A stretch of DNA of 64,000 nt from the NCBI GenBank assembly GCA_002719955.1, contig PBFW01000053.1, positions 48-64,047 on the forward strand, read 5' to 3'. The position numbers and the translations under genes are program-made. The notes under the pieces are model-generated. The model saw only the letters and a program-made list of their open reading frames with translations. It searched no databases and was not told the origin of the DNA. The stretch comes from Deltaproteobacteria bacterium. Lineage in GTDB: Bacteria > Myxococcota_A > UBA9160 > UBA4427. Below are positions 1 through 64,000 of this stretch, in pieces. How positions within the stretch are numbered: position 1 is the first letter of the stretch; the number at the start of each line of letters is the position of its first letter.

Positions 1-522
1 CCGGATCTCGATCGGATTGTCCAGGGACTCAGGCTCCGGCTCCCCCGTCGCCCGCGCCCGCAAGATCGACCATTCCTCGAGACCCTCGGGCGATCCGGTC
101 TCCGGCATCGCCCTCTGATGGCTGATTCCCTCTTCGGGCCGCGCGAAACTCGCCGACATGTTGAAGATCGCCTCGCCCGACTGGTGAGCGACGATCCGGC
201 GCGTTGTGAAGGTCTGGCCATCACGGATCCTGTCGACAACGAAGCGGATCGGAATGTCGTAGCGCCCCGGTCGCAGGAAATAGGCGTGGATCGAGTGGAG
301 CAGACTGCTCGCTGGGTTTCCCCGGGTCTCGTGTTCGTCGAGGGTCGCCATGGCCGCCCGAACGGATTGAGCGGCGACTAAGCCGCCGAAGAGGAGTCCC
401 TCTCCCGGCCCCGGATCACCCAGAAAGAGGTCTCGGTCCAGGGGCTCGAGCAGGAGCCGATCGCACAGATCGTCGATCGGGGTTCGGCCGGATTCTGGGG
501 CGGGGGTCGTCGTCATGGGCAT
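1..522 (-). CDS. tesB: Acyl-CoA thioesterase II (runs off the window edge; C-terminus missing)
   Basis: Manual minus-strand translation from ATG 522: LLLEPLDRDLFLG..LFGGLVAAQS..HSIHAYFLRPG..VDRIRDGQTFTTRRIVAHQSGEAIF, typical of the TesB N-terminal hotdog domain. Not in the ORF track because it has no stop in the window. Confidence 0.9.
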   Translation of the reverse strand, partial: MPMTTTPAPESGRTPIDDLCDRLLLEPLDRDLFLGDPGPGEGLLFGGLVAAQSVRAAMATLDEHETRGNPASSLLHSIHAYFLRPGRYDIPIRFVVDRIRDGQTFTTRRIVAHQSGEAIFNMSASFARPEEGISHQRAMPETGSPEGLEEWSILRARATGEPEPESLDNPIEIR

Positions 523-698
523 TCTGGTTCCCTGCGAGGAGGGCCGTCGTCGCGCGGCGCCGCACCGTAGCAGAGGTCCCCGAGGTCGAACGCAAACCAA
601 GCGCGTTGGCCGAATCGGGGACGATTGCGATTGGGCGGGCGTTCCTGACTCAACAGAAATGGTAGAACTAAATAATTGATCCGCATTGAAATAAAATA

Positions 699-724
699 TA
701 GTAACCATAAACTTAGAGTTACTA
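699..724. promoter_or_regulatory. Palindromic operator candidate in the AT-rich divergent promoter between tesB and the TetR gene
   Basis: TAGTAAC(699-705)-N12-GTTACTA(718-724) with extra internal symmetry, inside an AT-rich island (about 655-740) just upstream of the TetR gene. Confidence 0.55.
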
Positions 725-736
725 GTATTTATAATA

Positions 737-1453
737 ATGAGGATTGAGAGAATGTCTGTCGGATTGTCCAGGCTGACGAGAGCCTCGAAAAAGGCGCGCA
801 CCCGCGAACGGATTCTTGCGAATGCGATCGCATTGTTTTCAGATCGTGGGATTCGCCGGACGAGACTGGCCGAGGTGGCCTCCGCGAGTCAGATCTCGGA
901 GGCGACACTCTTCAATTATTTTCCCACGAAGGGGCGTTTGGCGGAAGCCTGGGTACGCGGTGAGGTCGCGGCGATCCTGGCGAGGGTGATCGCGGATTCG
1001 CTCGATCGGGACGGAAGCCTGCGTTCAGCGATTCGTGCGGCCTGCCGTGAGATCGCGGGCATCTCGATTCTCGAACCGGCGCTTCGTTTCGAGGCCTGGC
1101 AAGAAGTTGGGCGGGCCGTGGGAACCCCGCAGACCGAGGAGGGCCTGCTCGCGGTGGGATTGCGGGCGGAACAGAAACGCGAACGTGTTCGCGCGGATAT
1201 TCCGGCCGTCGATCTCGCCGAGATTCTGCAGGATGCGATCGAAGGCGGCCTGATCGCCGGTCTGCGGAACCGGGTCGATCTGGGCGAAGGCACGGCCACC
1301 GGTGCTCCGGATGAGGCCGACCTGTTTCGTGCCATTCGGTCTCGGGTCGATCTCGTTCTCGATGGGTTCCGCAAGCGGAACGAGCGGGTATCCGCTCCGG
1401 CACCGCGTTCCGCCTCGCTGCGGCGGGCTACGCGTCCGGGGCCGAGAACGTGA
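737..1453 (+). CDS. TetR/AcrR family transcriptional regulator (start may be 752)
   Basis: N-terminal HTH: TRERILANAIALFSDRG..TRLAEVASASQISEATLFNYFPTK. Confidence 0.9.
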   Translation: MRIERMSVGLSRLTRASKKARTRERILANAIALFSDRGIRRTRLAEVASASQISEATLFNYFPTKGRLAEAWVRGEVAAILARVIADSLDRDGSLRSAIRAACREIAGISILEPALRFEAWQEVGRAVGTPQTEEGLLAVGLRAEQKRERVRADIPAVDLAEILQDAIEGGLIAGLRNRVDLGEGTATGAPDEADLFRAIRSRVDLVLDGFRKRNERVSAPAPRSASLRRATRPGPRT

Positions 1454-1916
1454 ATGTCTCGGCTCCGACGACCTCGCCGTCGCCGGCTACGATTTCGACG
1501 GTCCAGTCCCCGATCCAGTCCTCCCGCAATTCCTTGCTCGACCAGACTCTCCAGCGCGGCCCGCGGACAGCGAAGGGGACCTCGGCAACGGTCTTGCCAT
1601 CGTAGATCCAGCGATGGGTCACGGTTTGTCCCGAGAGCCGCCTTAGATCCGAGAAAAGGAAGATCTTTCGAGTCTCATTCGACACGAACGTGACCTGATC
1701 GACAGGCTCCCGGTTTTCGACTGCGGTCGTGAACTGAGCGAGAACGTTGGGCAGTGCGCTGGGAAGGGTGCTTGCCTCGATCGTTTCGGGATCCTCGGGT
1801 GCGTTTTGGGCGAGAGCCTGCCCACTCCCCCCGAGCAGCAGCACGAGGCCGGTCAAGGCGCCGAGAGCGGGGATCCAAAGCAGCGAGCTGGATTCGAATG
1901 GGGCGAGAGAAGCCAT
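1428..1916 (-). CDS. DUF2914 domain exported protein
   Basis: Signal-like N-terminus; AQFTTAVENREPVD..VTHRWIYDG..VRGPRWRVWSSK..GDWTVEIV pattern. Confidence 0.8.
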   Translation of the reverse strand: MASLAPFESSSLLWIPALGALTGLVLLLGGSGQALAQNAPEDPETIEASTLPSALPNVLAQFTTAVENREPVDQVTFVSNETRKIFLFSDLRRLSGQTVTHRWIYDGKTVAEVPFAVRGPRWRVWSSKELREDWIGDWTVEIVAGDGEVVGAETFTFSAPDA

Positions 1917-2039
1917 CCGGGAATACCCTCCACGCGGGCGTGCTCGCTCGATTGCCGTCGATCGAGCGAGTGCCTGTCCCCGACAGGGTAGCGACTTTCA
2001 CGACGGGGGACGCACATCGATCGGCGCTAGGGTCGGGCG

Positions 2040-2624
2040 ATGGAATTGATCCTGATCCGACATGCCGAGCCGATCGAGGAGGCCCGGAGCGATGGCTCAC
2101 CGGCCGACCCTCCGCTCAGCGATCGCGGTCGTGCCCAGGCCCGGGCGGTCGCGGGATGGCTTTCGTTTCGGGGGATCGATCGGATTCTTTCCAGCCCCGC
2201 ACTTCGCGCTCGACAGACGGCCGAGGAAATGGCGCGTCGGGCGGGTCTCGAAATCAGCATCGACGACCGCTTGCGCGACGCGAATGCGCAGGCCGATCGC
2301 TACATACCGCGCGAGGTGCAAAAGTCGCGTGACCCGGAGGCCTATCGCGCACGCCTCGACGAGTATCGCGGCTCCTCCCGTCTGGCTGGAATCGCGAATC
2401 GCGTCGCCGAGTCTCTCGACGCGTGGACATCGCTTTGTCGGGGTGAGAGGGTGGCGGTCTTCTGCCATGGCTCGGTGATCAACGTTTACGCCGCGCGCGT
2501 ACTCGGGCTCGAAAACCGGGCGTTTTTGGAGCCAGACTATGCGAGCAGCCACCGTTTTTTGGTTTCCGAGATGGGGGTTCGCAGCCTGCAAAGCCTGAAT
2601 GAGACCGCATATTTGCCCAGTTGA
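2040..2624 (+). CDS. Histidine phosphatase (phosphoglycerate mutase-like) family protein
   Basis: LIRHAE, LSDRGRAQA, SSPALRARQTA and VFCHGSVI motifs. Confidence 0.9.
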   Translation: MELILIRHAEPIEEARSDGSPADPPLSDRGRAQARAVAGWLSFRGIDRILSSPALRARQTAEEMARRAGLEISIDDRLRDANAQADRYIPREVQKSRDPEAYRARLDEYRGSSRLAGIANRVAESLDAWTSLCRGERVAVFCHGSVINVYAARVLGLENRAFLEPDYASSHRFLVSEMGVRSLQSLNETAYLPS

Positions 2625-3097
2625 GTTGCAAATTTTGCCTACGTGTTGCCAGCCCGGAACCCACAGGAAATTGACCGCGGGACGAATTTTCTTTGCCACT
2701 TCTCCGGTGCCGCCGTGTTAAGTAAAGAGAGGGAACGAGATCTCACGGCCTGCCTATCCCGAGAAACCAGCGCAGATTGCCGTGGGCGTCAATTTGCTGG
2801 GCTGACCTGGGAAGGGATCGGGAATTAGGCAGGCCGTGTCTCGCTTCCCCCCGCGTGCCCTATGCATTCGAGCATCCCATGGGCGTCCAGGATTTTCTGT
2901 TCAGGGGTTGTGCGGCGCGGAGGACGAGGGAGGGATGGGTGACGTCCATCACGCGCGACCTCCCACACTCGGCCGAATGATCCCTTACCCCCCCTGCCGC
3001 ATCGGCTCGTGTTCCTTCGAGCCGGTTCCTGATCGGGTTCTGCGGTGGTCTGTGAGCCGATCCGGATCTGCAATGACGGATGGGGCAGAGGATCGCG

Positions 3098-4591
3098 ATG
3101 CCCTCCGTCCAACAACTGAAACAGCGCCTGGTGCGGACTCTGAGAGCGAAGAAGCTCGACGCCGCGTTGGGTGCACTCGACATGCTCGCGCAGGAGGAGC
3201 CCGAGGATCCGAACTGGCCCTGGCGCGCGGCACGTCTGCTCCGCGCACGGGCGGATACGCCCGGTGAGATCGCTGCGCTCCGTCGAGCGCTCGAGTTGCA
3301 GGTCGATCAGGGGCTCGTGCTCGACGCGATCGCGAGTTGCAATGCGATTCTCGAGGTTGCGCCGGATGACGCAGGCACCCTCGAAACGATGGATCTGCTC
3401 TACCTCGAGGGTTCCTGGGGCGGGTCGGTGCCGGCCGGCGCTGCTGAATCCACGATCAGCCCGGATCCATCCGATTCGAGGCGCGCTGATCTTTCTAAAG
3501 ACACGACGGGGGCACCGCTCGATTCGCTTCGTTTGACGGAATGTGTGCCGGGCGCGCGCTCGATCCGGATGGGCGACGCGGCGTCCGGTCGGATCAAAGA
3601 GATCCCGATCGACGGGAAGCTTTGCCTCGATGACGAGACCGCTCTCGATCTGCATCTCGACGAATGGTCCTCCTGCCAGGGCTTGAAGGATATTGCGACC
3701 GCCCAATCCCTCTGCCGGCTCGGTGATGCGCGCCCGAGCGTGGGCCTGCCGGGAGGACGGCCAGAACGTGGAGCTTCACTTCGGGCGGAGCTCGCGAATA
3801 TCCCTCTTTTCGGAGAGCTCGATCCCGCGAGTCTGCACACGCTGATCCGAAAGGTTCGCGTCGTCTCGCTCGAGGCGGGCCAGGTACTCTTTCGGGAGGG
3901 GGATCCGGCCAATAGCCTCTATATCGTCGTCGACGGCGCAGTCGTCCCGATTGCCGAGGGAACGCGCCGACGAAAGCTCGCCGTTCTCGAGCGGGGAGAA
4001 TTCTTCGGCGAGATCGGTCTGATGGCGAAACAGCCGCGTAATGCCACCATCGAGGCGCTCGTGGACAGCAAGCTGCTCGCGATCGGTCGCCGCGTCGTGT
4101 GGGAATTGATCGACGAAGCGCCGAGCGTTGCTCAGGGAATTCTGCGTTTCTTGCGCGCGCGTCTGATCGATCGCCAGATGCGCACGAACCTCTTCTTCTT
4201 CGCCTTCGTTCATGCCAAGCGCGAAGCGGTCGCACGCCAATTCCGATTCCTCGAGGTCGAGGATGGGGCTACGCTCATCGAAGCCGGCCGCCCGCCTGAT
4301 GGCCTTTTCGTCGTTCTCTCCGGTTCCCTCGCTGTGATCGAGCAGAGGGGGGAAGCGAACAAGGTGCTCGACACGCTCGAACTGGGGGATGTCTTCGGGG
4401 GGCTCTCCTTGCTCGACGGACGTGTGGCCCCCGCGGATGTCGTCGCGACGGGGAAGTGTTGGCTCGTGGTCTTGGGTGAAGGGCGTTTTCGGAGGATTCT
4501 CGAGGCGAATCCCCGTCTCGACCGCGTCCTGAGACGCATCGCAGGGGAGAAGACCAAGCGCCTCGATCGCGGTTCAGTCGTGGCTCTTTAG
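3098..4591 (+). CDS. Tandem cyclic-nucleotide-binding domain protein with a TPR-like N-terminus
   Basis: Two cNMP-binding folds (LFREGDPANSLYIVVDG..GEFFGEIGL..PRNATI; IEAGRPPDGLFVVLSG..GDVFGGLSLL); AGAGGA RBS before ATG 3098. Confidence 0.85.
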   Translation: MPSVQQLKQRLVRTLRAKKLDAALGALDMLAQEEPEDPNWPWRAARLLRARADTPGEIAALRRALELQVDQGLVLDAIASCNAILEVAPDDAGTLETMDLLYLEGSWGGSVPAGAAESTISPDPSDSRRADLSKDTTGAPLDSLRLTECVPGARSIRMGDAASGRIKEIPIDGKLCLDDETALDLHLDEWSSCQGLKDIATAQSLCRLGDARPSVGLPGGRPERGASLRAELANIPLFGELDPASLHTLIRKVRVVSLEAGQVLFREGDPANSLYIVVDGAVVPIAEGTRRRKLAVLERGEFFGEIGLMAKQPRNATIEALVDSKLLAIGRRVVWELIDEAPSVAQGILRFLRARLIDRQMRTNLFFFAFVHAKREAVARQFRFLEVEDGATLIEAGRPPDGLFVVLSGSLAVIEQRGEANKVLDTLELGDVFGGLSLLDGRVAPADVVATGKCWLVVLGEGRFRRILEANPRLDRVLRRIAGEKTKRLDRGSVVAL

Positions 4592-6265
4592 TTCGCGCAG
4601 GCTCTTCTCCGCTTTCTTGGGGGCACTCTCGTCGCTTTCGCCCCCTCCCTCCTGCTCGGGGGGATCCGTTTCCGGTTTCGGCAGGTAGGGCTCGGCGATT
4701 CCGATCTTGATCGGCGTACGGTGTGCGAGCGGGGTGGAGGCGTAGAGACCATTCAGGACGCCCGTGAAGACGAGTTCGAGTTCGTTGCGGGTTCGCGTCG
4801 AGAGGGCCTGCAGCGTCTCGTTCTCGAGGGCGCGCGCGATGCGCAGCCGAGTCACCCTGAGCGAGCGGACCCCATCGTCGTCGAGGGGACGGAAGCTATG
4901 CGCGAATGCGCGGGCGCGGCCTCGGAATCGGGTTCCTGAGTCTGCCACGCTGAGCACGGTCAATCGGTAGACGAGATCTCCGTAGCGAACGAATGTCATC
5001 TGCGCGCCGAGGCCGCTCGTCGCGCGCCCCTCGATTCGGATCGCCGGCAATTCGCCGATCTTGATTTCACGCCGTTCCCGGATGTGGATCCGCATGTCCT
5101 CGAACTCGCTCTCGATGAAATCATCGACGACCTTGGAGAGCTCGACGTCGCCCCCCCCCACGACCGTCAATGTGGCCTGGGCATCGCGCGCGGGTGAGAG
5201 GGCACGTACGGCTTGTTGAGTGTTCATCGTCGTCCAACCCTGCGGAAAACGGATCGAGAAGCGCAGTTCGGGGTGGACGAACCGGTTCTCGTCGTCGAAG
5301 AGTCCGCCGGCGGGATCGTCCCCGATGATCAGACCGTCGATCATTTCGTAGAAACCGTTCGTCTTGTCGCTCGCGACGCCGGGTACGCGTTTCCACTCGA
5401 GTGTGGTTGCCCGATTGGAGGCGAGCGCCGAGCGTTCTGGACTCGTCGGGTGGGTGGCGAGGAAGTTCGGCAAGCGTGACCACCCGACGACATAGCGCTC
5501 CGAGGCATCGAGTTTGCGCAGAAAGCGGGCGATTCCTTCAGGGTCATAACCCGCCCGTGCGGCCAGGATCTGCCCGCCGCGGTCGGCATCCCTTTCCTGG
5601 TCGCGACCATAGGCGGCGATTCTGGCGGCGCGCAGCAAGCCGATGGCGAGGGGATTCATGCGACGGTTGTACTCGATCCGGGCCGAGGTGTGGCGCTCAG
5701 CCGCGTGTGTGATTTCGTGTCCGAGGACACCCGCCAGTTCGTCCTCGCTCGTGACGAGCGCGAGCAGGCCTCGGGAGACGAAGATCTTGCCGCCCGGCAG
5801 CGCGAACGCATTGGGCGCGCTCTGATCGACGATCTTGAATTCGTAGTCGAAGGGCCGATTCGGAGCGTGTCGGAGAAGGCGGACGGCGACGCTCCGTACA
5901 TATCGGTTCAGCGCCTCGTCTGCGACCAGACCGAGTTCGGCCTCGATCGACTCGGTCTGATCTTCGCCGACCCGTCGGTCGTCGTAGACCGTGTCCAGTA
6001 CGACGCGCCCAGGACCGCTTTTCTTCTCGTTCTCGTCGTCGGCCGGCTCGGTTTCGACAGTCTCCTCGGACGCCTCCTCCCCCGATCCGGATTCTCCGGG
6101 GTGTCCAGGCTCAGCGGGGGGCAAGGCTTCGCCGGGTGCTTGGGGTGTCGTCGATCGCTCGGCTTTTGTCGAAGTCTGGGCGCTGCGCGATTCGGCGTCG
6201 GGTGAGGACGCGCAACTCGCGATCAGCAGCGCGAAAACGAAGACGAGTGCGGCTTTTCCTGTCAC
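4574..6265 (-). CDS. M48 family zinc metalloprotease, lipoprotein (BepA/YfgC-like)
   Basis: Lipobox LIASC; PNAFALPGG, HEITH zinc motif, QERDAD, THP. Confidence 0.9.
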   Translation of the reverse strand: MTGKAALVFVFALLIASCASSPDAESRSAQTSTKAERSTTPQAPGEALPPAEPGHPGESGSGEEASEETVETEPADDENEKKSGPGRVVLDTVYDDRRVGEDQTESIEAELGLVADEALNRYVRSVAVRLLRHAPNRPFDYEFKIVDQSAPNAFALPGGKIFVSRGLLALVTSEDELAGVLGHEITHAAERHTSARIEYNRRMNPLAIGLLRAARIAAYGRDQERDADRGGQILAARAGYDPEGIARFLRKLDASERYVVGWSRLPNFLATHPTSPERSALASNRATTLEWKRVPGVASDKTNGFYEMIDGLIIGDDPAGGLFDDENRFVHPELRFSIRFPQGWTTMNTQQAVRALSPARDAQATLTVVGGGDVELSKVVDDFIESEFEDMRIHIRERREIKIGELPAIRIEGRATSGLGAQMTFVRYGDLVYRLTVLSVADSGTRFRGRARAFAHSFRPLDDDGVRSLRVTRLRIARALENETLQALSTRTRNELELVFTGVLNGLYASTPLAHRTPIKIGIAEPYLPKPETDPPEQEGGGESDESAPKKAEKSLRELKSHD

Positions 6266-6366
6266 GGTCGCACTCCGTCGTTGGGCGGATCCGTCGTCGA
6301 GTCTATCATCCGGACCGATCGCGGGCCTCGGTCGGCCATGTGAGGACGGGTGAGGGGACTCGATCG

Positions 6367-8055
6367 ATGAGTGAGTGGACGCTCCAGAAGAATACGCGGT
6401 TCCCCGGCCTGAAGGGACCCATCGTCGTCTGTGTCATGGATGGAGTCGGCGTAGGACGTCGCGACGGGTCGGATGCAGTCTGGCTCGCTCGCACCCCGAC
6501 GCTCGATCGGCTCGCCGAATCGGGACCGACCGCAGAGCTCGTCGCTCACGGGAGGGCCGTCGGGATGCCTTCCGACAGCGATATGGGCAATAGCGAGGTC
6601 GGGCACAACGTGCTCGGGGCGGGGCGCGTTTTTGATCAGGGCGCGAAGCTCGTCGCTGGGGCGATTGCGGAGGGAACGCTCTTCGAGGGAGCCCAGGCCC
6701 ACGTCTGGCGGGACCTCGTCGAAGGGGTCCGAAATCGTCATTCCACATTCCATTTCCTGGGGCTCCTCTCCGACGGCAACGTTCATGGTCACATCGATCA
6801 TCTCTTTTCGCTGCTGCGTCGTTGTGATCGGGAGGGGATCGAACGCGCACGAATCCATGTTCTGCTCGATGGCCGAGACGTTTCAGAGACGAGCGCCCTC
6901 GACTATGTCGATGCGCTCGAAGCATTGCTCGAAACGATCTCGGAGAAGCCCCGACGCGACTATCGGATCGCTTCCGGCGGAGGCCGGATGACGACGACCA
7001 TGGATCGCTACGGAGCGGATTGGGGGATGGTCGAACGCGGTTGGAAGACGCATGTCAGGGGGGAGGGTCGCGGCTTCGAGAATTGTCGGCGGGCCATCGA
7101 AACGTTTCGAGGAGAGTCGGCTGGGATCGGTGACCAGATGCTGCCCCCATTCGTCGTTATCGAGGGAGAGGGGAAGCCCGTCGGTCCCGTCGTCGACGGT
7201 GATGCGTTCGTCCTCTTCAACTTTCGCGGGGATCGGGCGATCGAGATCAGTCAGGCCTTCGAGTCGGAGCAGCTACCCTATTTCGATCGAGGTTCCCGCC
7301 CCGACGTGCACTTTGCGGGCATGATGGAATACGATGGGGATTTGCATCTGCCCTCCCGTTTTCTGGTCGCCCCGCCGATCATCGATCGCACACTCGGTGA
7401 ATTCCTCTCTCGCGCCGGCCTCCCGCAGCTCGCGATCAGCGAAACCCAGAAATTCGGGCACGTCACGTATTTCTGGAATGGGAACAAGAGCGGCGCCTTC
7501 GACGAAGATCTCGAGACCTACGTCAAGGTCGCTTCCGACGCTCGTCCTTTCGAAGAGCAGCCCGGGATGAGGGCTTCCGAGATCACCGATCGTTTGATCG
7601 AGCAACTGCGGTCCGGTCGTTATCGACTGGCTCGGGTGAACTACGCAAACGGGGATATGGTCGGCCACACGGGGTATCTCGAGGCGACCGTTCAGGCGGT
7701 CGAAGCCGTGGATTCTCAACTCGCGCGACTCCTGCCCGTCATCGAGGATCTGGGTGGCGCGTTGATCGTCACAGCAGATCACGGAAACGCGGACTGCATG
7801 TTCGAAATCGATGAGAGGACCGGTGAGCCGGTGCTGAACGCGAGGGGCGATATCCAGCCCAAGACGAGTCATACACTGAATCCGGTTCCCTTTCATGTAT
7901 TCGTTCCGGGGGCGAAGATTTCGCTGGCAGCGTGTGCAGCGGGAAGTGCTAGGCCCGGCCTCGCCAATGTGGCCAGCAGTGTTCTGTCGTTGATGGGATT
8001 CGACGCGCCAGAGGATTACGAACCGACACTCATCGCTTGTATCGATCGCCCCTGA
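6367..8055 (+). CDS. gpmI: 2,3-bisphosphoglycerate-independent phosphoglycerate mutase
   Basis: VMDGVG, DMGNSEVGH, LLSDGNVH, NFRGDR, ETQKFGHVTYF, NGDMVGHTG, TADHGNAD, SHTLNPVP. Confidence 0.95.
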   Translation: MSEWTLQKNTRFPGLKGPIVVCVMDGVGVGRRDGSDAVWLARTPTLDRLAESGPTAELVAHGRAVGMPSDSDMGNSEVGHNVLGAGRVFDQGAKLVAGAIAEGTLFEGAQAHVWRDLVEGVRNRHSTFHFLGLLSDGNVHGHIDHLFSLLRRCDREGIERARIHVLLDGRDVSETSALDYVDALEALLETISEKPRRDYRIASGGGRMTTTMDRYGADWGMVERGWKTHVRGEGRGFENCRRAIETFRGESAGIGDQMLPPFVVIEGEGKPVGPVVDGDAFVLFNFRGDRAIEISQAFESEQLPYFDRGSRPDVHFAGMMEYDGDLHLPSRFLVAPPIIDRTLGEFLSRAGLPQLAISETQKFGHVTYFWNGNKSGAFDEDLETYVKVASDARPFEEQPGMRASEITDRLIEQLRSGRYRLARVNYANGDMVGHTGYLEATVQAVEAVDSQLARLLPVIEDLGGALIVTADHGNADCMFEIDERTGEPVLNARGDIQPKTSHTLNPVPFHVFVPGAKISLAACAAGSARPGLANVASSVLSLMGFDAPEDYEPTLIACIDRP

Positions 8056-8132
8056 GCGCAGCGGTGATCACGGGTCCCGCAGCGGTTCCGAGCGGGGCGA
8101 TCTCCTCTTCAGATTCGACCTGGGGAGGGCTT

Positions 8133-8609
8133 CTATAAGGTGTCGGTCATCTTGCCCACGAGCCGAGTGAACTCATCCTGCTCCGATTCCGGCAGGACCT
8201 GCTTGATGTGCCCGACCAGCCCCATCAAGCTCTCATGGCAGCGCCGCAGCGCGTCCACGGCGGCGGGGGTGGATTCGAGTACGACCGAGCGACGATCGTC
8301 TGGATTCGGGTGACGGGTGACGAGTCCGCGCGCCTGCAGCCGGTCGACGATCGCGGTCATCGTGCTGCGAGGGAGGTTGAGATCCGCGACGAGACGCTTG
8401 ACGCTGGTTGGCCCGGAGGCCGCCAGCAGCGCCACGAGATCGAGTTCTCTTCCAAATAATCCCGTCGATGATTCGAGATCGACACTTCTCAGTCGCAATC
8501 TCAGACTCATGTGAACCAGGAGTTCGAGGAGCTTGTGGTCTCGATCCGACACGGGCGGGGTAGGCGGCGACGGGCCGGGTTGGGACGAGCCTTGTTCGAG
8601 CGCATTCAT
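8133..8609 (-). CDS. MarR family transcriptional regulator
   Basis: wHTH: LNLPRSTMTAIVDRLQARGLVTRHPNPDDRRSVVL; start uncertain. Confidence 0.9.
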   Translation of the reverse strand: MNALEQGSSQPGPSPPTPPVSDRDHKLLELLVHMSLRLRLRSVDLESSTGLFGRELDLVALLAASGPTSVKRLVADLNLPRSTMTAIVDRLQARGLVTRHPNPDDRRSVVLESTPAAVDALRRCHESLMGLVGHIKQVLPESEQDEFTRLVGKMTDTL

Positions 8610-8664
8610 TGCGGCCCTCCGAACACCCAGATGGGAGGCGGGTTCAGCGTCATGGTGGGTATTA

Positions 8665-8682
8665 CGTTCGAATGAGCGAACG
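8665..8682. promoter_or_regulatory. Inverted repeat, candidate MarR operator
   Basis: CGTTCG-aatgag-CGAACG in the divergent MarR / CoA-transferase intergenic region. Confidence 0.4.
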
Positions 8683-8908
8683 GTTTCATTCCATGACAAA
8701 CCGCAGATTCGGGCCACGAGCGGAGCGCGCGTATCGAGCAGGGGGCAGGCGCAGATGGTGGTGCATTATCTCCCGCGGGGTGGTCGCGCCGGTCTACAGC
8801 GTCTTTCGGCGCACGCGGTTCCGCTTGAGCGCCGGTGGCGAGCGGGGTACGTTGCGCGGCCCGAAAACAACTCGCGGTCATTTAATGGCCCCAGAATAGG
8901 AATCGCCC

Positions 8909-10147
8909 ATGTCGACTTCGCAGCCCGCTCCCCTGGCCGGCGTTCGGATCATCGAGAGTTCCATGCTCGGCCCCGCCGGGATCACGACCCACCTCGCCGA
9001 CCTCGGCGCCGATGTCATCAAGGTCGAACCGCCGCAGGGCGACTACATCCGTGATATGACCTGGCCGATCATCGAGGGTGTCTCCCTGATGCATCTCCAT
9101 CTGAATCGCGGCAAGAAGAGCATCGCTCTCAATCTCAAGAATCCCGAAGCCGTCCAGGTCTACAAAGATCTGGTGGAGACCGCCGACTGTGTCGTCGAAG
9201 CGATGCGACCGGGTTCACTCGCGCGTCGTGGTCTCGGCTTCGATGATCTCAAAGAGATCAATCCGAAGATCGTTTTCTGCAACATCTCGGGTTACGGGAT
9301 GACGGGTCCCTACCAGAATCTCCCGGCGCACGGCATCGCCTTCGATACCTGGGCGGGCATCATCCGGCCGGCCTATGACGAAGAGGGCTTCTGTTATATC
9401 CCCGAACACGCCTCGATCGGCATCCATGCCGGTCCGATCTTCGGCGCGTTCGGGATCCTCGCGGCGATCATTCGCGCGCGCGAGACTGGCGAGGGGGCAT
9501 TCATCGAGGTCGGTCAGTCCGACGCAGCGGCCTATATGGACTGGTATCGCTCCGAATCGTTCATGGCCTATCGCCGCCCCGAAGACGTGGTCACCGGAAA
9601 CAAGGCCGACAACTACGAGCGTCGCGCGGTCGGGACTGCCGGAATGAAGGAGGGTGTTCGCTATCAGATGTACGATGCGAGTGACGGCGTCGTCATGATC
9701 ATGTGCTCCGAGCAGGCGTTCTGGAAGAATTTCTGTGAGGTCGCTGGCCGGACGGATCTCTTCGAGAAATGGCCGGGTTCGAAATACGCGGATCACGCTC
9801 GCAATAACCGTGAACTGCAGGCGGAACTGAAGCAGATCTTCAAGACGAAGACCTGCCAGGAGTGGATCGATCTCGGGAACGAGAAAAATTTTCCGATGGC
9901 CCCGGTCAACACGCCAGAGGACATCGTCGAGGATCCTCAATTCCAGGAACGCTTCGACATTTTTCCCCACGAAAAACACGGTGCAGACATGTTGCCTTTC
10001 CCGGTGCAGTTCGTGAACGAAGAATTGCCTACGCCGACGAAGGCGCCCACGGTCGGGGAGCATCGCGCGCAGGTGCTTGCTGATGTGCTCGGTTACGACG
10101 CGGCGAAGGTCGAAGCACTGAAGGAAAAGGGTGTCTTTGGCGCTTGA
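8909..10147 (+). CDS. CoA-transferase family III (CaiB/BaiF/Mcr-like)
   Basis: PLAGVRII, LADLGADVIKVEPP, NRGKKSIALNLK, ISGYGMTGPY, APTVGEH. Confidence 0.9.
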   Translation: MSTSQPAPLAGVRIIESSMLGPAGITTHLADLGADVIKVEPPQGDYIRDMTWPIIEGVSLMHLHLNRGKKSIALNLKNPEAVQVYKDLVETADCVVEAMRPGSLARRGLGFDDLKEINPKIVFCNISGYGMTGPYQNLPAHGIAFDTWAGIIRPAYDEEGFCYIPEHASIGIHAGPIFGAFGILAAIIRARETGEGAFIEVGQSDAAAYMDWYRSESFMAYRRPEDVVTGNKADNYERRAVGTAGMKEGVRYQMYDASDGVVMIMCSEQAFWKNFCEVAGRTDLFEKWPGSKYADHARNNRELQAELKQIFKTKTCQEWIDLGNEKNFPMAPVNTPEDIVEDPQFQERFDIFPHEKHGADMLPFPVQFVNEELPTPTKAPTVGEHRAQVLADVLGYDAAKVEALKEKGVFGA

Positions 10148-10685
10148 TCCCGAGGCGGCGCTCGCGTCCCTCAGAACCCTCCATGAGGCGATCGACCGTG
10201 AGGTCGACCTGCTCAACGAGGAACATGCGGAGCGGCTGCGATGTGGTCCCGGCTGCTCCGCTTGTTGCCTCGACGGCCTGACGGTCGAGGCGGTCGAAGC
10301 CGAGCGCATTTGCCGCGCCCACCCGGATCTGCTTCGGGACACCGAGCCCCACCCGATCGGCGCCTGTGCCTTTCTGGATGGCGAGGGGAGTTGCCGTGTC
10401 TATGCGGATCGCCCCTCTCTCTGTCGGAGCCAGGGACTTCCACTGCGTTTTCTTCTCGAAGACGAGCACGACGAGGTCGTGGAAAGGCGTGACATCTGTC
10501 CGCTCAATCTCGAGGGAGGGCCTCCACTGGAAGAGCTGGTCGAGGAGGCTTGCTGGCTGCTCGGCCCGGCTGAGCTTCGACTCGCGGCGATTGCCGACGC
10601 CTTCTCCACAGAGGGGAAGAGGGAGCGGGTGGCGCTACGAGGACTTTTCGAACGGGATCGGCCTAGCAATAGAGAATCGCGTTAG
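10131..10685 (+). CDS. YkgJ family cysteine-cluster protein
   Basis: CGPGCSACC..CAFLD..CRVYADRPSLCR. Confidence 0.85.
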   Translation: MSLALDPEAALASLRTLHEAIDREVDLLNEEHAERLRCGPGCSACCLDGLTVEAVEAERICRAHPDLLRDTEPHPIGACAFLDGEGSCRVYADRPSLCRSQGLPLRFLLEDEHDEVVERRDICPLNLEGGPPLEELVEEACWLLGPAELRLAAIADAFSTEGKRERVALRGLFERDRPSNRESR

Positions 10686-10978
10686 GTCCAGGTGCTCACG
10701 TCGGTTCGAGATCGGATCTGCCCGACGGAGAGTCCCTGGATTTCGATCGTCTTGCGAGCCGAGTGATGTCCAGAGATGATCGAAACGTCGTCTGGGGAAA
10801 TTCCCAGCGCAAGCGCAACGATTTTCTCGGCCGCTGCGTTGGCTTTTCCCCGCTCAGGAGGCGCCACTACGCGAACCTTGAGTGTCTCCCCGAGCCAGCC
10901 GTCGACGGATTCCTTCGACGCGCCGGGGGCGACTTTGAGCGAGACCCGGGCGGGCAAGGCGTCAGCGCCCCCTTCCAT
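10682..10978 (-). CDS. DUF167 (YggU/UPF0235) family protein
   Basis: KVAPGASK..LKVRVVAPPERGKAN..SGHHSARKTI. Confidence 0.9.
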   Translation of the reverse strand: MEGGADALPARVSLKVAPGASKESVDGWLGETLKVRVVAPPERGKANAAAEKIVALALGISPDDVSIISGHHSARKTIEIQGLSVGQIRSRTDVSTWT

Positions 10979-11150
10979 CGAATCGAAAATCGAGAAGCCA
11001 GCGGATGCGGTTCGCGTCGATCTCTCTCGCGGCGTTCTCAGAATCGCTCGAGGGCATCACGTGCGAGCTTACTCGATCGGCCTGCAGCGAGGGAGCAGGG
11101 GTGATGGCGAAGCTTTTTCTTGGGGGCTTCCGTGTTGATTCAGCCGGAAT

Positions 11151-11378
11151 TCAGGGCGGGTCCGGGCGGGACACTTCCGTCTCGGTTCGGACGGTCCACC
11201 GCTCCAGTTCCGCGCGATCGGCTGGATGTTCAGCCGCCGTGAGGACGAGAGAAAGGCTGAGGGCGAGGCCAGCCAGAAGTCGTATTCGCCCGCGTTCGAA
11301 AAGGGCGGGGAACGATGCCAACACCAACGCGACGAGTGCGCTGGCAGAGTCGGGATTCATCTCGGGCCAGGACCGCAT
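11151..11378 (-). CDS. Small hypothetical membrane protein
   Basis: GAGGAG RBS upstream; two hydrophobic stretches; fills an intergenic gap. Confidence 0.4.
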   Translation of the reverse strand: MRSWPEMNPDSASALVALVLASFPALFERGRIRLLAGLALSLSLVLTAAEHPADRAELERWTVRTETEVSRPDPP

Positions 11379-11504
11379 GCGCTCTCCTCTCTACCGGCTG
11401 CCGGGCATCACCTGGACCGCGCCGTCGCCTGGTCGATCCATCCGAGAATCGGGGACCGAAATCGGATCCCGCCCTTCGTGGCGACCGGGTCGGAGGGCTC
11501 GAGA

Positions 11505-12458
11505 TCAACTCGGAAATTTCTGTCCCGACCACTCCTCGCTCAACACCCATAACTTGTTCGCGGCTTCTTTATCGAGCGCCCACGACATCACGCCTTCACT
11601 CATGTCGGACGATTCGATCACCGGCGCGACTCCGCAGTCCTCGCAATAGACGCCGCCCCTATCATCGAATTCCGAAGTCGTGGCGGCCCATACCGTCGTC
11701 GCCGCACCCTGTGTGATCTCCTTGAACTTCATCGGTTCTGCTTGCGGTCTGCCCTTCAGAAGGTTCTTGACGTCCTCGCCGCTCATGTGACGTCCGAGTT
11801 CCGTATGGATGGCGCCCGGGTGGACGGCGACGGAACGGACACCGCGATCCTTGAAACGCTCATCGAGCCCGACGCTGAAGAGGATATTGGCGGTCTTGGC
11901 CTGTCCGTAGGCGACGAATTTGCTGTAGTCCTCCTTCTCGAAGAGGGGGTCGTCAAAACGCATCGGGGACATGCGATGGCCGCCGCTCGAGAGGTTGACG
12001 ATTCGCGCGGGTGCCCCGGCGAGGATGTTTTCCATCACGTGCGCGGTCAGGACGAAATGTCCGAGGTGGTTCGTGCCGAGTTGGGTGTCGAGGCCCTCCT
12101 TGGTTCGTCCGAGGGGGCAGGCCATGACGCCGGCGTTGTTGATGAGGCGATCGATCTTGGGAAAGCGATTGGCGATATCGTCGGCGCCCCGGCGAACGGA
12201 GTCGAGGTCGAAGAGGTCGAGGACGGCGAATTCGATCCGCGCCTTGGGAACGCTCTTGAGGATCGCTTCGGCAGCGGCACGGCCCTTGGCTTCGTCTCGG
12301 ACGACGCTGACGATTCGTGCGCCTCGGGAAGCGAGGACGCGGGCCGTTTCGACACCGAGGCCCGCGGAGGCGCCGGTGATGACGATGGTCTTGTCCGAGA
12401 GGTCGATCCCTGCGGCGGCCTCCTCCGCGCTCGTTTCGGCCCCGAATGGATGAGTCAT
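11505..12458 (-). CDS. SDR oxidoreductase (retinol dehydrogenase/WWOX-like)
   Basis: TGASAGLG, INNAGVM, TNHLGHF, YGQAK, VHPG; AGGAG RBS before ATG 12458. Confidence 0.92.
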   Translation of the reverse strand: MTHPFGAETSAEEAAAGIDLSDKTIVITGASAGLGVETARVLASRGARIVSVVRDEAKGRAAAEAILKSVPKARIEFAVLDLFDLDSVRRGADDIANRFPKIDRLINNAGVMACPLGRTKEGLDTQLGTNHLGHFVLTAHVMENILAGAPARIVNLSSGGHRMSPMRFDDPLFEKEDYSKFVAYGQAKTANILFSVGLDERFKDRGVRSVAVHPGAIHTELGRHMSGEDVKNLLKGRPQAEPMKFKEITQGAATTVWAATTSEFDDRGGVYCEDCGVAPVIESSDMSEGVMSWALDKEAANKLWVLSEEWSGQKFPS

Positions 12459-12615
12459 TTGATCTCTCCTGCTGGCTGTGTGGATGCCAGGGGAGGATAG
12501 GGGTTTCGGTTGCGCGAGGATCCCCGCCGAGGTGTCGCTCTGGAATGGGGTCGCCCGCCTTCGGTCCGAGGGGGGCATCCCCGGCGCTCGCCGTAGTCGG
12601 AACGCGTGCTTCGTC

Positions 12616-13695
12616 CTATCGGCTCGCAATCTGCGCGTGGGGAATATGTACGAAAGCGATTCGGCGGCGATTCCAGGTGTAGCTGAGGGCGAGATCGTTC
12701 CCGTGCGCGATGATCGCGGGGTAGGAAAACTCGCCGGGTGCCGTTTCTACGTCGATCTGGCCGGGCCAGCTCTGGCCATTATCCCTCGACAGGAGGACGC
12801 AGAGCGGCGTGCGTGCCGCCCAATTACCCTGGACCGGGTTGCAGGCGAGGGCGAGGGTGCCATCGGGAAGACGGGCGAGATCGAGTCCGCTGTTGTTGTT
12901 GGGAAGAGCGATGGCATAGGCGCGGGACCAGGTCAGGCCGTCGTCGTTGGAGTCCGCTCGGTGCACGCGGCCGTCTGTGCTTCGGAAGAGGGCATGGACG
13001 CATCCCGGTCGCGATTCCCACAGCGTGGGCTGGATGAGCCCCTTGCCGACGAATTCTCGACGATCGATCTCGACGAGCTGAGTCGCGGTCCAATCCTCCT
13101 CGCCGCTCGCACTTCGATCGAAGAAGGCATCCCAGCGTCTCCAGCGTTCGATTGATGCGCCGGCGAGCCAATCGCCGGAAGCGAGGCGGATCGGTTTGTT
13201 GCGGACGGCACCGCGCCCGCCTCGATCGCCTGGGACGAGCGGCCGAGCTTCCTGCCAGGTCTGACCGCCATCTCTCGACCGCTGGGACCAGGTCGTCCAC
13301 CGGCGGATGCGCCGGCCAACTTTGAAGTGAAGGACGAGATCCCGCCCGCCCGGAGATAGGGCGAAGAGCACCGGATTCCAATGGGGTTCGTCCGACACCT
13401 TCGCGATTCGGGTGGGCTCGCTCCAGCGGGTGTTGAGAAAAGAGCCGCCCCCGGCCTCGGTCGGTGCCGGATTGCGTCGCGCGGCCCAGATCGCGACATC
13501 GTCGTGCCCCTCCCGCGTGCCCGCGAACCACGCCGCGAGGAGGCCGCCTCCTTCGAGGGCGACGAGGGTCGTCGCATGGCATTGTGAGAACGGACGCTGA
13601 TCTCCGAAGAGATGCTCGATGTCGAGCCGGGGCCGTGTCGCGGCGCTTCGAGGTGTAGGACCATCAGGATTCGCTGTCGGATCGTCGTCGGGCAT
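12616..13695 (-). CDS. BNR/Asp-box repeat sialidase-like beta-propeller protein
   Basis: CHATT, AWFAGTREG, Asp-boxes SRDGGQTW, SNDDGLTW, SRDNGQSW, PNNNSG, FSYP. Confidence 0.85.
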   Translation of the reverse strand: MPDDDPTANPDGPTPRSAATRPRLDIEHLFGDQRPFSQCHATTLVALEGGGLLAAWFAGTREGHDDVAIWAARRNPAPTEAGGGSFLNTRWSEPTRIAKVSDEPHWNPVLFALSPGGRDLVLHFKVGRRIRRWTTWSQRSRDGGQTWQEARPLVPGDRGGRGAVRNKPIRLASGDWLAGASIERWRRWDAFFDRSASGEEDWTATQLVEIDRREFVGKGLIQPTLWESRPGCVHALFRSTDGRVHRADSNDDGLTWSRAYAIALPNNNSGLDLARLPDGTLALACNPVQGNWAARTPLCVLLSRDNGQSWPGQIDVETAPGEFSYPAIIAHGNDLALSYTWNRRRIAFVHIPHAQIASR

Positions 13696-13935
13696 GACGG
13701 GAGCATCAATTCTCGTTCGAGAGGTCGACGGGATCGGATTGATCCGTGGTCGTGTGCGTGCGAATGCGAGGAAGTCTCGCACATCCCGATATCGCCGGAC
13801 ATCGATCATGTGTTTCACCGGGGCACCGGCTTGGGTGATTCCACCAACCCGAAGAGTTCCTCGGCCGAAACCGACGGTGATCCTTTTGGTGCGGACAGCC
13901 TGCGGACGATAGGCAACTCAGCTAAGGAGGAGTTG

Positions 13936-14202
13936 ATGATGATCGAGACTGGCAGCGATATCCTTTTCCAGGAGCCGACCTGCGATACCCGTCGCCTGCG
14001 CCGCTCCGTCGTCGTGGAAGCGTCTCCCGATGAATTCTCGATTCAGTTCGTGGCGGACCCCTTCGCCTTCGAGAAGGATCAGGAAGTCCGGATGTGTTTG
14101 AGCGGCAAGCGCGAGTCCATGCAGCAGATCGGACGGACCATCGAGTCCGAGTCCGAGCCCGACTCCGAATCGGATGTGGTTAGATCGACCGTGATCGACT
14201 AA
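13936..14202 (+). CDS. Small acidic hypothetical protein (possibly truncated)
   Basis: Very strong RBS TAAGGAGG before ATG 13936; 88 aa; stop overlaps the convergent gene. Confidence 0.5.
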   Translation: MMIETGSDILFQEPTCDTRRLRRSVVVEASPDEFSIQFVADPFAFEKDQEVRMCLSGKRESMQQIGRTIESESEPDSESDVVRSTVID

Positions 14203-14999
14203 CGCCCCTTGAAATCGGGTTCTCGCTTCTCCATGAAAGCGCTCATCCCCTCCGCGAAATCTTCGGTCGCGGCGCATGCTGCCTGAGCGAGCGCCTCGAT
14301 TTCGAGCGCCTCGTTCATCGTCACCGATGCCGCTCGATGCAGACTCTGTTTGATCTGCGTGAGCACGATCGGCGGATGCGTGCTGAGTCGGCGAAGCTTT
14401 TCTTCGACCGCTTCTTCGAGGCTGTCGCCGTCGAAGATCGCATTCACGAGACCGATCGCTCGTGCTTCCTCCGCCGAGACCCAGTCTCCGAAGAAGGCGA
14501 GCTCCTTCGCTTTCTGCATGCCGACCAGGCGGGGCAGGAGCCAGGATCCTCCGCAGTCGAGGGCGATGCCCCGCTTCACGAAGATCTCAGAGAAACGCGC
14601 GGTCGGACTCGCATAGACGAGATCGCAGGCCAGCGCGAGGTTCGCTCCCGCACCCGCGGCGATCCCCTCGACGATCGCGACGACGGGTTTCGGGAAACGG
14701 TGGAGCTTGCGAATCGTCTCTCCGTAGACGCGGTTCATGAGGTCCAGGGTATTCGCCGTGGGGGATCCAGAGCGAGGGGCGCTCTTGCCGTTCGGCGTCA
14801 GATCCCCCCCCGAGCAGAAATTGCCCTCGGCGCCACGCAGCGACACGACGCGCACCTCCGGGTCGGATTCGAAATCCGTGAGGATCTTTGTGAGCTCGAT
14901 GGCCATCGTCGGGCTGATGGCGTTGCGTTTCTCGGGGCGCCGCAATTCGATTCGGCCAATCGCGTTCGTCTTGTCGATCTGGAGGGTCTCTAGCGCCAT
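14199..14999 (-). CDS. Enoyl-CoA hydratase/isomerase family protein
   Basis: RPEKRNAI, FCSGGDL, PKPVVAIVEGIAAGAG, EGMSAFMEKREPDFKGR. Confidence 0.92.
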   Translation of the reverse strand: MALETLQIDKTNAIGRIELRRPEKRNAISPTMAIELTKILTDFESDPEVRVVSLRGAEGNFCSGGDLTPNGKSAPRSGSPTANTLDLMNRVYGETIRKLHRFPKPVVAIVEGIAAGAGANLALACDLVYASPTARFSEIFVKRGIALDCGGSWLLPRLVGMQKAKELAFFGDWVSAEEARAIGLVNAIFDGDSLEEAVEEKLRRLSTHPPIVLTQIKQSLHRAASVTMNEALEIEALAQAACAATEDFAEGMSAFMEKREPDFKGR

Positions 15000-15045
15000 G
15001 CGGCATCCTTTCGTTTGGAACTGATTCGGGGAGAAAGAGGCTCGA

Positions 15046-15612
15046 TCATTCTCTCTTCGAGCCAAGGCTTGCGAGCAGCCCATAGAGCACGTCGCTCGCG
15101 TCCCGCTTGCCGGAGAGCTGATCCTGCGGAATCTCCCACCAGACTTCCTCGGGGATCTTCATCGACCATTCCCCGACCGCCGTGCGTTCGGCGATCTTCC
15201 ATCGGCCTTCGCGTCGTTCGAAACGATCCAGGTAGCGAAAGCCTGTTGCGAGATTCATATAGGGTCGGGTGTCGTCGCTGCGATGGAGGGAGATACCGTA
15301 GGTTTCGCAGGCGGCGCGATCGCCGTTCCCGCCGCGGATACGTGGTTCTGGACTGAGGTTGGGGTCGAAATCGAGATCGATCAGGATATTGGCGACCAGA
15401 TGCATCGACCAGCGATAGCGCGCCGTCAATTTGTCGACCCAGGCGATATATTCCTCGACGCCGCCCGAAAAGCTGCCGTGATGGTCCTGGGCATCGGAGT
15501 GGTAGCAGGCGCGGACGAGATCGAAATCCCGACGGTCGATTCCGCGGCAATAGCGAAGGACGACCTCTTCGATCGCCTCTTTGTCGAGCAGGGCGGAAAT
15601 GCGCGGGTCCAT
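15046..15612 (-). CDS. NTF2/SnoaL-like family protein
   Basis: LLDKEAIEEVVLRYCRGIDRRD..YHSDA..RYLDRFERREGRWKIAER. Confidence 0.85.
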   Translation of the reverse strand: MDPRISALLDKEAIEEVVLRYCRGIDRRDFDLVRACYHSDAQDHHGSFSGGVEEYIAWVDKLTARYRWSMHLVANILIDLDFDPNLSPEPRIRGGNGDRAACETYGISLHRSDDTRPYMNLATGFRYLDRFERREGRWKIAERTAVGEWSMKIPEEVWWEIPQDQLSGKRDASDVLYGLLASLGSKRE

Positions 15613-15622
15613 GACAGCGAGA

Positions 15623-15847
15623 CTAGCAGGCTCGCGTGACCCGGTGAGTCAGTTCGTTTGGGCGCTCGGTGTTGGGTTGGGGATATACGATCGATAGGCG
15701 TCGGGCATGCAGAAGATCGGCCGGCAAGAGCTGGGCCCAGAGCTTGCCGGGCAGGAAGACGACCTGGGGAAGGAGGCCGAGGGCGGTGATCCCGACGACC
15801 CTCCCGATCGAAGCCACTGCGAAGAGGAGCGCCCCCTCGCTCGTCAT
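15623..15847 (-). CDS. Small hypothetical protein
   Basis: Hydrophobic N-half, co-oriented and 10 nt upstream of the NTF2 gene; no clear RBS. Confidence 0.3.
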   Translation of the reverse strand: MTSEGALLFAVASIGRVVGITALGLLPQVVFLPGKLWAQLLPADLLHARRLSIVYPQPNTERPNELTHRVTRAC

Positions 15848-16129
15848 GTCGAGTCCGGGCGCACGAGTGGCACCAGCGAGATGAGCTATCGAGGATCGAT
15901 CGAACGATTGGGAGCCGGGCTCAAGGGTGTCTGGGGCGGCGACCCGGGCCTTTTGCTCCGCTCGAAAGTCTTGGCCCCGGATCGAATCACGGGGCTATGA
16001 TCAGCGCTCTCCCGCGGTCGCGTGTAGGCGCTGCCGCGAGGAACAATTTGAAAATCAGTCGGTTGGACGGATTTGGGTCGCGCGACGCGGCGAATTGGCC
16101 CCTCCGACGATCTGGCAGGAGTCGATCTG

Positions 16130-17170
16130 GTGAGCGATAGCCCCCTTTCACGCAACTCTCTGCGCTTCGGCGTGATGTTCGGATATTGGCAGGCCCAGCC
16201 CCCGCCAAATTTCATCGAAGTGGCCCAGGAGGCGGAACGTCTCGGATTTCATTCGGCTTGGACCGCCGAGGCCTGGGGCTCGGATGCTTTTTCGCCGCTG
16301 ACCTGGATCGGTGCGCATACGACTCGCTTGAAACTCGGCACGTCCATTGTTCAGATCTCCGCGCGCACACCGACGTCGACGGCCATGCACGCGCTCACGA
16401 TCGATCATCTGAGCAAGGGTAGGATGATGTTAGGCCTGGGTGTTTCCGGGCCACAGGTCGTCGAGGGATGGTACGGTCAGCCCTTCAGCAAGCCCCTAGC
16501 TCGAACGCGTGAATACGTCGATATCGTTCGGCAGGTCCTGCGCCGCAAACAACCGGTCAGGAACGATGGTGAACATTATCCTTTGCCTTATTCGGGCGAA
16601 GGGGCCTGGGGCATGGGGAAACCGCTCAAGCCGATCACACATCCGCTTCGTGCGGACCTTCCGATCTATCTCGGGGCGGAAGGTCCGAAGAATGTGGCAC
16701 TCGCTGCGGAACTTTGCGATGGCTGGCTTCCACTCTGGTACACGCCCTATCGCGAGGAGGTCTACGCCGAATCCTTGACCGACGCACCGGACGATTTCGA
16801 CATCGTTCAGGGCGTGACTGTCAGCGTGACCGACGACATGGAGAGTGCCTTAAATGCGCTACGTCCGATGCTCGGCTTCTATATCGGGGGCATGGGCTCG
16901 AAGGATCGGAATTTTCACAAGGAGCTGATGGGGCGTATGGGTTATCCCGAAGCGGCGCAGAAGATTCAGGACCATTTCATGGCGGGCGAGCGTGGGGAGG
17001 CGATTGCGGCCGTTCCCGACGAGTTCATCGACGAAATCGCGCTGATCGGTTCGAAGGAGCGCATCCAGGACCGCCTGCAGGCCTGGAAGGAGAGTCGCGT
17101 CACGACGGTCCTGCTTCATGCCCAGGACCCGGCGTCGTTGCAAGTGATGTCCGAAGTCCTGATGGGCTAG
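16130..17170 (+). CDS. LLM class F420-dependent oxidoreductase
   Basis: WTAEAWGSDA, SARTP, LGLGVSGPQVVEGWYG, GAEGPKNV, YIGGMG; GTG start after AGGAG. Confidence 0.9.
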   Translation: MSDSPLSRNSLRFGVMFGYWQAQPPPNFIEVAQEAERLGFHSAWTAEAWGSDAFSPLTWIGAHTTRLKLGTSIVQISARTPTSTAMHALTIDHLSKGRMMLGLGVSGPQVVEGWYGQPFSKPLARTREYVDIVRQVLRRKQPVRNDGEHYPLPYSGEGAWGMGKPLKPITHPLRADLPIYLGAEGPKNVALAAELCDGWLPLWYTPYREEVYAESLTDAPDDFDIVQGVTVSVTDDMESALNALRPMLGFYIGGMGSKDRNFHKELMGRMGYPEAAQKIQDHFMAGERGEAIAAVPDEFIDEIALIGSKERIQDRLQAWKESRVTTVLLHAQDPASLQVMSEVLMG

Positions 17171-17211
17171 CGAGACGCGAAGAAGAGAACGAAGCAATCG
17201 AGAGGAAAGAT

Positions 17212-18084
17212 ATGGACTTTGGATATTTCGGATTGAACGTCGGCGCGCTCAACAACGCCGACTCGATCGAACGATGCGTTATCGCTTGTGAGCAGCTCGG
17301 CTACGAATCGGTCTGGACAGGAGAGCATGTCGTGCTGATCGATCCACACGAACCGCCGTCCCCCGTTCCGCCGGAATCGAATTTCGTCGACTCGATCGCG
17401 AGCCTCGCTTTCGCCGCGGCGAAGACCGAACGGATCAAGATCGGATCGGGGATCATCCTGCTGGCCCAACGCGATCCGATCGTTCTGGCCAAGGAACTCG
17501 CGGGCGTCGATGTCCTTTCCAAGGGCCGTCTCCTCTTCGGACTCGGCGTGGGTTACGTCCCCGGCGAATTCGAAGCACTCGGCATCCCCTACGAAGAACG
17601 CGGCGCGCGAACGACGGAGAATATCGAGGTCCTGCGCACGCTCTGGACCCAGGAAAAGCCCAGCTTCGAAGGTCGATTCACGACATTCTCGGGAATCCAA
17701 TCCCACCCGATGCCCATCCAGAAGCCGCATCCGCCGATCATCGTCGGCGGAAATTCGCCGCCGGCACTGCGCCGCGCGGTCTCCCAGGGCGATGGCTGGT
17801 ACGGCTTCTTCATGGACGTCGCCGCCGCGGCGGCGATGATTGGTGCGCTCGAGGAGACGGCCAAGAGCACCGAGCGGCCGGACTTCCTGGGCCGGCTGAC
17901 GATCACCATCACCCCCCCCGGCCCGATCGATGGCGACACCGCCAAGCGTTATGAGGACCTGGGCGTTGATCGTCTCGTCATGATGCGGGGCTACCAGGAT
18001 ATGGCTGGGGCCGCGGGCGGGGAAGTCGACGACGCGATCGTGAAATTTCTCGAGGATCAGGCCCGCGCCTTCGGGATCGGCTGA
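17212..18084 (+). CDS. LLM class F420-dependent oxidoreductase (TIGR03619-like)
   Basis: ESVWTGEHVV, LAKELAGVDVLSKGR, PIQKPHPPIIVGG, GDGW. Confidence 0.9.
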   Translation: MDFGYFGLNVGALNNADSIERCVIACEQLGYESVWTGEHVVLIDPHEPPSPVPPESNFVDSIASLAFAAAKTERIKIGSGIILLAQRDPIVLAKELAGVDVLSKGRLLFGLGVGYVPGEFEALGIPYEERGARTTENIEVLRTLWTQEKPSFEGRFTTFSGIQSHPMPIQKPHPPIIVGGNSPPALRRAVSQGDGWYGFFMDVAAAAAMIGALEETAKSTERPDFLGRLTITITPPGPIDGDTAKRYEDLGVDRLVMMRGYQDMAGAAGGEVDDAIVKFLEDQARAFGIG

Positions 18085-18092
18085 CCCGGGAT

Positions 18093-18899
18093 ATGTCGAC
18101 GATCCTGACGAAGCAGATCGAAGAGGGGGTCGCCCTCGTGACGCTCAACCGCCCCGAGCGTCGGAATGCGCTCGCCATGGACCTCGTGATCGAGTTGACG
18201 GAAGAGATGAAGCGCTTGCGTCACGATCGGGATACGCGCGTGGTCGTCCTGAATGGTGCTGGGCAGGGCTTCTGCGCCGGAGCGGATCTGGTCCAGGATG
18301 GCGATCGCCCGCCTGGAGCGGAGGGGATGACCGAGCTCGGGTTCATCTACCGCATGCAGGAACATATCGCCGAGATGATGATTGCCGTTCACGAGCTTCC
18401 GAAGCCCGTGATCGCAGCGGTGCACGGCGCCGCTGTCGGTGGCGGCCTAGCGCTCGCGCTCGCGAGTGATATGCGCGTTGCGGCGGACACGGCCAAATTC
18501 GGCTCCGTCTTCATCAAGGTCGGCCTCTCGTCCTGCGATGTGGGAACGAGTTATTTTTTGCCACGGCTCGTCGGTCCCGGACGGGCCTTCGAATTGATGA
18601 CGACCGGTCGACACTTCGATGCGTCTGAGGCGTTCGAGATGGGACTCGTCCAGAGCGTCGTTGCCGAGGGGAAAGAGATCGAGAAGGCGCTCGAGACCGC
18701 GCGCTTGATCGTTCAAAACAACGAATACGGCGTTTGGATGACGAAATCGGGCATGTGGACCAATCTCGATGCGCCGAGTCTTCGACACGCGATGGAACTC
18801 GAGAACCGCACACAGGTTCTCGGAACCTTCACCGGAAACATGACGGAGGCGATGCAGGCGTTTCGCGAGAAGCGCGATCCGCGCTGGAAGCCGCTCTAG
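18093..18899 (+). CDS. Enoyl-CoA hydratase/isomerase family protein
   Basis: LNRPERRNAL, FCAGADL, KPVIAAVHGAAVGGG. Confidence 0.92.
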   Translation: MSTILTKQIEEGVALVTLNRPERRNALAMDLVIELTEEMKRLRHDRDTRVVVLNGAGQGFCAGADLVQDGDRPPGAEGMTELGFIYRMQEHIAEMMIAVHELPKPVIAAVHGAAVGGGLALALASDMRVAADTAKFGSVFIKVGLSSCDVGTSYFLPRLVGPGRAFELMTTGRHFDASEAFEMGLVQSVVAEGKEIEKALETARLIVQNNEYGVWMTKSGMWTNLDAPSLRHAMELENRTQVLGTFTGNMTEAMQAFREKRDPRWKPL

Positions 18900-19068
18900 C
18901 GCATGAAGGCCCTTTGCTGGGAGAGAATGCTCAGGCCTTCCCCCGACGAATCGACCCGGGCAACATTTCATGCTGGGCGATTCGAGTGGACTCAGCATGA
19001 GTCCGCGCTTCGTTCGACCGATCAGAGGGGGCCCTGATCTTCCACCACCCATCGCGACGAAGGCCAAC

Positions 19069-20877
19069 ATGAACGCCATCCTCATTACGCTCAATGTGAT
19101 CGTGCTCGCGAGCCTGGCCGCACTCGGCTCCGTATGGTCGCCCGCGCTCTTCGCATACTTGATCGTGGGGCCCTTCGCGGTCCTGAGCCTCTGGGGGGTT
19201 TCGAAGGGCGATATCTCCGCTCGGACGATCTTCGTGACGACGGCTGTCGTCGCGATCGGGGGGCTTGCGGTCGCGAGCTTCTACCGGCCGGCGGCGATGT
19301 ACGGCGTCATCCTGGTCGGCCCGATCGTGTTGCTCGGTCTCGTGGATATGCTCCAGAGGAAACGCGCGCTCCGACGCAACTTTCCGGTTATCGGCCATGT
19401 CCGCTATCTCTTCGAGACCGTTCGTCCCGAGATTCAGCAATATTTCGTCGAATCCGACATCGATGGTCGGCCCTTCAATCGTGAGGATCGCTCGCTCGTC
19501 TATCAACGCGCCAAGGGCGCCCGGGACACCCTTCCCTTTGGAACCCAGCGTGATGTCTACGAAGTAGGTTACGAGTGGATCAATCACTCGATCGTGCCCG
19601 TTATACCCACGAATTCGCGTCCCCGGGTCCTGATCGGGGAAGGGCGCTGCCAAAAGCCCTACTCGGCATCGCTCTTGAATATTTCTGCGATGAGTTTTGG
19701 TGCCCTCTCGGGCGCTGCGATCGAATCGCTCAACAAGGGGGCCAAGGAGGGCGGTTTTGCCCATAACACCGGTGAGGGTTCGATCAGTCCCCATCATCTG
19801 CATGGAGGTGATCTGATCTGGCAGATAGGCACCGGCTATTTCGGTTGCCGAAACGCCGATGGGGGCTTCGACGAGGACTCTTTCTCCGAACGCTCGCAGC
19901 TCGATCAAGTCAAGATGATCGAGATCAAGATTTCGCAGGGCGCAAAGCCCGGGCACGGCGGAATTCTTCCAGCGGCGAAGATCACGCCGGAGGTGTCGGC
20001 GATTCGCGGGGTCCCGATGGGCGCCGATGTCGTTTCTCCGCCCGGTCATGGCGCGTTCTCGACACCCATCGGATTGCTCGAATTCGTCACCAGGCTGCGG
20101 GACCTTTCCGGGGGCAAGCCCGTGGGCTTCAAGCTCTGTGTCGGAAAACAGCGGGAGTTTCTGGCGATCTGTCGGGCGATGCTCGAGACGGGCCTCGTCC
20201 CCGACTTCATCACGGTCGATGGTGGCGAGGGGGGAACCGGGGCCGCACCCTTCGAGTTCTCGAATAGTCTGGGCAGTCCGCTCATCGAGGGACTCACGTT
20301 CGTGCACAACGCGTTGGTCGGAATCGGTCTGCGCGACCAGATCAAGATCATCGCCTCCGGCAGGGTTTCGAGCGGATTCGGGATCGCACGCATGATCGCC
20401 CTGGGTGCTGACCTGTGTAATTCGGCACGCGCGATGATGATGTCGATGGGCTGTATCCAGGCCCGAAGATGTAATACCAACGACTGTCCGGTCGGGATTG
20501 CCACCCAGAATCCGGCCCTGACGGGCGGTCTGGTCGTCGAGCAGAAATATCTCCGTGTTGCGCGTTACCACGGCGAGACCGTTCACGCAGCGATCGATCT
20601 GATGGGAGCGGCGGGATTGGCGACGCCGCAGGAACTTCGTCCCTGGCATATCATTCGTCGCATCTCGCAGCTCGAGACACGTCATTATGGCGAGATCGTC
20701 GAGTTCCTGGAGCCGGGGGCTATATTGCGGGACGAATTGCCTGAGGGATTCGCGCGCGCGTGGCGGGCGGCCTCGGCGTCGAGCTTCATCTGTGCGGTGA
20801 ACCCGATCGATGTGGATGGATTTCAACCGGGCCAAACCGGGGACGGGACGCCCGCCGGAGGCGCGGGCGCCCGCTGA
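19069..20877 (+). CDS. Membrane-anchored FMN-binding glutamate synthase family protein (YerD-like)
   Basis: ISAMSFGALS, NTGEG, EIKISQGAKPGHGG, VDGGEGGTGAAP, GCIQARRCNTNDCPVGIATQ. Confidence 0.92.
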   Translation: MNAILITLNVIVLASLAALGSVWSPALFAYLIVGPFAVLSLWGVSKGDISARTIFVTTAVVAIGGLAVASFYRPAAMYGVILVGPIVLLGLVDMLQRKRALRRNFPVIGHVRYLFETVRPEIQQYFVESDIDGRPFNREDRSLVYQRAKGARDTLPFGTQRDVYEVGYEWINHSIVPVIPTNSRPRVLIGEGRCQKPYSASLLNISAMSFGALSGAAIESLNKGAKEGGFAHNTGEGSISPHHLHGGDLIWQIGTGYFGCRNADGGFDEDSFSERSQLDQVKMIEIKISQGAKPGHGGILPAAKITPEVSAIRGVPMGADVVSPPGHGAFSTPIGLLEFVTRLRDLSGGKPVGFKLCVGKQREFLAICRAMLETGLVPDFITVDGGEGGTGAAPFEFSNSLGSPLIEGLTFVHNALVGIGLRDQIKIIASGRVSSGFGIARMIALGADLCNSARAMMMSMGCIQARRCNTNDCPVGIATQNPALTGGLVVEQKYLRVARYHGETVHAAIDLMGAAGLATPQELRPWHIIRRISQLETRHYGEIVEFLEPGAILRDELPEGFARAWRAASASSFICAVNPIDVDGFQPGQTGDGTPAGGAGAR

Positions 20878-20956
20878 TCCCCATCGCTCGCCCCGGAATC
20901 GGTCGGGGGTGGCGGGGAATCAATGGCTGGAGTCGACCATCCGGCGTCGACTCGAT

Positions 20957-21457
20957 CTAGGGAAGCGGATCGAGCAGGACTTCCGTTCGATCGTGCTCGA
21001 TCACGCCCCAATCGCCCATTTCATCCGCTCCGAGTTCGCGCTCGACGACGCGCAGTCCGCCGTCGCAGAAAACGAAGCGCGTCCACACCCCGCTGTGGTC
21101 GGATTCGAATTCGATGAAACTGCCGGTTTCGACATAGGGGGCGATCGGCTCGAAGAAGCGGGCTATGGCGCGGGCGGGGAGCTCGTCCATCATGCCTTCG
21201 CGACCGATACCGCTCACACCGCCTTCGGGCGCTTCGTATACGATCAGATGTTCACCGAGCCCGATCACCGAGCGCATCGCTCCCGCGAAGGTCGAGGCGG
21301 CCGCGAGTTCGCGGTACGCGGCGGGTTTTTCATGGATGCCACGTGAGATGAAGGTCGATTCTGTTGGGAACGCTGCCTTGACGGCCGCGACGGCGGCTCG
21401 TTCGCTCGCTGCGTCCATTCGGAATTGCGCTTTTTCGATCCAGACGGCGGTTCCCAT
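20957..21457 (-). CDS. Hypothetical protein
   Basis: GGAG before ATG 21457; protein-like composition; C-terminal IAPYVETGSFIEF..WTRFVF.DG. Confidence 0.65.
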   Translation of the reverse strand: MGTAVWIEKAQFRMDAASERAAVAAVKAAFPTESTFISRGIHEKPAAYRELAAASTFAGAMRSVIGLGEHLIVYEAPEGGVSGIGREGMMDELPARAIARFFEPIAPYVETGSFIEFESDHSGVWTRFVFCDGGLRVVERELGADEMGDWGVIEHDRTEVLLDPLP

Positions 21458-21736
21458 CGATTCACTCCGATCCTGGGCCCCGGGATTCAACTCCCGAGGT
21501 GTACAAACGGGAGACTCCGCGACAAGGGCTGCGCGGGTCGGCCGGTACCGGATCCCTCGGGTCGCCGGTGTCTTGTCTTGAGCCTCGGCTCGAATTTTCT
21601 CCTGCCGTCGATCCGAGCGCAGCGGCCCACTACGATTCGGGTCGGATCGACCACGCGTTCCCATCACCCGTCGTCGGGGATTGCGGAGAGGGCCATCGAT
21701 CGTGGCCCGCCGCTCGATCCGGAGGGGAATGAAACG

Positions 21737-23113
21737 ATGCGAGTAGAACTAGATGCATTGACGAGAACGGCGCTGCCCGCGCATTGGCAGCAGGCCTTCG
21801 AGTGGACGGAACGTCGACTCGGCGGGCGGGTCATCGCGTGGGAAGCCCAGCCCCGCTGGCGTCCCGCCTGCTTCTTCGAGCTCGAGAAGGAAGACGGCGA
21901 GATTCTGCCCCTCTATTGGCGTGGCGCCCGCGGCGAATTCCATTCGAGTACCCGCCCCTTGGAGCGCGAGATGCGCGTGATTGAAGTCTTCGAGCGCAAC
22001 GGCATCACGGTTCCTCACCCGCACGGTGTCTGTGAGGATCCGCCGGGATTGCTGCTCGAAAAGATCCCCGGTCGTTTTGGCCTGGAGACCGCTGATGATG
22101 ATGCGCATCGCATCAAGGTCCTCGACGAATACCTGACGGAACTCGCGAGGATCCACACGATTCCGATCGAGGAATTCGAGGCGATTGGCTATCGCCGCCC
22201 GGAGAGTCCAGAGGTGAGCTGTCTGGGGGAAACCCTGCTTTTCGAGCGGAGCTATCGGGCGACGAAGACGAGGCCGGATCCGATGATCGAGTTCCAACTC
22301 GGTTGGTGTAAGCGCAACGTCCCGAGGGAACGCAGCGATCTGTCATTTCTCGTCTGTGACGGTGGTCAGTTCATGTTTGACGATACCCGGATGACCGGGC
22401 TGCTAGATTTCGAACTCGCCTATATCGGAGATTACGCGGCAGATATCGCCAGTCTAAGGACCCGAAACCTGACCGAGCCCATGCTGATTCCACTCGGTGA
22501 CATCATGCGTCGCTATGGCGAGATCAGCGGACGCGAGATCGACTTCAGCGTGATCGACTACCATACGATTCGATTTGCCTTGATCAACCCGCTCTCGGTC
22601 GCCGGGCAGCTGACGGATCCAGTTCCCGAGGCAAACTATGTCCAATATCTTGCCTGGTATGTCTGCTATGGCCGCTGCGGTCTCGAGGTCATGGCAGCGA
22701 CGACCGGGACCCAGCTCGATCCGCCGTCGATTCCCGATGAGCGCCCTTCGCGACGCTCTCCTGCCATCGAACAATTGACCACCCTACTCGACCCGGGGGC
22801 GGTGGGGGAGGATGGCGAGCAAGCCTATCGGCTCGACCGGATGCAGAGAATCGCTGTCTATCTCGATCGATCGGATCGTCATGGCCCCGCCCTCGAAGCC
22901 GAGGACCTCGACGACGTGGCGAAGTTGATGGGCAGGCGCCCATCGACATGGCAGGAAGCCGACGCTCAGCTCGAGGAGCTCGTCTTCGCCTCCGGGCCCG
23001 AGCGGGACGACGAATTCATCCGCTATTTCCATCGCCGACTGTCGAGGGAGGAGGCGCTTCTCTATCCCGTTCTTCGAGAGCAACAGGATCTGGAGATATC
23101 GGTTCTTTCATAG
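21737..23113 (+). CDS. Phosphotransferase (APH/kinase-like) family protein
   Basis: REMRVIEVF..VPHPHG, LARIH, GLLDFELAYIGD. Confidence 0.8.
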   Translation: MRVELDALTRTALPAHWQQAFEWTERRLGGRVIAWEAQPRWRPACFFELEKEDGEILPLYWRGARGEFHSSTRPLEREMRVIEVFERNGITVPHPHGVCEDPPGLLLEKIPGRFGLETADDDAHRIKVLDEYLTELARIHTIPIEEFEAIGYRRPESPEVSCLGETLLFERSYRATKTRPDPMIEFQLGWCKRNVPRERSDLSFLVCDGGQFMFDDTRMTGLLDFELAYIGDYAADIASLRTRNLTEPMLIPLGDIMRRYGEISGREIDFSVIDYHTIRFALINPLSVAGQLTDPVPEANYVQYLAWYVCYGRCGLEVMAATTGTQLDPPSIPDERPSRRSPAIEQLTTLLDPGAVGEDGEQAYRLDRMQRIAVYLDRSDRHGPALEAEDLDDVAKLMGRRPSTWQEADAQLEELVFASGPERDDEFIRYFHRRLSREEALLYPVLREQQDLEISVLS

Positions 23114-23212
23114 CCAATGCGACCGCTGTAGCCTTTGGTCCCACGAGGAACCCGGGTTTCCATCCGTCGATCCACTGACCCCGTTCCATGGAAGAAGGAA
23201 GTCGAAGAGAGC

Positions 23213-25600
23213 ATGCCGAACGAATCCCCCCTTTCCGGTCTTCGCGTCGTCGACCTCGCCGATGAGAAGGGTGAGCTCGCCGGTCGCATCCTGGGCGATT
23301 TCGGTGCCGAGGTCGTCCGCGTCGAAGGGCCGAGCGGCGCCCGCTCGCGAAGTCTTCCTCCCTTCGACGCCGAGGGCCGAAGCCTTTATTTCGCCTCTCG
23401 CAACTCGAATAAGCTCGGGCTGGTGCTAGATCTGGATGTCGAACTCGATCGCGATAAGCTGATCGATCTGCTCGCTCGCGCCGATGTATTGATCGAATCG
23501 GAGAAGCCCGGCCGCATGGCGGAGCTTGGGCTCGATCCGGCGGCGCTCTCGGAGCGCTTTCCCCATCTGATCGTTCTTTCGATCTCGGATTTCGGGCAGA
23601 CGGGTCCCTATCGCGACTGGGCCGCAACGGATTCGACGATGGGTGCCATCAGCGGGATGCAATTCAAGGCGGGGGTCGCGGCACGCGAGCCGCTCATCCC
23701 CCCCGCCGCCCTGTCCTATGACATCGCGGGTATCATGGGCGCCTACTCCGCCATGGTCGCCTACTACCAGCGCGAACGAACGGGTTGGGGTCAGACGATC
23801 GATCTATCCGTGCTCGAGGCGGTGGCCCAGCAGACCGATTGGTCCTTTTCCAACGGTTCGATGAACGAAGCGAAGAGCATCGACGCCCCGCAGACGCGTG
23901 TGGGCTCGGGGCCCGTTTATCCGATCTTCCCCTGCAAGGGTGGATACGTTCGATTGGTCATGATGGCGCCGCGTCAATGGCACGCGATGCGCGCGTGGCT
24001 GGGCGAGCCCGACTATCTCCAGGATCCGATCTACGATTCCTTCCTCGGGCGAATGCAGATTCTCGATGCGTTGGCTGTTGTGATCGGCGATCTCTTCGAG
24101 ACGATGACCCACGAAGAGGTCTCCTTCGAAGCCCAGAAGCGCGGCATCGTCTGCACTCCGGTTCTCGCGCCGAACGAGGTCATCGACAACGACCACTTCA
24201 AGTCGCGCGGGACCTTCGTCGACGCGGAATACGCCCCGGGTGCATCCGGCCCGATCGCCTCCGGTTTCTTCGAACTCGATCGCGAACGGATGGGCTATCG
24301 CATGCGGCCACCCGCCCTCGGGGAACACGCGAGTCGGATCGAAGCCGATTTCTGGTCGGATCCGCGTCCCGCACCCCTGGGCGCTCGCCCGGACCCCTCG
24401 CGTCCCTTCGAAGGATTGCGGGTTCTTGATTTCGGAATCGGTGGTGTGGGTGTCGAGGCGGCTCGTTTCTTTGCGGATTACGGAGCCGATGTGATCAAGA
24501 TAGAGAGTCGGACCTATCCCGACTTTATTCGTGTGGTGATGTCGACGGAGATGAGTGGTTCCTTCGCTTCCTCGAATCGCTCGAAACGTGGATTCGGTGT
24601 CAATCTCAAGACGCCGGAAGGGGTGGCGCTGCTACACGAACTCGCCAAGCAGAGCGACGTCGTGACCGAGAATGGTTCGACCGGAATGATGAGCGCGATG
24701 GGTGTGGGCTACGAAGAGCTTTCGACAACGAATCCCGAGATCATCCTGGCGAGTAGCCAGCTCCTAGGCGATCACGGCGTCTGGTCGAATTGGATCGGCT
24801 ATGGCCCCAGCACCCAGCCCATCGGCGGACTCGTCTACCTTTGGGACTATCCCGAAGAGGGGCTGCCGGCGGGGGGGACCTCGATTTTTCCGGATCATCT
24901 AGCGGGGCGCCTGCTCTCGATCACGGCGCTCGCGGGCCTCATTCGGCGGCTTCGGACCGGCAAAGGAGGGCACGCCTCCGTCGCTCAGGCCGAGGGCGTG
25001 GTGAATATGCTCGGCACCCAGATGCTCAAGGCGGGGCTCGATCCGGGCAGCGTTCAGCCGCGTGGGAACCGAAACGAACGCGGCGCGCCCTGGGGTTCCT
25101 ATCCCTGTGCTGGCGAGGATCAGTGGGTCGCGATCACGGTGCGAGACGACCTGGATTGGAAGCGGCTCTGCGCTGCGCTCGGAGAACCCGAGTGGGCTCA
25201 GGCCGAGCAATACTCGACCACTGAAGGTCGTTTCGCCGCCCACGACGAAATCGATCAGAAGCTGATCGAGTGGACCCGGAGCACAGCCAAGCGAACTGTG
25301 ACGGCGACATTGCAGATGTTCGGTGTGCCCGCGGCGCCGATGTATACGGCCTCGGATCAGCTTGCTGATCCCCATTTCCAGGTGCGGGGTTTTCCGCGTT
25401 GGGTCGACCAGCAGGGGTTGGGATGGATGGCTTTCGAGGGGCCCGCTTTCCATACGACCGGCATGCAGGACATCACGCTCTTCGAAGCCCCACTCATCGG
25501 TGAGCATACCCGGGAGATCGCGAGTGGCGTGATGGATCTCGATGAGAAGGCGATCGAAGAACTGATCGCCGAGGGTATTCTAGAGGTGACCGAGGACTAG
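23213..25600 (+). CDS. Fused two-domain CoA-transferase family III protein
   Basis: Two CaiB-like units (PLSGLRVVDL..GAEVVRVE; PFEGLRVLDF..GADVIKIES..NRSKR). Confidence 0.92.
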   Translation: MPNESPLSGLRVVDLADEKGELAGRILGDFGAEVVRVEGPSGARSRSLPPFDAEGRSLYFASRNSNKLGLVLDLDVELDRDKLIDLLARADVLIESEKPGRMAELGLDPAALSERFPHLIVLSISDFGQTGPYRDWAATDSTMGAISGMQFKAGVAAREPLIPPAALSYDIAGIMGAYSAMVAYYQRERTGWGQTIDLSVLEAVAQQTDWSFSNGSMNEAKSIDAPQTRVGSGPVYPIFPCKGGYVRLVMMAPRQWHAMRAWLGEPDYLQDPIYDSFLGRMQILDALAVVIGDLFETMTHEEVSFEAQKRGIVCTPVLAPNEVIDNDHFKSRGTFVDAEYAPGASGPIASGFFELDRERMGYRMRPPALGEHASRIEADFWSDPRPAPLGARPDPSRPFEGLRVLDFGIGGVGVEAARFFADYGADVIKIESRTYPDFIRVVMSTEMSGSFASSNRSKRGFGVNLKTPEGVALLHELAKQSDVVTENGSTGMMSAMGVGYEELSTTNPEIILASSQLLGDHGVWSNWIGYGPSTQPIGGLVYLWDYPEEGLPAGGTSIFPDHLAGRLLSITALAGLIRRLRTGKGGHASVAQAEGVVNMLGTQMLKAGLDPGSVQPRGNRNERGAPWGSYPCAGEDQWVAITVRDDLDWKRLCAALGEPEWAQAEQYSTTEGRFAAHDEIDQKLIEWTRSTAKRTVTATLQMFGVPAAPMYTASDQLADPHFQVRGFPRWVDQQGLGWMAFEGPAFHTTGMQDITLFEAPLIGEHTREIASGVMDLDEKAIEELIAEGILEVTED

Positions 25601-25625
25601 CCATTCGCGCCTGGTCCTAAAGCGG

Positions 25626-26414
25626 TCAAATTCCGGCGAGATCCAGATCCAGGTTCGCGCTCGTGATGCCACCGTGGATATCCATGACGGACCCCGTGAC
25701 GTAGCCGCTGGCCGGCGACGCCAGGTAGAGAGCGCCGAGGGCGATATCCTCCGGTTCGCCGAGTCGCTTGAGCGGCGTCGCGTCGACCATCGCCTTGTGA
25801 ACGGTCTTGTTCGTCAGCACGGTCTCGAGTGCAGAAGTCGCTGTGGAACCGACCGCGATCGCGTTGACACGGATCTTTGGCGCGAGATCTTCGGCTAGCA
25901 ATTTCGTGAAATGGGTCATTGCGGCCTTCGCCGTTCCGTAGGCGGTGAAGCCCTTGCCGGTCATCTGGCCGATCGAGGATGAAATATTCACGATCGCTCC
26001 GCCACGCTCGGCCATATGCGGCACCGCCGCCTTCGAGAGCGAGAAGGCCGTCGTCACGTTAAAATGGAAGGCACCCGCGAATTCCTTTTCGGTCGTTTTC
26101 AGAAAATCCTTGGGCATCGATCCGCCGACATTATTGATGACGATATCGATGCGGCCGAACTCATCGGCCGCTCGCTGGGTGAAAATTTCGAGGTTTTCGG
26201 TCTTCGCGGCGTTGCATTGCACGACGAGGGCACGACGGCCGAGCTTGCGAATTTCTTCGGCGACCGCTTCGAGTTCCTCGACACTGCGCGCGGCCAGCGC
26301 GACATCGGCGCCATTCTCCGCGAGGGCGAGGGCGGTGGCGCGGCCGATGCCGCGGCCCGCGCCGGTCACGAGGGCTACTTGATCATCGATTCGGAAGCGG
26401 TCGAGAATGGGCAT
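25626..26414 (-). CDS. SDR oxidoreductase (7-alpha-hydroxysteroid dehydrogenase-like)
   Basis: TGAGRGIG, NNVGG, YGTAK, LAPKIRVNAI. Confidence 0.9.
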   Translation of the reverse strand: MPILDRFRIDDQVALVTGAGRGIGRATALALAENGADVALAARSVEELEAVAEEIRKLGRRALVVQCNAAKTENLEIFTQRAADEFGRIDIVINNVGGSMPKDFLKTTEKEFAGAFHFNVTTAFSLSKAAVPHMAERGGAIVNISSSIGQMTGKGFTAYGTAKAAMTHFTKLLAEDLAPKIRVNAIAVGSTATSALETVLTNKTVHKAMVDATPLKRLGEPEDIALGALYLASPASGYVTGSVMDIHGGITSANLDLDLAGI

Positions 26415-26572
26415 GGCGCCAGTCTAGCGCCGCGGATGGGGGCTGCAGCCGAGTGTCGATTCCGACGGGCAGCGGGCGGGCGCGCGGCTAGACTCGATCC
26501 ACCGGCCGATGGAGCCCGGGCGGAGAAGCCCGGACCCTGCCTCGGGACGGCGAGCGAATGAGGGAGATCTTC

Positions 26573-27430
26573 ATGGACGATTTCAAGGGCCGCGTCGCGG
26601 TCGTGACCGGTGCCGCGAGCGGGATCGGCCTGGGTGTGGCCGAGCGATTTCTGAAAGAGGGCATGAAGGTCGTTTTGGCCGACGTCGAGAAGGGGAGCCT
26701 GGACAGGGAGATTGCTCGTCTCTCAGGGGCAGGCGGCGATGTGCTCGGCGTCGTGTGTGACGTGCGTGATCCCGAATCCGTGAAGGATCTCGCGGCTCGA
26801 ACGCTCTCGCATTTTGGCGGTGTACACGTGCTCTTCAACAATGCCGGTGTCGCGCCGGCGGGGCCGATGCTCGAGACGACACCCGAGGATTGGCGGTGGA
26901 TCGTCGAGGTCAATCTTCTCGGGGTGGCCTACGGTGTGACGACCTTCGGCCCGATCATGAAAGAGGCTGGCGAGGGGCATATCATCAATACCGCTTCGGA
27001 AGCCGGGCATGTCTCGAGCGCTGTGCTCGGGATGTATACCGCGACGAAGCATGCGGTCGTCGGTCTTTCCGAGTCGCTCTTTCGCGAACTCGAGGGGACG
27101 GGGGTGAGTGTCCATTGCCTGTGCCCGAATCTGGTCAAGACCGAGATCTTCAATTCTGAACGCAACCGCGACGACGGTGTGGAGATGACTGCCTCTCAGA
27201 CCGCGACGATCGCACCGCTTCGCGAAGCGATCACGGCGATGGGGATCACGCCGACCCAGGTCGCTGGTGACATCCTCGACGCAATGCGGGCTGATCGGTT
27301 CTGGATCTTCACCCATGACCTGACCAAACAAGCGCTCGGCATCCGAGCCATGGACATCGAAGCCGGAAGAAATCCGACCAATCCCTATGTGGGGATCGGG
27401 AGGCTCGACGAGTTCGCTTCGCTGAAGTGA
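26573..27430 (+). CDS. SDR family NAD(P)-dependent oxidoreductase
   Basis: TGAASGIG, FNNAGV, YTATK. Confidence 0.92.
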   Translation: MDDFKGRVAVVTGAASGIGLGVAERFLKEGMKVVLADVEKGSLDREIARLSGAGGDVLGVVCDVRDPESVKDLAARTLSHFGGVHVLFNNAGVAPAGPMLETTPEDWRWIVEVNLLGVAYGVTTFGPIMKEAGEGHIINTASEAGHVSSAVLGMYTATKHAVVGLSESLFRELEGTGVSVHCLCPNLVKTEIFNSERNRDDGVEMTASQTATIAPLREAITAMGITPTQVAGDILDAMRADRFWIFTHDLTKQALGIRAMDIEAGRNPTNPYVGIGRLDEFASLK

Positions 27431-27572
27431 TGCGAATACGGAGCCTCCCGGTTGACTCCCTTCATCGAGTCTTGCCAGCCGAATGGGGTCGAGATCGAGG
27501 CCTTCCCTCGCCTCCGGTTGTGGCAGTATCCGTCCGCCCGAAGTGGCCTTGTTGCCCTAGAACGGAGGCGAG

Positions 27573-29234
27573 TTGATTGTGACGATGCGCGACCTTCTCT
27601 TGGCGCGGGCGGAGGACGACTCCCCGGCGCTTTTCTTCGAAGATCAAGAGTGGACTTGGCGGGAGGTCGTGCAGGCCTGTTGTGAGCGTGCCGAGGCCTT
27701 GATCGCCTGGCGCGGCGACATCCCCTCCAATGCGAGCCCCCCTTTTCACGTCGGCGTATTGCTCGAGAACGTGCCCGAGTATCTATTCCTGAGCGGAGCC
27801 GCTGTCCTCGCCGGCGCGACACTCGTCGGAATCAACCCGACCAGACGTGGCGCCGGCCTCGAGCGTGATATCCGTCATACCGATTGCCAGATCCTGATCA
27901 CCGAGGATCGACACGCGGATCTGCTCGAAGGTCTGGTCCTCGACGTTCCGGAGAACCGTCGCTTCGACATCGCGAGCTCCTTCTGGAAGGAATCAATCGC
28001 TGCGTTCGCGGGCGCGGGCGCACCCGACATCGAGCCCGACCCGGACGCGGTCTATATGTTGATCTTTACATCAGGCACGACCGGAGAGCCCAAAGCGGCG
28101 CTTTGTTCTTCTGCTCGAACGGCGATGGCTGGGAAGATGCTCAGCCAGATGCGTGGACTGAGTGCCTCCGATCGCGGCTATCTCGTGATGCCGCTTTTTC
28201 ATTCGAATGCACATATGGCCGGTGTCGCGCCGATCATGGCGGTGGGCGGATCCTGGGCGATTCGCCGCAAATTCTCGGCATCGGGATTTCTGCCCGATGT
28301 GCGGCGCTACGGCGTCACCTATTTCAATTATGTCGGCAAGCCACTGACCTATATCCTTGCGACCCAGGTCAAGGCCGATGATGCAGATAATCCGCTGCAC
28401 ACGGCATTCGGGAACGAGGGTGCGGAACACGATCTTGCTCGCTTTGCCGACCGTTTCGGATGTGAGGTCGTCGACTCCTACGGTTCGACCGAGGGCGGGA
28501 TCGCCATCGGTCGAACACCCGATACGCCGGTCGGATCGCTCGGTGTCGCTCCTCCTGGGACGCTCATACTCGATCCGGAGACGCGCGAGGAATGTGTGCG
28601 CGCGCGTTTCGGAGAGAATGGACGATTGCTGAATTCAGATGAAGCAATCGGCGAAATCGTCAGCACCCAGAGTGCTCGGCAATTCGAGGGCTATTGGCGA
28701 AACGATGAAGCGAACGAAGAGCGGACCCGCGACGGGATCTACTGGAGCGGGGATCTCGGCTATCGCGACGATGATGGTTTCTTCTTTTTTGCGGGGCGCA
28801 ATATGGACTGGTTGCGTGTCGACGGTGAGAATATCGCCGCTGGCCCGATCGAGCGGATTCTTTGCCGAAATGCGGACGTCGCGTTGGCCGCGGTCTATGC
28901 TGTGCCGAATGCGGACGTCGGGGACGATTGCATGGCTTCGCTGATCTTGCGAAGCGGTCTCGACTTCGACGCAGAGGCGTTTGGGCATTTTCTGACTCAG
29001 CAATCGGATCTCGGGACCAAAATGGCGCCACGCTATATCAGGGTGGCGAAGGAGCTTCCCTCGACCGAGACGAACAAGATCCTGAAGCGCGTTCTGAGAG
29101 ACGAAGCGTGGGAGTGTACGGATCCGGTCTGGCTGCGTGATGGTGACACCTATCGTCGCCTGATGGACGAGGACATGAATTCGATCCGATCCGCCTTCGA
29201 AGCGCGTGGCAGGATAGGCGAACTCGACCGTTAG
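27573..29234 (+). CDS. Acyl-CoA synthetase (FadD17/FadD1-like)
   Basis: GINPTRRG, FTSGTTGEPK, NYVGKPL, FGNEG, YGSTEGG, WLRVDGEN. Confidence 0.9.
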   Translation: MIVTMRDLLLARAEDDSPALFFEDQEWTWREVVQACCERAEALIAWRGDIPSNASPPFHVGVLLENVPEYLFLSGAAVLAGATLVGINPTRRGAGLERDIRHTDCQILITEDRHADLLEGLVLDVPENRRFDIASSFWKESIAAFAGAGAPDIEPDPDAVYMLIFTSGTTGEPKAALCSSARTAMAGKMLSQMRGLSASDRGYLVMPLFHSNAHMAGVAPIMAVGGSWAIRRKFSASGFLPDVRRYGVTYFNYVGKPLTYILATQVKADDADNPLHTAFGNEGAEHDLARFADRFGCEVVDSYGSTEGGIAIGRTPDTPVGSLGVAPPGTLILDPETREECVRARFGENGRLLNSDEAIGEIVSTQSARQFEGYWRNDEANEERTRDGIYWSGDLGYRDDDGFFFFAGRNMDWLRVDGENIAAGPIERILCRNADVALAAVYAVPNADVGDDCMASLILRSGLDFDAEAFGHFLTQQSDLGTKMAPRYIRVAKELPSTETNKILKRVLRDEAWECTDPVWLRDGDTYRRLMDEDMNSIRSAFEARGRIGELDR

Positions 29235-29284
29235 GCGATCCGGAGAATTGCCCTTCGAATCGATCGCTCAGGGTGTCGTCGGTC

Positions 29285-29878
29285 TCATTGGCAGATCGGC
29301 TGACTCGTCGTGATTTCGGTATTCGACTCGAGGACACAGAAGAGCGGCTCGGGATCGATTTCGTTGGCACACATCCAGGCGGTGTTTCGATCTTTCGATT
29401 CGGCGAATACACAGGCGATGCGATCGGCCGTCGATCGCGGGCGCTCGACGGCTTGCCCCGCGTCCTTCTCCCAGTCGACCTGTGTTCGGCTCTCCGAGCG
29501 TGGGATGGACTGCCAGCCCGTGAGTTCGACTCTGGAAGAACCCTTCGGCAGGGAGGGGACGGGGGCGAATTCGAGGCATCCCTGCGCGGTCGGGTAGAAG
29601 AAGCGAAGTGCGAAGCCTCGGCGACTCTCGGCGGCCTCGAGATCAGCGATTTCGTGCTCACCGATGGCGATATCCAGTGCCAGCGCCCCGGTATCCATGC
29701 CGGAAAAAGCCAGTCCGCGATCGATAGCCAGTCCGAGATGGGGACGAACGTCGATCGCATGAAGGCGTTTACCGTCGTCGAGAACGTCGAGACTCAGGAA
29801 GCTCTCGTCGAGTCCGAGCGCGTTGGAGTTGCGCGAGACGGCTCGGAGATCGGTGCGGTCCCCCGCTGCGCGAGCCAT
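29285..29878 (-). CDS. Hypothetical protein (strand ambiguous)
   Basis: 197-aa ORF mirrored by antisense ORF 29273..29914; no recognised motif. Confidence 0.35.
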   Translation of the reverse strand: MARAAGDRTDLRAVSRNSNALGLDESFLSLDVLDDGKRLHAIDVRPHLGLAIDRGLAFSGMDTGALALDIAIGEHEIADLEAAESRRGFALRFFYPTAQGCLEFAPVPSLPKGSSRVELTGWQSIPRSESRTQVDWEKDAGQAVERPRSTADRIACVFAESKDRNTAWMCANEIDPEPLFCVLESNTEITTSQPICQ

Positions 29879-30368
29879 CAGTCGCGTGGCATGGCGAGTG
29901 TCGGGCGCTTCTGAATCTTGGTCGTAGACGAGCGTGTTGAGCCCGCGCGCTCGAGCGCACTAGCGGCGGATCGATCGGCACCGATCTGCACGAACCATCG
30001 CGAATCGTTCCGGCGGGCGGCCATCGACCCGACTCAATACACTACGCAAGAATTCCCGATCTTCGACTAGGTGTTTCTCGCGAGGCTACATAAAGAGAAA
30101 GCGCGGACGCGCGAGGAAGATCTGCGGAGCATGGTACGCTCGCGATCGGACACAAAACCGTGATCGAGGCGTGGTGGCTTGCTGGCTATCGCGTGCCGGT
30201 TTGATGGCGGTGGTGGGGCGATGGCGAACGGAGGGCGTGCCGCGCAAGGGCGTCGTGGCTCTTTGAGAAAGGCGGTGAACTCGCAGTGATCTCCCCCTTG
30301 GGCGCTCGCAATTCTTTCGTGCCGGGGATTGGAACCCGCAGCGTCGACGCGAGTCGGTCGGGGGGCGC

Positions 30369-30740
30369 ATGAGTTCGCTCGAGGTCGCGGCCAAGGAGCC
30401 CGAGGGTCGATCTCTCCGGCTCTGGCGGGTCGTTCTCTCTCTCGCGGAGCCGGCGGGGGCCCTTCGCGACCAGCCGTCCCACCCCGGTCTGTCCGAGAAC
30501 CTCGTTTTCGAATTCGACGAGGCCTATACGGCCTTCGTCGATCGCTTCAGCACGCTGCCGAGTGAGGCGCAGATGCTCGCGCTCCAGGCCCTTGACACGA
30601 AAGTCGCGGCTATGGTGGGCGCGAAGGATGCGGATTTGTGGACGCAGAGGGCGCGCCGGGAAGATCCGAATTGGGACGATGTGCGATCCCTGGCGACGAG
30701 GATTCTCGTCGAATTCGGCTGGCCGACGATGCACGCATGA
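30369..30740 (+). CDS. Hypothetical alpha-helical protein
   Basis: G-rich RBS-like run upstream; LVFEFDEAY..LQALD..DLWT..PNWDDVRSLA..FGW. Confidence 0.7.
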   Translation: MSSLEVAAKEPEGRSLRLWRVVLSLAEPAGALRDQPSHPGLSENLVFEFDEAYTAFVDRFSTLPSEAQMLALQALDTKVAAMVGAKDADLWTQRARREDPNWDDVRSLATRILVEFGWPTMHA

Positions 30741-30762
30741 AAATTGTGTCCGATTTCCGGTG

Positions 30763-31342
30763 ATGCGACGGCCGCGCTTTCACGTATTCGACTCCGGGGG
30801 TCGCCAAGGAGAAGAAATAGTCTCGACGATCCCCCTGGAGAATTTGTTGTTCCTGGATCCGCAACTTGCCGGCAACTGGGCCGCGATCGTGGCCGATTTC
30901 ATGAACGCCGAATCCGCCCTTCCGGGTTCCCTGTGGCCTCTCGAGGGGCAGGATGCCCACGTTGTGTGCTATTCGATCGAAAAGATCGATCGGACTGCCC
31001 ACGGAACGTGCGATGCGGCAGGAGGCGTGGAAATCGAGGTCGCGCGGGTGGATCAGGTAAATCCTGAACCCCTCTCTAGTGTTGGGTGTCCTATCCCTTC
31101 GACGCCCCAGATGAGGATGAGATGATCGGAGGCTTCGACCCGACCGAGATCATTGCCTGCGCGCTTCGGCCGCAGGGAAGCTGGATGTATATATTGACGC
31201 TGGTAGGTTTCGTCCTGGCCTCGTGGTCGATCGCCCCGAAATGCGCTCCCATTCGCCCCGCCATCACTACGCCATCGAGTTGGTTGGAGTCATCAGCGCT
31301 TCCGGTGCGTTTCTCGCGTGCGGAATCTTCCTGACGGCCTAG
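30763..31342 (+). pseudogene. Probable frameshifted remnant of a membrane-anchored protein
   Basis: Three consecutive protein-like segments in different frames, ending in two hydrophobic helices. Confidence 0.35.
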
Positions 31343-32148
31343 CGTTTTTCGTCCAGCGCTTCGAGAATCATCAATCCATCGTGCAGAGCGCCTGCGTCAT
31401 GGGTACGGAGGTATTCAGCCCCGGCACGGGCCGCGTGGAGTTCCGCGGCGAGTGTGGCTGCACCGATTTCATCCACCCCCCGTCCGGTAATCGCGCGAAG
31501 GAAGGACTTGCGCGAGACGGAGATGAACACGGGGCGGCCGAAGCGCGCACGCAGCTTGGGGATGTGTTGAAGGACCGCGACCGACGCTGCGGGGTCGCTG
31601 CCCAGGAAGAATCCCATCCCCGGGTCGATGATGAGTCGCTCTTCGGCGACGCCGGCGAGAACGAGCTCGTTGAGTCTCGCGTCGAAGAATCGTTGGATCG
31701 ATCCGAGGACCTCCTCAGGAGAGGCCTCGGTGCGCACGGCGCGTTCCCGCTCGAGCAATGAGTGCACGACGACGAGGTCGACCTCGGCCGAGGCGAGGCG
31801 GGCCTGTGTTTCCGGTTCGGGGAAGCCCCGGATGTCGTTCAGCAGGGCCACACCGGCTTCGAGCGACCAGGCCAGGACTTCGGGATCCGTCGCATCGACG
31901 GAGAGGGGAAGAGACCCGCTCCGGAGCGCGTCCACGACGGGCGCGAGTCGCTCGATCTGAAGGGCTGCGGAGACGGGTGTCGCGTCGGGGTTGCTCGAGG
32001 CTGGTCCGAGTTCGAGGATATCCGCCCCGCTCTCGGTGAGGGCGCGGGCATGCTGGATGGCCGCTGTCGGGGCTAGGTAGCGACCTCCGTCCGAGAATGA
32101 ATCCTCGGTGATATTCACTACCGCTACGACCTTCGGGGCGACGCTCAT
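31339..32148 (-). CDS. folP: Dihydropteroate synthase, Sul-like
   Basis: VNITEDSFSDGG, GPASSNPDA, LNDIRGFP, DPGMGFFLG, SVSRKSFL, RTHD. Confidence 0.92.
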   Translation of the reverse strand: MSVAPKVVAVVNITEDSFSDGGRYLAPTAAIQHARALTESGADILELGPASSNPDATPVSAALQIERLAPVVDALRSGSLPLSVDATDPEVLAWSLEAGVALLNDIRGFPEPETQARLASAEVDLVVVHSLLERERAVRTEASPEEVLGSIQRFFDARLNELVLAGVAEERLIIDPGMGFFLGSDPAASVAVLQHIPKLRARFGRPVFISVSRKSFLRAITGRGVDEIGAATLAAELHAARAGAEYLRTHDAGALHDGLMILEALDEKR

Positions 32149-32516
32149 CTCGGATTTCTAGCACGCCCCTCTCGACCCTGTGGTCGAACGTCTCGTCGAG
32201 GGCCTCGTGCCGGAGGTGAGCAGGGCTCGTTCGAACGCGTTAAGTGGGTCGCCGCGCGCTTTGGATGGCACATGGGGTGGTGCAGCAAATTGTATCAGGG
32301 CCCCCTTGCGGAGCGTTCGGGGCGGTGACTCCGAATTTTACATCGCTTTTACGTAGCTGCCCTGTTCGATCGTTTTCCGAGCCGACCGATTCAGCTACAT
32401 CTGCGTTCGCGTCCTGTCTTGATCACGAAGAGATCGGTCGATTCGACAGATTTCGAACAGTTCGTTCGAGCCTCTGCTTCATCAACCGATGCCCCCGCGA
32501 AAGATGATTGAAATCC

Positions 32517-33410
32517 ATGAACGCTGCGATCGACCTCGATAACCGCGTCTCTGCCGACTCTGCGCCCGCTGTCGACCCGGCAGTCGAGGTCTCTCTCGAA
32601 TCGAAGGGAGTCAAAGCCAAGAAAGGCTCGGTTCTCCGATACCGCGCCGATCGTCGCTCGGTCTCGTTCGTGTTGGGGATGTTTGCGTTGCATGCGCTCG
32701 CCTTCTTTCTCGCTCCGCCTTGGCTGGCTGCGATCTGCCTCGTCCCGCTGGCGATCGGAAGCATGTTCATTGCAGCGATCAATCATCACCATCAGCATTT
32801 CAATACGTTCCGCTCGCCGTGGTTGAATCGGATCTACGAACTAGTCCTGGCGTTACAGACCGGCATCAGTCCTTTCGGTTGGGTGCTGCACCACAACCTC
32901 GGTCACCATCGGAATTATCTCAACCAGCCCCCTCATCCGGAGCCCGATGAGTCGAACTGGACTCGCCCGGATGGTTCTCAGATGGGCCGGGTCGAATACA
33001 CGATCGATCTCATCTTGAACCATCAGCTCGACATCTTTCGAGTCGGATGGAAATATCCGAAATTCCTCCGGGCCTTCCTGCTGATGAAGATTCCGCTCTA
33101 CGTGATCATCGCAGTCGCGCTCTACATCAATCCCGTGAATGCCTTCCTGGTACTGCTGATTCCTTCGTTCATCGCGCTCTGCCACACGTCCTGGGCGACC
33201 TACGAACACCATGCCGGCCACTATCCGACGGATCATTACGATGCGAGCATGAATCGGAAGAATGCCATCTTCAATTTCCTGACCTGCAACCTGGGCTTGC
33301 ACACCGCACACCATCTGCGCCCGGGGGTCCACTGGTCGCTTCTCCCGAAGCTCCACGAAGAGATCGAGAACAGGATTCCACCGGAGATGATTCTGACTAC
33401 CTTCTGGTAG
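32517..33410 (+). CDS. Membrane fatty acid desaturase family protein
   Basis: Histidine boxes HHHQH, HHNLGHH, YEHH and HTAHH, plus TM segments. Confidence 0.88.
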   Translation: MNAAIDLDNRVSADSAPAVDPAVEVSLESKGVKAKKGSVLRYRADRRSVSFVLGMFALHALAFFLAPPWLAAICLVPLAIGSMFIAAINHHHQHFNTFRSPWLNRIYELVLALQTGISPFGWVLHHNLGHHRNYLNQPPHPEPDESNWTRPDGSQMGRVEYTIDLILNHQLDIFRVGWKYPKFLRAFLLMKIPLYVIIAVALYINPVNAFLVLLIPSFIALCHTSWATYEHHAGHYPTDHYDASMNRKNAIFNFLTCNLGLHTAHHLRPGVHWSLLPKLHEEIENRIPPEMILTTFW

Positions 33411-34826
33411 ATGACCGAATCCACTTTGCCCACGAATGTGCGATCAGGCTTCGCACGTGTGCTCCACGAACTGACCCAGCGCGATCATACGCAGGGGCGG
33501 CTGCTCGTGTCGATCCTCGTGCTGGCCGCGCCTGCCGTCGTCTCCTCGTCGGGCATGGCGCTCTTCCAACTCTTCGATCTGCGTTTCCTCGGGCAGATCA
33601 GCGGTGAAGCGGTGGCTGCGGCCGGCGCGACGAATCAGACCCTGCGGCAGGTTTTCCAGGTTTCCGCGTTTGGACTCTCGATTGGGATCCAGATGATGAT
33701 CGCATTCGCGGTGGGGCGGTCACGACTCGAGGAGGCCGAACACGTCGCAGGCCAGAGTTTTCTCATCACCGGTCTCCTCGCCCTGCTCGCGATCGTGACG
33801 GTCGGACTCTTTCCCAAGTTCTTCGTCTCGCTGATCGTGAATGATGCAGCCGTTCCCATGGCCGAGACCTACGCGCGCATCACTTTCCTCTTCTTCGCCT
33901 TCAATATGTTCGCCCAGGCGTCCAATGGCATTCTGGTCGGTTCGGGGGACGCGACGACACCGATGTTGATCGGTTTGGCACAGGTCCCCGTCATCATCTT
34001 CTTCGAGTGGGCATTGGCATTCGGGAAATTCGGGATGCCCGAGTTGGGCGTCGCCGGGATCGCCTATGGAACGGCGATCGGCGGTGGATTTTCCTTTGTC
34101 CTCGCGATGTGGGCGCTCTTCAGCGGGCGCAGCCGTGTGCATCTGCGTGCTCGCCACTTACTACCTGATGGGCCCACCCTCGCCCGGATCGTGGGAACCT
34201 CGTGGCAGCCCGCGCTCCAGATGGTCGCACGCTCGGCGATGATCATGGTCTTCATGTTGCTGGCCGGGCGACTCGGCAGCCACGTGCAGGCGGCGTACAC
34301 GATCGGGCTGCGGATCGAGATGATTGCGGTCATGATCGCGTTCCCGATTGCGAACGGCTGCGCGACGCTCGTGGGGCAAAATCTCGGGGCGGGCGATCCG
34401 GATCGAGCCTGGCGGGCGGTTTGGGCGGCAGCCGCGGTCGAGGTGGCGATTCTGTGGCCGGGCGCTGTGCTGCTCTATTTCTTCCGGGACGCCGCGGTCG
34501 CGATCTTCACCAGCGACGCGCAGGTCGCGGCGGAGGCGAGTGAATATCTCCGCTATGTCTCGTTCATCCTCACCTTCTGGGGAGTCTATTTCGTCGCGTT
34601 CCGAACGCTTCAGGCCGCAGGGGACATGATTACGCCGATGATGATCTCACTCGTGTTGGCGATCTGTCTCGGTACGCCACTCGCGATCTATCTGTCCGGT
34701 CGTCCAGAATATGGGTCATCGGGGATGTGGATCGCGAACGCGACCTACTCGGTCGCGAATGCGCTCTTGATGCTGGGATGGCTCTTTAGGGGCCGCTGGG
34801 CGCGCCGAGCCGTAGCGGATCGTTGA
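33411..34826 (+). CDS. MATE family efflux transporter
   Basis: Multiple TM helices; LAAPAV, GSGDATTPM, LVGQNLGAG, AAGDMITPM. Confidence 0.92.
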   Translation: MTESTLPTNVRSGFARVLHELTQRDHTQGRLLVSILVLAAPAVVSSSGMALFQLFDLRFLGQISGEAVAAAGATNQTLRQVFQVSAFGLSIGIQMMIAFAVGRSRLEEAEHVAGQSFLITGLLALLAIVTVGLFPKFFVSLIVNDAAVPMAETYARITFLFFAFNMFAQASNGILVGSGDATTPMLIGLAQVPVIIFFEWALAFGKFGMPELGVAGIAYGTAIGGGFSFVLAMWALFSGRSRVHLRARHLLPDGPTLARIVGTSWQPALQMVARSAMIMVFMLLAGRLGSHVQAAYTIGLRIEMIAVMIAFPIANGCATLVGQNLGAGDPDRAWRAVWAAAAVEVAILWPGAVLLYFFRDAAVAIFTSDAQVAAEASEYLRYVSFILTFWGVYFVAFRTLQAAGDMITPMMISLVLAICLGTPLAIYLSGRPEYGSSGMWIANATYSVANALLMLGWLFRGRWARRAVADR

Positions 34827-34971
34827 TCCGCTGCGGCTAGATCGATTCGCGTCTCGTCACGCGCAACCTCGGCCGCGGGCAGGGAGCCGGAAAGCCTTCG
34901 GCGTCGAACCGCCTTCTTCGTCCAGAACCGGATCGAGACCGATGTGGCGGTCGGAGTGGGTTGGACGAGAT

Positions 34972-35283
34972 TCAGTTCAGTGCGAGCTTCTCGGGAATCT
35001 CTGTTTTCGGGGTGCCGATCGCGGTTACGATGCAGGTCTCGACCTGTTGCGGCACACCCGTATTCGTGCACACCATCGACGTCGGACTGCCGAGGCGCTG
35101 CAGGAAATCATCACTCTCTAGCCCGGCCGACTTTTCGAAAGCGTCGTCGAGTTGGATTGCGGCGATCGACGCGAAGACGCCGGGATCTATCGCTGGGCCG
35201 GTATCGAGGGTGCCGGCCGAGGCCGAACCGGTCCACGCGAGCGCGAGCAGCGCTGCGAGGACGAATCGTGGTCTAGGTCGCAT
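34972..35283 (-). CDS. Small secreted hypothetical protein
   Basis: AAGGAG RBS; signal peptide ending in ASA; two Cys. Confidence 0.65.
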   Translation of the reverse strand: MRPRPRFVLAALLALAWTGSASAGTLDTGPAIDPGVFASIAAIQLDDAFEKSAGLESDDFLQRLGSPTSMVCTNTGVPQQVETCIVTAIGTPKTEIPEKLALN

Positions 35284-35556
35284 GTCGGGGGGCTCCTTTG
35301 GATGCGCTTATCGGACACTCGATGGATCGCTTGAGGCGTTCTTCCAGCTCATTTCGAAATCATTCGACTCGGATATGCGACTTGCTGACAATTTCCTGCC
35401 GAGACCGCGATAAATCGCGTTCCGGATCCGTATTCAGACCCTGCCGGCGTTCTTGATCTCGGGAAAACGATCAGGTGAATTCCAGAAACACCGGACTAGA
35501 CTTATCCGAGGAACGTCTCGCGGGTGCGCTGGACACCGATACCGAGGAGGTTGAAA

Positions 35557-36516
35557 TTGCGACTCTGGGACGAAGAACTCGAGGGGTATCGGGAAGAAGC
35601 TCGTGCGCTCCTGCAGCATATTCCGGCATTGGCGCAATTCGCCGCTGATATGGATCCGGTCGAGCGTGCGCAAGCGGCCCGCAAGTCGTTTGGTGAAACG
35701 ATGCAGGTCGAGCCTTCCGAGGCGGCCGAGCTTTCGACGATTCCGGGCCCTGCGGGTGATCTGCCGGTGCGAATCTTCCGGCCGAAGGGTGAGGCCCGCG
35801 GGCTTTTCCTGCACCTGCACGGGGGTGGCTGGATCCTTGGTCATCCGGAGATGAGTGATCCCTCCAACCAACATCTCGCTGACGACTTCGACCTGGCGGT
35901 GGTGAGCGTCGACTATCGACTCGCGCCGGAATATCCCTACCCAGCGGGGCCCGACGATTGCGAGACCGCTGCGAAATGGTTGCTCGAAAAGGGCCCTACG
36001 GAATTCGGTGCGGACAGGATGTTCATCGGTGGCGAATCTGCCGGCGGCCATCTGACGCTCGTCACGGCCCTTCGCATTCGGGATCGTCTTCAGGCCGCTG
36101 ATCGACTCCTCGGCCTGAATCTAGTCTTCGGTTGGTACGACGTGAATGGGACGCCGAGCCAGCGGGATAACGGGGGCCACAAGGACGTACTCGATCCGGA
36201 CAACCTCCGTTTCATGGTCGATTGCTTCACGCCGGGCCTTTCTGAGGAAGAACGGCGAGCCCCCGACATCTCACCGCTCTTTGCTAATCTCGAAGGTCTG
36301 CCGCCGAGCCTGATCAGCGTTGGCGGCTACGACCACCTCCGGGACGATTCGCTGTTCCTCGCACCACTTCTTGCGGCGGCGAACGTCGATGTCGAGCTTC
36401 AGGTCTATCCGGACTCGCCACATGGATTTCAGGGGCTGCCCACACAGATGGCTGCCGCGTCCGCGGTGCGGACCGATATCTGGCTCGAACGAGTGATGAA
36501 GCAGGCCGGGATCTGA
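35557..36516 (+). CDS. Alpha/beta hydrolase (HSL-family esterase)
   Basis: HGGGW, YRLAPE, GESAGG, D.LRDD, HGF; TTG start after GAGGAGG. Confidence 0.92.
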   Translation: MRLWDEELEGYREEARALLQHIPALAQFAADMDPVERAQAARKSFGETMQVEPSEAAELSTIPGPAGDLPVRIFRPKGEARGLFLHLHGGGWILGHPEMSDPSNQHLADDFDLAVVSVDYRLAPEYPYPAGPDDCETAAKWLLEKGPTEFGADRMFIGGESAGGHLTLVTALRIRDRLQAADRLLGLNLVFGWYDVNGTPSQRDNGGHKDVLDPDNLRFMVDCFTPGLSEEERRAPDISPLFANLEGLPPSLISVGGYDHLRDDSLFLAPLLAAANVDVELQVYPDSPHGFQGLPTQMAAASAVRTDIWLERVMKQAGI

Positions 36517-36602
36517 ACGATGTGCGGAGATGCTCGTGGGCGAGACGATCAGCACGACGAGCTGCAACCCGAATCAACCGCTCTTGCCAGAGGAGGGAAG
36601 TC

Positions 36603-36944
36603 ATGGGTGTCCATCGACTGATCGTTTTTACTGAACCAAAGCCGGATCAAGACGCCGAATACAACAAGTGGTACGACGAAGTTCACTTGAGAGAAGTGCT
36701 CGAAACCGACGGATTCGTCGCAGCTCAGCGATTCGCCGTCGCGCCTTCACAACTCGGAGAAGTCGGCAAGAGCGTGCCGAGCCGCTATCTGGCGATCTAC
36801 GAGATCGAGGCTGAGAGCCTCGATTCCGCCCTCGAGAAGCTGTTTTCAAGAACGGGGGAGATGAACATGACGGACGCGATGGATCTCGCGAGCGCGACGG
36901 CCATCGGCTACTCCGCGATCGGGGAGCGTCAGCGCTCCGCCTGA
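36603..36944 (+). CDS. DUF4286/EthD-like dimeric alpha-beta barrel protein
   Basis: EYNKWYDEVHLREVL..GFVAAQRF..YLAIYEIE; GGAGG RBS. Confidence 0.8.
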   Translation: MGVHRLIVFTEPKPDQDAEYNKWYDEVHLREVLETDGFVAAQRFAVAPSQLGEVGKSVPSRYLAIYEIEAESLDSALEKLFSRTGEMNMTDAMDLASATAIGYSAIGERQRSA

Positions 36945-37037
36945 TGGTCGGAGGGACGGAGGCGGATCGCTCCGCATCCGGAATTGGATTCAATCCACAC
37001 GAAGGGCCACTCGCTCGAGAAGGCCAAGGAGAAACTC

Positions 37038-37916
37038 ATGCAGAACTACTCGGGCAAAGTTGCCGTCGTCACCGGAGGCGGCGGCGATATCGGCAAGGCG
37101 ATCGCCAAACGGCTCCTCGCGGAGGGCGCGAAGGTCGTCGTCTCCGATGTCGAAAAGGGAGCGCTGGATGCGGTCGTGACCGAGCTGTCCCAGGGCGGGG
37201 GCGAAGTCACGGGAATCGTGACCGATGTCTCCGATCCGGAATCGGTCGAGGCACTCGCGGAACAGGTTTATGGAGAGCACGGTGCCTGTCATCTTCTCTT
37301 CAATAATGCCGGTGTGGGCGCGCCCTCGGTCAATGTCTGGGAGACGACGATCAACGACTGGAAATGGGTCCTCGGGGTGAACGTCATGGGCGTGATCCAT
37401 TGTATCCAGAGTTTTGTTCCACGCATGATCGCGGGGGGCGAAGAGGGCCACGTGATCAACACCTCGTCTGGAGATGGGGGGATCGCGCCGATGGCGGGGC
37501 AGTCCGTCTACGCCTCGAGCAAGGCCAGCGTCTCGATCATCACGGAGTGCCTCGCGGCGCAGTTCAGCCAACAGCATCCGAACCTCAAAGCGACGATCTT
37601 CTACCCGTCGGGGGGCTTGCTCAAGACGGGAATCTGGAGCTGCGCGCGCAATCGACCGGAAGAGTTCGCGCGCGAGAAGCCCTCGGGACAGCCCGAGGAC
37701 CTGATGGGCGCGTTCATGAAACACGCGGAAGAGACGGGCATGGATCTCCAATTCCAGGATCTCGACGATCTGGCCACCGCGCTGATCGCTGATCTCAAGG
37801 CCGACAAATTCGTCGCGATGCTCGGAATCGAGGGTGCCGGCCAGACGCTCCGCACTCGGGCCGAGAAGATCGGTCGCGGCGAAGCGCCCTTCGATGAACA
37901 TTCGATGATCGCCTGA
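37038..37916 (+). CDS. SDR family oxidoreductase
   Basis: TGGGGDIG, FNNAGV, YASSK; AAGGAG RBS. Confidence 0.92.
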   Translation: MQNYSGKVAVVTGGGGDIGKAIAKRLLAEGAKVVVSDVEKGALDAVVTELSQGGGEVTGIVTDVSDPESVEALAEQVYGEHGACHLLFNNAGVGAPSVNVWETTINDWKWVLGVNVMGVIHCIQSFVPRMIAGGEEGHVINTSSGDGGIAPMAGQSVYASSKASVSIITECLAAQFSQQHPNLKATIFYPSGGLLKTGIWSCARNRPEEFAREKPSGQPEDLMGAFMKHAEETGMDLQFQDLDDLATALIADLKADKFVAMLGIEGAGQTLRTRAEKIGRGEAPFDEHSMIA

Positions 37917-37922
37917 GGCTGA

Positions 37923-39338
37923 ATGAGCCAGGATTCGACCAGCGCCCCCTGGGATTCATCGGAATCTCAGGGGGCGAGCCTGCCGTCGACGAACGCTGAA
38001 GGACCGTCCGAAGGTTATGCGTGGTACGTCGTCGGCGTGCTGATGCTGGTCTACCTGTTTTCGTTTCTCGATCGGCAGATCCTGAGTCTGATGGTCGACG
38101 ACCTGAAGGTCGGCCTGTCGATCGATCGCGATTGGCAGATCGCATTCTTGATGGGGCCCGCCTTCGCGGTCTTCTATACGATTTTCGGAATCCCCTTCGG
38201 ACGCGCCGCGGATACACGCAGCCGCAAGCACACGATCTCCCTGGGCCTCGTGCTCTGGAGCGTGATGACCGTTGCCTGCGGATTTGCGCGAAATTTCTGG
38301 AGCATGGCGCTTCTGCGGGTCGGTATTGGAGTCGGGGAAGCCTCTCTTTCGCCGTCGGCCTACTCGATCATCGCGGACTATTTTTCTGGGGCGAAACTCG
38401 CGCGGGCGATCGCGATCTATGCGAGCGGAATCTACCTCGGTTCGGGGCTCGCCTATCTGATCGGTGGTCAGGCGGTTTCGATATTGCGGGGAACGACTCC
38501 CTGGCAGATCCCGATCCTTGGAGTCATTCCCGGTTGGCAGAAGGTCTTCATCATCATCGGGCTTCCCGGCCTGCTCGTTGTCCCACTCCTTCTTCTGACG
38601 GTGCGCGAACCGCTTCGGCGTGGTGTGATCTCGTCTCGCATGGGCGATGGAAGAACGGATCTTCCGTTTTCCGAAGTCTACGCCTATGCGAAGGAGAATT
38701 GGAGAGCACTCGCTACGCATAACGTAGGTTTCGCGCTGCTCTCCTTTTCGAGCTACGGCACGGGCTCCTGGCTCCCCTCGATGTTCAAGCGCGTTCACGG
38801 TTGGGACGTGGCTCAATTCGGTTTCGTCTACGGCTTGATCGTCTTTATCGGATCGGCGAGTGGGGCGATTCTCGGTGGTGTGATTGCTGACGCGCTTGGA
38901 AAACGGGGATATCGAGACGCGAAGATTCGGGTGGGGTTCTTTGCAGCCTGGATCTGGCTCCCCTTCGGTATCGCTTTTCCCATGATCGACGACGCTTCCC
39001 TTGCGATGGTCTGCGCTGCGCCGGCAGCGTTTCTTGCTTCGATGCCCTTCGGAGTTGCGCCGGCCGCACTCCAGGAGATGATGCCCAATAATCTGCGTGG
39101 GCAGATGTCGGCGATCTACCTCTTTGTGACGAATCTCCTGGGTCTGGCGATCGGCCCGCTGATCGTCGGTGCGATGACGGACTACGTCTTCTCCGAGGAG
39201 CTCTACGGACTCGAGGGGATTCGCTGGTCGCTCCTATGGACGACGCTCACCGCTCATCTGATCGCGGCCCTCCTCCTCTACAAGGGGATGTCGGAATATC
39301 GGAAGGCGCTCGATCGATTCGACGTGCGGGGCGAATGA
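37923..39338 (+). CDS. MFS transporter (spinster-like)
   Basis: FSFLDRQILSL, GRAADTRSRK, RVGIGVGEASLSPSAYSIIADYF. Confidence 0.92.
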   Translation: MSQDSTSAPWDSSESQGASLPSTNAEGPSEGYAWYVVGVLMLVYLFSFLDRQILSLMVDDLKVGLSIDRDWQIAFLMGPAFAVFYTIFGIPFGRAADTRSRKHTISLGLVLWSVMTVACGFARNFWSMALLRVGIGVGEASLSPSAYSIIADYFSGAKLARAIAIYASGIYLGSGLAYLIGGQAVSILRGTTPWQIPILGVIPGWQKVFIIIGLPGLLVVPLLLLTVREPLRRGVISSRMGDGRTDLPFSEVYAYAKENWRALATHNVGFALLSFSSYGTGSWLPSMFKRVHGWDVAQFGFVYGLIVFIGSASGAILGGVIADALGKRGYRDAKIRVGFFAAWIWLPFGIAFPMIDDASLAMVCAAPAAFLASMPFGVAPAALQEMMPNNLRGQMSAIYLFVTNLLGLAIGPLIVGAMTDYVFSEELYGLEGIRWSLLWTTLTAHLIAALLLYKGMSEYRKALDRFDVRGE

Positions 39339-39430
39339 GATCTGCAGCCGGAGCATGTTCGTGATCGGGCGAATCTCTTCCGCAGACTTCCTCGGTCGGA
39401 TTTGCAGAAGCAGACCGCCGGGTTGCCCCG

Positions 39431-40576
39431 TTACGCCCAGAGGCTGATGATATGTCCATCGCTTGGATCGAGCGCGCCGCCCAAGACTTCCCGGCAGACT
39501 CGTTCGAGCGCTTCGGGGCCAACGTGGCGCTGGATCTTCATCCAGACGTCGCTGAATGCGGTGAATTCCTTCCAGGAGGCTCCGATCCGTTCCTGTAGAC
39601 CCCCGGCGCCCCAGTCCTGCGTCCGTTTTGCGATTCGACCGGGTGCAAAAAAGAACTCGGGTCGCGGCCCCGGCAGCTCACGCGCGCGGGGTTCGGCTTC
39701 CCAATGGGTCGCTCCGGCGGTGCAGGAATATTTGAGGTTCTCCCGCAAGCGTTCGCGAATTCCGCCGATGACTTCGCCGTTGCCCGCCATGTCGATCATG
39801 ACCGCACCCTCACTCCATACGAGGTCGGGCATCGCGTCGAGTTCGTCGTAGAGGACGACATCGTCATAGCAGCCGAGCCCCTTCACGAATTCTCGGTTTC
39901 GGCCCGAGGTCAGACCGATCACGTTTCCCTGGGCTCGGACCTTGAGCAGGTGGGCCAACGCGGTCGACGTCTTGCTCGAGGCACTCGTCACGACCGCTGT
40001 CGCGACCCCGTAGAAATTCTCGTCGGCGAGAAAATCGTCGACCAGAAACGAGGTCATGAAGAGGCTGCGCAGAAGGAGGATTTGGTCTTCGCGTTCGACC
40101 TCATAGAGCGCGTCGGGACCCACGGTGTCGGGAGCCACATAGTTGTAGCCTCGGTAGACCGGCACATGGTCCGCTCGATGGGCGGCGCCATCGACCATGT
40201 CGAGTTCGTTAGGTTGGGCATCGATCAGGAGGTGCGACTCATCGGGAAGAACCCGAAGCAGCGCGCACCGACTTCGACATCCGAGTGGTGAGAATCGATG
40301 ACGTCACCGAAGGCCATGGCCGGGATGCGTCCCCAGCGATCGGGGCGCGGGAAGAATCCCCAATAGTTCAGCAGATCGCCGGCAGCGGCATAGGGAAAAT
40401 TATTCGATGTGAGCGCGAAACGATCGACCTTGAAGAGGATCTGGCCGTCGGAGAGCGCGCTGATCGGTGCGCTCTCCGACGAAACGACAATCGTGAAAAT
40501 CGTCGCGGTTGACCTGGGAATCGATCGGGCCTTCGGCTGCGGTCGTCGTGTCAGAAATCTCCGAGCCTCAGGTCAT
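39431..40576 (-). pseudogene. DUF2855 family protein, disrupted (in-frame TGA plus two frameshifts)
   Basis: Upstream frames give VNRDDFHDCRFV / LSDGQILFKVDRFALTSNN.YA..GDLLNYWGFFP..WGRIPA..FGFFPMS / HLLID. These join the 39431..40198 ORF (TSASSKTS, GLTS, GATHW, FFFAP). Confidence 0.85.
40446..40481. repeat. Perfect 13-bp inverted repeat (hairpin) at a frameshift site
   Basis: CGTCGGAGAGCGC-gctgatcggt-GCGCTCTCCGACG. Confidence 0.85.
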
Positions 40577-40601
40577 CGAGTTCTTTCGCATCCCATCTCG
40601 A

Positions 40602-41222
40602 TCAGTTCCACAGACACGCGAGTTCTTCCGCCGTCGTCGGCGTCGTGATGCGGGCCAGGCTGTGTTCGAGCACGGCCTCCGCGTAATCCGGTGGGTAACC
40701 CGCCACGCAGTCCTTGACGAGGACGACATGGTAGCCGTGGTTGATCGCCTCGATGACGACACCCTGGATACCCACATTCAGGGAAACACCGGTCGCGACG
40801 ACCGTCTCGACACCGAGGGAGCGGAGTGTCGGGTCGAGATGGGTTCCGATGAATGGGGACATGCCATGGAGGCGGACCGAGTCGAGATCGTTCGCGTCGG
40901 GGCCGAGTTCCGGGATGACTTCGGTCGTTGCTTCGCCGAGCAGCATATGGTCCGGGTTCTTGAGGAGTTGATTCACCATCGGCACATTTGCGTAGGAGCC
41001 CCGGCGGTCGGTGCGAAAGGCCGCGCGACAGTGGACGACCGGGATTTGCGCGCTTCGTGCCGCGTCCAACAGGAGTCCGAGGCGTTTCGGGACGCCCTGT
41101 GCATCAACGACGTCGGCGAGTGCACGCAGGGCGCTGAGATCGCCGACCACGCCGCGCTGCATCTCCATGGTCAGGATGGCCGTGCGGCCGGGATTTACCA
41201 GTTCTTCGAGTTTGCTCATCAT
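40602..41222 (-). CDS. Isochorismatase/cysteine hydrolase family protein
   Basis: TAILTMEMQ, ARSAQIPVVH, SPFIGTHLDPTLRSLGVETVVATGVS, GYHVVLVKDCVA; GAGGAG RBS. Confidence 0.88.
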   Translation of the reverse strand: MMSKLEELVNPGRTAILTMEMQRGVVGDLSALRALADVVDAQGVPKRLGLLLDAARSAQIPVVHCRAAFRTDRRGSYANVPMVNQLLKNPDHMLLGEATTEVIPELGPDANDLDSVRLHGMSPFIGTHLDPTLRSLGVETVVATGVSLNVGIQGVVIEAINHGYHVVLVKDCVAGYPPDYAEAVLEHSLARITTPTTAEELACLWN

Positions 41223-41229
41223 GCGCTCC

Positions 41230-41718
41230 TCAGTTTTCGATTCGCTGCGCAGGCTCGCCCCCGGCGGGCCGCTCCCCGGTACCGGCTTCGACCCCGTCCA
41301 TCTCCACACGAATGCGCCGCAGTTTGAGATGAAGGATCCGCCATTCCCCGTCCGGATCCTTGCGGTATTTCTCTTCGTACCAGCCGAGACCCCAGAGATG
41401 CTCAAAAGGGGATCCCTGGGGCCACCAGAGCATGTCCTCCATGGCCCAGGTGCCCTCGGCCGAATCCGGTCCCGTCAGCTGGATGATCGGTGTATGCCCG
41501 TGATGGCAGGTCCTCACTTTCTCCAGGATCGGCGGGAGAAAATCTTTGAAAGTCTGGCGTCCGTGCAGGATCGGCGTGCCTTCTTCGGTCGTGTCGATCG
41601 TGACGTCTTCGCAGAAGACCTCCGCCCATTCGTCCCAGCGCTTCTGGTCCATCAACAGGAAATAGCGCGCCTTCAGCTGCTTGATCTTCTCGATCTCCAC
41701 GAGGTCGTCAGGGCTCAT
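41230..41718 (-). CDS. NTF2/SnoaL-like protein (BaiE-like)
   Basis: EIEKIKQLKARYF..DQKRW..HHGHTPII..AEGTWAMED..GWYEEKY..WRI. Confidence 0.85.
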   Translation of the reverse strand: MSPDDLVEIEKIKQLKARYFLLMDQKRWDEWAEVFCEDVTIDTTEEGTPILHGRQTFKDFLPPILEKVRTCHHGHTPIIQLTGPDSAEGTWAMEDMLWWPQGSPFEHLWGLGWYEEKYRKDPDGEWRILHLKLRRIRVEMDGVEAGTGERPAGGEPAQRIEN

Positions 41719-41989
41719 CTTCTCTCCTTTGGGTCGGATCATTCTATCCGTCCCGCGCGGGCGGGGCAGCGCGCGGGAAAGCCCGATCCAGCGTGCGCCA
41801 GGAGCGCGTCGATTCGGCGCCCCAGAGTCGTTCGGGGAAGCGCTCTCGAAGAGGAGTGGGCGCCGGGCCGGACTTGCGGTGGGGTTCCGCGGTCGGAGGG
41901 GCCGTAAGTAGTGGATATTCAGTTTCAAAATACCGCCCCGGCTACTGGAGAGGCATTGACTCGAATGTCAACTTTTTGGGTCCTTGGAT

Positions 41990-42014
41990 GAAATCGACAT
42001 TGATTTTCAATTTC
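41990..42014. promoter_or_regulatory. Fur-box-like imperfect palindrome upstream of bfd
   Basis: GAAATCGACATTGATTTTCAATTTC; a second palindrome TTGAC-N6-GTCAA lies at 41956-41971. Confidence 0.5.
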
Positions 42015-42092
42015 TCCCGCAATAGAATTCAAGCTCTTCCGGACCGGTCCTTCGCCGGGTCTGGCCGAATCGAATCGATGAGGGAAGCCCCG

Positions 42093-42329
42093 ATGCTCGT
42101 TTGTCATTGTCGCGGAATCAGCGACCGCCAGATCCGTCGCCTCGTGAAGGACGGCGCCAGTTCGACGCGTGACGTCGCGTGCGCGACCGGAGCGGGCATG
42201 CGGTGTGGCGGCTGTCGTTCGAACGTGACAAAGGTCGTGAACGAGGCTGTCGAACAGGAATTCCGGAAGGCGGGTTCCAGGGTCGCATCCGAGATGCTGC
42301 TTCCGCTTTCGATCCCCGTCGAGGGCTGA
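42093..42329 (+). CDS. bfd: Bacterioferritin-associated ferredoxin (2Fe-2S)
   Basis: MLVCHCRGISDRQIR..GAGMRCGGC. Confidence 0.85.
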   Translation: MLVCHCRGISDRQIRRLVKDGASSTRDVACATGAGMRCGGCRSNVTKVVNEAVEQEFRKAGSRVASEMLLPLSIPVEG

Positions 42330-42433
42330 ACACCTTTTCCAGAGAGTCCGCGCGGTGATGGGTTTCGCTCATTTCGCTTCGAGGCCGCACCGACCCGCTC
42401 GGGATGGGGTTCCGCTGTGGGGTCGTTCGCAGA

Positions 42434-43192
42434 TCAGGCGCGTCGGTTGCGGGGGCGATTCGTGAGTGAGGACTCGGGTCTCGAATCGGCGGTCGATTCG
42501 GATTCCTGTTCGGTCCTCCAGTGCAGCCAGGATCGCAGGCTCGAGAGTCGGCCGGGGCCGTGATGTTCTTCGAGACCGATGGCCCATTGTACGGCCTCGA
42601 TCAACAGATCGGTCGAGAGGCCGAAGACGCTTCCCTCATCCCAGCGCAGCGTCGAGTTGTAGTAGAGATCGTCGCCGATCCTGGCTTCCTCGCGTGTGAA
42701 GACGTCGGGGTCAAAGAGGGCCGACACACTTGGTGTGTGAATCGCTTCGACTTCGGCGGGGTTCGCCGTGAAGGTCGGTCGAGTATCGAGCCAGCCCACG
42801 ACGGGGACGAGAAGATGCCCCGCACCGCTCCAGGCATCGTCGAGGCGACCGAGCACCTCGACTCGATTGCGTGGAATTCCAACCTCCTCTTCGGTTTCGC
42901 GCAACGCGCCCGTGACCCAGTCTTCGCCGTCTTCGAGACGACCGCCTGGGAAGGACATCTGCCCGGGATGCCCGCGCAGGGTCGCCGCCCGTTTGGTCAG
43001 GAGCACGCGTAGATCCCGGTCCTGCCGCCAGAAACAGAGCAGCACGCTCGAGCGCTTGAAATGCTCGGGGACGTCATCGGCCGGAAATAGGAAGGGCTCG
43101 CGGGCTCCGATTCTGCGAAGGCGTGTCTCGAAACAGGCCGCATCGAAGCGATGCGGAAAAGGGTGGGGTGGATTGGGGGATTGGGAGACCAA
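42434..43192 (-). CDS. Nudix CoA pyrophosphatase (NudL-like)
   Basis: LLTKRAATLRGHPGQMSFPGG followed by Nudix box ALRETEEEVG. Confidence 0.9.
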   Translation of the reverse strand: MVSQSPNPPHPFPHRFDAACFETRLRRIGAREPFLFPADDVPEHFKRSSVLLCFWRQDRDLRVLLTKRAATLRGHPGQMSFPGGRLEDGEDWVTGALRETEEEVGIPRNRVEVLGRLDDAWSGAGHLLVPVVGWLDTRPTFTANPAEVEAIHTPSVSALFDPDVFTREEARIGDDLYYNSTLRWDEGSVFGLSTDLLIEAVQWAIGLEEHHGPGRLSSLRSWLHWRTEQESESTADSRPESSLTNRPRNRRA

Positions 43193-43275
43193 CGCTCAGT
43201 CCGCCGGGTCCCTTGGCTCCGAAGAGGACTCGTGCTTCTGCTGCGCGTCGTCGGTGTTTCTCGATCTTCGATCCA

Positions 43276-44334
43276 TCATTCGAATCCGAGGCTCTTCATG
43301 TCGACGATGTTGCGCAACGCCTCCCCGCGAAGAAAGCGCTGGAGGTTGTCGTAGAAGAGTTCGAAGACGTCGTCCATGTAGCGGTCGACGGCGACCGAGG
43401 AGTGCGCCGAGACGTAGACATTCGGAATATCCCAGAGTGGGCTGGAGGGATCGAGGGGTTCCGGGTCGAAGACATCGAGCACGGCCGCAGCCAGCGGCTC
43501 CTCGCGCATGACTCGGACGAGTTCGGTTTCGTCCACCAGCGTTCCGCGCGCGACGTTCACCAGGATCGCATGCCGTGGCATCGCTGCGAGGGCGGCCGCA
43601 TCGATCAGGTGGTGGGTTTCCGCGGTCGCCGGTGCGGCGACGATCACGGCGTCGGATTGAGCGAGCAGTTCGTGGAGTCGATCGGTCGAGAAGAGCTCGT
43701 CCACCTCCTCGGCGGAATCGCCGGGGCGTGCGCTTCGTTTCAAGCCGAGGGTGCGGCAGCCGAGCGCTCGGGCGCGAGAGGCGACGGCCTTGCCGATGCC
43801 TCCGAGCCCGACGATTCCGATCGTCGACCCAGAGAAGGTTCGGCCATAACTGCGCTCGAATCGGTGGCCCTGCTGGAACTCGTCGGCTTCGCGAAAACGC
43901 TTCCAGACCTGGAGCAGCCGGCCGATCACCCATTCGGACATCGAGCCCGCACTCACTCCAGAACAATTCGTGAGGACGACACGATCCTGTGCGACGCCCG
44001 CGGTCGAGAACTGTTCGACTCCCGCGCCCGCGCCCTGAATCCAGCGCAGGTTCGGGGCCCGCTCGGAGAGTCGATCCGGTGTGTGGAGCGTCGTCAAAAC
44101 ATGGGCTTGCGCGAGGACGGCCTCGCGCTCCGCGGCGACGGAGGTCGCCCAGGAGGGAGGCTCCGTGTGGGGATGGCCGGCGGGCTCGGTCGCCCAATCG
44201 GCTTCGGGATCGATTGGCAACACGCTTGCTTCGACTCCGCCGAGCGCTGCGAGGCGCTCGAGGTATTTTTCCTGGGCGAAAGGGGGGAAGCCCAGACAGA
44301 CCCGCATCGGGTGCCGCCCTGATTCATCACTCAT
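43276..44334 (-). CDS. D-2-hydroxyacid dehydrogenase family protein
   Basis: WIQGAGAGV, GLGGIG, NVARG, LDVFDPEPL, SAHSS. Confidence 0.9.
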   Translation of the reverse strand: MSDESGRHPMRVCLGFPPFAQEKYLERLAALGGVEASVLPIDPEADWATEPAGHPHTEPPSWATSVAAEREAVLAQAHVLTTLHTPDRLSERAPNLRWIQGAGAGVEQFSTAGVAQDRVVLTNCSGVSAGSMSEWVIGRLLQVWKRFREADEFQQGHRFERSYGRTFSGSTIGIVGLGGIGKAVASRARALGCRTLGLKRSARPGDSAEEVDELFSTDRLHELLAQSDAVIVAAPATAETHHLIDAAALAAMPRHAILVNVARGTLVDETELVRVMREEPLAAAVLDVFDPEPLDPSSPLWDIPNVYVSAHSSVAVDRYMDDVFELFYDNLQRFLRGEALRNIVDMKSLGFE

Positions 44335-44713
44335 CTTGATCCCGCTCCGCGGCTCGGTCCGTTCACAGCCTCGGGTGCCAGCCGCCAGCGCCCCGGTTGT
44401 CGTGCCAGGAAGGCGCGTGCGCTGAGTGTCGCCGCTTTTGTGGGTGAGTTCAAACGCTCTCACCCGAGCAGGGGGGAAACGAAGGGCGTGCTATTTTTCG
44501 CGCGTGCGAAGACCTGGAGCCTCTTGAGAAATCAATTGGCCCTTATCAGGGAAAGACCGGATCGACAGGCGGCGTAGATGCCGGAAAAGTGGGAGGGTGC
44601 GTGCCGGATGCTCGGGCCACGTGGGTGACGGGCCCGGGGAGCCGATCTCTTCACGATCGCGGTGGCTAGGCACGCGAGACATATTCCTTCTCGATGAAGG
44701 AAAGGGGGTGATC

Positions 44714-44878
44714 ATGGGAAAGGCCTGCGCTTGGTGCGGAACCGTATTGCAAACGATTCTGAGACCCAGCATCAGCACGATGAGCAATTCGCTCTGTCAG
44801 GGTTGTCTCGAGGAACTCCAATCCGCGCTCTCGACCAGTGGTCTGCGCGGGAGAGAAACGAAGCCTAGACTCAACTAG
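44714..44878 (+). CDS. Small CxxC-CxxC putative zinc-binding protein (54 aa)
   Basis: GGGGGTGATC RBS; CAWC..LCQGC. Confidence 0.6.
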   Translation: MGKACAWCGTVLQTILRPSISTMSNSLCQGCLEELQSALSTSGLRGRETKPRLN

Positions 44879-45024
44879 CCAGACCCCGACGAGATCGATC
44901 CGAGCCTGGAGCGTCTCGCTAGGAGCGAGCTGAGGCGCGGCACCTTTCATGGATTCCGGCGGATCCGCTTGCGCCAATCACTCTTGCGTGCGCGCGTGGC
45001 GAAAGGCGTGAGGAATAGACGCGG

Positions 45025-45894
45025 ATGAAGTTCTGGCAGTCGATCACCTGGGCCGAGACCGACCAGCTCTGCGAGGTTGCTCTTTTTGCGGACGAGCTCG
45101 GCTTCGGGGGGATCATCGGCGCCGATCACGCGCTCTATCCGAGAACGATGACGCCCAACTATCCCTACTCGGAGTCAGGCTACCCGCCCCAGACCGCCGA
45201 GAGCGAATATCCTGACATGTGGACGAGTACGGCGGCGATGGCTGCGGTGACGACGCGGCTGCGCTTCGTTTGTGGGGTCTACGTGTTGCCGCTTCGTGAT
45301 CCGATCGAGGTCGCGAAGCAGGCGGCGACCCTGTCCATCCTCTCCCAGGGGCGCTTCGTGCTGGGCGTCGGTGTTGGATGGATGAAGGAAGAGTTCGACA
45401 TCTATGGCGTCGACTTTGCCAGCCGAGGCCGGCGGATGGATGAGATGATCGCGGTCTTGCAGGGGCTGTGGAGCGGTGACTATTTCGAGTTCCACGGGGA
45501 GTTCTTCGACTTCGACCCGATCGTGGTGAGCCCGAAGCCGAGCCACCCGATTCCGATCTACTTCGGTGGAACGGCCCCCGTCGCTCTACGCCGAACGGCT
45601 CGAGTCGGGGACGGCTGGATCGGGGCCGGGAACCAGCCAGAGGATGTGCCGGGTGTGCTGGCGGAGATCGCCCGGCTGCGTGTGGAAGCGGGGCGTAGTG
45701 ATCAGCCCTTCGATTCGTTGGTCGGGGTCTATGCGGATCCCGATGTCGATCTCTTTCGCAGACTGGAGGACGAGGGAATGACGTCGGGGATTCATCTGCC
45801 CTTCTGGTTTGCCTTCGACGGTCCGTCGACCCTCGATCAGAAGAAGGCGCTGATGGAACGATTTGCCGAGGATATTCTTCGGCATTTCAACTGA
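45025..45894 (+). CDS. LLM class F420-dependent oxidoreductase (TIGR03619-like)
   Basis: ADHALYP, VYVLPLRDPIEVAKQ, GVGVGWMKEEF, GDGW. Confidence 0.9.
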   Translation: MKFWQSITWAETDQLCEVALFADELGFGGIIGADHALYPRTMTPNYPYSESGYPPQTAESEYPDMWTSTAAMAAVTTRLRFVCGVYVLPLRDPIEVAKQAATLSILSQGRFVLGVGVGWMKEEFDIYGVDFASRGRRMDEMIAVLQGLWSGDYFEFHGEFFDFDPIVVSPKPSHPIPIYFGGTAPVALRRTARVGDGWIGAGNQPEDVPGVLAEIARLRVEAGRSDQPFDSLVGVYADPDVDLFRRLEDEGMTSGIHLPFWFAFDGPSTLDQKKALMERFAEDILRHFN

Positions 45895-46060
45895 GATCCG
45901 ATCGGATTCCCACTCGCGGCGTTCCGACCGAAAGGGAGCGATCGGCTTCGTCGGTGTTCGCGAATGCGATTTTCATGACGGGCTTCTCTAAGTCAGCTCA
46001 AGGCTGTCAAAGACCGTCGCCTGTGGACGTGTTGCGAAGGGCAGGAGACATCGCAGCCGA

Positions 46061-47551
46061 TCAGTCTGCCGCCGCCACGCTCCTTCCGGCCATTCGGCCA
46101 AAAAAACTGCTTCCGCCAATAGAGAGGCCGCTCGCATAATGGCTACCCGACCGGGTGAGGCCCGCCGACGTGCGGCCCGCGGCGTAGAGACCCTCGACGA
46201 TTTGTCCATCGACTGTCAGCACTTCACCCGTAGGCCTCGTGTCGAGTCCACCCAATGTGAATGCGGCCCACACGCTATTGCCAACGGAGAGGTCGAGTGC
46301 GGCAAAGGGTGGGTGATCAAGCGGCGTGACGTATTTCTTTGCCTTGTGAAAGACGGGATCGACACCCTCTGCGGCGAAGCGGTTATAGGACGCGAATGTG
46401 TGGACGAGTTGTCCTTCGGACATGCCGAGAGATTTTTCCAGATCTTCGATCGTCTCTTCGACCGCGACGATCTTGTAGCCGCCCATTGATTGTCCATAGG
46501 TATCGTCGTCGACGATCAAGAAAGCCGTTCCACCCGCCTTCTTCTTGATCGCGTCGGTCACGCGGCCGTGATAGCAGTCTTCGTTGATGAAACGCTGGCC
46601 ATGTTTGTTGACGACCAACCCCTTGATGTGGCCGACGGGCGGGAAGAAGGGTGTCGTCATGAGTCCCTCGCTCATGTTGATCGCGGCACCGCCGACACCC
46701 ATTCCCATCCGAATTCCGCTGCCGTCACATCCGTCGCTTCCGATCGGGTAATTGCAGTCCGCGAGATCTGGTGCGAATTGCTCGACCATTGGGCGATTCA
46801 TGATGAAGCCGCCCGTCGTGAGGACCACACCTCGTCGCGCACGAATCGCGACGTCTTCGTCCTCGACTCTGGCGATCACACCAACGATGCGCCCCGTATC
46901 GCTTCTGATCAGTGTCTGCACGCGGGACTCGTTCTGGATCGTGCCACCCAGCGCGCCGAAGGTAGTGATCATCTTCTCGATGATATGGCCCCCCGCACTG
47001 CCTTCCTTCTTGGGTTTGTGGCCGCGGGGAACGGGGGTCGCTTCTTCGGAGAATGGATAGGCCTGCTCGTTGCCGGAGTAGATCAGGCAATCGTCTGTGG
47101 GGGGGAAGATGACTTTCTCATCGTAGTAGGTGTCCTTGAACTCGATGCCGAGGCTCTCGAAGAATGCGAAATGTTCGAGGCTATTCTCGCAATAGAGCCG
47201 GACCTTTTCGGGATCGGCGGTCGGGCCTGCTGCCCCCTTCATGTGGGCGTGCATGTTCTCCAGCGTGTCCTCGAAGCCCGCAGCCTTCTGGACGCGCGTG
47301 CCCCCACCGAAATAGATCGTTCCTTCGGACAGGGCCGTCGCGCCACCGCCGCGCGTCGCGCGCTCGAGGATCAGCGTCGAGGCGCCTGCGCGCACCGCCT
47401 CGATGGCGGCTGCACCGCCCGCAACGCCGAATCCGACGACGACCACGTCGAACTCTCCCCACCAGGAGTCGATCGAAGCGAGCGAGCGAGGCTCGGAGGG
47501 GAGCGGGTCGTGATTGGAGGAAGTGGGGCTCTCGGGCATGGGGTCGTCCAT
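46061..47551 (-). CDS. FAD-dependent oxidoreductase, 3-ketosteroid dehydrogenase-like
   Basis: VVVVGFGVAG, GGATALSEG..YFGGGT, GQRFINEDCYHGR, FTLGGL, GLYAAGR, YASGLS. Confidence 0.85.
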   Translation of the reverse strand: MDDPMPESPTSSNHDPLPSEPRSLASIDSWWGEFDVVVVGFGVAGGAAAIEAVRAGASTLILERATRGGGATALSEGTIYFGGGTRVQKAAGFEDTLENMHAHMKGAAGPTADPEKVRLYCENSLEHFAFFESLGIEFKDTYYDEKVIFPPTDDCLIYSGNEQAYPFSEEATPVPRGHKPKKEGSAGGHIIEKMITTFGALGGTIQNESRVQTLIRSDTGRIVGVIARVEDEDVAIRARRGVVLTTGGFIMNRPMVEQFAPDLADCNYPIGSDGCDGSGIRMGMGVGGAAINMSEGLMTTPFFPPVGHIKGLVVNKHGQRFINEDCYHGRVTDAIKKKAGGTAFLIVDDDTYGQSMGGYKIVAVEETIEDLEKSLGMSEGQLVHTFASYNRFAAEGVDPVFHKAKKYVTPLDHPPFAALDLSVGNSVWAAFTLGGLDTRPTGEVLTVDGQIVEGLYAAGRTSAGLTRSGSHYASGLSIGGSSFFGRMAGRSVAAAD

Positions 47552-47703
47552 TGCAGGTTTGCTCGGGAGCGCCGTAGCGTAGCGGCTCGAAACCTCCGTT
47601 TCAGACGACGTCCCGATGCGCCCGCCATCCGATCCTGCGCGCGCATGGCCGGTCGCTGAGAGGATCTCGTCGCGCGGGATCGTTTGGAGGCCCCCCCTCG
47701 TCT

Positions 47704-47722
47704 AATGGTATAAAGTACCATT
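47704..47722. promoter_or_regulatory. Perfect AT-rich palindrome, candidate operator
   Basis: AATGGTA-taaag-TACCATT in the divergent intergenic region. Confidence 0.6.
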
Positions 47723-47826
47723 TACAAATGGACGATTCGATCGACGATGCCTCGATTGGGCGGGCGGCCCCGATTGGCCGTGCCGCGGAGCCGGCCTCAT
47801 CCCCGCGAAAGGAGTTTCGGATTTCG

Positions 47827-48627
47827 ATGCGCCCCCGCCCCAAGCCTGCTCGATTCCAGTCCCTCGGTGTGGCACTCGTCGTGGGGTGGGTGTGCGCCTC
47901 GTTGGTTCGAGCGGAGGAGCGGCAAGAAATCCCGCCGAGTTTCTGGGACTCGGTCTTCTGGACCTATACCGCCGGCTTCGATTTCAGCCGGGGCGATTAC
48001 GGTCTGGCTCGGAATTCGACCCTCTTCTACATGCCGCTCGGCGTGATCGCCGACTACGATCGTTTTCGAGTGCAGGCCGTCGTCCCCTTCATCGTGAGCG
48101 ATGGGCCGACGTCGGTTCTATTGGATATGGCTCCCATGCCTCTCGAGTCGGAAACGAACTCGGGTGTCGGAGAAATGTTGGTCTCGGCCAGTTATGTCCT
48201 GGATCCCTTTGCCTCGGGGCTTCCGCTGGTCGAATTGGGAGTGCAGCTGACGGTGCCCACGCGATCGAAGAACGAACTCGGTACCGGTGGCTGGGGATTC
48301 GCGACACGCATCGACTGCTTCCGGGAATGGGGGCCGGTCACCCCCTTCACGTCGTTTGGGCGAAAATTTTATACGAGTGATTCTCTCGACGACCGCTTCT
48401 TTGCGTCGGTGGGGGCGAGCGTCGAGCTCACGGATCTCGTGGCGGCGGGTGTCTCCTACGACTGGCTCGAGGAGACTTCCGGTGCGACACCCGATGCGCA
48501 CGAGATCGTCCCCTTTCTTGTTCTCGCAGGGTCGAAGCGGTGGTCGTTTGGACCCTATGGCGTCATTGGTCTTTCGGACGCGTCGCCAGATTATGGCGTC
48601 GGTCTGAGCGTGAGCTTTGCACCATGA
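47827..48627 (+). CDS. Putative outer-membrane beta-barrel protein (MetA-pathway/transporter-like)
   Basis: Signal peptide ending in VRA; amphipathic strands TAGFDFSRGDYG, SGVGE, PT..ELGTG, PDYGVGLSVSF. Confidence 0.65.
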   Translation: MRPRPKPARFQSLGVALVVGWVCASLVRAEERQEIPPSFWDSVFWTYTAGFDFSRGDYGLARNSTLFYMPLGVIADYDRFRVQAVVPFIVSDGPTSVLLDMAPMPLESETNSGVGEMLVSASYVLDPFASGLPLVELGVQLTVPTRSKNELGTGGWGFATRIDCFREWGPVTPFTSFGRKFYTSDSLDDRFFASVGASVELTDLVAAGVSYDWLEETSGATPDAHEIVPFLVLAGSKRWSFGPYGVIGLSDASPDYGVGLSVSFAP

Positions 48628-48676
48628 TGAGATGGAAGAGTCGGCACTTGTTGCTCGCGCTGAAAGGAAGGGTCCG

Positions 48677-49603
48677 ATGAGCGGATCCGAGTCCCCGCCT
48701 TCGGTGGATTCCGCCGCTGTGCTCGTCGCGATGCTGCGGCGCATGCTCCGGCCGCTGGTGCGTTTCCTGGTCTCGCGGCAGGTTCAATATCCCCTCGTCT
48801 CGCGACTGCTCAAATCGCTCTATGTCGAAGTGGCGACTTCGGACTTCCCCCTCGAAGACAAGCGGCTCACGGTGAGTCGCTTGAGCCTCTTGACCGGCAT
48901 CCATCGGCGGGAGGTCAAGCGGATTCAGGAGCAGGCTGCTCCGGGGGAGGCGCCGACCCCTCCGGCGATCACCCTCGGCGCGCAGATCGTGGCGCGTTGG
49001 ACCGGGGAGGCGCCGTGGATCGATGACGAAGGGAGGCCCAGGCCACTTCGTCGGCAGAGCGACGAGGGCGATATCCCTTCTTTTCAGCGACTGGTGAACT
49101 CCGTCAGTGTCGATATCCATCCGCGTTCCGTACTTGACGAGTGGCTTCGGCTCGGGATTGCTTCGATCGACGAGGACGGTGCGGTCGCCCTGAAATCAGA
49201 AGCATTCGTGCCTTCGCGGGGCTTCGAGGAGAAGGCGCATTATGTCGGGCGCAATCTACGTGACCATCTGGCCGCCGCTGCGGGCAACCTCGATTCCGAC
49301 GAATCCCCGTTTCTGGAAAGAAGTGTCCACTACGGCTCCCTTCCGTCAGCGGCAGTCGAGGAATTGTCGGCGCTGGCGCGCGAAGCGGGTCAGGAGGTTC
49401 TCGTTCGGATCAACGATCGCGCGCGGGAATTGAAACGAGGGGCGGCGGAGCGAGGGGAAAGCGAGGGGCTGGATCATCGGCGCATCACCTTCGGTGTCTA
49501 CGAATTCGATGCGCCAACGAACGAGGGGGCTGGGGAAGTCTCTGGATCGAGTGCAGAGAGGGCCCTGAACGAGGTGCCGGAAGGAGGGGGTGATGCAGAT
49601 TAG
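48677..49603 (+). CDS. DUF6502 family protein (HTH-like)
   Basis: LRPLVRFL..LKSLYVEVA..TVSRLSLLTGIHRREV..W..PRPL..SF..LV..D.HPRSVLDEW..NLRDHL..FLERSV; AAGGAAGG RBS. Confidence 0.85.
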   Translation: MSGSESPPSVDSAAVLVAMLRRMLRPLVRFLVSRQVQYPLVSRLLKSLYVEVATSDFPLEDKRLTVSRLSLLTGIHRREVKRIQEQAAPGEAPTPPAITLGAQIVARWTGEAPWIDDEGRPRPLRRQSDEGDIPSFQRLVNSVSVDIHPRSVLDEWLRLGIASIDEDGAVALKSEAFVPSRGFEEKAHYVGRNLRDHLAAAAGNLDSDESPFLERSVHYGSLPSAAVEELSALAREAGQEVLVRINDRARELKRGAAERGESEGLDHRRITFGVYEFDAPTNEGAGEVSGSSAERALNEVPEGGGDAD

Positions 49604-50855
49604 TCGATTCGCCACCGGATCCTCTCGTCGGGCGGTTCCGTCTCGGTGCATCCCCGTGATGCTCTTGATCGTCATGATGCTCTTGCCTGGGGAACGGGTT
49701 CTTGCGGAATGTTCCGAGGAGGGCTGGGCGACCGCGGAGTCGCTCGCGTCACCCCGCACAAACGATCTGGTGGCGGCCGGAGCCGATGGAATCGGGGGAT
49801 CGGGATTCGGCTCGGATCCGGGCGACGACGACGGGATCGGGGGATCGGGATACATACCGGCGGATGAAAGCCCGGACGACGGCATCGGCGGCTCCGGTCT
49901 CTTCGGAACGATCACGGGCTTCGGAAGCGTCTGCGTGAACGGTGGGCGCGTGCGCTACGACGATTCGGTTGCCGTTTCGATCGATGCTGTATCGGCGGCC
50001 GTGGGGGATCTCGCGGTCGGTCAGGTCATTCGCATCAACCTGGAAACGCGCGAGGACGGCGTCTACGCCCGAGAGATCGATGTTCAGCACGAGGTGCTCG
50101 GCCCGATCACCGCGGCGGGAGGCGACGGCATCGATGTAATGGGTCAGCGCGTCTCGCTCGAGTATCTCGCCGATCACGCTCGGAGCGAGATCGAGGTGGG
50201 CGCGCGGGTCGCCGTGAGCGGGCTTCGTCGATCCGACGGAACGGTCGTCGCCTCGAGAATCGTCCCCGCCCCGAGCACCACGCCGGACCTGACGCGCGGC
50301 GTGCCGATGTCGGTCGATGAATCTTCGTTTCGGATCGGTGGTACGCTCATCGCTCCGCTCGCGTTCGACCCCTCACAAGGGTCGGGGTTGTCGGGCCGAT
50401 CGGCTCCCCACCAAGGTGGACGTGAGATCGTGCAGGGATCCTGGAATGTGGAGTTGGGTCGACTGGAGGCGAGTCGACGTGGAGCCTCGCCGGTTGCGTC
50501 GGCCCATGCTCGGCAGGTCGACCTCGAGGGTTATGTCGAACGAAACGAGGCGGGCGTGTTGGCCGTGGGGGGCGTTGCTTTCTCGGTCGGTGAGGGAGCG
50601 GCGACGATCCGCAGCGGCGAGCGGGTCCGCGTGCGCGGTGTTCGCGAAGCGGCGGGCGAGACGCTCCGGTTGAGGCGTGTGATGCGCGTCGCGGAGCGCC
50701 CCATGTTCCGCGCCCTGGATCCGGGTGTACGCCCCCCCCAGGTGCTCCGTCCCGATCTCCGGGGGCAGCGACCGCATCCCCCCCGCCCTCATCGCATCCG
50801 AAGGCCGCCTCCGCGCAACGATCGCCTGCCTCCGAGGCGCCCGCCGCCGTCGTAA
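49590..50855 (+). CDS. DUF5666 domain-containing exported protein
   Basis: Signal peptide; GIGGSG repeats then GTITGFGSVCVNG; L.VGQV, GPIT, VMGQRV, VAVSGLRRSDGTVVASRI; Pro/Arg-rich tail. Confidence 0.85.
   Translation: MMQISRFATGSSRRAVPSRCIPVMLLIVMMLLPGERVLAECSEEGWATAESLASPRTNDLVAAGADGIGGSGFGSDPGDDDGIGGSGYIPADESPDDGIGGSGLFGTITGFGSVCVNGGRVRYDDSVAVSIDAVSAAVGDLAVGQVIRINLETREDGVYAREIDVQHEVLGPITAAGGDGIDVMGQRVSLEYLADHARSEIEVGARVAVSGLRRSDGTVVASRIVPAPSTTPDLTRGVPMSVDESSFRIGGTLIAPLAFDPSQGSGLSGRSAPHQGGREIVQGSWNVELGRLEASRRGASPVASAHARQVDLEGYVERNEAGVLAVGGVAFSVGEGAATIRSGERVRVRGVREAAGETLRLRRVMRVAERPMFRALDPGVRPPQVLRPDLRGQRPHPPRPHRIRRPPPRNDRLPPRRPPPS
49785..49898 (+). repeat. Three DGIGGSG-coding repeats
   Basis: Units at 49785-49805, 49830-49850 and 49878-49898. 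Confidence 0.85.
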
Positions 50856-51009
50856 TCCCGGCGCGGAGCGCAACAGCGCTTCTTCACGCATCGGGGCGCT
50901 CAAGGGCCCGCTGACCCCCGGTCTTCGCCGGTCCTTTCGCATTCGGGGTACTGTCCCGCCACGCTCGCGCGCTGCCTGCGCGCGGCCTCAATTGCCAGGA
51001 GGTCTCATC

Positions 51010-51861
51010 ATGAAATTCGGGCTCATATTCGCCAACGCCGGCCCCTTTGGTCGGGCGGAGGGATTGACCCATCTCGCGCAGACTGCGGAATCCGTCGGTC
51101 TCGAATCGCTCTGGACTGTCGAACACGTCGTCGTGCCGACGGGTTATGCCTCGCAATATCCTTATAGCCAGGACGGCAGGATGCCGGGTTCGGAAGAGAG
51201 CCCGATTCCGGACCCCTACGTCTGGCTGGCTTATGCTGCGGCGGTCACGAAGACGATCAAGCTCGCGACTGGCATCATCATCCTCCCCCAACGACACCCC
51301 TTCTATGTCGCCAAGGAGGCGGCGACCCTCGATCAGCTCTCCGGGGGCCGCCATATCCTGGGCGTCGGGATCGGTTGGCTCGAAGAAGAATTCAAGGCGA
51401 TGAAGGTGCCCTTCGACAAGCGCGCCTCGATCACGGACGAGTCGATCCGGGCGCTGCACGACCTTTGGAGCGAGGGTCCTTCCTCGCATAAGGGTGATTA
51501 TTACGAGTGGACGGCGGTCGAGTCGAATCCCAAACCCGTCGGGGGCAGGATTCCGATCGTGATCGGCGGACACACGAAAGGGGCTGCGCGCCGGGCGGCG
51601 CGTCTGGGGGACGGGTTCTTCCCGGGACAGGCCGACAAGCTCGAGGAATGTATCGCCGAGATCAAGGCGGAATGTGCTCGCATCGGGCGGGATTCGAGCG
51701 AGGTCGAGATCAGCGGTGGCAGCCGGCCCACACCGGATGAAGTGAAGCGTCTCGAGGACCTGGGTGTCAGCCGATTCGTGATCGGTCCCCCCGGTTTCAC
51801 GAAGGATGACGTCGAATCGGGTCTCGAGAAGCTGGGCGACGAGCTCTTCTCGAAATTCTAG
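51010..51861 (+). CDS. LLM class F420-dependent oxidoreductase (TIGR03619-like)
   Basis: SLWTVEHVVVP, YPYS..G.MPG, ILPQRHP..VAKE, GIGWLEEEF; AGGAGG RBS. Confidence 0.9.
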   Translation: MKFGLIFANAGPFGRAEGLTHLAQTAESVGLESLWTVEHVVVPTGYASQYPYSQDGRMPGSEESPIPDPYVWLAYAAAVTKTIKLATGIIILPQRHPFYVAKEAATLDQLSGGRHILGVGIGWLEEEFKAMKVPFDKRASITDESIRALHDLWSEGPSSHKGDYYEWTAVESNPKPVGGRIPIVIGGHTKGAARRAARLGDGFFPGQADKLEECIAEIKAECARIGRDSSEVEISGGSRPTPDEVKRLEDLGVSRFVIGPPGFTKDDVESGLEKLGDELFSKF

Positions 51862-51962
51862 ATCCGAATCCACGGTGCCACCCAGAAGACGATGAGGGCA
51901 CCCGCCTGCGTCTTCGAGCGCAGGCGGGCCGATCCGAGCGGATTGCGCGACAGTCCGGGCCC

Positions 51963-53918
51963 ATGCCCGTTCTCGACGCTCACGAACTTCGCAGATTCGT
52001 CGCCGGCCGAACGCTCTTCGAAGACGTCCAGTTGACGATTCGGCGGAGCGAGCGGGTCGGTCTGGTCGGCAAGAATGGATCCGGGAAGAGCACGCTGGCA
52101 CGCGTGCTCGCGGGGCTCGAGGAGTCCGATGGTGGTCGGGTCTCGTATCGACGGGAAGCGACGATCGCGTATCTCCCCCAGGAACCGGATTTCGAGCCCG
52201 GGCGGAGCGTGCGCGAGGTCGTGCTCGAGAGTCTGACCGAATGGAGCGCGACTCGTCGCCGCTACGACGAACTCACGGAGGCGCTTTCCACCGCGGATGA
52301 TCCGAGCCAACAGTCTCGGCTCGCGGCGGAGCAGGCAGAGATCGGGGAGGCCCTCGAGCGTCATGGGGGTTGGGAGCGCGAACACGAAGCCGAAGCCACG
52401 GTCGGACATCTCGGCATCGTCGATTCGAGCCGTCTGGTCGACACGCTGAGCGGTGGTGAGGCGCGTCGGGTGGCGCTGGCTCGCCTCCTGGTCGCCGAGC
52501 CGTCGCTCGCGATTCTCGATGAGCCGACGAACCATCTCGACATCGCGACGATCGAGTGGTTAGAAGAATACCTGCGCGATCGCTTCAAGGGCGCGATCCT
52601 TTTGATCAGCCACGATCGCAGGGTGCTCGACGCCGTGACGACCCGCACCCTCGAGATCCACGACGGCCGTATCGACAGCTATGACGGCGGTTATGCACGC
52701 TATCTGCTCGGCAAGGCGGAGCGCGAAGCGCACGCCGACCGCACCTGGCGGAATACCCAGAATTTTCTGCGCCGCGAAGTCGAATGGTTGCGGCGTGCAC
52801 CGAAGGCGCGTGGGACGAAGCAGAAAGCGAGGATCTCGCGCGCAGAAGCGGCCCTCGAAGAAAGGGCGCCCGAGGTCGACCGCCAAGCGGATCTGCGGAT
52901 GCGATCCGAGCGGCTCGGCAAGACCATCCTCGACATCAAGGATCTGTCGATCGAGCGCGATGGCAAACGTCTGATCGAAGGCCTGGAGCTCGCACTTCGC
53001 GCCGGGGATCGAATCGGAATCGTGGGTCCGAACGGGTCGGGCAAGACGAGCCTTCTGCTCGCGATCCTCGAAGAACTCGAGCCGATGGGGGGCCAGATCA
53101 TCAGGGGCGTGAATACCCAGATCGGTTATTTGGATCAGGCCCGCTCGGAACTCGAGCCGAGCGCAAGCCTTCGTGAGGCGGCCGTCGGCGACGCAACTGA
53201 AATTGCGATCGGTGATGAGAGGCTCTCGGTCGGGAGCTATCTCGAGCGTTTTCTCTTCGACCGCCGGCAGCAGCGACTACGGGTCGGTGAGTTGTCCGGG
53301 GGGGAGCGGGCGCGGGTCTGTCTCGCGCGGCTGCTCGCAAAGCGATGCAATCTGATCTTACTGGACGAGCCGACGAATGACCTCGACGTGGCCACACTCG
53401 GTGCGCTGGAGGCGATGCTGCTCGATTTTGGTGGGAGCATCATCCTCGTGAGCCACGATCGTTGGCTCCTCGATCGTGTGGCGACCGGGATTCTGGCCTT
53501 CGAGGGAGAGGGGCGGGTCGAATACTTCGTTGGGGATTATTCGGATTTTCGGGAGCGAGCTGACCGGAAAGGATCCGGAGCCCCTGCGAGCGCGGCGAAG
53601 AAGTCGAATCCGGCGAGCGTTGCGTCGGTCACCTCGTTGGCCCCGGGGTCGGCCGAGTCCCGCGCTCGGCCGAAAAAGCTCAGCCACAAGGAACGTCGAG
53701 AACTCGACGGTCTGCTCGAATCGGTCGAGGCGGCGGAGGGAATCACAGCGGCCCTCCAGGCCCGCCTCGCGGATCCGCAGACCTATCGACTGCCTCACGA
53801 AGAAATCGCTGAACTCCAGAGTGAACTCGCGATCGCCGAGGCCGAGGCGCTTCGATTGACCGAACGCTGGGAAGATCTCGAGGCTCGAAACGCGGCGTTC
53901 GAAGCGAGCCAGCGTTGA
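51963..53918 (+). CDS. uup: ABC-F family ATPase (Uup-like)
   Basis: Two NBDs (GKNGSGKS/LSGGE/DEPTNHLD; GPNGSGKT/LSGGE/DEPTNDLD) and a C-terminal KLSHKE coiled coil. Confidence 0.88.
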   Translation: MPVLDAHELRRFVAGRTLFEDVQLTIRRSERVGLVGKNGSGKSTLARVLAGLEESDGGRVSYRREATIAYLPQEPDFEPGRSVREVVLESLTEWSATRRRYDELTEALSTADDPSQQSRLAAEQAEIGEALERHGGWEREHEAEATVGHLGIVDSSRLVDTLSGGEARRVALARLLVAEPSLAILDEPTNHLDIATIEWLEEYLRDRFKGAILLISHDRRVLDAVTTRTLEIHDGRIDSYDGGYARYLLGKAEREAHADRTWRNTQNFLRREVEWLRRAPKARGTKQKARISRAEAALEERAPEVDRQADLRMRSERLGKTILDIKDLSIERDGKRLIEGLELALRAGDRIGIVGPNGSGKTSLLLAILEELEPMGGQIIRGVNTQIGYLDQARSELEPSASLREAAVGDATEIAIGDERLSVGSYLERFLFDRRQQRLRVGELSGGERARVCLARLLAKRCNLILLDEPTNDLDVATLGALEAMLLDFGGSIILVSHDRWLLDRVATGILAFEGEGRVEYFVGDYSDFRERADRKGSGAPASAAKKSNPASVASVTSLAPGSAESRARPKKLSHKERRELDGLLESVEAAEGITAALQARLADPQTYRLPHEEIAELQSELAIAEAEALRLTERWEDLEARNAAFEASQR

Positions 53919-53969
53919 GCGAGCACCCCGCGATCCGAACGACGCTCGTGCGGCCAACCGATAAGAAGG

Positions 53970-54956
53970 CTAACCGGCGAAATAGATGATCGCTCCCAGC
54001 ACGATCAACAGGAATACGAAGACTCCGATCCCCCGCCGCGCCGAGCTGCGGGCGCGATCCGCGAGCCACCAATTGCGGGGGCGCATCCCACGCCAGACGA
54101 AGGTCAGGATGGCGGCGAGGGTCACGGCGGTCACGTTGCCCCCGGCCAGAAGCAGGGCCGAGAGGGCGCTGCGCCATTCCCCTGCCGAGAAAAGCATGCC
54201 GCTAGCGACCGTCGGGGGGAGCAGGGCGACCGCGACCATGACGCCGGTCAGATAGGTGGGGGCGCCCGTCGTGAAGGCGAGTGCTCCGGCACAACCCGCC
54301 GCCAACGCGAGTACGAGATCCCAGACATCGACCTGTGCGCGTGAGGCGAGCTCTGGGATCGACGGGTCCACACCCAAGACGAGGCCGAGGACCATCGCAA
54401 TCATGAGCGTGAGCGCGAACCCGGCCCCAGTTGTGATCAGCGAACGTCGGACGAGAGGTGGGTCCCCCAGCACGAGGCCGAGCGCGATCGCCATATTGGG
54501 TCCGAGCAGAGGCGCTACGACCATCGCCCCGATGACGGCGGCCGTGTTGTCGTGGGAGAGTCCGATCGCCGCGACGATGGCCGCGAGGACGACGAGCGAG
54601 AGGTAGTGGCGATGCAGCTTGGCACCATCGGCGATGCTGGCGTAGACCTCTTCGCGGCTGACGGCTGCGGCGCTTCGGAGGTGTTCCGCGCGATTCGGTG
54701 AGCTGGCGGCGGGCGGTCGCGGCAGGACGGCATCGAGGCTCTCGACGAGAACCATCAGACCGCCGCGGTCGGCGATGCGCTCATGAAGCGTGTCGAGTGC
54801 GATCCCCGAGCGCTCGGCACCCAGGATGGCGTGGACGACCTTGCCGAAGCGTCCGCCATCCTCGCTCCAGGTCTGCTGACTGAGCTCGGCGAGCGTTTCG
54901 CGCGCGTCCGCTGCCAGCTCCGGCGGTACATGGGCTTCGATGATCTTGAGCGCCAT
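53970..54956 (-). CDS. TIGR00341/DUF389 family membrane protein
   Basis: SREEVY, AVIGAMVVAPLLGP, LALAAGCAGA, GVMVAVALLPP. Confidence 0.9.
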   Translation of the reverse strand: MALKIIEAHVPPELAADARETLAELSQQTWSEDGGRFGKVVHAILGAERSGIALDTLHERIADRGGLMVLVESLDAVLPRPPAASSPNRAEHLRSAAAVSREEVYASIADGAKLHRHYLSLVVLAAIVAAIGLSHDNTAAVIGAMVVAPLLGPNMAIALGLVLGDPPLVRRSLITTGAGFALTLMIAMVLGLVLGVDPSIPELASRAQVDVWDLVLALAAGCAGALAFTTGAPTYLTGVMVAVALLPPTVASGMLFSAGEWRSALSALLLAGGNVTAVTLAAILTFVWRGMRPRNWWLADRARSSARRGIGVFVFLLIVLGAIIYFAG

Positions 54957-55038
54957 CGGTGTTCTCCCCGTCTCTGAGATTCTCTTCCCGAGGCCCTCGT
55001 TCCCGGACCTCATGGTGAGGGTAACGGAGACATGGTGA

Positions 55039-55329
55039 GTTCCCCGGCTGGCCGTTGCGCAGATCGCGCGCAAAGAGGGCGTCGAAGTCGAGGCGATTCA
55101 CGCGGGCGAGGGGCCCGCTTTCTCCGATCCGACGGACGCGGCGGTCTACCGGTTTTCTGTCGAGCTACTCGAGCGCGACCAGGTGTCGGACGAGACCTTT
55201 TCCGAGCTGGCTGAGCGGCTTCCGGAAAGGGAGCTGGTCTTCGTGCTCGGCTATTTCACGCTCGTTTCGATGACACTCAATGTTTTCCAGGTGGCACTCC
55301 CTGAGGGTGAATCTCTGCCCCTCGACTGA
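55039..55329 (+). pseudogene. 5'-truncated carboxymuconolactone decarboxylase/AhpD-like gene remnant
   Basis: Start-less frame IARKEG..EAIHAGEGPAFSD..AVYRFSVELL..VSDETF..ELVFVLGYFTLVSMTLNVFQVALP. Confidence 0.75.
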
Positions 55330-55592
55330 GATCCGTTGGACCTCGATGTGATCACCCATCGATCGATGTGCTAGATTGCCCTCCCAAGAAAACAGACCGA
55401 AGAGGGAACACGCTCCTGACCGAGCCTCTTCGAGTCCGAACTCGATCCCAGATCGACATATCCGAGTGTTTCCAGGCCCAGAGTCTGTTCCGTTCCTTTC
55501 CCTTCCTTGCCCCCGAGAGGGTTCAGCAATCGGGGCGCGGCGAACGATCGACAGAAAGGGGTCCTCGAGAGACTCCACTGAGCAGTGAGAAC

Positions 55593-57455
55593 ATGACGAC
55601 GAATGAGAATTTCGCGGGCCTTCCCGCGCCGATCCGTGCTGCCCTCGAAAAGAAGGGCTTCGAGAGCCTCACCCCCGTCCAGCAGGCCGTCATCGAGGCC
55701 TCCTCCGAGGGTCGAGATCTGCGTATTTCATCTCAGACCGGTTCGGGCAAAACCGTCGCATTCGGGATTGCCCTCGCCGAGCATTTCATTCGCCAGAACG
55801 AATCCGTCAGCGCCACCCGTCCCAATGATCGGGTCGCACATCCGGCGGCCCTGGTGATCGTTCCGACGCGAGAACTCGCCGCGCAGGTCCGCGAGGAATT
55901 GCATTGGCTCTATGCCAGTCTTCATGAGTTGCGGGTTGAGGTCGTGACCGGCGGAACGTCGATCGGGCTGGAGCGCCGCGCCCTTTCGCGCGGACCGGCG
56001 ATCGTCGTCGGTACGCCGGGTCGCTTGCTCGACCATATGCGCAACAACGCCATTCGATGCGACCGGATCGAACACGTTGTGCTCGACGAAGCGGATCAGA
56101 TGCTCGATATGGGCTTCCGCGAAGAACTCGAAGCGATTCTCGAGCAGCTGCCCGAAGAGCGCATGAGCCATCTGGTCTCGGCGACCTTTCCGCGCGCCGT
56201 GCTGGCGCTCGCGAATCAATATCAATCGGATCCGTTGGTGCTCGAGGGAACACAGCTCGGGGTTGCCAACGCTGATATCCAACACATCGGCTATGCGATC
56301 CGGCGTCACGAGACCTACCCGGCGCTCGTGAATATCCTGCTTCTCGCGGGCGACTCACGTTGTCTGCTCTTCGTGAATCGTCGCGTCGACGCGACGGAAT
56401 TGGCGGAGAAGCTGGCCAGCGATGGCTTCGGAGCTGCGCCCTTCAGCGGCGAACTCGCTCAGGCTCAGCGCACGCGAACGCTCGGCGCCTTCCGTAACGG
56501 GACGCTCCCGATCCTGGTCTCGACGGAGGTCGCCGCGCGCGGAATCGATGTTCCCGGAATTTCGATCGTGATCCACGTCGATCCGCCCCGCACGCCCGAT
56601 GCCTATACGCATCGAAGTGGTCGAACCGGTCGCGCGGGGCAGACGGGACGCAGCATGCTCTTCGCGACACCCTCCGAAATGGGCCGCGTCAAGCGGATGT
56701 TGAAATACGCGAGGATCGAGATTTCCTGGCAGCCCATTCCGACTCCCGAGAAGGTCGAAAAGGCTCTTCGCAAACAGGCGCGGCGCCTGCTCCACGAGCG
56801 GCTCGCCGAACACACGCCCACCGAGATGCAGATGATGTACGCGAAGCAGCTTCTCGAGGATCGTGATCCGATTCACGTGACCGCGACGCTGCTCGATCTC
56901 GCCGCGCCCGAAGTGAACTGTGCGCCGATGAGGGTGGTCGGTTTCGATCCCGATCGCGAGCGAGAGCAGGGGCGCAAGAACGCGCGCCCGGATCGCAATG
57001 AGCGTCGCGAGCGACCCCAGCGCCCGGGCCGCGGCGGGGGCGGGCGGGATCGGGATCAGGCAGCCGACTTCACCCGCTTCTTCGTGAGCTGGGGCGAGGA
57101 GAGCGGTGCGACGACTGGACGACTTCTGGGACAGGTATGTCGCCGGGGAGGAATCGAGAGTCATCAGGTCGGCATGATCGAGGTGTCGGCGCGAGTCTCC
57201 TTCGTGGGTGTTGCGAATGACGTCGCCGACAGATTCGAAGCGCGCGCCCGCCGACCCGACGCGCGCGACCCGGGAATCGTCATCAAGCGTGCCGAGGAAA
57301 AGGAGTTGCGTTCGGGCCCGGATCGCCCTTCGCGCAATGGACCCTCGACCGGCCCCGCGAGCCCTGGACATCGTCCCCGCCCCAACAAGCCGAAGGGCTT
57401 CAAGCGCACAGGTGCCTTCAAGTCCAAGAAGCCTGGGCATCGTCCGGGACGCTAG
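55593..57455 (+). CDS. DEAD-box RNA helicase with a DbpA-type RNA-binding domain (DeaD/CsdA-like)
   Basis: LTPVQ, QTGSGKT, PTRELA, TPGRL, DEAD, SAT, HRSGRTGRAG. Confidence 0.93.
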   Translation: MTTNENFAGLPAPIRAALEKKGFESLTPVQQAVIEASSEGRDLRISSQTGSGKTVAFGIALAEHFIRQNESVSATRPNDRVAHPAALVIVPTRELAAQVREELHWLYASLHELRVEVVTGGTSIGLERRALSRGPAIVVGTPGRLLDHMRNNAIRCDRIEHVVLDEADQMLDMGFREELEAILEQLPEERMSHLVSATFPRAVLALANQYQSDPLVLEGTQLGVANADIQHIGYAIRRHETYPALVNILLLAGDSRCLLFVNRRVDATELAEKLASDGFGAAPFSGELAQAQRTRTLGAFRNGTLPILVSTEVAARGIDVPGISIVIHVDPPRTPDAYTHRSGRTGRAGQTGRSMLFATPSEMGRVKRMLKYARIEISWQPIPTPEKVEKALRKQARRLLHERLAEHTPTEMQMMYAKQLLEDRDPIHVTATLLDLAAPEVNCAPMRVVGFDPDREREQGRKNARPDRNERRERPQRPGRGGGGRDRDQAADFTRFFVSWGEESGATTGRLLGQVCRRGGIESHQVGMIEVSARVSFVGVANDVADRFEARARRPDARDPGIVIKRAEEKELRSGPDRPSRNGPSTGPASPGHRPRPNKPKGFKRTGAFKSKKPGHRPGR

Positions 57456-57472
57456 AAGTCATGGGATGACTT

Positions 57473-58438
57473 CTAGATCCGAAGAATCCAGCCGCGCCGG
57501 TTCATCCACCACGTCGGCGTGAAGACCATCGCCAATATGGCGCCGATGACCGCGAACGTTGCGATCTGTGGTGAGGAGAGGGCCGCCAGTCTGGCGTAAC
57601 CGTCGCGCAGCGCCAGCGTCGCGACGATGACGGCGAAGACGTGGATGAGGTAGGCGGTGATCGAATTCCTGCCCATGATCTCGAGCGCACGAATGATTGC
57701 CCCGTGTCGATCCTTGCACTCGATCCAAACGTAGAAGAGGGCCGTCGCTATCAGCCCGATTCCAGAAGCGAATAGCACGAAGCTTCCCGTCCAGATCGCT
57801 TTGATCATCGGGTGGACGCTGCCCCAGGCCACCCCGCACAGGATTGCGGCGGTACCGGCACCGAGCAGCCCGAGGATCAAGCGTTTGGGGCCTTCGCCAT
57901 GTCGTTGGATCCACTCGCCGGCGAGGGTCCCCAAAATGGCAATCACCGCGGTGGCCGGGAGCGAGAGCAGGGCTCCAGCGCTCCAAGTTGGAATACCGGC
58001 GGCGTCGGGGAAGAGACGGCCCTCACCGAGGATCAACAGGTCGCTCCAGGCCGCGATGTTGAGATTCCGCTCCAGCAGGTTTCCGGGACCCACGCCGGGA
58101 AAGGCGAGCCATGAAATAGAATTGATGCACAGGCCGAGCACGATCAGCAAGAGGCTTCACTTGAGGATGGGATGCCAGGCAATGGGCTCTTCGCGGCGCT
58201 CTCCCCTCGAGAGTGCGATCGCGATTCTCACGAAGAAGAGAAAGAGGGGGAAGACGATGTCGGCGAAATGCACGCCGACCCAGCGCGCGTGGAGAAGCGT
58301 CGGGTAGGGATCTCCGCCGGGGAAGGCCCGCTCGACGGCCCTGGCCGTGTTGGCGGCGACCATTCCGACGATGGCGAATCCACGCGCGGCGTCCAGGGAG
58401 CGGAGTCTTTTCGTCGGTGCGTCCTGGGTGGTCTGCAT
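57473..58438 (-). pseudogene. DUF5009/HGSNAT (NagX-like) membrane acyltransferase, interrupted by an in-frame TGA
   Basis: RLRSLDAARG..LLHARWVG..ADIVFPLFLF; TGA at 58157-58159 is in frame with the downstream IKAIWTGSFVL..GRNSITAY. Confidence 0.8.
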
Positions 58439-58629
58439 CGGAGCTTCCCGGTCGTGACCTGATCGGGCAGAGGATAGCCACTCGAACCCGCCCACCATCG
58501 GTCGAGGGTCGGCTGTGATCGAAAAACGCTCGCCCTCGTGGTCGAATGCCGTGTCCGCCGGCAGGCGGCGGGGGTGGCGGATTCCCTCTAGGCTCTCGAT
58601 TCGAATTCGACTCGGAGAAGGAGAGCAGA

Positions 58630-59244
58630 ATGGCTGAAGCGAAGAAGTTGGACGCGCCCACGCTCACGAAAAGCGGCATGGGAATCGTCGATGGAATACC
58701 CCTCGAGATCGCCGACGAGAGCCCGGGTGCGCTGCGGGATGCCGTGCAGCTCCTGCTCGACATGGAGGCCATTCGCCGTGTCAAACATGCCTATTTTCGC
58801 TGCATCGATACCGGCAATTTCGAAGAACTCGCCGACTTGTTCCATCCCGATGTAAAAGTCCATTTCATCGGCGGAACCTATGAATGGAAGCTCGAAGGGC
58901 GCGAGGAATACCTGGCCTCGATCGGCCAGTCCTTTCACACTCGATCCGTCGGTCACCATAACGGCCACCATCCGGAGATTGAGATCCTGAGTCCCACCAG
59001 GGCAACCGGTGTCTGGTACTTGACCGACAATATGTGGGTCATGGATCAGAAATTCTTCACGACGGGTTCAGCGATCTACTGGGATACCTATCTCAAGGTC
59101 GATGGCCGCTGGCTGATCGCAGATTCGAAATACGAGCGTATCTACGAATTGAACGAGCAGCAGAAGGCCGAACCCAGGTTCGACTATCACTACCTGGGCA
59201 AATACGCGAAGCCTCCGGCACCGGGTATCACCGGCGGCGCCTAG
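58630..59244 (+). CDS. NTF2/SnoaL-like protein, bile-acid 7-alpha-dehydratase (BaiE)-like
   Basis: DMEAIRRVKHAYFRCID..HNGHHPEI..ATGVWYLTD..GSAIYWDTY..YERIYE. Confidence 0.85.
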   Translation: MAEAKKLDAPTLTKSGMGIVDGIPLEIADESPGALRDAVQLLLDMEAIRRVKHAYFRCIDTGNFEELADLFHPDVKVHFIGGTYEWKLEGREEYLASIGQSFHTRSVGHHNGHHPEIEILSPTRATGVWYLTDNMWVMDQKFFTTGSAIYWDTYLKVDGRWLIADSKYERIYELNEQQKAEPRFDYHYLGKYAKPPAPGITGGA

Positions 59245-59696
59245 CCCGGCTGGCAATCGAAGACCGGAATATTCCGGTCGGTTCGCGCGCGATAGTCGGC
59301 GAACTCGTGATAGTGCTCGACGCAGATCGGCCAGAGTTCTTCCTTTTCGGCATCATCGACCTGGCGGGCGACGAGTTTCATCCGCTTGCCCATGAATTGG
59401 GCGACGATATTCGGATCGGCCTGGATATTTCTCACCCAGATGGGGGATTTGGGTGCACCGCCCTGGGAGCCGACGATGATCACGCCTTCCTTGTGGGGGA
59501 CGTACATGAGCGGAATCGTGCGCGTCTTGCCCGATTTCGCGCCTTTCATCTCGATTAAGACCACGGGTCGGCCCTGGAATTTGCCCATCAGGCGTCCACC
59601 GGTCAGCTTGTAGACGAAGCTGTTCAGGCCGGAGAAGGGTTTGATGAAACTTCGCAGCTGCTTGAACTCTTTTTCGGTCATCGCGTTTTCGGCCAT
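59241..59696 (-). CDS. Deazaflavin (F420H2)-dependent nitroreductase family protein (Ddn-like)
   Basis: GAKSGKTRTIPL, SQGGAPKSPIWVRNIQADP, YRARTDRNIPV. Confidence 0.9.
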   Translation of the reverse strand: MAENAMTEKEFKQLRSFIKPFSGLNSFVYKLTGGRLMGKFQGRPVVLIEMKGAKSGKTRTIPLMYVPHKEGVIIVGSQGGAPKSPIWVRNIQADPNIVAQFMGKRMKLVARQVDDAEKEELWPICVEHYHEFADYRARTDRNIPVFDCQPG

Positions 59697-59895
59697 GCTG
59701 GGCTCCTTCGGTCTTCGATCGTTGTGGCGTGCGCGTGGCCGCCGGGGGATGGAAGCGGCCCCGATCCGTGGGGTGCGCTCTAGTCTAGCGAGGCGAAGCG
59801 GCAAGTCGGTAGTCCCGGGGTGGCTGAAGGGCAGGGACGCGTGGTCCCGGTCACCGTGCCTATGGCCGCCGAGCGGGTGAAGACCGCCCCGCCTG

Positions 59896-60309
59896 CTAGG
59901 GGCGCATCGATTTCAGTGCGATCGTCGACATGGCCTTCGCGATGATTTCGCCCTCGGGCGTGCGCAGGAGGCCCTCCGCGAAGACGGTCGTCCCCCCCAT
60001 CTTCTCGATCCAGCCCTCGGCGACGACGATGCCCGGATGCGCCGAGCGGTAGAAGGAAACCTTGATGTCGAGAGAGATCGAGACGCGCTCGAAATTGGCC
60101 TTCGCCATGGCCGCGATCGCCATGGCATTATCGATCCAGCCGGTGATGAACCCACCCTGGATGATATCTCCCGAGTGACATTGATTCTTCTTGGCTTCGT
60201 ACTCGGCGACGACCCGGCCCTCTTCCGTGTCGACCTCGATCATTCGAATGAAACCCATCGTCTGCAAGAGTGGGTTATGCGAGGGATCCCAACCTTCTGG
60301 TGTCTGCAT
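59896..60309 (-). CDS. PaaI family thioesterase
   Basis: IIQGGFITGWIDNAM, SLDIKVSFY hotdog fold. Confidence 0.85.
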   Translation of the reverse strand: MQTPEGWDPSHNPLLQTMGFIRMIEVDTEEGRVVAEYEAKKNQCHSGDIIQGGFITGWIDNAMAIAAMAKANFERVSISLDIKVSFYRSAHPGIVVAEGWIEKMGGTTVFAEGLLRTPEGEIIAKAMSTIALKSMRP

Positions 60310-60320
60310 TTCTATTCGCC

Positions 60321-61268
60321 TCAGGGATGTAGTCGGCGCCGAAGGATCTGCACAATCTCGTCCGTATTTCGCCTGGTTGGTTCGGCCTGCGGTAGAAACG
60401 CGGAGCCGTGGAATGTTCCGGCGTAGTTGTGAAGCTCGACCGAGACGCCGGCCTCGAGCATCCCCATCGCATAGCGAATCCCCTCGTCCCGCAATGGATC
60501 GAATTCCATCGTCGAGATGTAGGCGGGCGGAAGTCCCGAGAGATCCTCGGCTCGAGAAGGGGCCGCGTAGATGGAGGGCTCTCCCTCATGATCCGGGCCC
60601 AGATAATGTTGCCAGCTGTAGACCGCATTCGGTCGATTCCAGAAGGGCGTATCTTGGAAGGCGAGCATCGAGGGCGTGTCGAGCCGGTCGTCGAGCTCTG
60701 GAATCTCGAGCAGCTGGTAAGAGATCGCGGGTCCACCCTTGTCCCGTGCCATCAAGGCGAGTCCCGCGGCGAGTCCACCCCCGGCGCTCTGGCCTCCGAT
60801 CGCGATCCGCTCGGGGTCGACGCCTAGCTCTGCGGCGTGCGCGTGCAGCCAGGACAGCGCGGCATAGCAATCTTCGATGCCCGCTGGAAAGGGAGCCTCC
60901 GGCGCGAGCCGATATTCGACGCTCACCACGACCGCGTCGACCTTCGCGGCGATCATTTCGCACCAACCATCCATCATCTCCACATTGCCCAGGATGAAGC
61001 CGCCGCCGTGGATCTCGAGAAAACCCGGTCGTGGCCCATCAGCGCCGTTTTTGGGGCGGTAGATCCGGATCGCAATTTCGGGGGCATCGCCGAGCCCCGC
61101 GATCCCCCGCTCCTCCGTAGCGACATCGTCGCGCGGCGGGGCGGATACGAAAGTGTCGTCGCGCATCGCCCGCACCGCCTGGATCTTCTCGACCGTCGAA
61201 TAGTCCTGGACGGTGGGGAGTTCGGGAAGGAAGGGGATGAAGTCCTTGTCGAATGCGTAGTCGGCCAT
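60321..61268 (-). CDS. Alpha/beta hydrolase (HSL-family esterase)
   Basis: HGGGF, YRLAPE, GQSAGG, FDPLRDEG, FHG. Confidence 0.93.
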   Translation of the reverse strand: MADYAFDKDFIPFLPELPTVQDYSTVEKIQAVRAMRDDTFVSAPPRDDVATEERGIAGLGDAPEIAIRIYRPKNGADGPRPGFLEIHGGGFILGNVEMMDGWCEMIAAKVDAVVVSVEYRLAPEAPFPAGIEDCYAALSWLHAHAAELGVDPERIAIGGQSAGGGLAAGLALMARDKGGPAISYQLLEIPELDDRLDTPSMLAFQDTPFWNRPNAVYSWQHYLGPDHEGEPSIYAAPSRAEDLSGLPPAYISTMEFDPLRDEGIRYAMGMLEAGVSVELHNYAGTFHGSAFLPQAEPTRRNTDEIVQILRRRLHP

Positions 61269-61383
61269 GGGCCGACGATAGCAAGGGACTCTCGACTGCC
61301 ACGGGTCTGGCGGGCCGCCCGCCCATTCGTTTTTCGGGACGGTCGCCGAGTGGGGCGGTGGTTACCCCGGGTGGGGCACGGAT

Positions 61384-62505
61384 TCATCCCGCGAAGGGCG
61401 TGGTGCTGATCTTGTCGACCGAAACGCGAGGCCGCGGAGGCGGCGAGTCGGCACCGACCCAGCGAAGTGCGAGGGCGCCGCGCCGATGTCCCGCGGTATC
61501 GAGCCAGTTCGGCCGTCCAGGATCCCGTGCTGAGATCGAGATTCGGACTTTCCCGTCTTTTTCGAGGACGGCCGTCTCGTGGTTCACGTGGGTGTCATAG
61601 TGGTGATAGTCGAAGGATTCGAGCCAATGGTTCCCGATCTGCAGATTCCAGTAGTCGAATCGCTCGGGGGGTTCGAGCACGACGCTGTAGACCTCGTCGT
61701 CCGCGAGTTCCCAATAGCTGTAATGATAGGTCGTGTTCGGGTCGCCCTGGGCGGTGGCCAGGAATTTCGGGTCGATCTCGCGAATCTCGAAGGGGTGTTC
61801 CTGGAAGGAGGCGGTCCATGCGAGGAATTGGCCGACGATGCCGCTGACCATGAGGCCTACGCGATCGACGGTCTGGACGAAATTCGCCGGATCGAGTGGG
61901 GCGGGTCGCTCTCCAGCATCGACGCGGGCGAGTTCGAGCGAAGCCGGCTTCTCTTCGCGTCGCCGTAGGACCGTCTGGCGAATGCTCAGCGAATTGGTCT
62001 GATCGCCCATCGGGAGCCAATTGCCCGGTTGCTCCTCGCGGCTGATCAGGAGTTCGAAGCGGCCCTGCTCCATTTCGAGCTCGTTGGTGGTGACATAATG
62101 ATCTCGAACCAGGCCGGTGGGCGTGCCGAGCGCGCCGGAGAAGGCACCGATTCCGAGCAGGGCCACGTCGTTCATGCGCCCCGTCAATTTGTAGACGTAT
62201 CTGGGCGAGAGGCGCGCGCTCGCGTAGACGTAGTCGGGGTTGTCGAGGCCGATCTTGGGGCTGGTGGTCGAGAGGACCGATTTGGCCGGGTCGGATTCGT
62301 CGAGGCTCGATCTGAGGAAATGGCTGGTGATCCGTGCGAGGTAGCGATATCCCTCGGCGCGATCGAAGTCGTCGCTCGGTGCCGCCGCGAGGATCTCGTC
62401 CCCCGCCTCTTTCAGGGTGTCACAGAAATCCCGCCAGGCTTGTCCGCTGGCAAGCCGCTCATCGACCTCTCCCGCCGATCCATCGTCCGACCTGTTCCCC
62501 GACAT
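61384..62505 (-). CDS. DUF1214 domain protein
   Basis: AW.DFCD.LK, AEGYRYLAR, GLDNPD, N.WLESFDY, DPG.PNWLDTAGH. Confidence 0.82.
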   Translation of the reverse strand: MSGNRSDDGSAGEVDERLASGQAWRDFCDTLKEAGDEILAAAPSDDFDRAEGYRYLARITSHFLRSSLDESDPAKSVLSTTSPKIGLDNPDYVYASARLSPRYVYKLTGRMNDVALLGIGAFSGALGTPTGLVRDHYVTTNELEMEQGRFELLISREEQPGNWLPMGDQTNSLSIRQTVLRRREEKPASLELARVDAGERPAPLDPANFVQTVDRVGLMVSGIVGQFLAWTASFQEHPFEIREIDPKFLATAQGDPNTTYHYSYWELADDEVYSVVLEPPERFDYWNLQIGNHWLESFDYHHYDTHVNHETAVLEKDGKVRISISARDPGRPNWLDTAGHRRGALALRWVGADSPPPRPRVSVDKISTTPFAG

Positions 62506-62546
62506 TGCTTGAATGCTCCTCGGTCCGCGCGGTGGGCAAGCCCCGG

Positions 62547-63761
62547 TCAAAGCGCTTCGTAGAACGCCTTCAGAACCGCGAACCCGGTCGGCCCGCCAAC
62601 GAGGCCCATACTCATCTTGTTCATGACATAGCCGAAACCGACGCCCGCGTCCGGGTCGGCCATGCCGATCGAGCCCCCGGCCCCCGGATGGCCGAAGGCG
62701 CTCTTGTTCGGAGAAAGCGGCATGAAGTCGCTCCGGAGCATGAAGCCGAGGCCGTATCGCATGGGCAGCTGTCCCAGCGTGGCATCCGGGCCCTCCGCCT
62801 CTTCGGTTCGTGCGCGCGCGATCGAGTCCGGTTCGAGTAGCCGCACGCCGTCGACCTCGCCGCCGCAGGCGAGGGCGCCGTAGATCCGAGCGAGCGCTCT
62901 CGCGTTGCCATGACCATTGGCCGCCGGGATCTCCGCCTGACGCCATTGCGGCGAGTTGTGCGCGCCGGCCCTGATCCTCGGGTTGTTGAAGGCTGCCCCG
63001 GTCATCGTCGTCGGGTCCGCCATGTCTCGCATGAAGTCGCCGAGGGGGCCCTTGATCCGCGCGATCGGTTGTCCCTCCTTTGCCGGCGCCGTCGAGCGCG
63101 GTGGGGCGATGCTGCCGATCAGGTCGGAAACCCGTGCGTGCGCTTCGCTGGGGAGTCCGATGTGAAAATCTGCGCCCAGGGGCTGGGCGACATCCTCACG
63201 AAAAAGCTGACCGACGCTCTTGCCGGCCACTCGCCGGATGACCTCGCCCACGAGGAAGCCGTAGGTCACCGGGTGATAGCCGTGCTTCGATCCGGGCTTC
63301 CACCAGGGTTCGGTCTCGGCGAGCGCTTCACACATCGCGTTCCAGTCGTAGAGCGCCTCGGGGGGCAACGTCTTGCGAATCGCGGGGAGGCCCACCTGAT
63401 GACTCAGGAGCCAGCGAACGGGGACCTCCCCCTTGCCCGCCTGGGCGAACTCGGGCCAATAGCGCGCGACCGGAGCGTCGAGATCGATGCGTCCCTGCTC
63501 GACTAGGCGATGGGCGATGAGCGCAGTCATGCCCTTGGTCGTCGAGTAGGTATTGGCGATCGTATCGCGCTCCCATTCGTGGGCGTGACCCTCCGACGGT
63601 TTCGCGGTGTAGCCGCCCCAGAGGTCCACGACCGATTCTCCGTTCAGGGTGAAGGCAATCGATGCGCCCACCTCGTCGCTCGCGAGTTTGTCGGAGAAGA
63701 CCCCTCGGACCTCCGAGAAACGTGGGTCGCAATATCCGTGGAGGGGGACGGCAGGCTTCAA
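62547..63761 (-). CDS. Serine hydrolase, beta-lactamase-related esterase
   Basis: STTK (SxxK), LLSHQVGL, HGYH, FGHPGAGG. Confidence 0.92.
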   Translation of the reverse strand: MKPAVPLHGYCDPRFSEVRGVFSDKLASDEVGASIAFTLNGESVVDLWGGYTAKPSEGHAHEWERDTIANTYSTTKGMTALIAHRLVEQGRIDLDAPVARYWPEFAQAGKGEVPVRWLLSHQVGLPAIRKTLPPEALYDWNAMCEALAETEPWWKPGSKHGYHPVTYGFLVGEVIRRVAGKSVGQLFREDVAQPLGADFHIGLPSEAHARVSDLIGSIAPPRSTAPAKEGQPIARIKGPLGDFMRDMADPTTMTGAAFNNPRIRAGAHNSPQWRQAEIPAANGHGNARALARIYGALACGGEVDGVRLLEPDSIARARTEEAEGPDATLGQLPMRYGLGFMLRSDFMPLSPNKSAFGHPGAGGSIGMADPDAGVGFGYVMNKMSMGLVGGPTGFAVLKAFYEAL

Positions 63762-64000
63762 GTTCGTTCTCCGCCGGGCTGGGGGGCGACCAATCGGGAC
63801 CGAGTCGTCGCCGGGAAGAGATGGGCTCGGTCGATCGCATCCGGACCATCGGCCAGAGGTCGAAAGGAGAGGTCGGCGGTGAGCATCCCGGGCATCGCTC
63901 AGGAGTCTAACCCGTCCGAGCGCATTGACGGGTCGACGATGGGGACATCGGGTGGGGCCGATCGTATCCTCGCGGCGGCGCGAGGCCGGCGCCGGCGCAG

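Follow-up and report, generated by a model that had tools for sequence, protein, structure and literature searches.

A chromosomal Sul-type dihydropteroate synthase gene, probably the native folP of an uncultured Myxococcota genus

Background

The described systems closest to the locus analysed here are chromosomal folP genes that carry the Sul motif. With such genes from Parvibaculum lavamentivorans and Leptospira interrogans, E. coli went from a sulfamethoxazole MIC of 8 mg/L to >512 and 512 mg/L, respectively, and folP genes without the motif gave no rise in this host (Sanchez-Osuna et al. 2019, PMC6335563). For the plasmid-borne enzymes Sul1 and Sul2, the roles of the residues that contact pterin and p-aminobenzoate (pABA) are set out by Venkatesan et al. 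2023 (PMC10328974). The products of sul4 are without the two-residue insertion of the Sul motif (PMC6335563), and PMC12772301 describes a mobile sul4 from a MAG that belongs to a different Myxococcota class. In the literature searched, we found no published description of a Sul1-3-type folP in Myxococcota.

We analysed a 64-kb stretch of DNA (the window) from the MAG of a member of an uncultured Myxococcota genus, on which an earlier note had pointed out a Sul2-like dihydropteroate synthase (DHPS) gene. We consider it very likely that this gene is a native, vertically inherited Sul-type housekeeping DHPS, predicted to be sulfonamide-insensitive, and that it is not the progenitor of Sul1, Sul2 or Sul3.

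Results

The gene (folP, of the 'FolP*' kind) is an ATG-started open reading frame of 269 aa at 31339..32148 on the (-) strand. Its product passes the NCBIfam DHPS equivalog model TIGR01496 (229.9 bits, cut-off 162.6, E 3.8e-68) and matches Pfam Pterin_bind PF00809 (195.8 bits, cut-off 25.5, E 1.2e-57). The best-scoring named models were Sul2 (NF000295, 301.6 bits, E 6.3e-90), Sul3 (NF000296, 261.5 bits) and Sul1 (NF000294, 230.2 bits), where each score is about half of the allele cut-off and falls below it (575, 475 and 600, respectively); the Sul4 model NF033502 gave 77.1 bits, below its cut-off of 600. The best PDB sequence matches were also Sul2, Sul3 and Sul1, with E values of 2.7e-84 to 3.7e-66, compared to 4.9e-44 for the best ordinary DHPS. 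The protein is 53% identical to Sul2, 50% to Sul3, 46% to Sul1 and 31% to E. coli FolP.

The codons at 31600..31626 (-) translate to DPGMGFFLG (D175-G183), which is the Sul motif with its two-residue insertion. At this position E. coli K-12 FolP (b3177) reads DPGFGF--GK and is two residues shorter. The insertion is present in the window protein and in all Sul-type rows aligned; E. coli FolP does not have it, nor do 13 canonical FolPs from the same family and order, which read DPG[ILF]GF--GK. The translation also carries VNITEDSFSDGGRYLAP, GPASSNPDA, LNDIRGFP, FFDAR, SVSRKSFLRAITGRG and GAATLAAEL, and in the HMMER alignment to Sul2 (PDB 7s2j) the same strings appear in Sul2, either identical or with one substitution. 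All motifs quoted in the earlier note, including DPGMGFFLG for the canonical DPGFGF--GK, are therefore found in the translation, and the Sul2 alignment agrees with them.

All 40 family members aligned have DPGMGFFLG unchanged. Phe180, Met178 and Leu182 of the window protein match Sul1, Sul2 and Sul3 column for column, Phe180 being the counterpart of Phe179 in Sul2. Met178, Phe180, Phe181, Leu182, Lys214 and Ser215, and likewise Ser52, Asn104, Ile106 and Asp175, align with residues named for Sul1/Sul2, and these positions were again invariant in all 40 members. Among them, the contact residues N101, I103, D173 and K212 of Sul1 and S214 and S52 of Sul2 correspond to Asn104, Ile106, Asp175, Lys214, Ser215 and Ser52, respectively. 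The AF2 model of the protein (pLDDT 87.9, pTM 0.89) is an eight-stranded barrel in which residues 179-182 form a 4-residue helix. In a Foldseek search of the model against the PDB, ranks 1 to 15 were all Sul2, Sul3 or Sul1 chains (TM 0.83-0.94); there were at least 500 matches, and among the matches listed all were Sul or DHPS structures (TM 0.82-0.94).

We compared one careful and two quick trees. In the careful tree, whose bootstrap was not fully converged (correlation 0.983), Sul-type and canonical FolP sequences were split with full support (100/100, UFBoot/SH-aLRT) and the window gene was on the Sul side; the quick trees gave this split with SH-aLRT values of 100 and 99. The phylogeny proposed in the earlier note as a check thus placed the gene inside the Sul-type clade and apart from ordinary FolP. 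The genus formed one clade (100/99) that excludes Sul1, Sul2 and Sul3, where the sister of Sul2 was Parvibaculum sedimenti (100/94) and that of Sul3 was Pectinatus frisingensis (100/99). The deep Sul-type branches were a polytomy of about 20 lineages, of which the genus clade is one. Given that Sul1-3 are only 43-51% identical to one another, the window protein is about equally far from Sul2, and the label 'Sul2-like' says no more than which model scored best. The two quick trees disagree on the order of the Sul-type lineages and on the sister group of the genus clade; because of this disagreement and the polytomy, we make no donor claim for the genus clade. A single Sul-type Myxococcota clade was not rejected by the AU test (p-AU 0.636), for which the Myxococcota group was defined by taxonomy, though after a tree had been seen, and the tree constrained to one such clade exceeded the free quick search by 15.49 log-likelihood units. 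The AU result does not establish one Myxococcota Sul-type clade either.

These trees also bear on whether the genus lineage was the direct source, or reservoir, of a mobilised clinical sul gene. Such an origin would be in line with Sul2 being the best-scoring named model and with one of the quick trees, where Sul2 and Parvibaculaceae share a weakly supported (81) group of 39 rows with the genus clade. However, identity to Sul1-3 does not exceed the 53% seen with Sul2, Sul2 and Sul3 pair with other bacteria as above, the genus clade excludes all three, and no plasmid record reached 60% identity in a tblastn search among the best 5000 matches listed. The direct-source reading is already contradicted for Sul1-3, and we regard it as extremely improbable. 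The 'sul reservoir' suggested in the earlier note stands in a loose sense only, as the pairings of Sul2 and Sul3 lead away from this genus.

The surroundings of the gene are consistent with long residence. Divergent from it lies a gene for a fatty-acid-desaturase-family membrane protein at 32508..33410 (+) (Pfam FA_desaturase, 101.5 bits), with a MATE-family efflux transporter gene next to it at 33411..34826 (+) (Pfam MatE; NCBIfam TIGR00797, 191.7 bits). On the other side there is a conserved 123-aa open reading frame convergent with folP at 30369..30740 (+), for which neither Pfam nor NCBIfam gave a match, and an AMP-binding acyl-CoA-ligase-like gene at 27573..29234 (+) (Pfam AMP-binding). 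From this arrangement, the 359-bp intergenic region at 32149..32507 (GC 0.579) is the presumed promoter region of both folP and the desaturase-like gene. A sigma-70 consensus scan of 30300-32600 found no promoter-like and one terminator-like site, which is no more than in shuffles, and no regulatory RNA, for instance a folate riboswitch, came up when the whole window was searched with Rfam at gathering score.

Of 30 other genomes from the genus, 28 have an ortholog of the gene at 63-77% identity; in two genus genomes, with completeness of 91% and 79%, neither type of folP was found. All 18 distinct loci of the genus had the gene at the same site and between the same flanks, and the neighbours were 75-91% identical. 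The desaturase-family gene was upstream and divergent in each of the 18, and a homolog of the 123-aa frame (40-66% identity) was downstream in 17. The MATE gene recurred at 78-86% identity in three longer loci (L018, L020 and L024) and the AMP-binding gene at 75-87% in L021, L022, L024, L034, L037 and L038, as expected for native synteny. Outside the genus, none of 71 Sul-type loci had a desaturase-family gene beside the Sul-type gene. The desaturase therefore marks a fixed chromosomal site and is probably no functional partner, and we rejected the idea of a co-transferred module. The Sul-type gene would have been at this one site since at least the ancestor of the genus.

Family genomes outside the Sul-type genera had only canonical FolP (29 of 29), with at most 43% identity to the window protein (32-43% for the canonical FolPs of the family), and no genome of the family had both DHPS types together. 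Where sister genera have kept the canonical folP, this genus has the Sul-type gene instead, which is a replacement and not an addition. At a wider scale, Sul-type genes are patchy in the phylum: of 401 genomes sampled, 21 have one. Among species-representative genomes we found 219 relatives of the window protein, and the titles of the best 80 of the 219 came from at least eight phyla, so that the 'few lineages' from which the earlier note had such chromosomal genes described understates their spread.

This patchiness, together with the contamination estimate of 8.6% for the assembly (a MAG of 77 contigs, 94% complete), could suggest a mobile sul gene of recent acquisition or a contaminating contig. 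Against this, the gene shares its neighbours with all 18 genus loci, where the gene itself is 64-77% identical, and it reaches only about half of the Sul1/2/3 allele cut-offs. Its base composition is also typical of the window: its GC is 0.657 (0.625 for the window), and its GC3 of 0.756 lies within the range of 13 neighbouring genes (0.684-0.785), as the earlier impression of native-looking composition had it. No transposase, integrase, recombinase or phosphoglucosamine-mutase family was found with Pfam among the 68 window open reading frames scanned, in agreement with the earlier remark that no integron, ISCR or glmM fragment is adjacent, and ARAGORN found no tRNA gene in the 64 kb. With nothing from the Pfam and tRNA scans and no plasmid record of 60% identity or more among the 5000 best-scoring ones, we rejected a mobile origin; recent acquisition or contamination has, in our judgement, hardly any probability. 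The placement of the gene and the genus-wide synteny bear out the first proposal, that it belongs to the Sul1-3 clade and is chromosomal and not mobile.

In a profile search, the window gene was the only gene of its genome above the DHPS cut-off, and the second, canonical folP that the earlier note had wanted looked for did not appear. As the assembly is a fragmented MAG with the completeness and contamination given above, a second folP could be unassembled. There is also a divergent DHPS-like paralog on another contig (contig 56; 99 bits, under the DHPS cut-off), where it lies beside a PTPS-family gene; this paralog could in principle contribute to DHPS function. Both folK (130.3 bits, cut-off 54.1) and folC (315.5 bits, cut-off 162.65) are present in the genome; FolB was looked for in the genome and not found, so that the steps upstream of FolK are not fully accounted for. 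In the proposed pathway, FolK would supply 6-hydroxymethyl-7,8-dihydropterin pyrophosphate, the window enzyme would couple it to pABA, and the dihydropteroate would go to FolC. This predicted reaction is supported only indirectly, by the sole DHPS over the cut-off and by the presence of folK and folC.

We infer drug insensitivity, like catalytic activity, from these comparisons. The two-residue insertion is predicted to lengthen alpha-6, a short helix next to the pABA pocket, and to put a Phe (Phe180; Phe179 in Sul2), flanked by Met178 and Leu182, at the pocket. In Sul1-3 that Phe sterically shuts out sulfonamides while pABA binding is kept. As no other gene of the genome passes the DHPS cut-off, the bacterium is expected to be intrinsically insensitive, and by analogy to the tested enzymes it is probably naturally so. 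Those chromosomal precedents, however, are only about 45-53% identical to the window protein. With identity to any tested enzyme of at most 53-55%, and as the context around the motif may matter for drug exclusion, the protein might descend from the Sul lineage and work as a housekeeping DHPS without being insensitive, the motif being necessary but insufficient and other positions of its subclade restoring drug binding. We think this unlikely, because Met, Phe and Leu, the three alpha-6 determinants highlighted for Sul enzymes, are all present and invariant in the 40 family members, and because two chromosomal enzymes, from lineages as distant as Alphaproteobacteria and Spirochaetes, each gave an MIC of at least 512 mg/L (PMC6335563).

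Discussion

On the preferred reading, that of a native housekeeping DHPS, the active-site design of plasmid-borne sulfonamide resistance would belong, throughout an uncultured Myxococcota genus, to the ordinary and essential folate enzyme, with Sul-type DHPS patchy elsewhere in Myxococcota and in several other phyla. This widens the published two-family picture of Sul-type enzymes (Rhodobiaceae and Leptospiraceae). Resistome surveys that count any 'Sul2-like' match as acquired resistance would miscount native environmental housekeeping genes. The diverged natural set, 63-77% identical within the genus with an invariant motif, could help define the residues needed for drug exclusion. We identify no new threat, the window gene being immobile and distant from the clinical alleles.

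Some lineages have Sul-type DHPS as their sole DHPS, and others have it as an additional copy; in the actinomycetes Kribbella and Streptomyces it is a third, accessory copy. A more speculative reading, to which we give little credence, is that Sul-type DHPS is an old multi-phylum lineage selected by a natural antimetabolite mimicking pABA, with bulky analogues rejected and clinical resistance as an exaptation. If true, lineages like the Myxococcota genus would have swapped canonical folP for the insensitive type, and the accessory copy of Kribbella and Streptomyces could serve for resistance or self-resistance. Among 19 open reading frames beside those extra copies, no biosynthetic cluster or mobile element was evident, and no selecting compound was seen. 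The pattern of sole and extra copies, the polytomy across phyla and the p-AU of 0.64 for one Myxococcota clade would be compatible with such an ancient defence.

Among known systems, FolP* of Parvibaculum (Rhodobiaceae/Parvibaculaceae) and Leptospiraceae (PMC6335563) is likewise resident on the chromosome, has the two-residue insertion, belongs to the same Sul-type clade and is of a form older than clinical sulfonamides. In the P. sedimenti genome, too, it is the one DHPS that passes the cut-off. The window protein is 53% identical to P. sedimenti FolP* and 45-46% identical to FolP* of Leptospiraceae and Leptonemataceae MAGs; compared to these FolP* proteins it comes from another phylum and a separate subclade, and in place of a glmM or ftsH neighbour its gene has the desaturase-family gene. 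Plasmid-borne Sul2 (7s2j/7s2k), Sul3 (7s2l/8scd) and Sul1 (7s2i) (PMC10328974) have the same fold as the window model (TM as above) and share with it the DPGMGFFLG motif, the aligned Met, Phe and Leu and the ligand-contact residues. Unlike these added copies, the window gene is not on a mobile element, has no ISCR, integron or glmM fragment in the window, and is predicted to be the host's own essential enzyme. Canonical FolP (E. coli b3177 and the sister genera) has the same reaction (predicted for the window protein), TIM-barrel, pterin-binding residues and DHPS equivalog model, but is without the insertion and on the other side of the 100/100 split. Sul4 is likewise a DHPS tied to sulfonamide resistance; according to the sul4 report cited above, sul4 sits in an integron/ISCR module, whereas the window gene stands at a chromosomal site of its own genus.

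Identity of the Sul-type gene

In an uncultured Myxococcota genus, the window gene (31339..32148, minus strand), an ATG-started ORF of 269 aa, encodes a Sul-type dihydropteroate synthase (DHPS). It is native and inherited vertically, and it provides the only housekeeping DHPS. All motif strings quoted in the earlier note are present in its translation, with the codons of DPGMGFFLG at 31600-31626 (minus strand). Scored against curated models, the protein reached 301.6 bits for Sul2 (E 6.3e-90; cut-off 575), 261.5 bits for Sul3 (cut-off 475), 230.2 bits for Sul1 (cut-off 600), 77.1 bits for Sul4 (cut-off 600) and 229.9 bits for the DHPS equivalog TIGR01496 (cut-off 162.6); Pfam Pterin_bind scored 195.8 bits. 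From these scores relative to their cut-offs, the protein reads as a bona fide DHPS that is closer to Sul1-3 than to ordinary FolP and is an allele of none of Sul1-3. The top sequence matches among solved structures were Sul2 (2.7e-84), Sul3 (~e-75) and Sul1 (3.7e-66), with the first ordinary DHPS (4.9e-44) behind all three.

For the five-way alignment, sul2 and sul1 were fetched from one plasmid record and sul3 from a second, together with E. coli K-12 folP. DPGMGFFLG stands where E. coli has DPGFGF--GK; Met178, Phe180, Phe181 and Leu182 correspond to Met177, Phe179, Phe180 and Leu181 of Sul2, and Ser52, Asn104, Ile106, Asp175, Lys214 and Ser215 occupy the positions of ligand-contact residues named for Sul1 and Sul2. 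PMC10328974 gives the structural mechanism of Sul enzymes: their Phe discriminates against sulfas while pABA binding is kept, a Phe-to-Gly change restores susceptibility, the adjoining Leu also contributes, and E. coli DHPS under sulfa selection evolved a Phe-Gly insertion. The same paper notes Gly-Phe-Phe in hundreds of DHPS sequences in the databases, where its significance "remains unclear". The identity of the window protein in the alignment is 53.4% with Sul2, 50.2% with Sul3, 45.9% with Sul1 and 30.7% with E. coli FolP. Since its identity to Sul1-3 resembles their mutual identity (43.3-51.1%), it ranks as a separate type by the yardstick that divides Sul1, Sul2 and Sul3.

The AlphaFold2 model, for which an alignment of 40 family members was used as input, has a pLDDT of 87.9 and a pTM of 0.89; it contains eight strands, and residues 179-182 (GFFL) form a four-residue helix. 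With this model as Foldseek query against the PDB, Sul2, Sul3 or Sul1 chains fill ranks 1-15 (TM 0.83-0.94) and ordinary DHPS structures follow (TM 0.82-0.90). Because these ranges overlap, TM-scores alone hardly divide Sul from ordinary DHPS; the ranking and the motif do.

Genomic context

The strongest evidence for a native origin is synteny. The set comprised 26 loci of the genus, corresponding to 18 distinct genomes, as 8 named loci duplicate other loci of the set. The desaturase-family gene (32508..33410, plus strand) lies divergent and upstream in 18/18 distinct loci, with a gap of ~1.5 kb in five of them, and a 123-aa ORF (30369..30740, plus strand) lies downstream in 17/18. Across the genus loci, identity is 75-91% for the neighbouring SDR, ligase and MATE genes, against 64-77% for the Sul-type gene; faster divergence of a gene than of its conserved surroundings, at a fixed site, is the pattern of long vertical residence.

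The earlier note had described no adjacent integron, ISCR or glmM fragment and a native-looking base composition, and both statements held: none of the 68 window ORFs (two sets of 34) matches a transposase, integrase, recombinase or phosphoglucosamine-mutase family, and the GC3 of the window gene (0.756) falls inside the range of 13 neighbouring genes (0.684-0.785). The neighbours are SDRs, CoA-transferases, an acyl-CoA-ligase-like gene, the desaturase-family gene and MATE and MFS transporters. That the window gene is a mobile gene was rejected on synteny, GC3 and the lack of a mobile-element family in the 68 ORFs.

Neither tRNA genes nor Rfam families were found within the window. The 123-aa ORF belongs to no Pfam/NCBIfam family and is 40-66% identical in the 17 loci. 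Another such ORF without a family (29285-29878, minus strand, 197 aa) is 42-65% identical in 4/18 distinct loci (5/26 loci, two being one genome). Luciferase-like monooxygenases are abundant in the window, and there is a gene of the F420H2-dependent quinone reductase family; the stretches concerned are 16073-17170, 45025-45894, 50725-51861 and 59241-59804. Several SnoaL-like and SDR genes and CoA-transferases are present as well. This gene content suggests that lipid or xenobiotic metabolism in the Myxococcota lineage is F420-linked.

Folate genes of the genome

The window's own assembly (5.85 Mb, 77 contigs, 94% complete, 8.6% contamination; the window is contig 53) contains three Pterin_bind domains. 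Besides the window gene, they lie in a 1246-aa frame on contig 8, from its length presumably a methionine-synthase-type protein, and in a divergent 296-aa paralog on contig 56 (L003:1387-2277, minus strand); the second canonical folP that the earlier note proposed to look for was not found. The latter scores 99 bits with the DHPS model, below the 162.6 cut-off, and reads DPNLGIIHP, without the Sul insertion. FolK (130.3 bits; cut-off 54.1) and folC (315.5 bits; cut-off 162.65) were detected, and FolB had no match in this incomplete assembly, which does not imply its absence from the organism. The steps flanking DHPS are thereby present, and on the simplest reading the window gene is the housekeeping DHPS.

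The paralog overlaps head-to-head a PTPS/QueD-family gene (L003:2151-2759, plus strand), and several genus genomes contain paralogs like it, at 28-31% identity to the window protein. Together the two genes may make up a second pterin pathway; alternatively, the PTPS could replace FolB.

Phylogeny

Three trees were estimated, omitting five loci that duplicate the window or the plasmids, eight exact duplicates, two broken or truncated loci (L058, L065) and the contig 56 paralog, and, from the second and third trees, a decayed copy (L125). Sul-type and canonical sequences were separated with support of 100 in the first quick tree (106 rows), 99 in the second (118 rows) and 100/100 (UFBoot/SH-aLRT) in the careful third tree (71 rows; bootstrap correlation 0.983, where 0.99 was wanted), placing the window gene on the Sul side in the comparison with Sul enzymes and chromosomal FolP that had been suggested. 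Support in the same order was 98 (20 rows), 92 and 100/99 for the genus clade, 96, 93 and 100/94 for Sul2 with Parvibaculum sedimenti, and 96, 99 and 100/99 for Sul3 with Pectinatus.

The careful tree puts two Planctomycetota rows at the base and leaves about 20 lineages as a polytomy. Relative to the genus clade, Sul2 and Parvibaculaceae form a separate subclade (support 91) in one quick tree and a shared group (81) in the other; given this conflict, we leave the sister group of the genus clade unclaimed. Constraining all 34 Myxococcota Sul-type rows together was not rejected (p-AU 0.636), the constrained tree exceeding the free quick search by 15.49 log-likelihood units, so a single origin of the Sul type within Myxococcota is possible. 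Canonical FolPs of the family and of the order form one group (100/98, careful tree), as expected if canonical folP were ancestral there and the Sul type its replacement.

Two records have unexpected titles. L061, from a 12-kb contig titled Nitrosopumilus sp. MAG, branches closest to the genus clade, as its sister (97/93), and its examined 7-kb stretch has 66% GC. Nitrosopumilus genomes are far lower in GC, and L061 is probably a mis-binned bacterial contig and no archaeal Sul-type gene. L046, from a 583-kb contig titled uncultured Flavobacteriaceae MAG (63% GC in the examined 12.8-kb stretch), has a position near-identical to that of an Alphaproteobacteria MAG (L042; support 100), reflecting either a wrong bin label or recent gene transfer.

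Distribution

In the relatives draw, 22/24 other genus genomes had an ortholog at 63-77% identity (one an 83-aa contig-end fragment), and for 11 other families of the order, all 16 genomes drawn had only 32-39% matches. In the whole-family survey (68 genomes), the Sul-type gene was found in 28/30 genomes of the genus, and matches at 45-53%, motif included, in three other genera (g20 1/1, g21 5/6, g23 1/1). In the two genus genomes without a match (91% and 79% complete), nothing beyond the long frame and the divergent paralog was found. Every match in the remaining 29 genomes (15 genera) was at most 43%, and eight genes fetched from them all read DPG[IL]GF--GK. Sul-type and canonical folP were not seen together in any of the 68 genomes.

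An even draw of 401 genomes of the phylum gave matches of at least 45% in 21: ten in the genus (the window's own counted), two in g21, and five and four in two other families (f13, f33), nine genes of which had the motif confirmed. All other genomes of this draw had matches of at most 43%. Among named species-representative genomes, 219 of 403 candidate stretches encode a relative. In the best 80 of these 219, the 65-77% matches carry Myxococcota or Deltaproteobacteria MAG titles, from which their phylum was inferred, and the 45-58% matches include Rhizomicrobium and Micropepsaceae, Parvibaculum, Binataceae, Azotimanducaceae, Pectinatus, Kribbella, Streptosporangiaceae, Streptomyces, Leptospiraceae and Leptonemataceae, and Planctomycetota. 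The best 120 listed proteins of the protein database are 52-100% identical to the window protein, 119 of them at least 62% (257-312 aa), and one source names many of them "dihydropteroate synthase type 2".

A second Sul-type copy occurs in one genome of the genus (L125; G080:C33:58000-60000). In this 406-aa frame of 71% GC, LIIDPGMGFFLGRDPR and a few further stretches can still be recognised, the remainder being Arg/Pro-rich and unrecognisable; it looks like a decayed duplicate. In Kribbella (L087, chromosome) and Streptomyces (L096) the Sul-type gene is a third DHPS, the two others also scoring above cut-off. A NUDIX gene directly follows it in Kribbella, and TerD and sulfotransferase/arylsulfotransferase genes lie near it in Streptomyces; the 19 ORFs examined beside the two genes showed no sign of a biosynthetic cluster or mobile element.

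Comparison with known Sul-type enzymes

We found no description of Sul1-3-type folP in Myxococcota in the literature searched. PMC6335563 defines the Sul motif and describes chromosomal folP genes from Rhodobiaceae and Leptospiraceae that carry it; there, the E. coli sulfamethoxazole MIC rose from 8 to >512 mg/L with P. lavamentivorans folP and to 512 mg/L with L. interrogans folP, and folP genes without the motif gave no such rise. Intrinsic sulfonamide insensitivity is predicted for the window organism. The window gene was rejected as a progenitor of Sul1-3. Sul-type DHPS reaches far beyond the two families reported in 2019, and metagenomic "Sul2-like" matches can be native genes; both points are useful, yet no surprise for the specialist.

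Follow-up and report, generated by a model that had tools for sequence, protein, structure and literature searches.

DUF6502, a candidate family of autoregulators linked to a 17-bp palindrome and a small set of exported envelope proteins

Introduction

Proteins of the DUF6502 family form a large group that spans marine Myxococcota to rhizobial megaplasmids, with 4990 cluster representatives (50% identity) at E≤1e-3, and they carry no assigned function. In the 64-kb stretch of DNA analysed here (the window), a DUF6502 gene lies at positions 47827-50855 together with the genes of a beta-barrel protein and a DUF5666 protein, all on the + strand. The locus raises the question of whether the three genes belong together, and what such a system might do. 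A first-pass annotation had proposed a self-regulated envelope system with a novel DNA-binding regulator, and had stated that DUF6502 and DUF5666 lack an assigned function. The latter is borne out by a search of the accessible literature, in which DUF6502 and PF20112 were not named, DUF5666 appeared only in tables, and no published function was found. The former gains support from a palindrome before the DUF6502 gene, the predicted fold and gene linkage. On balance, DUF6502 appears to be a new autoregulator family in charge of a small set of envelope genes.

The 17-bp operator, and a small local regulon of exported envelope proteins only, represent the first concrete and testable handle on DUF6502. 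Operator and module are both carried by cultured, tractable bacteria, including Azospirillum lipoferum 4B, Rhizobium johnstonii 3841 and Methylocystis iwaonis. If true, the proposal would define a new bacterial transcription factor family, and would join DUF6502, DUF5666 and a FapF/COG4313-like barrel in one system.

Gene organization of the locus

The open reading frame coordinates agree with the earlier description of three co-oriented, tightly spaced genes, in which a 49-nt gap between barrel and DUF6502 is followed by an overlap (Table 1). The barrel frame spans 47728-48627; its likely start is the ATG at 47827, with AAGGAG 12 nt upstream, and the product bears a typical signal peptide at its N-terminus. 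One database gene call (P0188) uses the alternative start at 47728, giving 299 aa. The DUF6502 protein has the length of database entry P0001, and its gene overlaps that of DUF5666 by 14 or 11 nt, depending on the DUF5666 start chosen. The strings quoted earlier as HTH-like (TVSRLSLLTGIHRREVKRI) and winged-helix-like (SFQRLVNSVSVDIHPRSVLDEWLRLGIASIDEDGAVAL) are both found in the translations, as are the three DGIGGSG repeats and the Pro/Arg tail of DUF5666. The label "trans-envelope", taken as a physical span, is unsupported, the regulator being the only cytoplasmic part.

Table 1. Genes and predicted features of the locus, in window positions
Feature	Position	Strand	Remarks
Candidate operator, perfect 17-bp palindrome ATGGTATAAAGTACCAT	47705..47721	.	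~105 nt 5' of the barrel ATG
Signal-peptide outer-membrane beta-barrel gene	47827..48627	+	FapF/COG4313-like, 266 aa
DUF6502 gene	ATG 48677..49603	+	308 aa, without signal peptide; predicted DNA-binding regulator
Predicted DUF6502 helix-turn-helix	48872..48931	+	residues 66-85, SRLSLLTGIHRREVKRI; helices 66-73 and 77-85 in the model
Predicted DUF6502 winged-helix-like domain	48962..49207	+	residues 96-177, AlphaFold model
Exported DUF5666 gene	GTG 49590 or ATG 49593 to 50855	+	421 or 420 aa; P0121
Three (D)GIGGSG repeats of DUF5666	49785..49898	+	residues 66-103, predicted disordered
Four predicted tandem OB-fold beta-barrels of DUF5666	49893..50687	+	~residues 102-366, model strand pattern
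Basic Pro/Arg-rich tail of DUF5666	50703..50852	+	predicted disordered; low pLDDT past residue 370

Linkage of the three families

The genes of the module are linked well beyond the window, and with these families found together in more than 100 independent loci, chance is far from explaining the three-gene arrangement. The genome loci number 44, comprising the window, its paralogue, 37 Myxococcota loci and 5 genome_contigs loci; in 41 of them the gene directly 3' of DUF6502 is a co-oriented DUF5666 gene, as it is in 57 of the 61 metagenome loci having at least 700 nt downstream. The recurrence of the two as neighbours, which the first-pass annotation mentions, is in fact near-obligate. The same order, with an overlap of 4 nt, is seen on annotated plasmids from Azospirillum lipoferum 4B, Methylocystis iwaonis and Rhizobium johnstonii 3841.

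Linkage of the barrel, on which the first-pass proposal also depended, is likewise present in other genomes. A barrel gene lies within 7 kb of the pair in 19 of the 44 genome loci (25 are without one) and, among metagenome loci whose flanks are long enough, in 30 of 36. The metagenome placements are downstream co-directional (21), downstream convergent (10), upstream co-directional (7) and upstream divergent (7), and five different arrangements relative to DUF6502-DUF5666 occur overall, which argues for selection on proximity and not for shared descent of one layout. The genome of the window (G000, 5.85 Mb) holds only two barrel copies, and its paralogous DUF6502-DUF5666 pair (C67) has no barrel adjoining. 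In a second DUF6502 subfamily, operator and barrel are both missing from 12 of 12 loci, and a shared upstream motif was looked for in that subfamily and not found. Because of this subfamily, the regulator model may not hold across the whole Pfam family.

Among the gene clusters near the loci, no other recurrent regulator family stands beside the pair (one flanking TetR cluster occurs at 4 loci only), and no recurrent neighbours were seen other than DUF6502, DUF5666, c5, the DRPER proteins and SGNH-TPR. Every conserved protein of the module other than DUF6502 is exported. In Methylocystis, a non-homologous 227-aa outer-membrane protein occupies the regulon position of the barrel. The flanks of many loci abound in genes of lipid and xenobiotic catabolism (acyl-CoA ligase, enoyl-CoA hydratase, P450, luciferase-like monooxygenases, a FAD oxidoreductase), and some loci also carry an SGNH (GDSL-lipase-like) protein.

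A palindromic candidate operator

A 17-bp palindrome with the consensus GTGGGAAwwwTTCCCAC stands upstream of DUF6502 genes, conserved in sequence and position and specific genome-wide. The pattern GTGGGAAA/TTTCCCAC occurs in 60 of 87 non-identical 300-nt DUF6502 upstream regions, against a maximum of 11 in 20 shuffles, and the motif half that was left out of seeding reproduces the other one in mirror image (G.89, T.85, G.98, G.71, A.85). Sites of at least 16 bits number 184 in 1.10 Mb of loci, compared with 10 in the 5.85-Mb genome of the window, where five of the ten lie at C67 and C71. Nearly all of the 184 (178) are located no more than 1100 nt upstream of a module gene, namely DUF6502 (145), c5 (26) or the barrel (7). 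With a strict pattern and at most one mismatch, five near-complete genomes (4.6-7.0 Mb) yield 11 sites, 10 of them within 3 kb of DUF6502, while a reversed-pattern control yields 0. The palindrome is found, too, in front of barrel genes and further secreted-protein genes at the same loci, and it extends to the cultured Alphaproteobacteria Azospirillum, Rhizobium and Methylocystis. Azospirillum lipoferum carries GTGGGAAAATTTCCCAC ~110 nt upstream of DUF6502; Methylocystis has three sites upstream of DUF6502 and two before the outer-membrane protein gene. No site of at least 16 bits was found within 400 nt in 27 of 111 loci of the window's DUF6502 subfamily.

The palindrome suspected near position 47704 of the window exists as ATGGTATAAAGTACCAT. 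Its geometry, TGGnA-N5-TnCCA, is that of the family motif, of which it is a diverged copy. It is the sole match in the window with at most two mismatches, at least one such match being found in 21 of 100 window shuffles, and its weight-matrix score is only 13.4 bits, at about rank 39 genome-wide. Orthologous loci in which the barrel comes first (L007/L093, L091, L089, L066) carry variants at the equivalent place, and the operon of the second barrel in the same genome (C16) has ATGGGATAAAGTTCCAT, two mismatches from ATGGTATAAAGTACCAT.

Co-occurrence and predicted fold together indicate that DUF6502 is probably the protein that binds this operator. Whether it represses is an even call; repression is suggested by two promoters of the window's genome in which a -10-like TATAAT or TACAAA directly adjoins the operator. 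Of 70 proximal sites across loci, just 36 have a -10-like TAnnnT after them.

Predicted structures of the three proteins

DUF6502 of the window matches Pfam PF20112 over nearly the full profile (E 1e-32, 113.5 bits, positions 4-262 of 268; curated cut-off 27 bits). Its AlphaFold model has an overall pLDDT of 76, reaching 85-95 in residues 40-90 and 100-170, and places a helix-turn-helix before a winged-helix-like domain, the latter with predicted helices 96-110, 136-143 and 149-159 and strands 162-164 and 170-172. In VIA-align, residues 37-90 resemble the HTH domains of TetR and sigma region 4 (Z 6-7, rmsd 1.7-3.2) and residues 93-183 resemble winged helices (Rv2827c Z 7.1; IclR-family and MukF Z 6-6.7), all at Z below 8, which is below the tool's "distinctive" level and can be scored by common helical arrangements. 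The best Foldseek E-value is 0.05. A Pfam sequence search with DUF6502 matched no HTH family and no Pfam family besides DUF6502 itself, and the sequences of solved chains gave no match. The invariant residues of alignment A1 are T65, S67, R68, L72, G74 and R77 in the predicted HTH, and D146, R150, D154 and W156 in the predicted winged helix. A DNA-binding fold, whose absence would have counted against the earlier proposal, is thus predicted at moderate confidence, from the HTH and winged-helix matches at Z 6-7 and, with greater weight, the conserved palindrome before the gene.

The DUF5666 protein scores 46.9 bits against PF18914 (E 3.5e-12; curated cut-off 27 bits), in two stretches. From N- to C-terminus it consists of a signal peptide, an acidic Gly-rich loop, four predicted OB-fold domains and the Pro/Arg tail, so that the several small beta domains noted earlier become four barrels in the AlphaFold model (pTM 0.74; pLDDT 78.5 overall and above 90 over most of residues 100-370). 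Foldseek matches it to tandem cold-shock and S1 proteins (Unr CSD789, E 2.6e-4; ribosomal protein bS1, E 3e-4). VIA-align gives PilY2 (Z 8.0), the SilB C-terminal domain (Z 7.0), YgiW and SilF (both Z 6.1), with many OB proteins at Z 6-7.5. The (D)GIGGSG region sits between Cys41 and Cys115, with pLDDT below 50 at residues 60-98. Members of the family hold 0-6 repeats, most commonly 3, and the repeat glycines are nearly invariant in alignment A2. Both cysteines are present in 44 of the 54 members where the repeat motif could be found, and the acidic GIGG(S/T)G loop is probably disulfide-closed. RPxRP-type tails occur throughout A2, and (D/E)RPER repeats like the tail are also found in co-regulated secreted proteins. 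DUF5666 may act as a binder, as the first-pass annotation had supposed.

The window barrel reaches 20.6 bits (E 5e-4) against Pfam PF13557 (Phenol_MetA_deg), below the cut-off of 22 bits, whereas 25 of 52 relatives match at E≤0.01 and the L054 barrel attains 35.6 bits. Judged by sequence, it is a divergent relative of Phenol_MetA_deg/COG4313 rather than a certified member. The barrel family profile matches only one solved protein, FapF (chains 5o65/5o67/5o68; E 1.2e-7, 34.4 bits), in three collinear stretches: profile positions 70-142, 145-212 and 225-255 correspond to FapF 90-165, 189-258 and 297-327. The PT of the family aligns with the PTG of FapF in the first PTG-motif region, and Pput2725 is unmatched by the profile at E≤10. 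The mature barrel has ~237 residues and begins ~20 residues before a conserved TGFDFSRGDYG block, which leaves no room for the periplasmic coiled-coil trimerisation domain that FapF has at its N-terminus. The barrel may be an exporter rather than an importer.

Relation to known systems

The barrel shares with FapF, of the Pseudomonas functional-amyloid system, the profile match and a place beside genes of secreted repeat proteins. It differs in lacking the N-terminal coiled-coil and the linker, in having no Fap partners recurrent nearby, and in standing under the DUF6502 candidate operator. The COG4313 channels (Pput2725, TcpY, SphA) belong to the Pfam family matched by those 25 relatives and are of similar mature size, but the window barrel falls short of the Pfam cut-off and has no catabolic operon attached. 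According to PMC4493636, SphA is controlled by an adjacent dedicated regulator, SphR, an arrangement like the one proposed for the window barrel.

Single DUF5666 domains superpose on YgiW, SilF and the SilB C-terminal domain, which are exported small beta-barrels from the periplasmic OB-fold groups of BOF (YgiW/YdeI) and CusF/SilF proteins. DUF5666 departs from them in its four domains in tandem, its Gly-rich loop and its Pro/Arg tail, and no sequence relationship to periplasmic OB-fold proteins was found. In the BOF family, YdeI acts together with the porins OmpD and OmpF. The copper site of CusF is built from Met and His, in which DUF5666 is poor, so a Met/His copper site is not suggested.

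Regulators of the TetR and IclR types autoregulate through palindromic operators, and the local fold matches of DUF6502 are to the TetR HTH and the IclR winged helix. DUF6502, however, would have two DNA-binding-type domains per chain and a different C-terminal helical domain, and it matches neither family in Pfam. Over the full length, its fold matches one protein alone: HetR, the heterocyst regulator of cyanobacteria, which PatS RGSGR peptides inhibit (Foldseek E 0.05, probability 0.80; VIA-align Z 6.0 over 215 residues; hood domain Z 5.8, rmsd 2.8, 76 residues). Palindromic DNA binding, putative for DUF6502, and an encoded Gly-rich peptide motif are common to both systems. The full-length superposition is nonetheless poor (TM ~0.3, rmsd 10.8), the sequences show no similarity, and the GIGG(S/T)G repeats lie within an exported 420-aa protein, not a small peptide.

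Proposed mechanism and regulon

We propose that DUF6502 would be a cytoplasmic transcription factor, with an HTH followed by a winged helix, probably binding the 17-bp palindrome as a dimer. The operator stands singly before the DUF6502 gene, its centre at a median of 82 nt upstream of the family-model-aligned part, and the DUF5666 gene is translationally coupled to that of DUF6502. Nearby genes, all for exported proteins, have the operator before them in tandem pairs 28-35 bp apart. These putative members are the FapF/COG4313-like outer-membrane barrel of a 12-strand type, the ~165-aa secreted beta protein c5, the secreted proteins with (D/E)RPER repeats and, at certain loci, an SGNH-hydrolase/TPR protein with a membrane anchor. 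The window probably represents the compact form, in which one diverged operator at 47705-47721 precedes barrel, DUF6502 and DUF5666 as one operon. DUF5666 would be a Sec-exported chain of four OB folds, acting most likely at or with the co-regulated barrel; that the two cooperate physically is conceivable, at slightly below even chances.

A feedback circuit can also be imagined, by analogy with the Gly-rich PatS peptides that act on the HetR hood domain. Here the (D/E)GIGG(S/T)G loop of DUF5666, shown or released at the outer membrane with the barrel, would itself, or through a captured ligand, signal to DUF6502. This is highly speculative and very improbable, although if true it would amount to a widespread, undescribed envelope-to-gene signalling device.

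Alternative explanations

For the activity in the envelope, a tentative place goes to something other than the functions named here; BOF/YdeI-like modulation of outer-membrane proteins, with envelope protection, is somewhat unlikely, export or display of disordered segments through a FapF-like pore equally so, and uptake of hydrophobic compounds unlikely. In display, secreted proteins of the regulon would have their disordered parts passed or anchored by the barrel, so as to lie on the cell surface; these parts are, in DUF5666, the GIGG(S/T)G loop together with the Pro/Arg tail, and, besides, the (D/E)RPER repeat proteins. This doubtful reading draws on the profile match to the FapF transporter domain with its first PTG-motif region, and on the regulon, whose other members are all secreted, several with long low-complexity regions. 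FapF exports unfolded Fap subunits, as PMC5557850 describes, but the ~237 mature residues without a coiled-coil compare with a crystallised FapF fragment of K83-F406 in the same source. No FapD-like protease or FapA-like partner recurs among the gene clusters near the loci, and the absence of a barrel in 25 of 44 genome loci, with its replacement in Methylocystis, argues against a specific secretion-pore role. Alternatively, the barrel could be a COG4313-type channel for a hydrophobic compound, DUF5666 its periplasmic carrier and DUF6502 a compound-sensing inducer. Such channels (TcpY, SphA) are implicated in the uptake of hydrophobic molecules (PMC4493636). About half of the barrel family (25 of 52) matches Phenol_MetA_deg, and the flanking catabolism genes and SGNH proteins would suit such a role. 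Uptake of this kind is nevertheless improbable: no catabolic gene is preceded by the operator or conserved beside the module, the regulon has no inner-membrane transporter, the barrel profile matches FapF and not Pput2725, and the DUF6502-DUF5666 core is found without a barrel in many loci. OB folds are not known to serve as lipid carriers.

The autoregulator proposal itself has a rival, in which another regulator encoded elsewhere binds the palindrome, and DUF6502 is no transcription factor but could, for instance, assist DUF5666 as a cytoplasmic chaperone or targeting factor. The lack of a Pfam HTH match and the middling fold matches leave some room for it, and translational coupling to an exported protein would fit a dedicated chaperone too. 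However, the operator travels with the DUF6502 gene through Myxococcota and Alphaproteobacteria, and since in five genomes it is confined essentially to within 3 kb of DUF6502, the module itself is expected to encode the protein that binds it. DUF6502 alone among the proteins conserved there is not exported, and its invariant residues cluster in the predicted HTH and winged helix, so a regulator from elsewhere seems quite improbable. That the barrel adjoins the pair in the window by chance, without a functional tie, is barely credible. The barrel-free paralogous pair (C67) and the 25 genome loci with no barrel inside 7 kb speak for coincidence, but a gene with two copies in 5.85 Mb sits beside the pair, variously arranged, in 30 of 36 metagenome loci that have long enough flanks, and the same operator stands on barrel operons. 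Linkage and shared operator contradict a chance neighbour.

Gene Trio and Its Linkage

The main gain of this analysis is a candidate operator, the regulon defined by it, and cultured hosts in which both are testable. A transcription factor that controls its own gene together with a local regulon is a known type; here the regulator family and the envelope parts are uncharacterised. Our literature search, with supplementary tables outside its scope, found no paper on DUF6502 (PF20112), nothing functional on DUF5666 (PF18914), which occurs only as table entries in three papers, and no functional study for the rhizobial and Azospirillum accessions. The opinion of the first-pass annotation that no function has been published agrees with this search, supplementary material aside.

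The trio of genes read from the raw sequence is confirmed; the open reading frames are present, and every motif quoted for them is found in the translations (Table). The most likely barrel start is preceded by AAGGAG at a distance of 12 nt, and a ribosome-binding site would not fit ahead of the start used in the longer database gene call (P0188, 299 aa). The barrel gene is separated from the DUF6502 gene by 49 nt, and the DUF6502 and DUF5666 genes overlap by 14 or 11 nt. Against the Pfam family Phenol_MetA_deg the barrel scores 20.6 bits, below the 22-bit cut-off, and none of the three proteins was matched in the NCBIfam search. Among the genes flanking the module, the FAD_binding_2 oxidoreductase gene is transcribed divergently from the barrel, and one gene looks, from its translation, like that of an ABC-F ATPase. 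These flanking genes are shared only with the closest relatives, loci L006 and L007.

The genome of the window (G000) is a 5.85-Mb Myxococcota metagenome-assembled genome, and the sequencing runs containing the window DNA are marine and seawater metagenomes, with no RNA run listed. PF20112 was found in 28 of 301 Myxococcota genomes; within the window's own family it is in 15 of 18, and it is absent from all 14 control genomes. The genome sample consisted of 44 loci, namely 37 matches outside G000 (with 7 kb on each side), two from G000, and five genome_contigs loci found by a single-protein query. In 41 of these loci DUF6502 is followed by a co-oriented DUF5666 gene; two of the other three are truncated by contig ends, and in L066 none was detected. 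Of the 80 loci in the metagenome set, 61 could be assessed, and 57 of these have DUF5666 downstream. The linkage of the barrel proposed earlier is upheld, as the barrel family is within 7 kb in 19 of 44 genome loci and is present in 30 of the 36 metagenome loci whose downstream flank reaches 2.6 kb or more (45 among all 80), counts which are not fully independent because the two sets overlap in part (L008 is L090, and L007 is close to L093). All 19 genome cases belong to the window's subfamily (19/32) and none to a second DUF6502 subfamily (0/12). The barrel is variously arranged in the metagenome set, being downstream and co-directional in 21 loci, downstream and convergent in 10, upstream and co-directional in 7, and upstream and divergent in 7. 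Since G000 holds only two barrel copies, chance adjacency is negligible.

Further proteins accompany the module. A membrane-anchored SGNH/GDSL hydrolase with TPR repeats (c7, about 640 aa), always adjoining the barrel, occurs in 7/44 and 5/80 loci, and a secreted protein of about 165 aa (c5) in 7 genome-set and 5 of the 80 metagenome loci. Between operator and barrel sit genes whose secreted products carry C-terminal (D/E)RPER repeats. The search of G000 for c7 gave no clear SGNH-TPR homologue, but TPR-level matches and one weak N-terminal match, while c5 found only unnamed clusters and weak beta-sandwich leads in the Protein Atlas.

Table. Positions of module genes, operators and related features; window coordinates unless a contig or locus is named
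Feature	Location	Strand	Remarks
Three open reading frames	47728-50855	+	translation
Palindrome ATGGTATAAAGTACCAT	47705-47721		perfect; TGGnA-N5-TnCCA geometry as in family operator
Barrel	ATG 47827 (most likely start); ORF from 47728 (start in P0188)	+	266 aa, classic signal peptide
DUF6502	48677-49603	+	308 aa; Pfam E 1e-32
DUF5666	49590 or 49593 to 50855	+	Pfam E 3.5e-12
Flanking genes: two luciferase-like monooxygenases, FAD_binding_2 oxidoreductase, putative ABC-F ATPase	45025-45894, 46064-47551, 50725-51861, 51963-53918	+, -, +, +	
Second G000 barrel, DRPER-repeat gene and site	C16 (L087): 7734-8591, 8684-9406, site ~9422-9438	-, - (genes)	barrel 42% identical
Second DUF6502-DUF5666 pair and c5	C67 (L005): 6161-7045, 5008-6171, 4347-4823	-, -, +	
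Two tandem operator matches	C71 (L169): 127698-127749		21.0 and 26.0 bits
GTGGGATTCGAACCCAC-type palindromes	C7:336909, C47:25731, C17:54380		13.3 with operator matrix
Broken barrel frame	L006: 4995-5948		one in-frame stop
Broken DUF6502 and DUF5666 genes	L060 (G168): 6662-9031		internal TGA; split gene
Operator	L170 (G198): 1501-1517		perfect
Type IV pilin-like gene	L170 (G198): 1554-2210		N-terminus GFTLIELMIVVAIIG
Two tandem operators, then gene of a 227-aa "outer membrane beta-barrel protein"	L183: 7004-7046 and 7261-7944		Methylocystis iwaonis plasmid

A Conserved Candidate Operator Upstream of DUF6502

We counted 8-mers in 87 non-identical regions of 300 nt that precede DUF6502, taken from loci without a module gene directly upstream. 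The pair GTGGGAAA/TTTCCCAC occurs in 60 of these regions, against a maximum of 11 over 20 shuffles. Alignment of the sites gives a 17-bp palindrome, GTGGGAA-w-w-w-TTCCCAC, whose unseeded half mirrors the seeded half, and the proximal site is centred, at the median, 82 nt before the stretch of the gene aligned to the DUF6502 model. With a symmetrised weight matrix at a threshold of at least 16 bits, 184 sites are found in 1.10 Mb of loci, which were not de-replicated, versus 10 in the entire 5.85 Mb of G000; five of these 10 are at contig C67, upstream of the paralogous DUF6502 and c5, and at contig C71. Of the 184 sites, 178 precede a module gene by at most 1100 nt, namely DUF6502 (145), c5 (26) or the barrel (7). 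In the window's subfamily, 84 of 111 loci have a site no more than 400 nt from DUF6502. Tandem operator pairs with a spacing of 28-35 bp stand before c5 and before the operons of DRPER, barrel and SGNH genes.

A strict pattern with at most one mismatch gives 11 sites in five near-complete genomes, and the reversed-pattern control gives 0. Ten have a DUF6502 gene no farther than 3 kb away; the remaining one, the sole perfect operator in genome G198, is 13 kb from the DUF6502 gene and immediately precedes a type IV pilin-like gene. A type IV pilin link, prompted by this gene together with a fold match of DUF5666 to the pilus-biogenesis protein PilY2, was dropped, as pilin-type N-termini are near 2 of 124 loci. 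Co-variation of the recognition helix with the operator was likewise rejected; GIHRREVKRI accompanies the variant operator and G[IV]HRKDVKRL the canonical one, a pairing which tracks clades, with L069 as an exception. The motif TAnnnT is within 45 nt after the proximal operator in 36 of 70 cases and is not informative as a promoter element.

The range of the operator extends beyond Myxococcota. On a plasmid of Azospirillum lipoferum 4B, the annotated DUF6502 gene is preceded, at about 110 nt, by a perfect GTGGGAAAATTTCCCAC, and on pRL12 of Rhizobium johnstonii 3841, ATGGGAAATTTTCCCAT is located after the DUF5666 gene. The plasmid of Methylocystis iwaonis carries three sites upstream of DUF6502, and two more, in tandem, precede the gene of an outer-membrane protein that is non-homologous to the window barrel. 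The regulon seems to recruit outer-membrane proteins from different families.

The Window Site and Other Sites in the Same Genome

The palindrome of the window scores 13.4 bits with the operator matrix, about rank 39 in G000, a score that by itself would not convince. Palindromes of the GTGGGATTCGAACCCAC type, which look like tRNA T-arm sequences and are probably false positives, score about the same and show that values near 13 lack specificity. Elsewhere among the loci, the exact window palindrome occurs only in L006. Variants occupy the matching place in barrel-first orthologous loci, 188-261 nt before the aligned barrel start, including TGGTATGAGGTTCCA in L007/L093, TGGTATAGGGTGCCA in L091, and related forms in L089 and L066; about 0.014 matches per 1.1 kb would be expected by chance, as estimated from base composition. 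At the second barrel of G000 (contig C16), the preceding gene encodes a secreted protein with about 20 PERPER repeats at its C-terminus, and before this gene lies the palindrome ATGGGATAAAGTTCCAT, with two mismatches to the window site. TTATAAT follows the C16 palindrome, and TTACAAA is found at the corresponding place in the window. The window site lies in the sole intergenic space before the three-gene operon. Because the orthologue variants, the C16 palindrome and this position support it, the window site is read as a diverged operator, tied to the family operator through shared geometry and variants. The window-type operator is possibly specific to the window's paralogue, although this is a guess.

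The second DUF6502-DUF5666 pair of G000 (C67) has no adjoining barrel, and its DUF6502 gene is preceded by a canonical operator, GTGGGAAAAAATACCAC. A further two operators, in tandem, lie there upstream of the convergent c5 gene, which encodes a 159-aa secreted protein with no Pfam family. The two best-placed tandem operator matches in G000 (C71) are far from every DUF6502 gene, between the gene of a secreted DUF3604 protein (-) and a gene for a 469-aa protein without a Pfam family (+). These two flanking genes may be additional regulon members.

DUF6502 as a Candidate Autoregulator

The DUF6502 family has 4990 representatives at E of at most 1e-3, and among the best 150 of these matches almost all are 200-400 aa long, mostly 260-320. 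No sequence link to other families was found in solved chains, the Protein Atlas or Pfam; the profile reaches a best E of 0.34 against solved structures, and in the Protein Atlas it matched DUF6502 clusters alone. With the predicted model (pLDDT 76), Foldseek returned nothing at E of at most 0.001, with HetR as the best match (E 0.05). In a wide structural aligner, residues 37-90 resemble the HTH domains of TetR and sigma region 4, and residues 93-183 the winged helices of Rv2827c, IclR and MukF, at Z 6-7.1, where the distinctive level of the aligner is Z 8. Residues 185-280 resemble the hood of HetR at Z 5.8, also below that level. The model suggests a local likeness to the DNA-binding domains of TetR and IclR and a loose likeness to HetR, in each case without sequence membership. 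The invariant residues of the family are located in the predicted HTH and winged helix. The regulator proposed in the first-pass annotation does look DNA-binding from these predicted folds, and a candidate operator is now in hand.

The protein that binds the operator should be encoded by the module, because the operator is conserved across phyla, precedes DUF6502 and is almost confined to the module within genomes. DUF6502 is the sole conserved cytoplasmic member; for this reason, and for its suitable predicted folds, it is read as the autoregulator. We consider it probable that DUF6502 controls its own gene along with a small, local set of envelope genes. The module of the window would be one compact operon that runs from the operator through the barrel and DUF6502 to DUF5666.

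Envelope Proteins and Their Possible Roles

The model of DUF5666 (pLDDT 78.5, pTM 0.74) predicts a signal peptide, a disordered acidic loop with three GIGGSG repeats, four OB-fold barrels, and a disordered Pro/Arg tail. Its fold matches tandem cold-shock and S1 proteins (E about 3e-4), and further PilY2 (Z 8.0, the best), RPA, the C-terminal domain of SilB, YgiW, SilF and CcmE; the profile against solved structures gave a best E of 1.3. Its domains are OB folds that are not related in sequence to the BOF or CusF proteins. Relatives carry 0-6 GxGG(S/T)G repeats. Among 54 members with a locatable motif, the cysteines flanking the loop are both present in 44, the N-terminal only in 7 (a criterion which can also pick up signal-peptide cysteines), the second only in 1, and neither in 2. 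Counted in this way, the co-variation of the cysteines is weaker than it looks in the alignment; the pattern fits a loop that would be exported and closed by a disulfide.

Against solved proteins, the barrel family profile matched only FapF (E 1.2e-7), in three collinear stretches, and a PT of the family aligns with the first PTG motif of FapF. Phenol_MetA_deg is matched by 25 of 52 barrel relatives. FapF, a plugged barrel of 12 strands, exports amyloid subunits in unfolded form (PMC5557850), and the COG4313 importer Pput2725 is its closest solved relative (PMC5557850; PMC4493636). Judged by its sequence, the window barrel is related to FapF and the COG4313 channels but divergent from both. 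It is a certified member of neither, since it falls below the Pfam cut-off and is too short for the coiled-coil domain of FapF.

Several roles may be considered for these envelope parts. Export or surface anchoring through the barrel is suggested by its likeness to FapF and by the many disordered secreted partners. However, the core pair is often without a barrel nearby, and in Methylocystis the non-homologous 227-aa protein takes the regulon slot; we hold this role to be a tentative possibility. These two observations point instead to a looser partnership, in which a periplasmic OB-fold protein would work with outer-membrane proteins in a BOF-like manner. BOF-family proteins partner with porins in a similar manner. 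We entertain this partnership as an equally tentative possibility. Uptake of hydrophobic compounds, by analogy with COG4313, is a slightly less likely possibility; the operator-linked genes include no catabolic or inner-membrane transport genes.

Interrupted Copies and a Second Subfamily

In the closest relative, L006 (DUF6502 81% identical), the barrel frame is broken by a stop, and in L060 both genes of the core pair are interrupted. Such breaks may reflect gene decay or, alternatively, errors of assembly. In the second DUF6502 subfamily (L040-L051), no barrel was found within 7 kb, no operator was recognisable, no site lay within 400 nt of DUF6502 in any of the 12 loci, and no upstream motif rose above shuffles in 10 regions. 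Its members score 220-287 bits on the Pfam model, much above the window's subfamily. The downstream DUF5666 proteins have six domains, and in L040 and L044 the DUF6502 gene is flanked by two such proteins.
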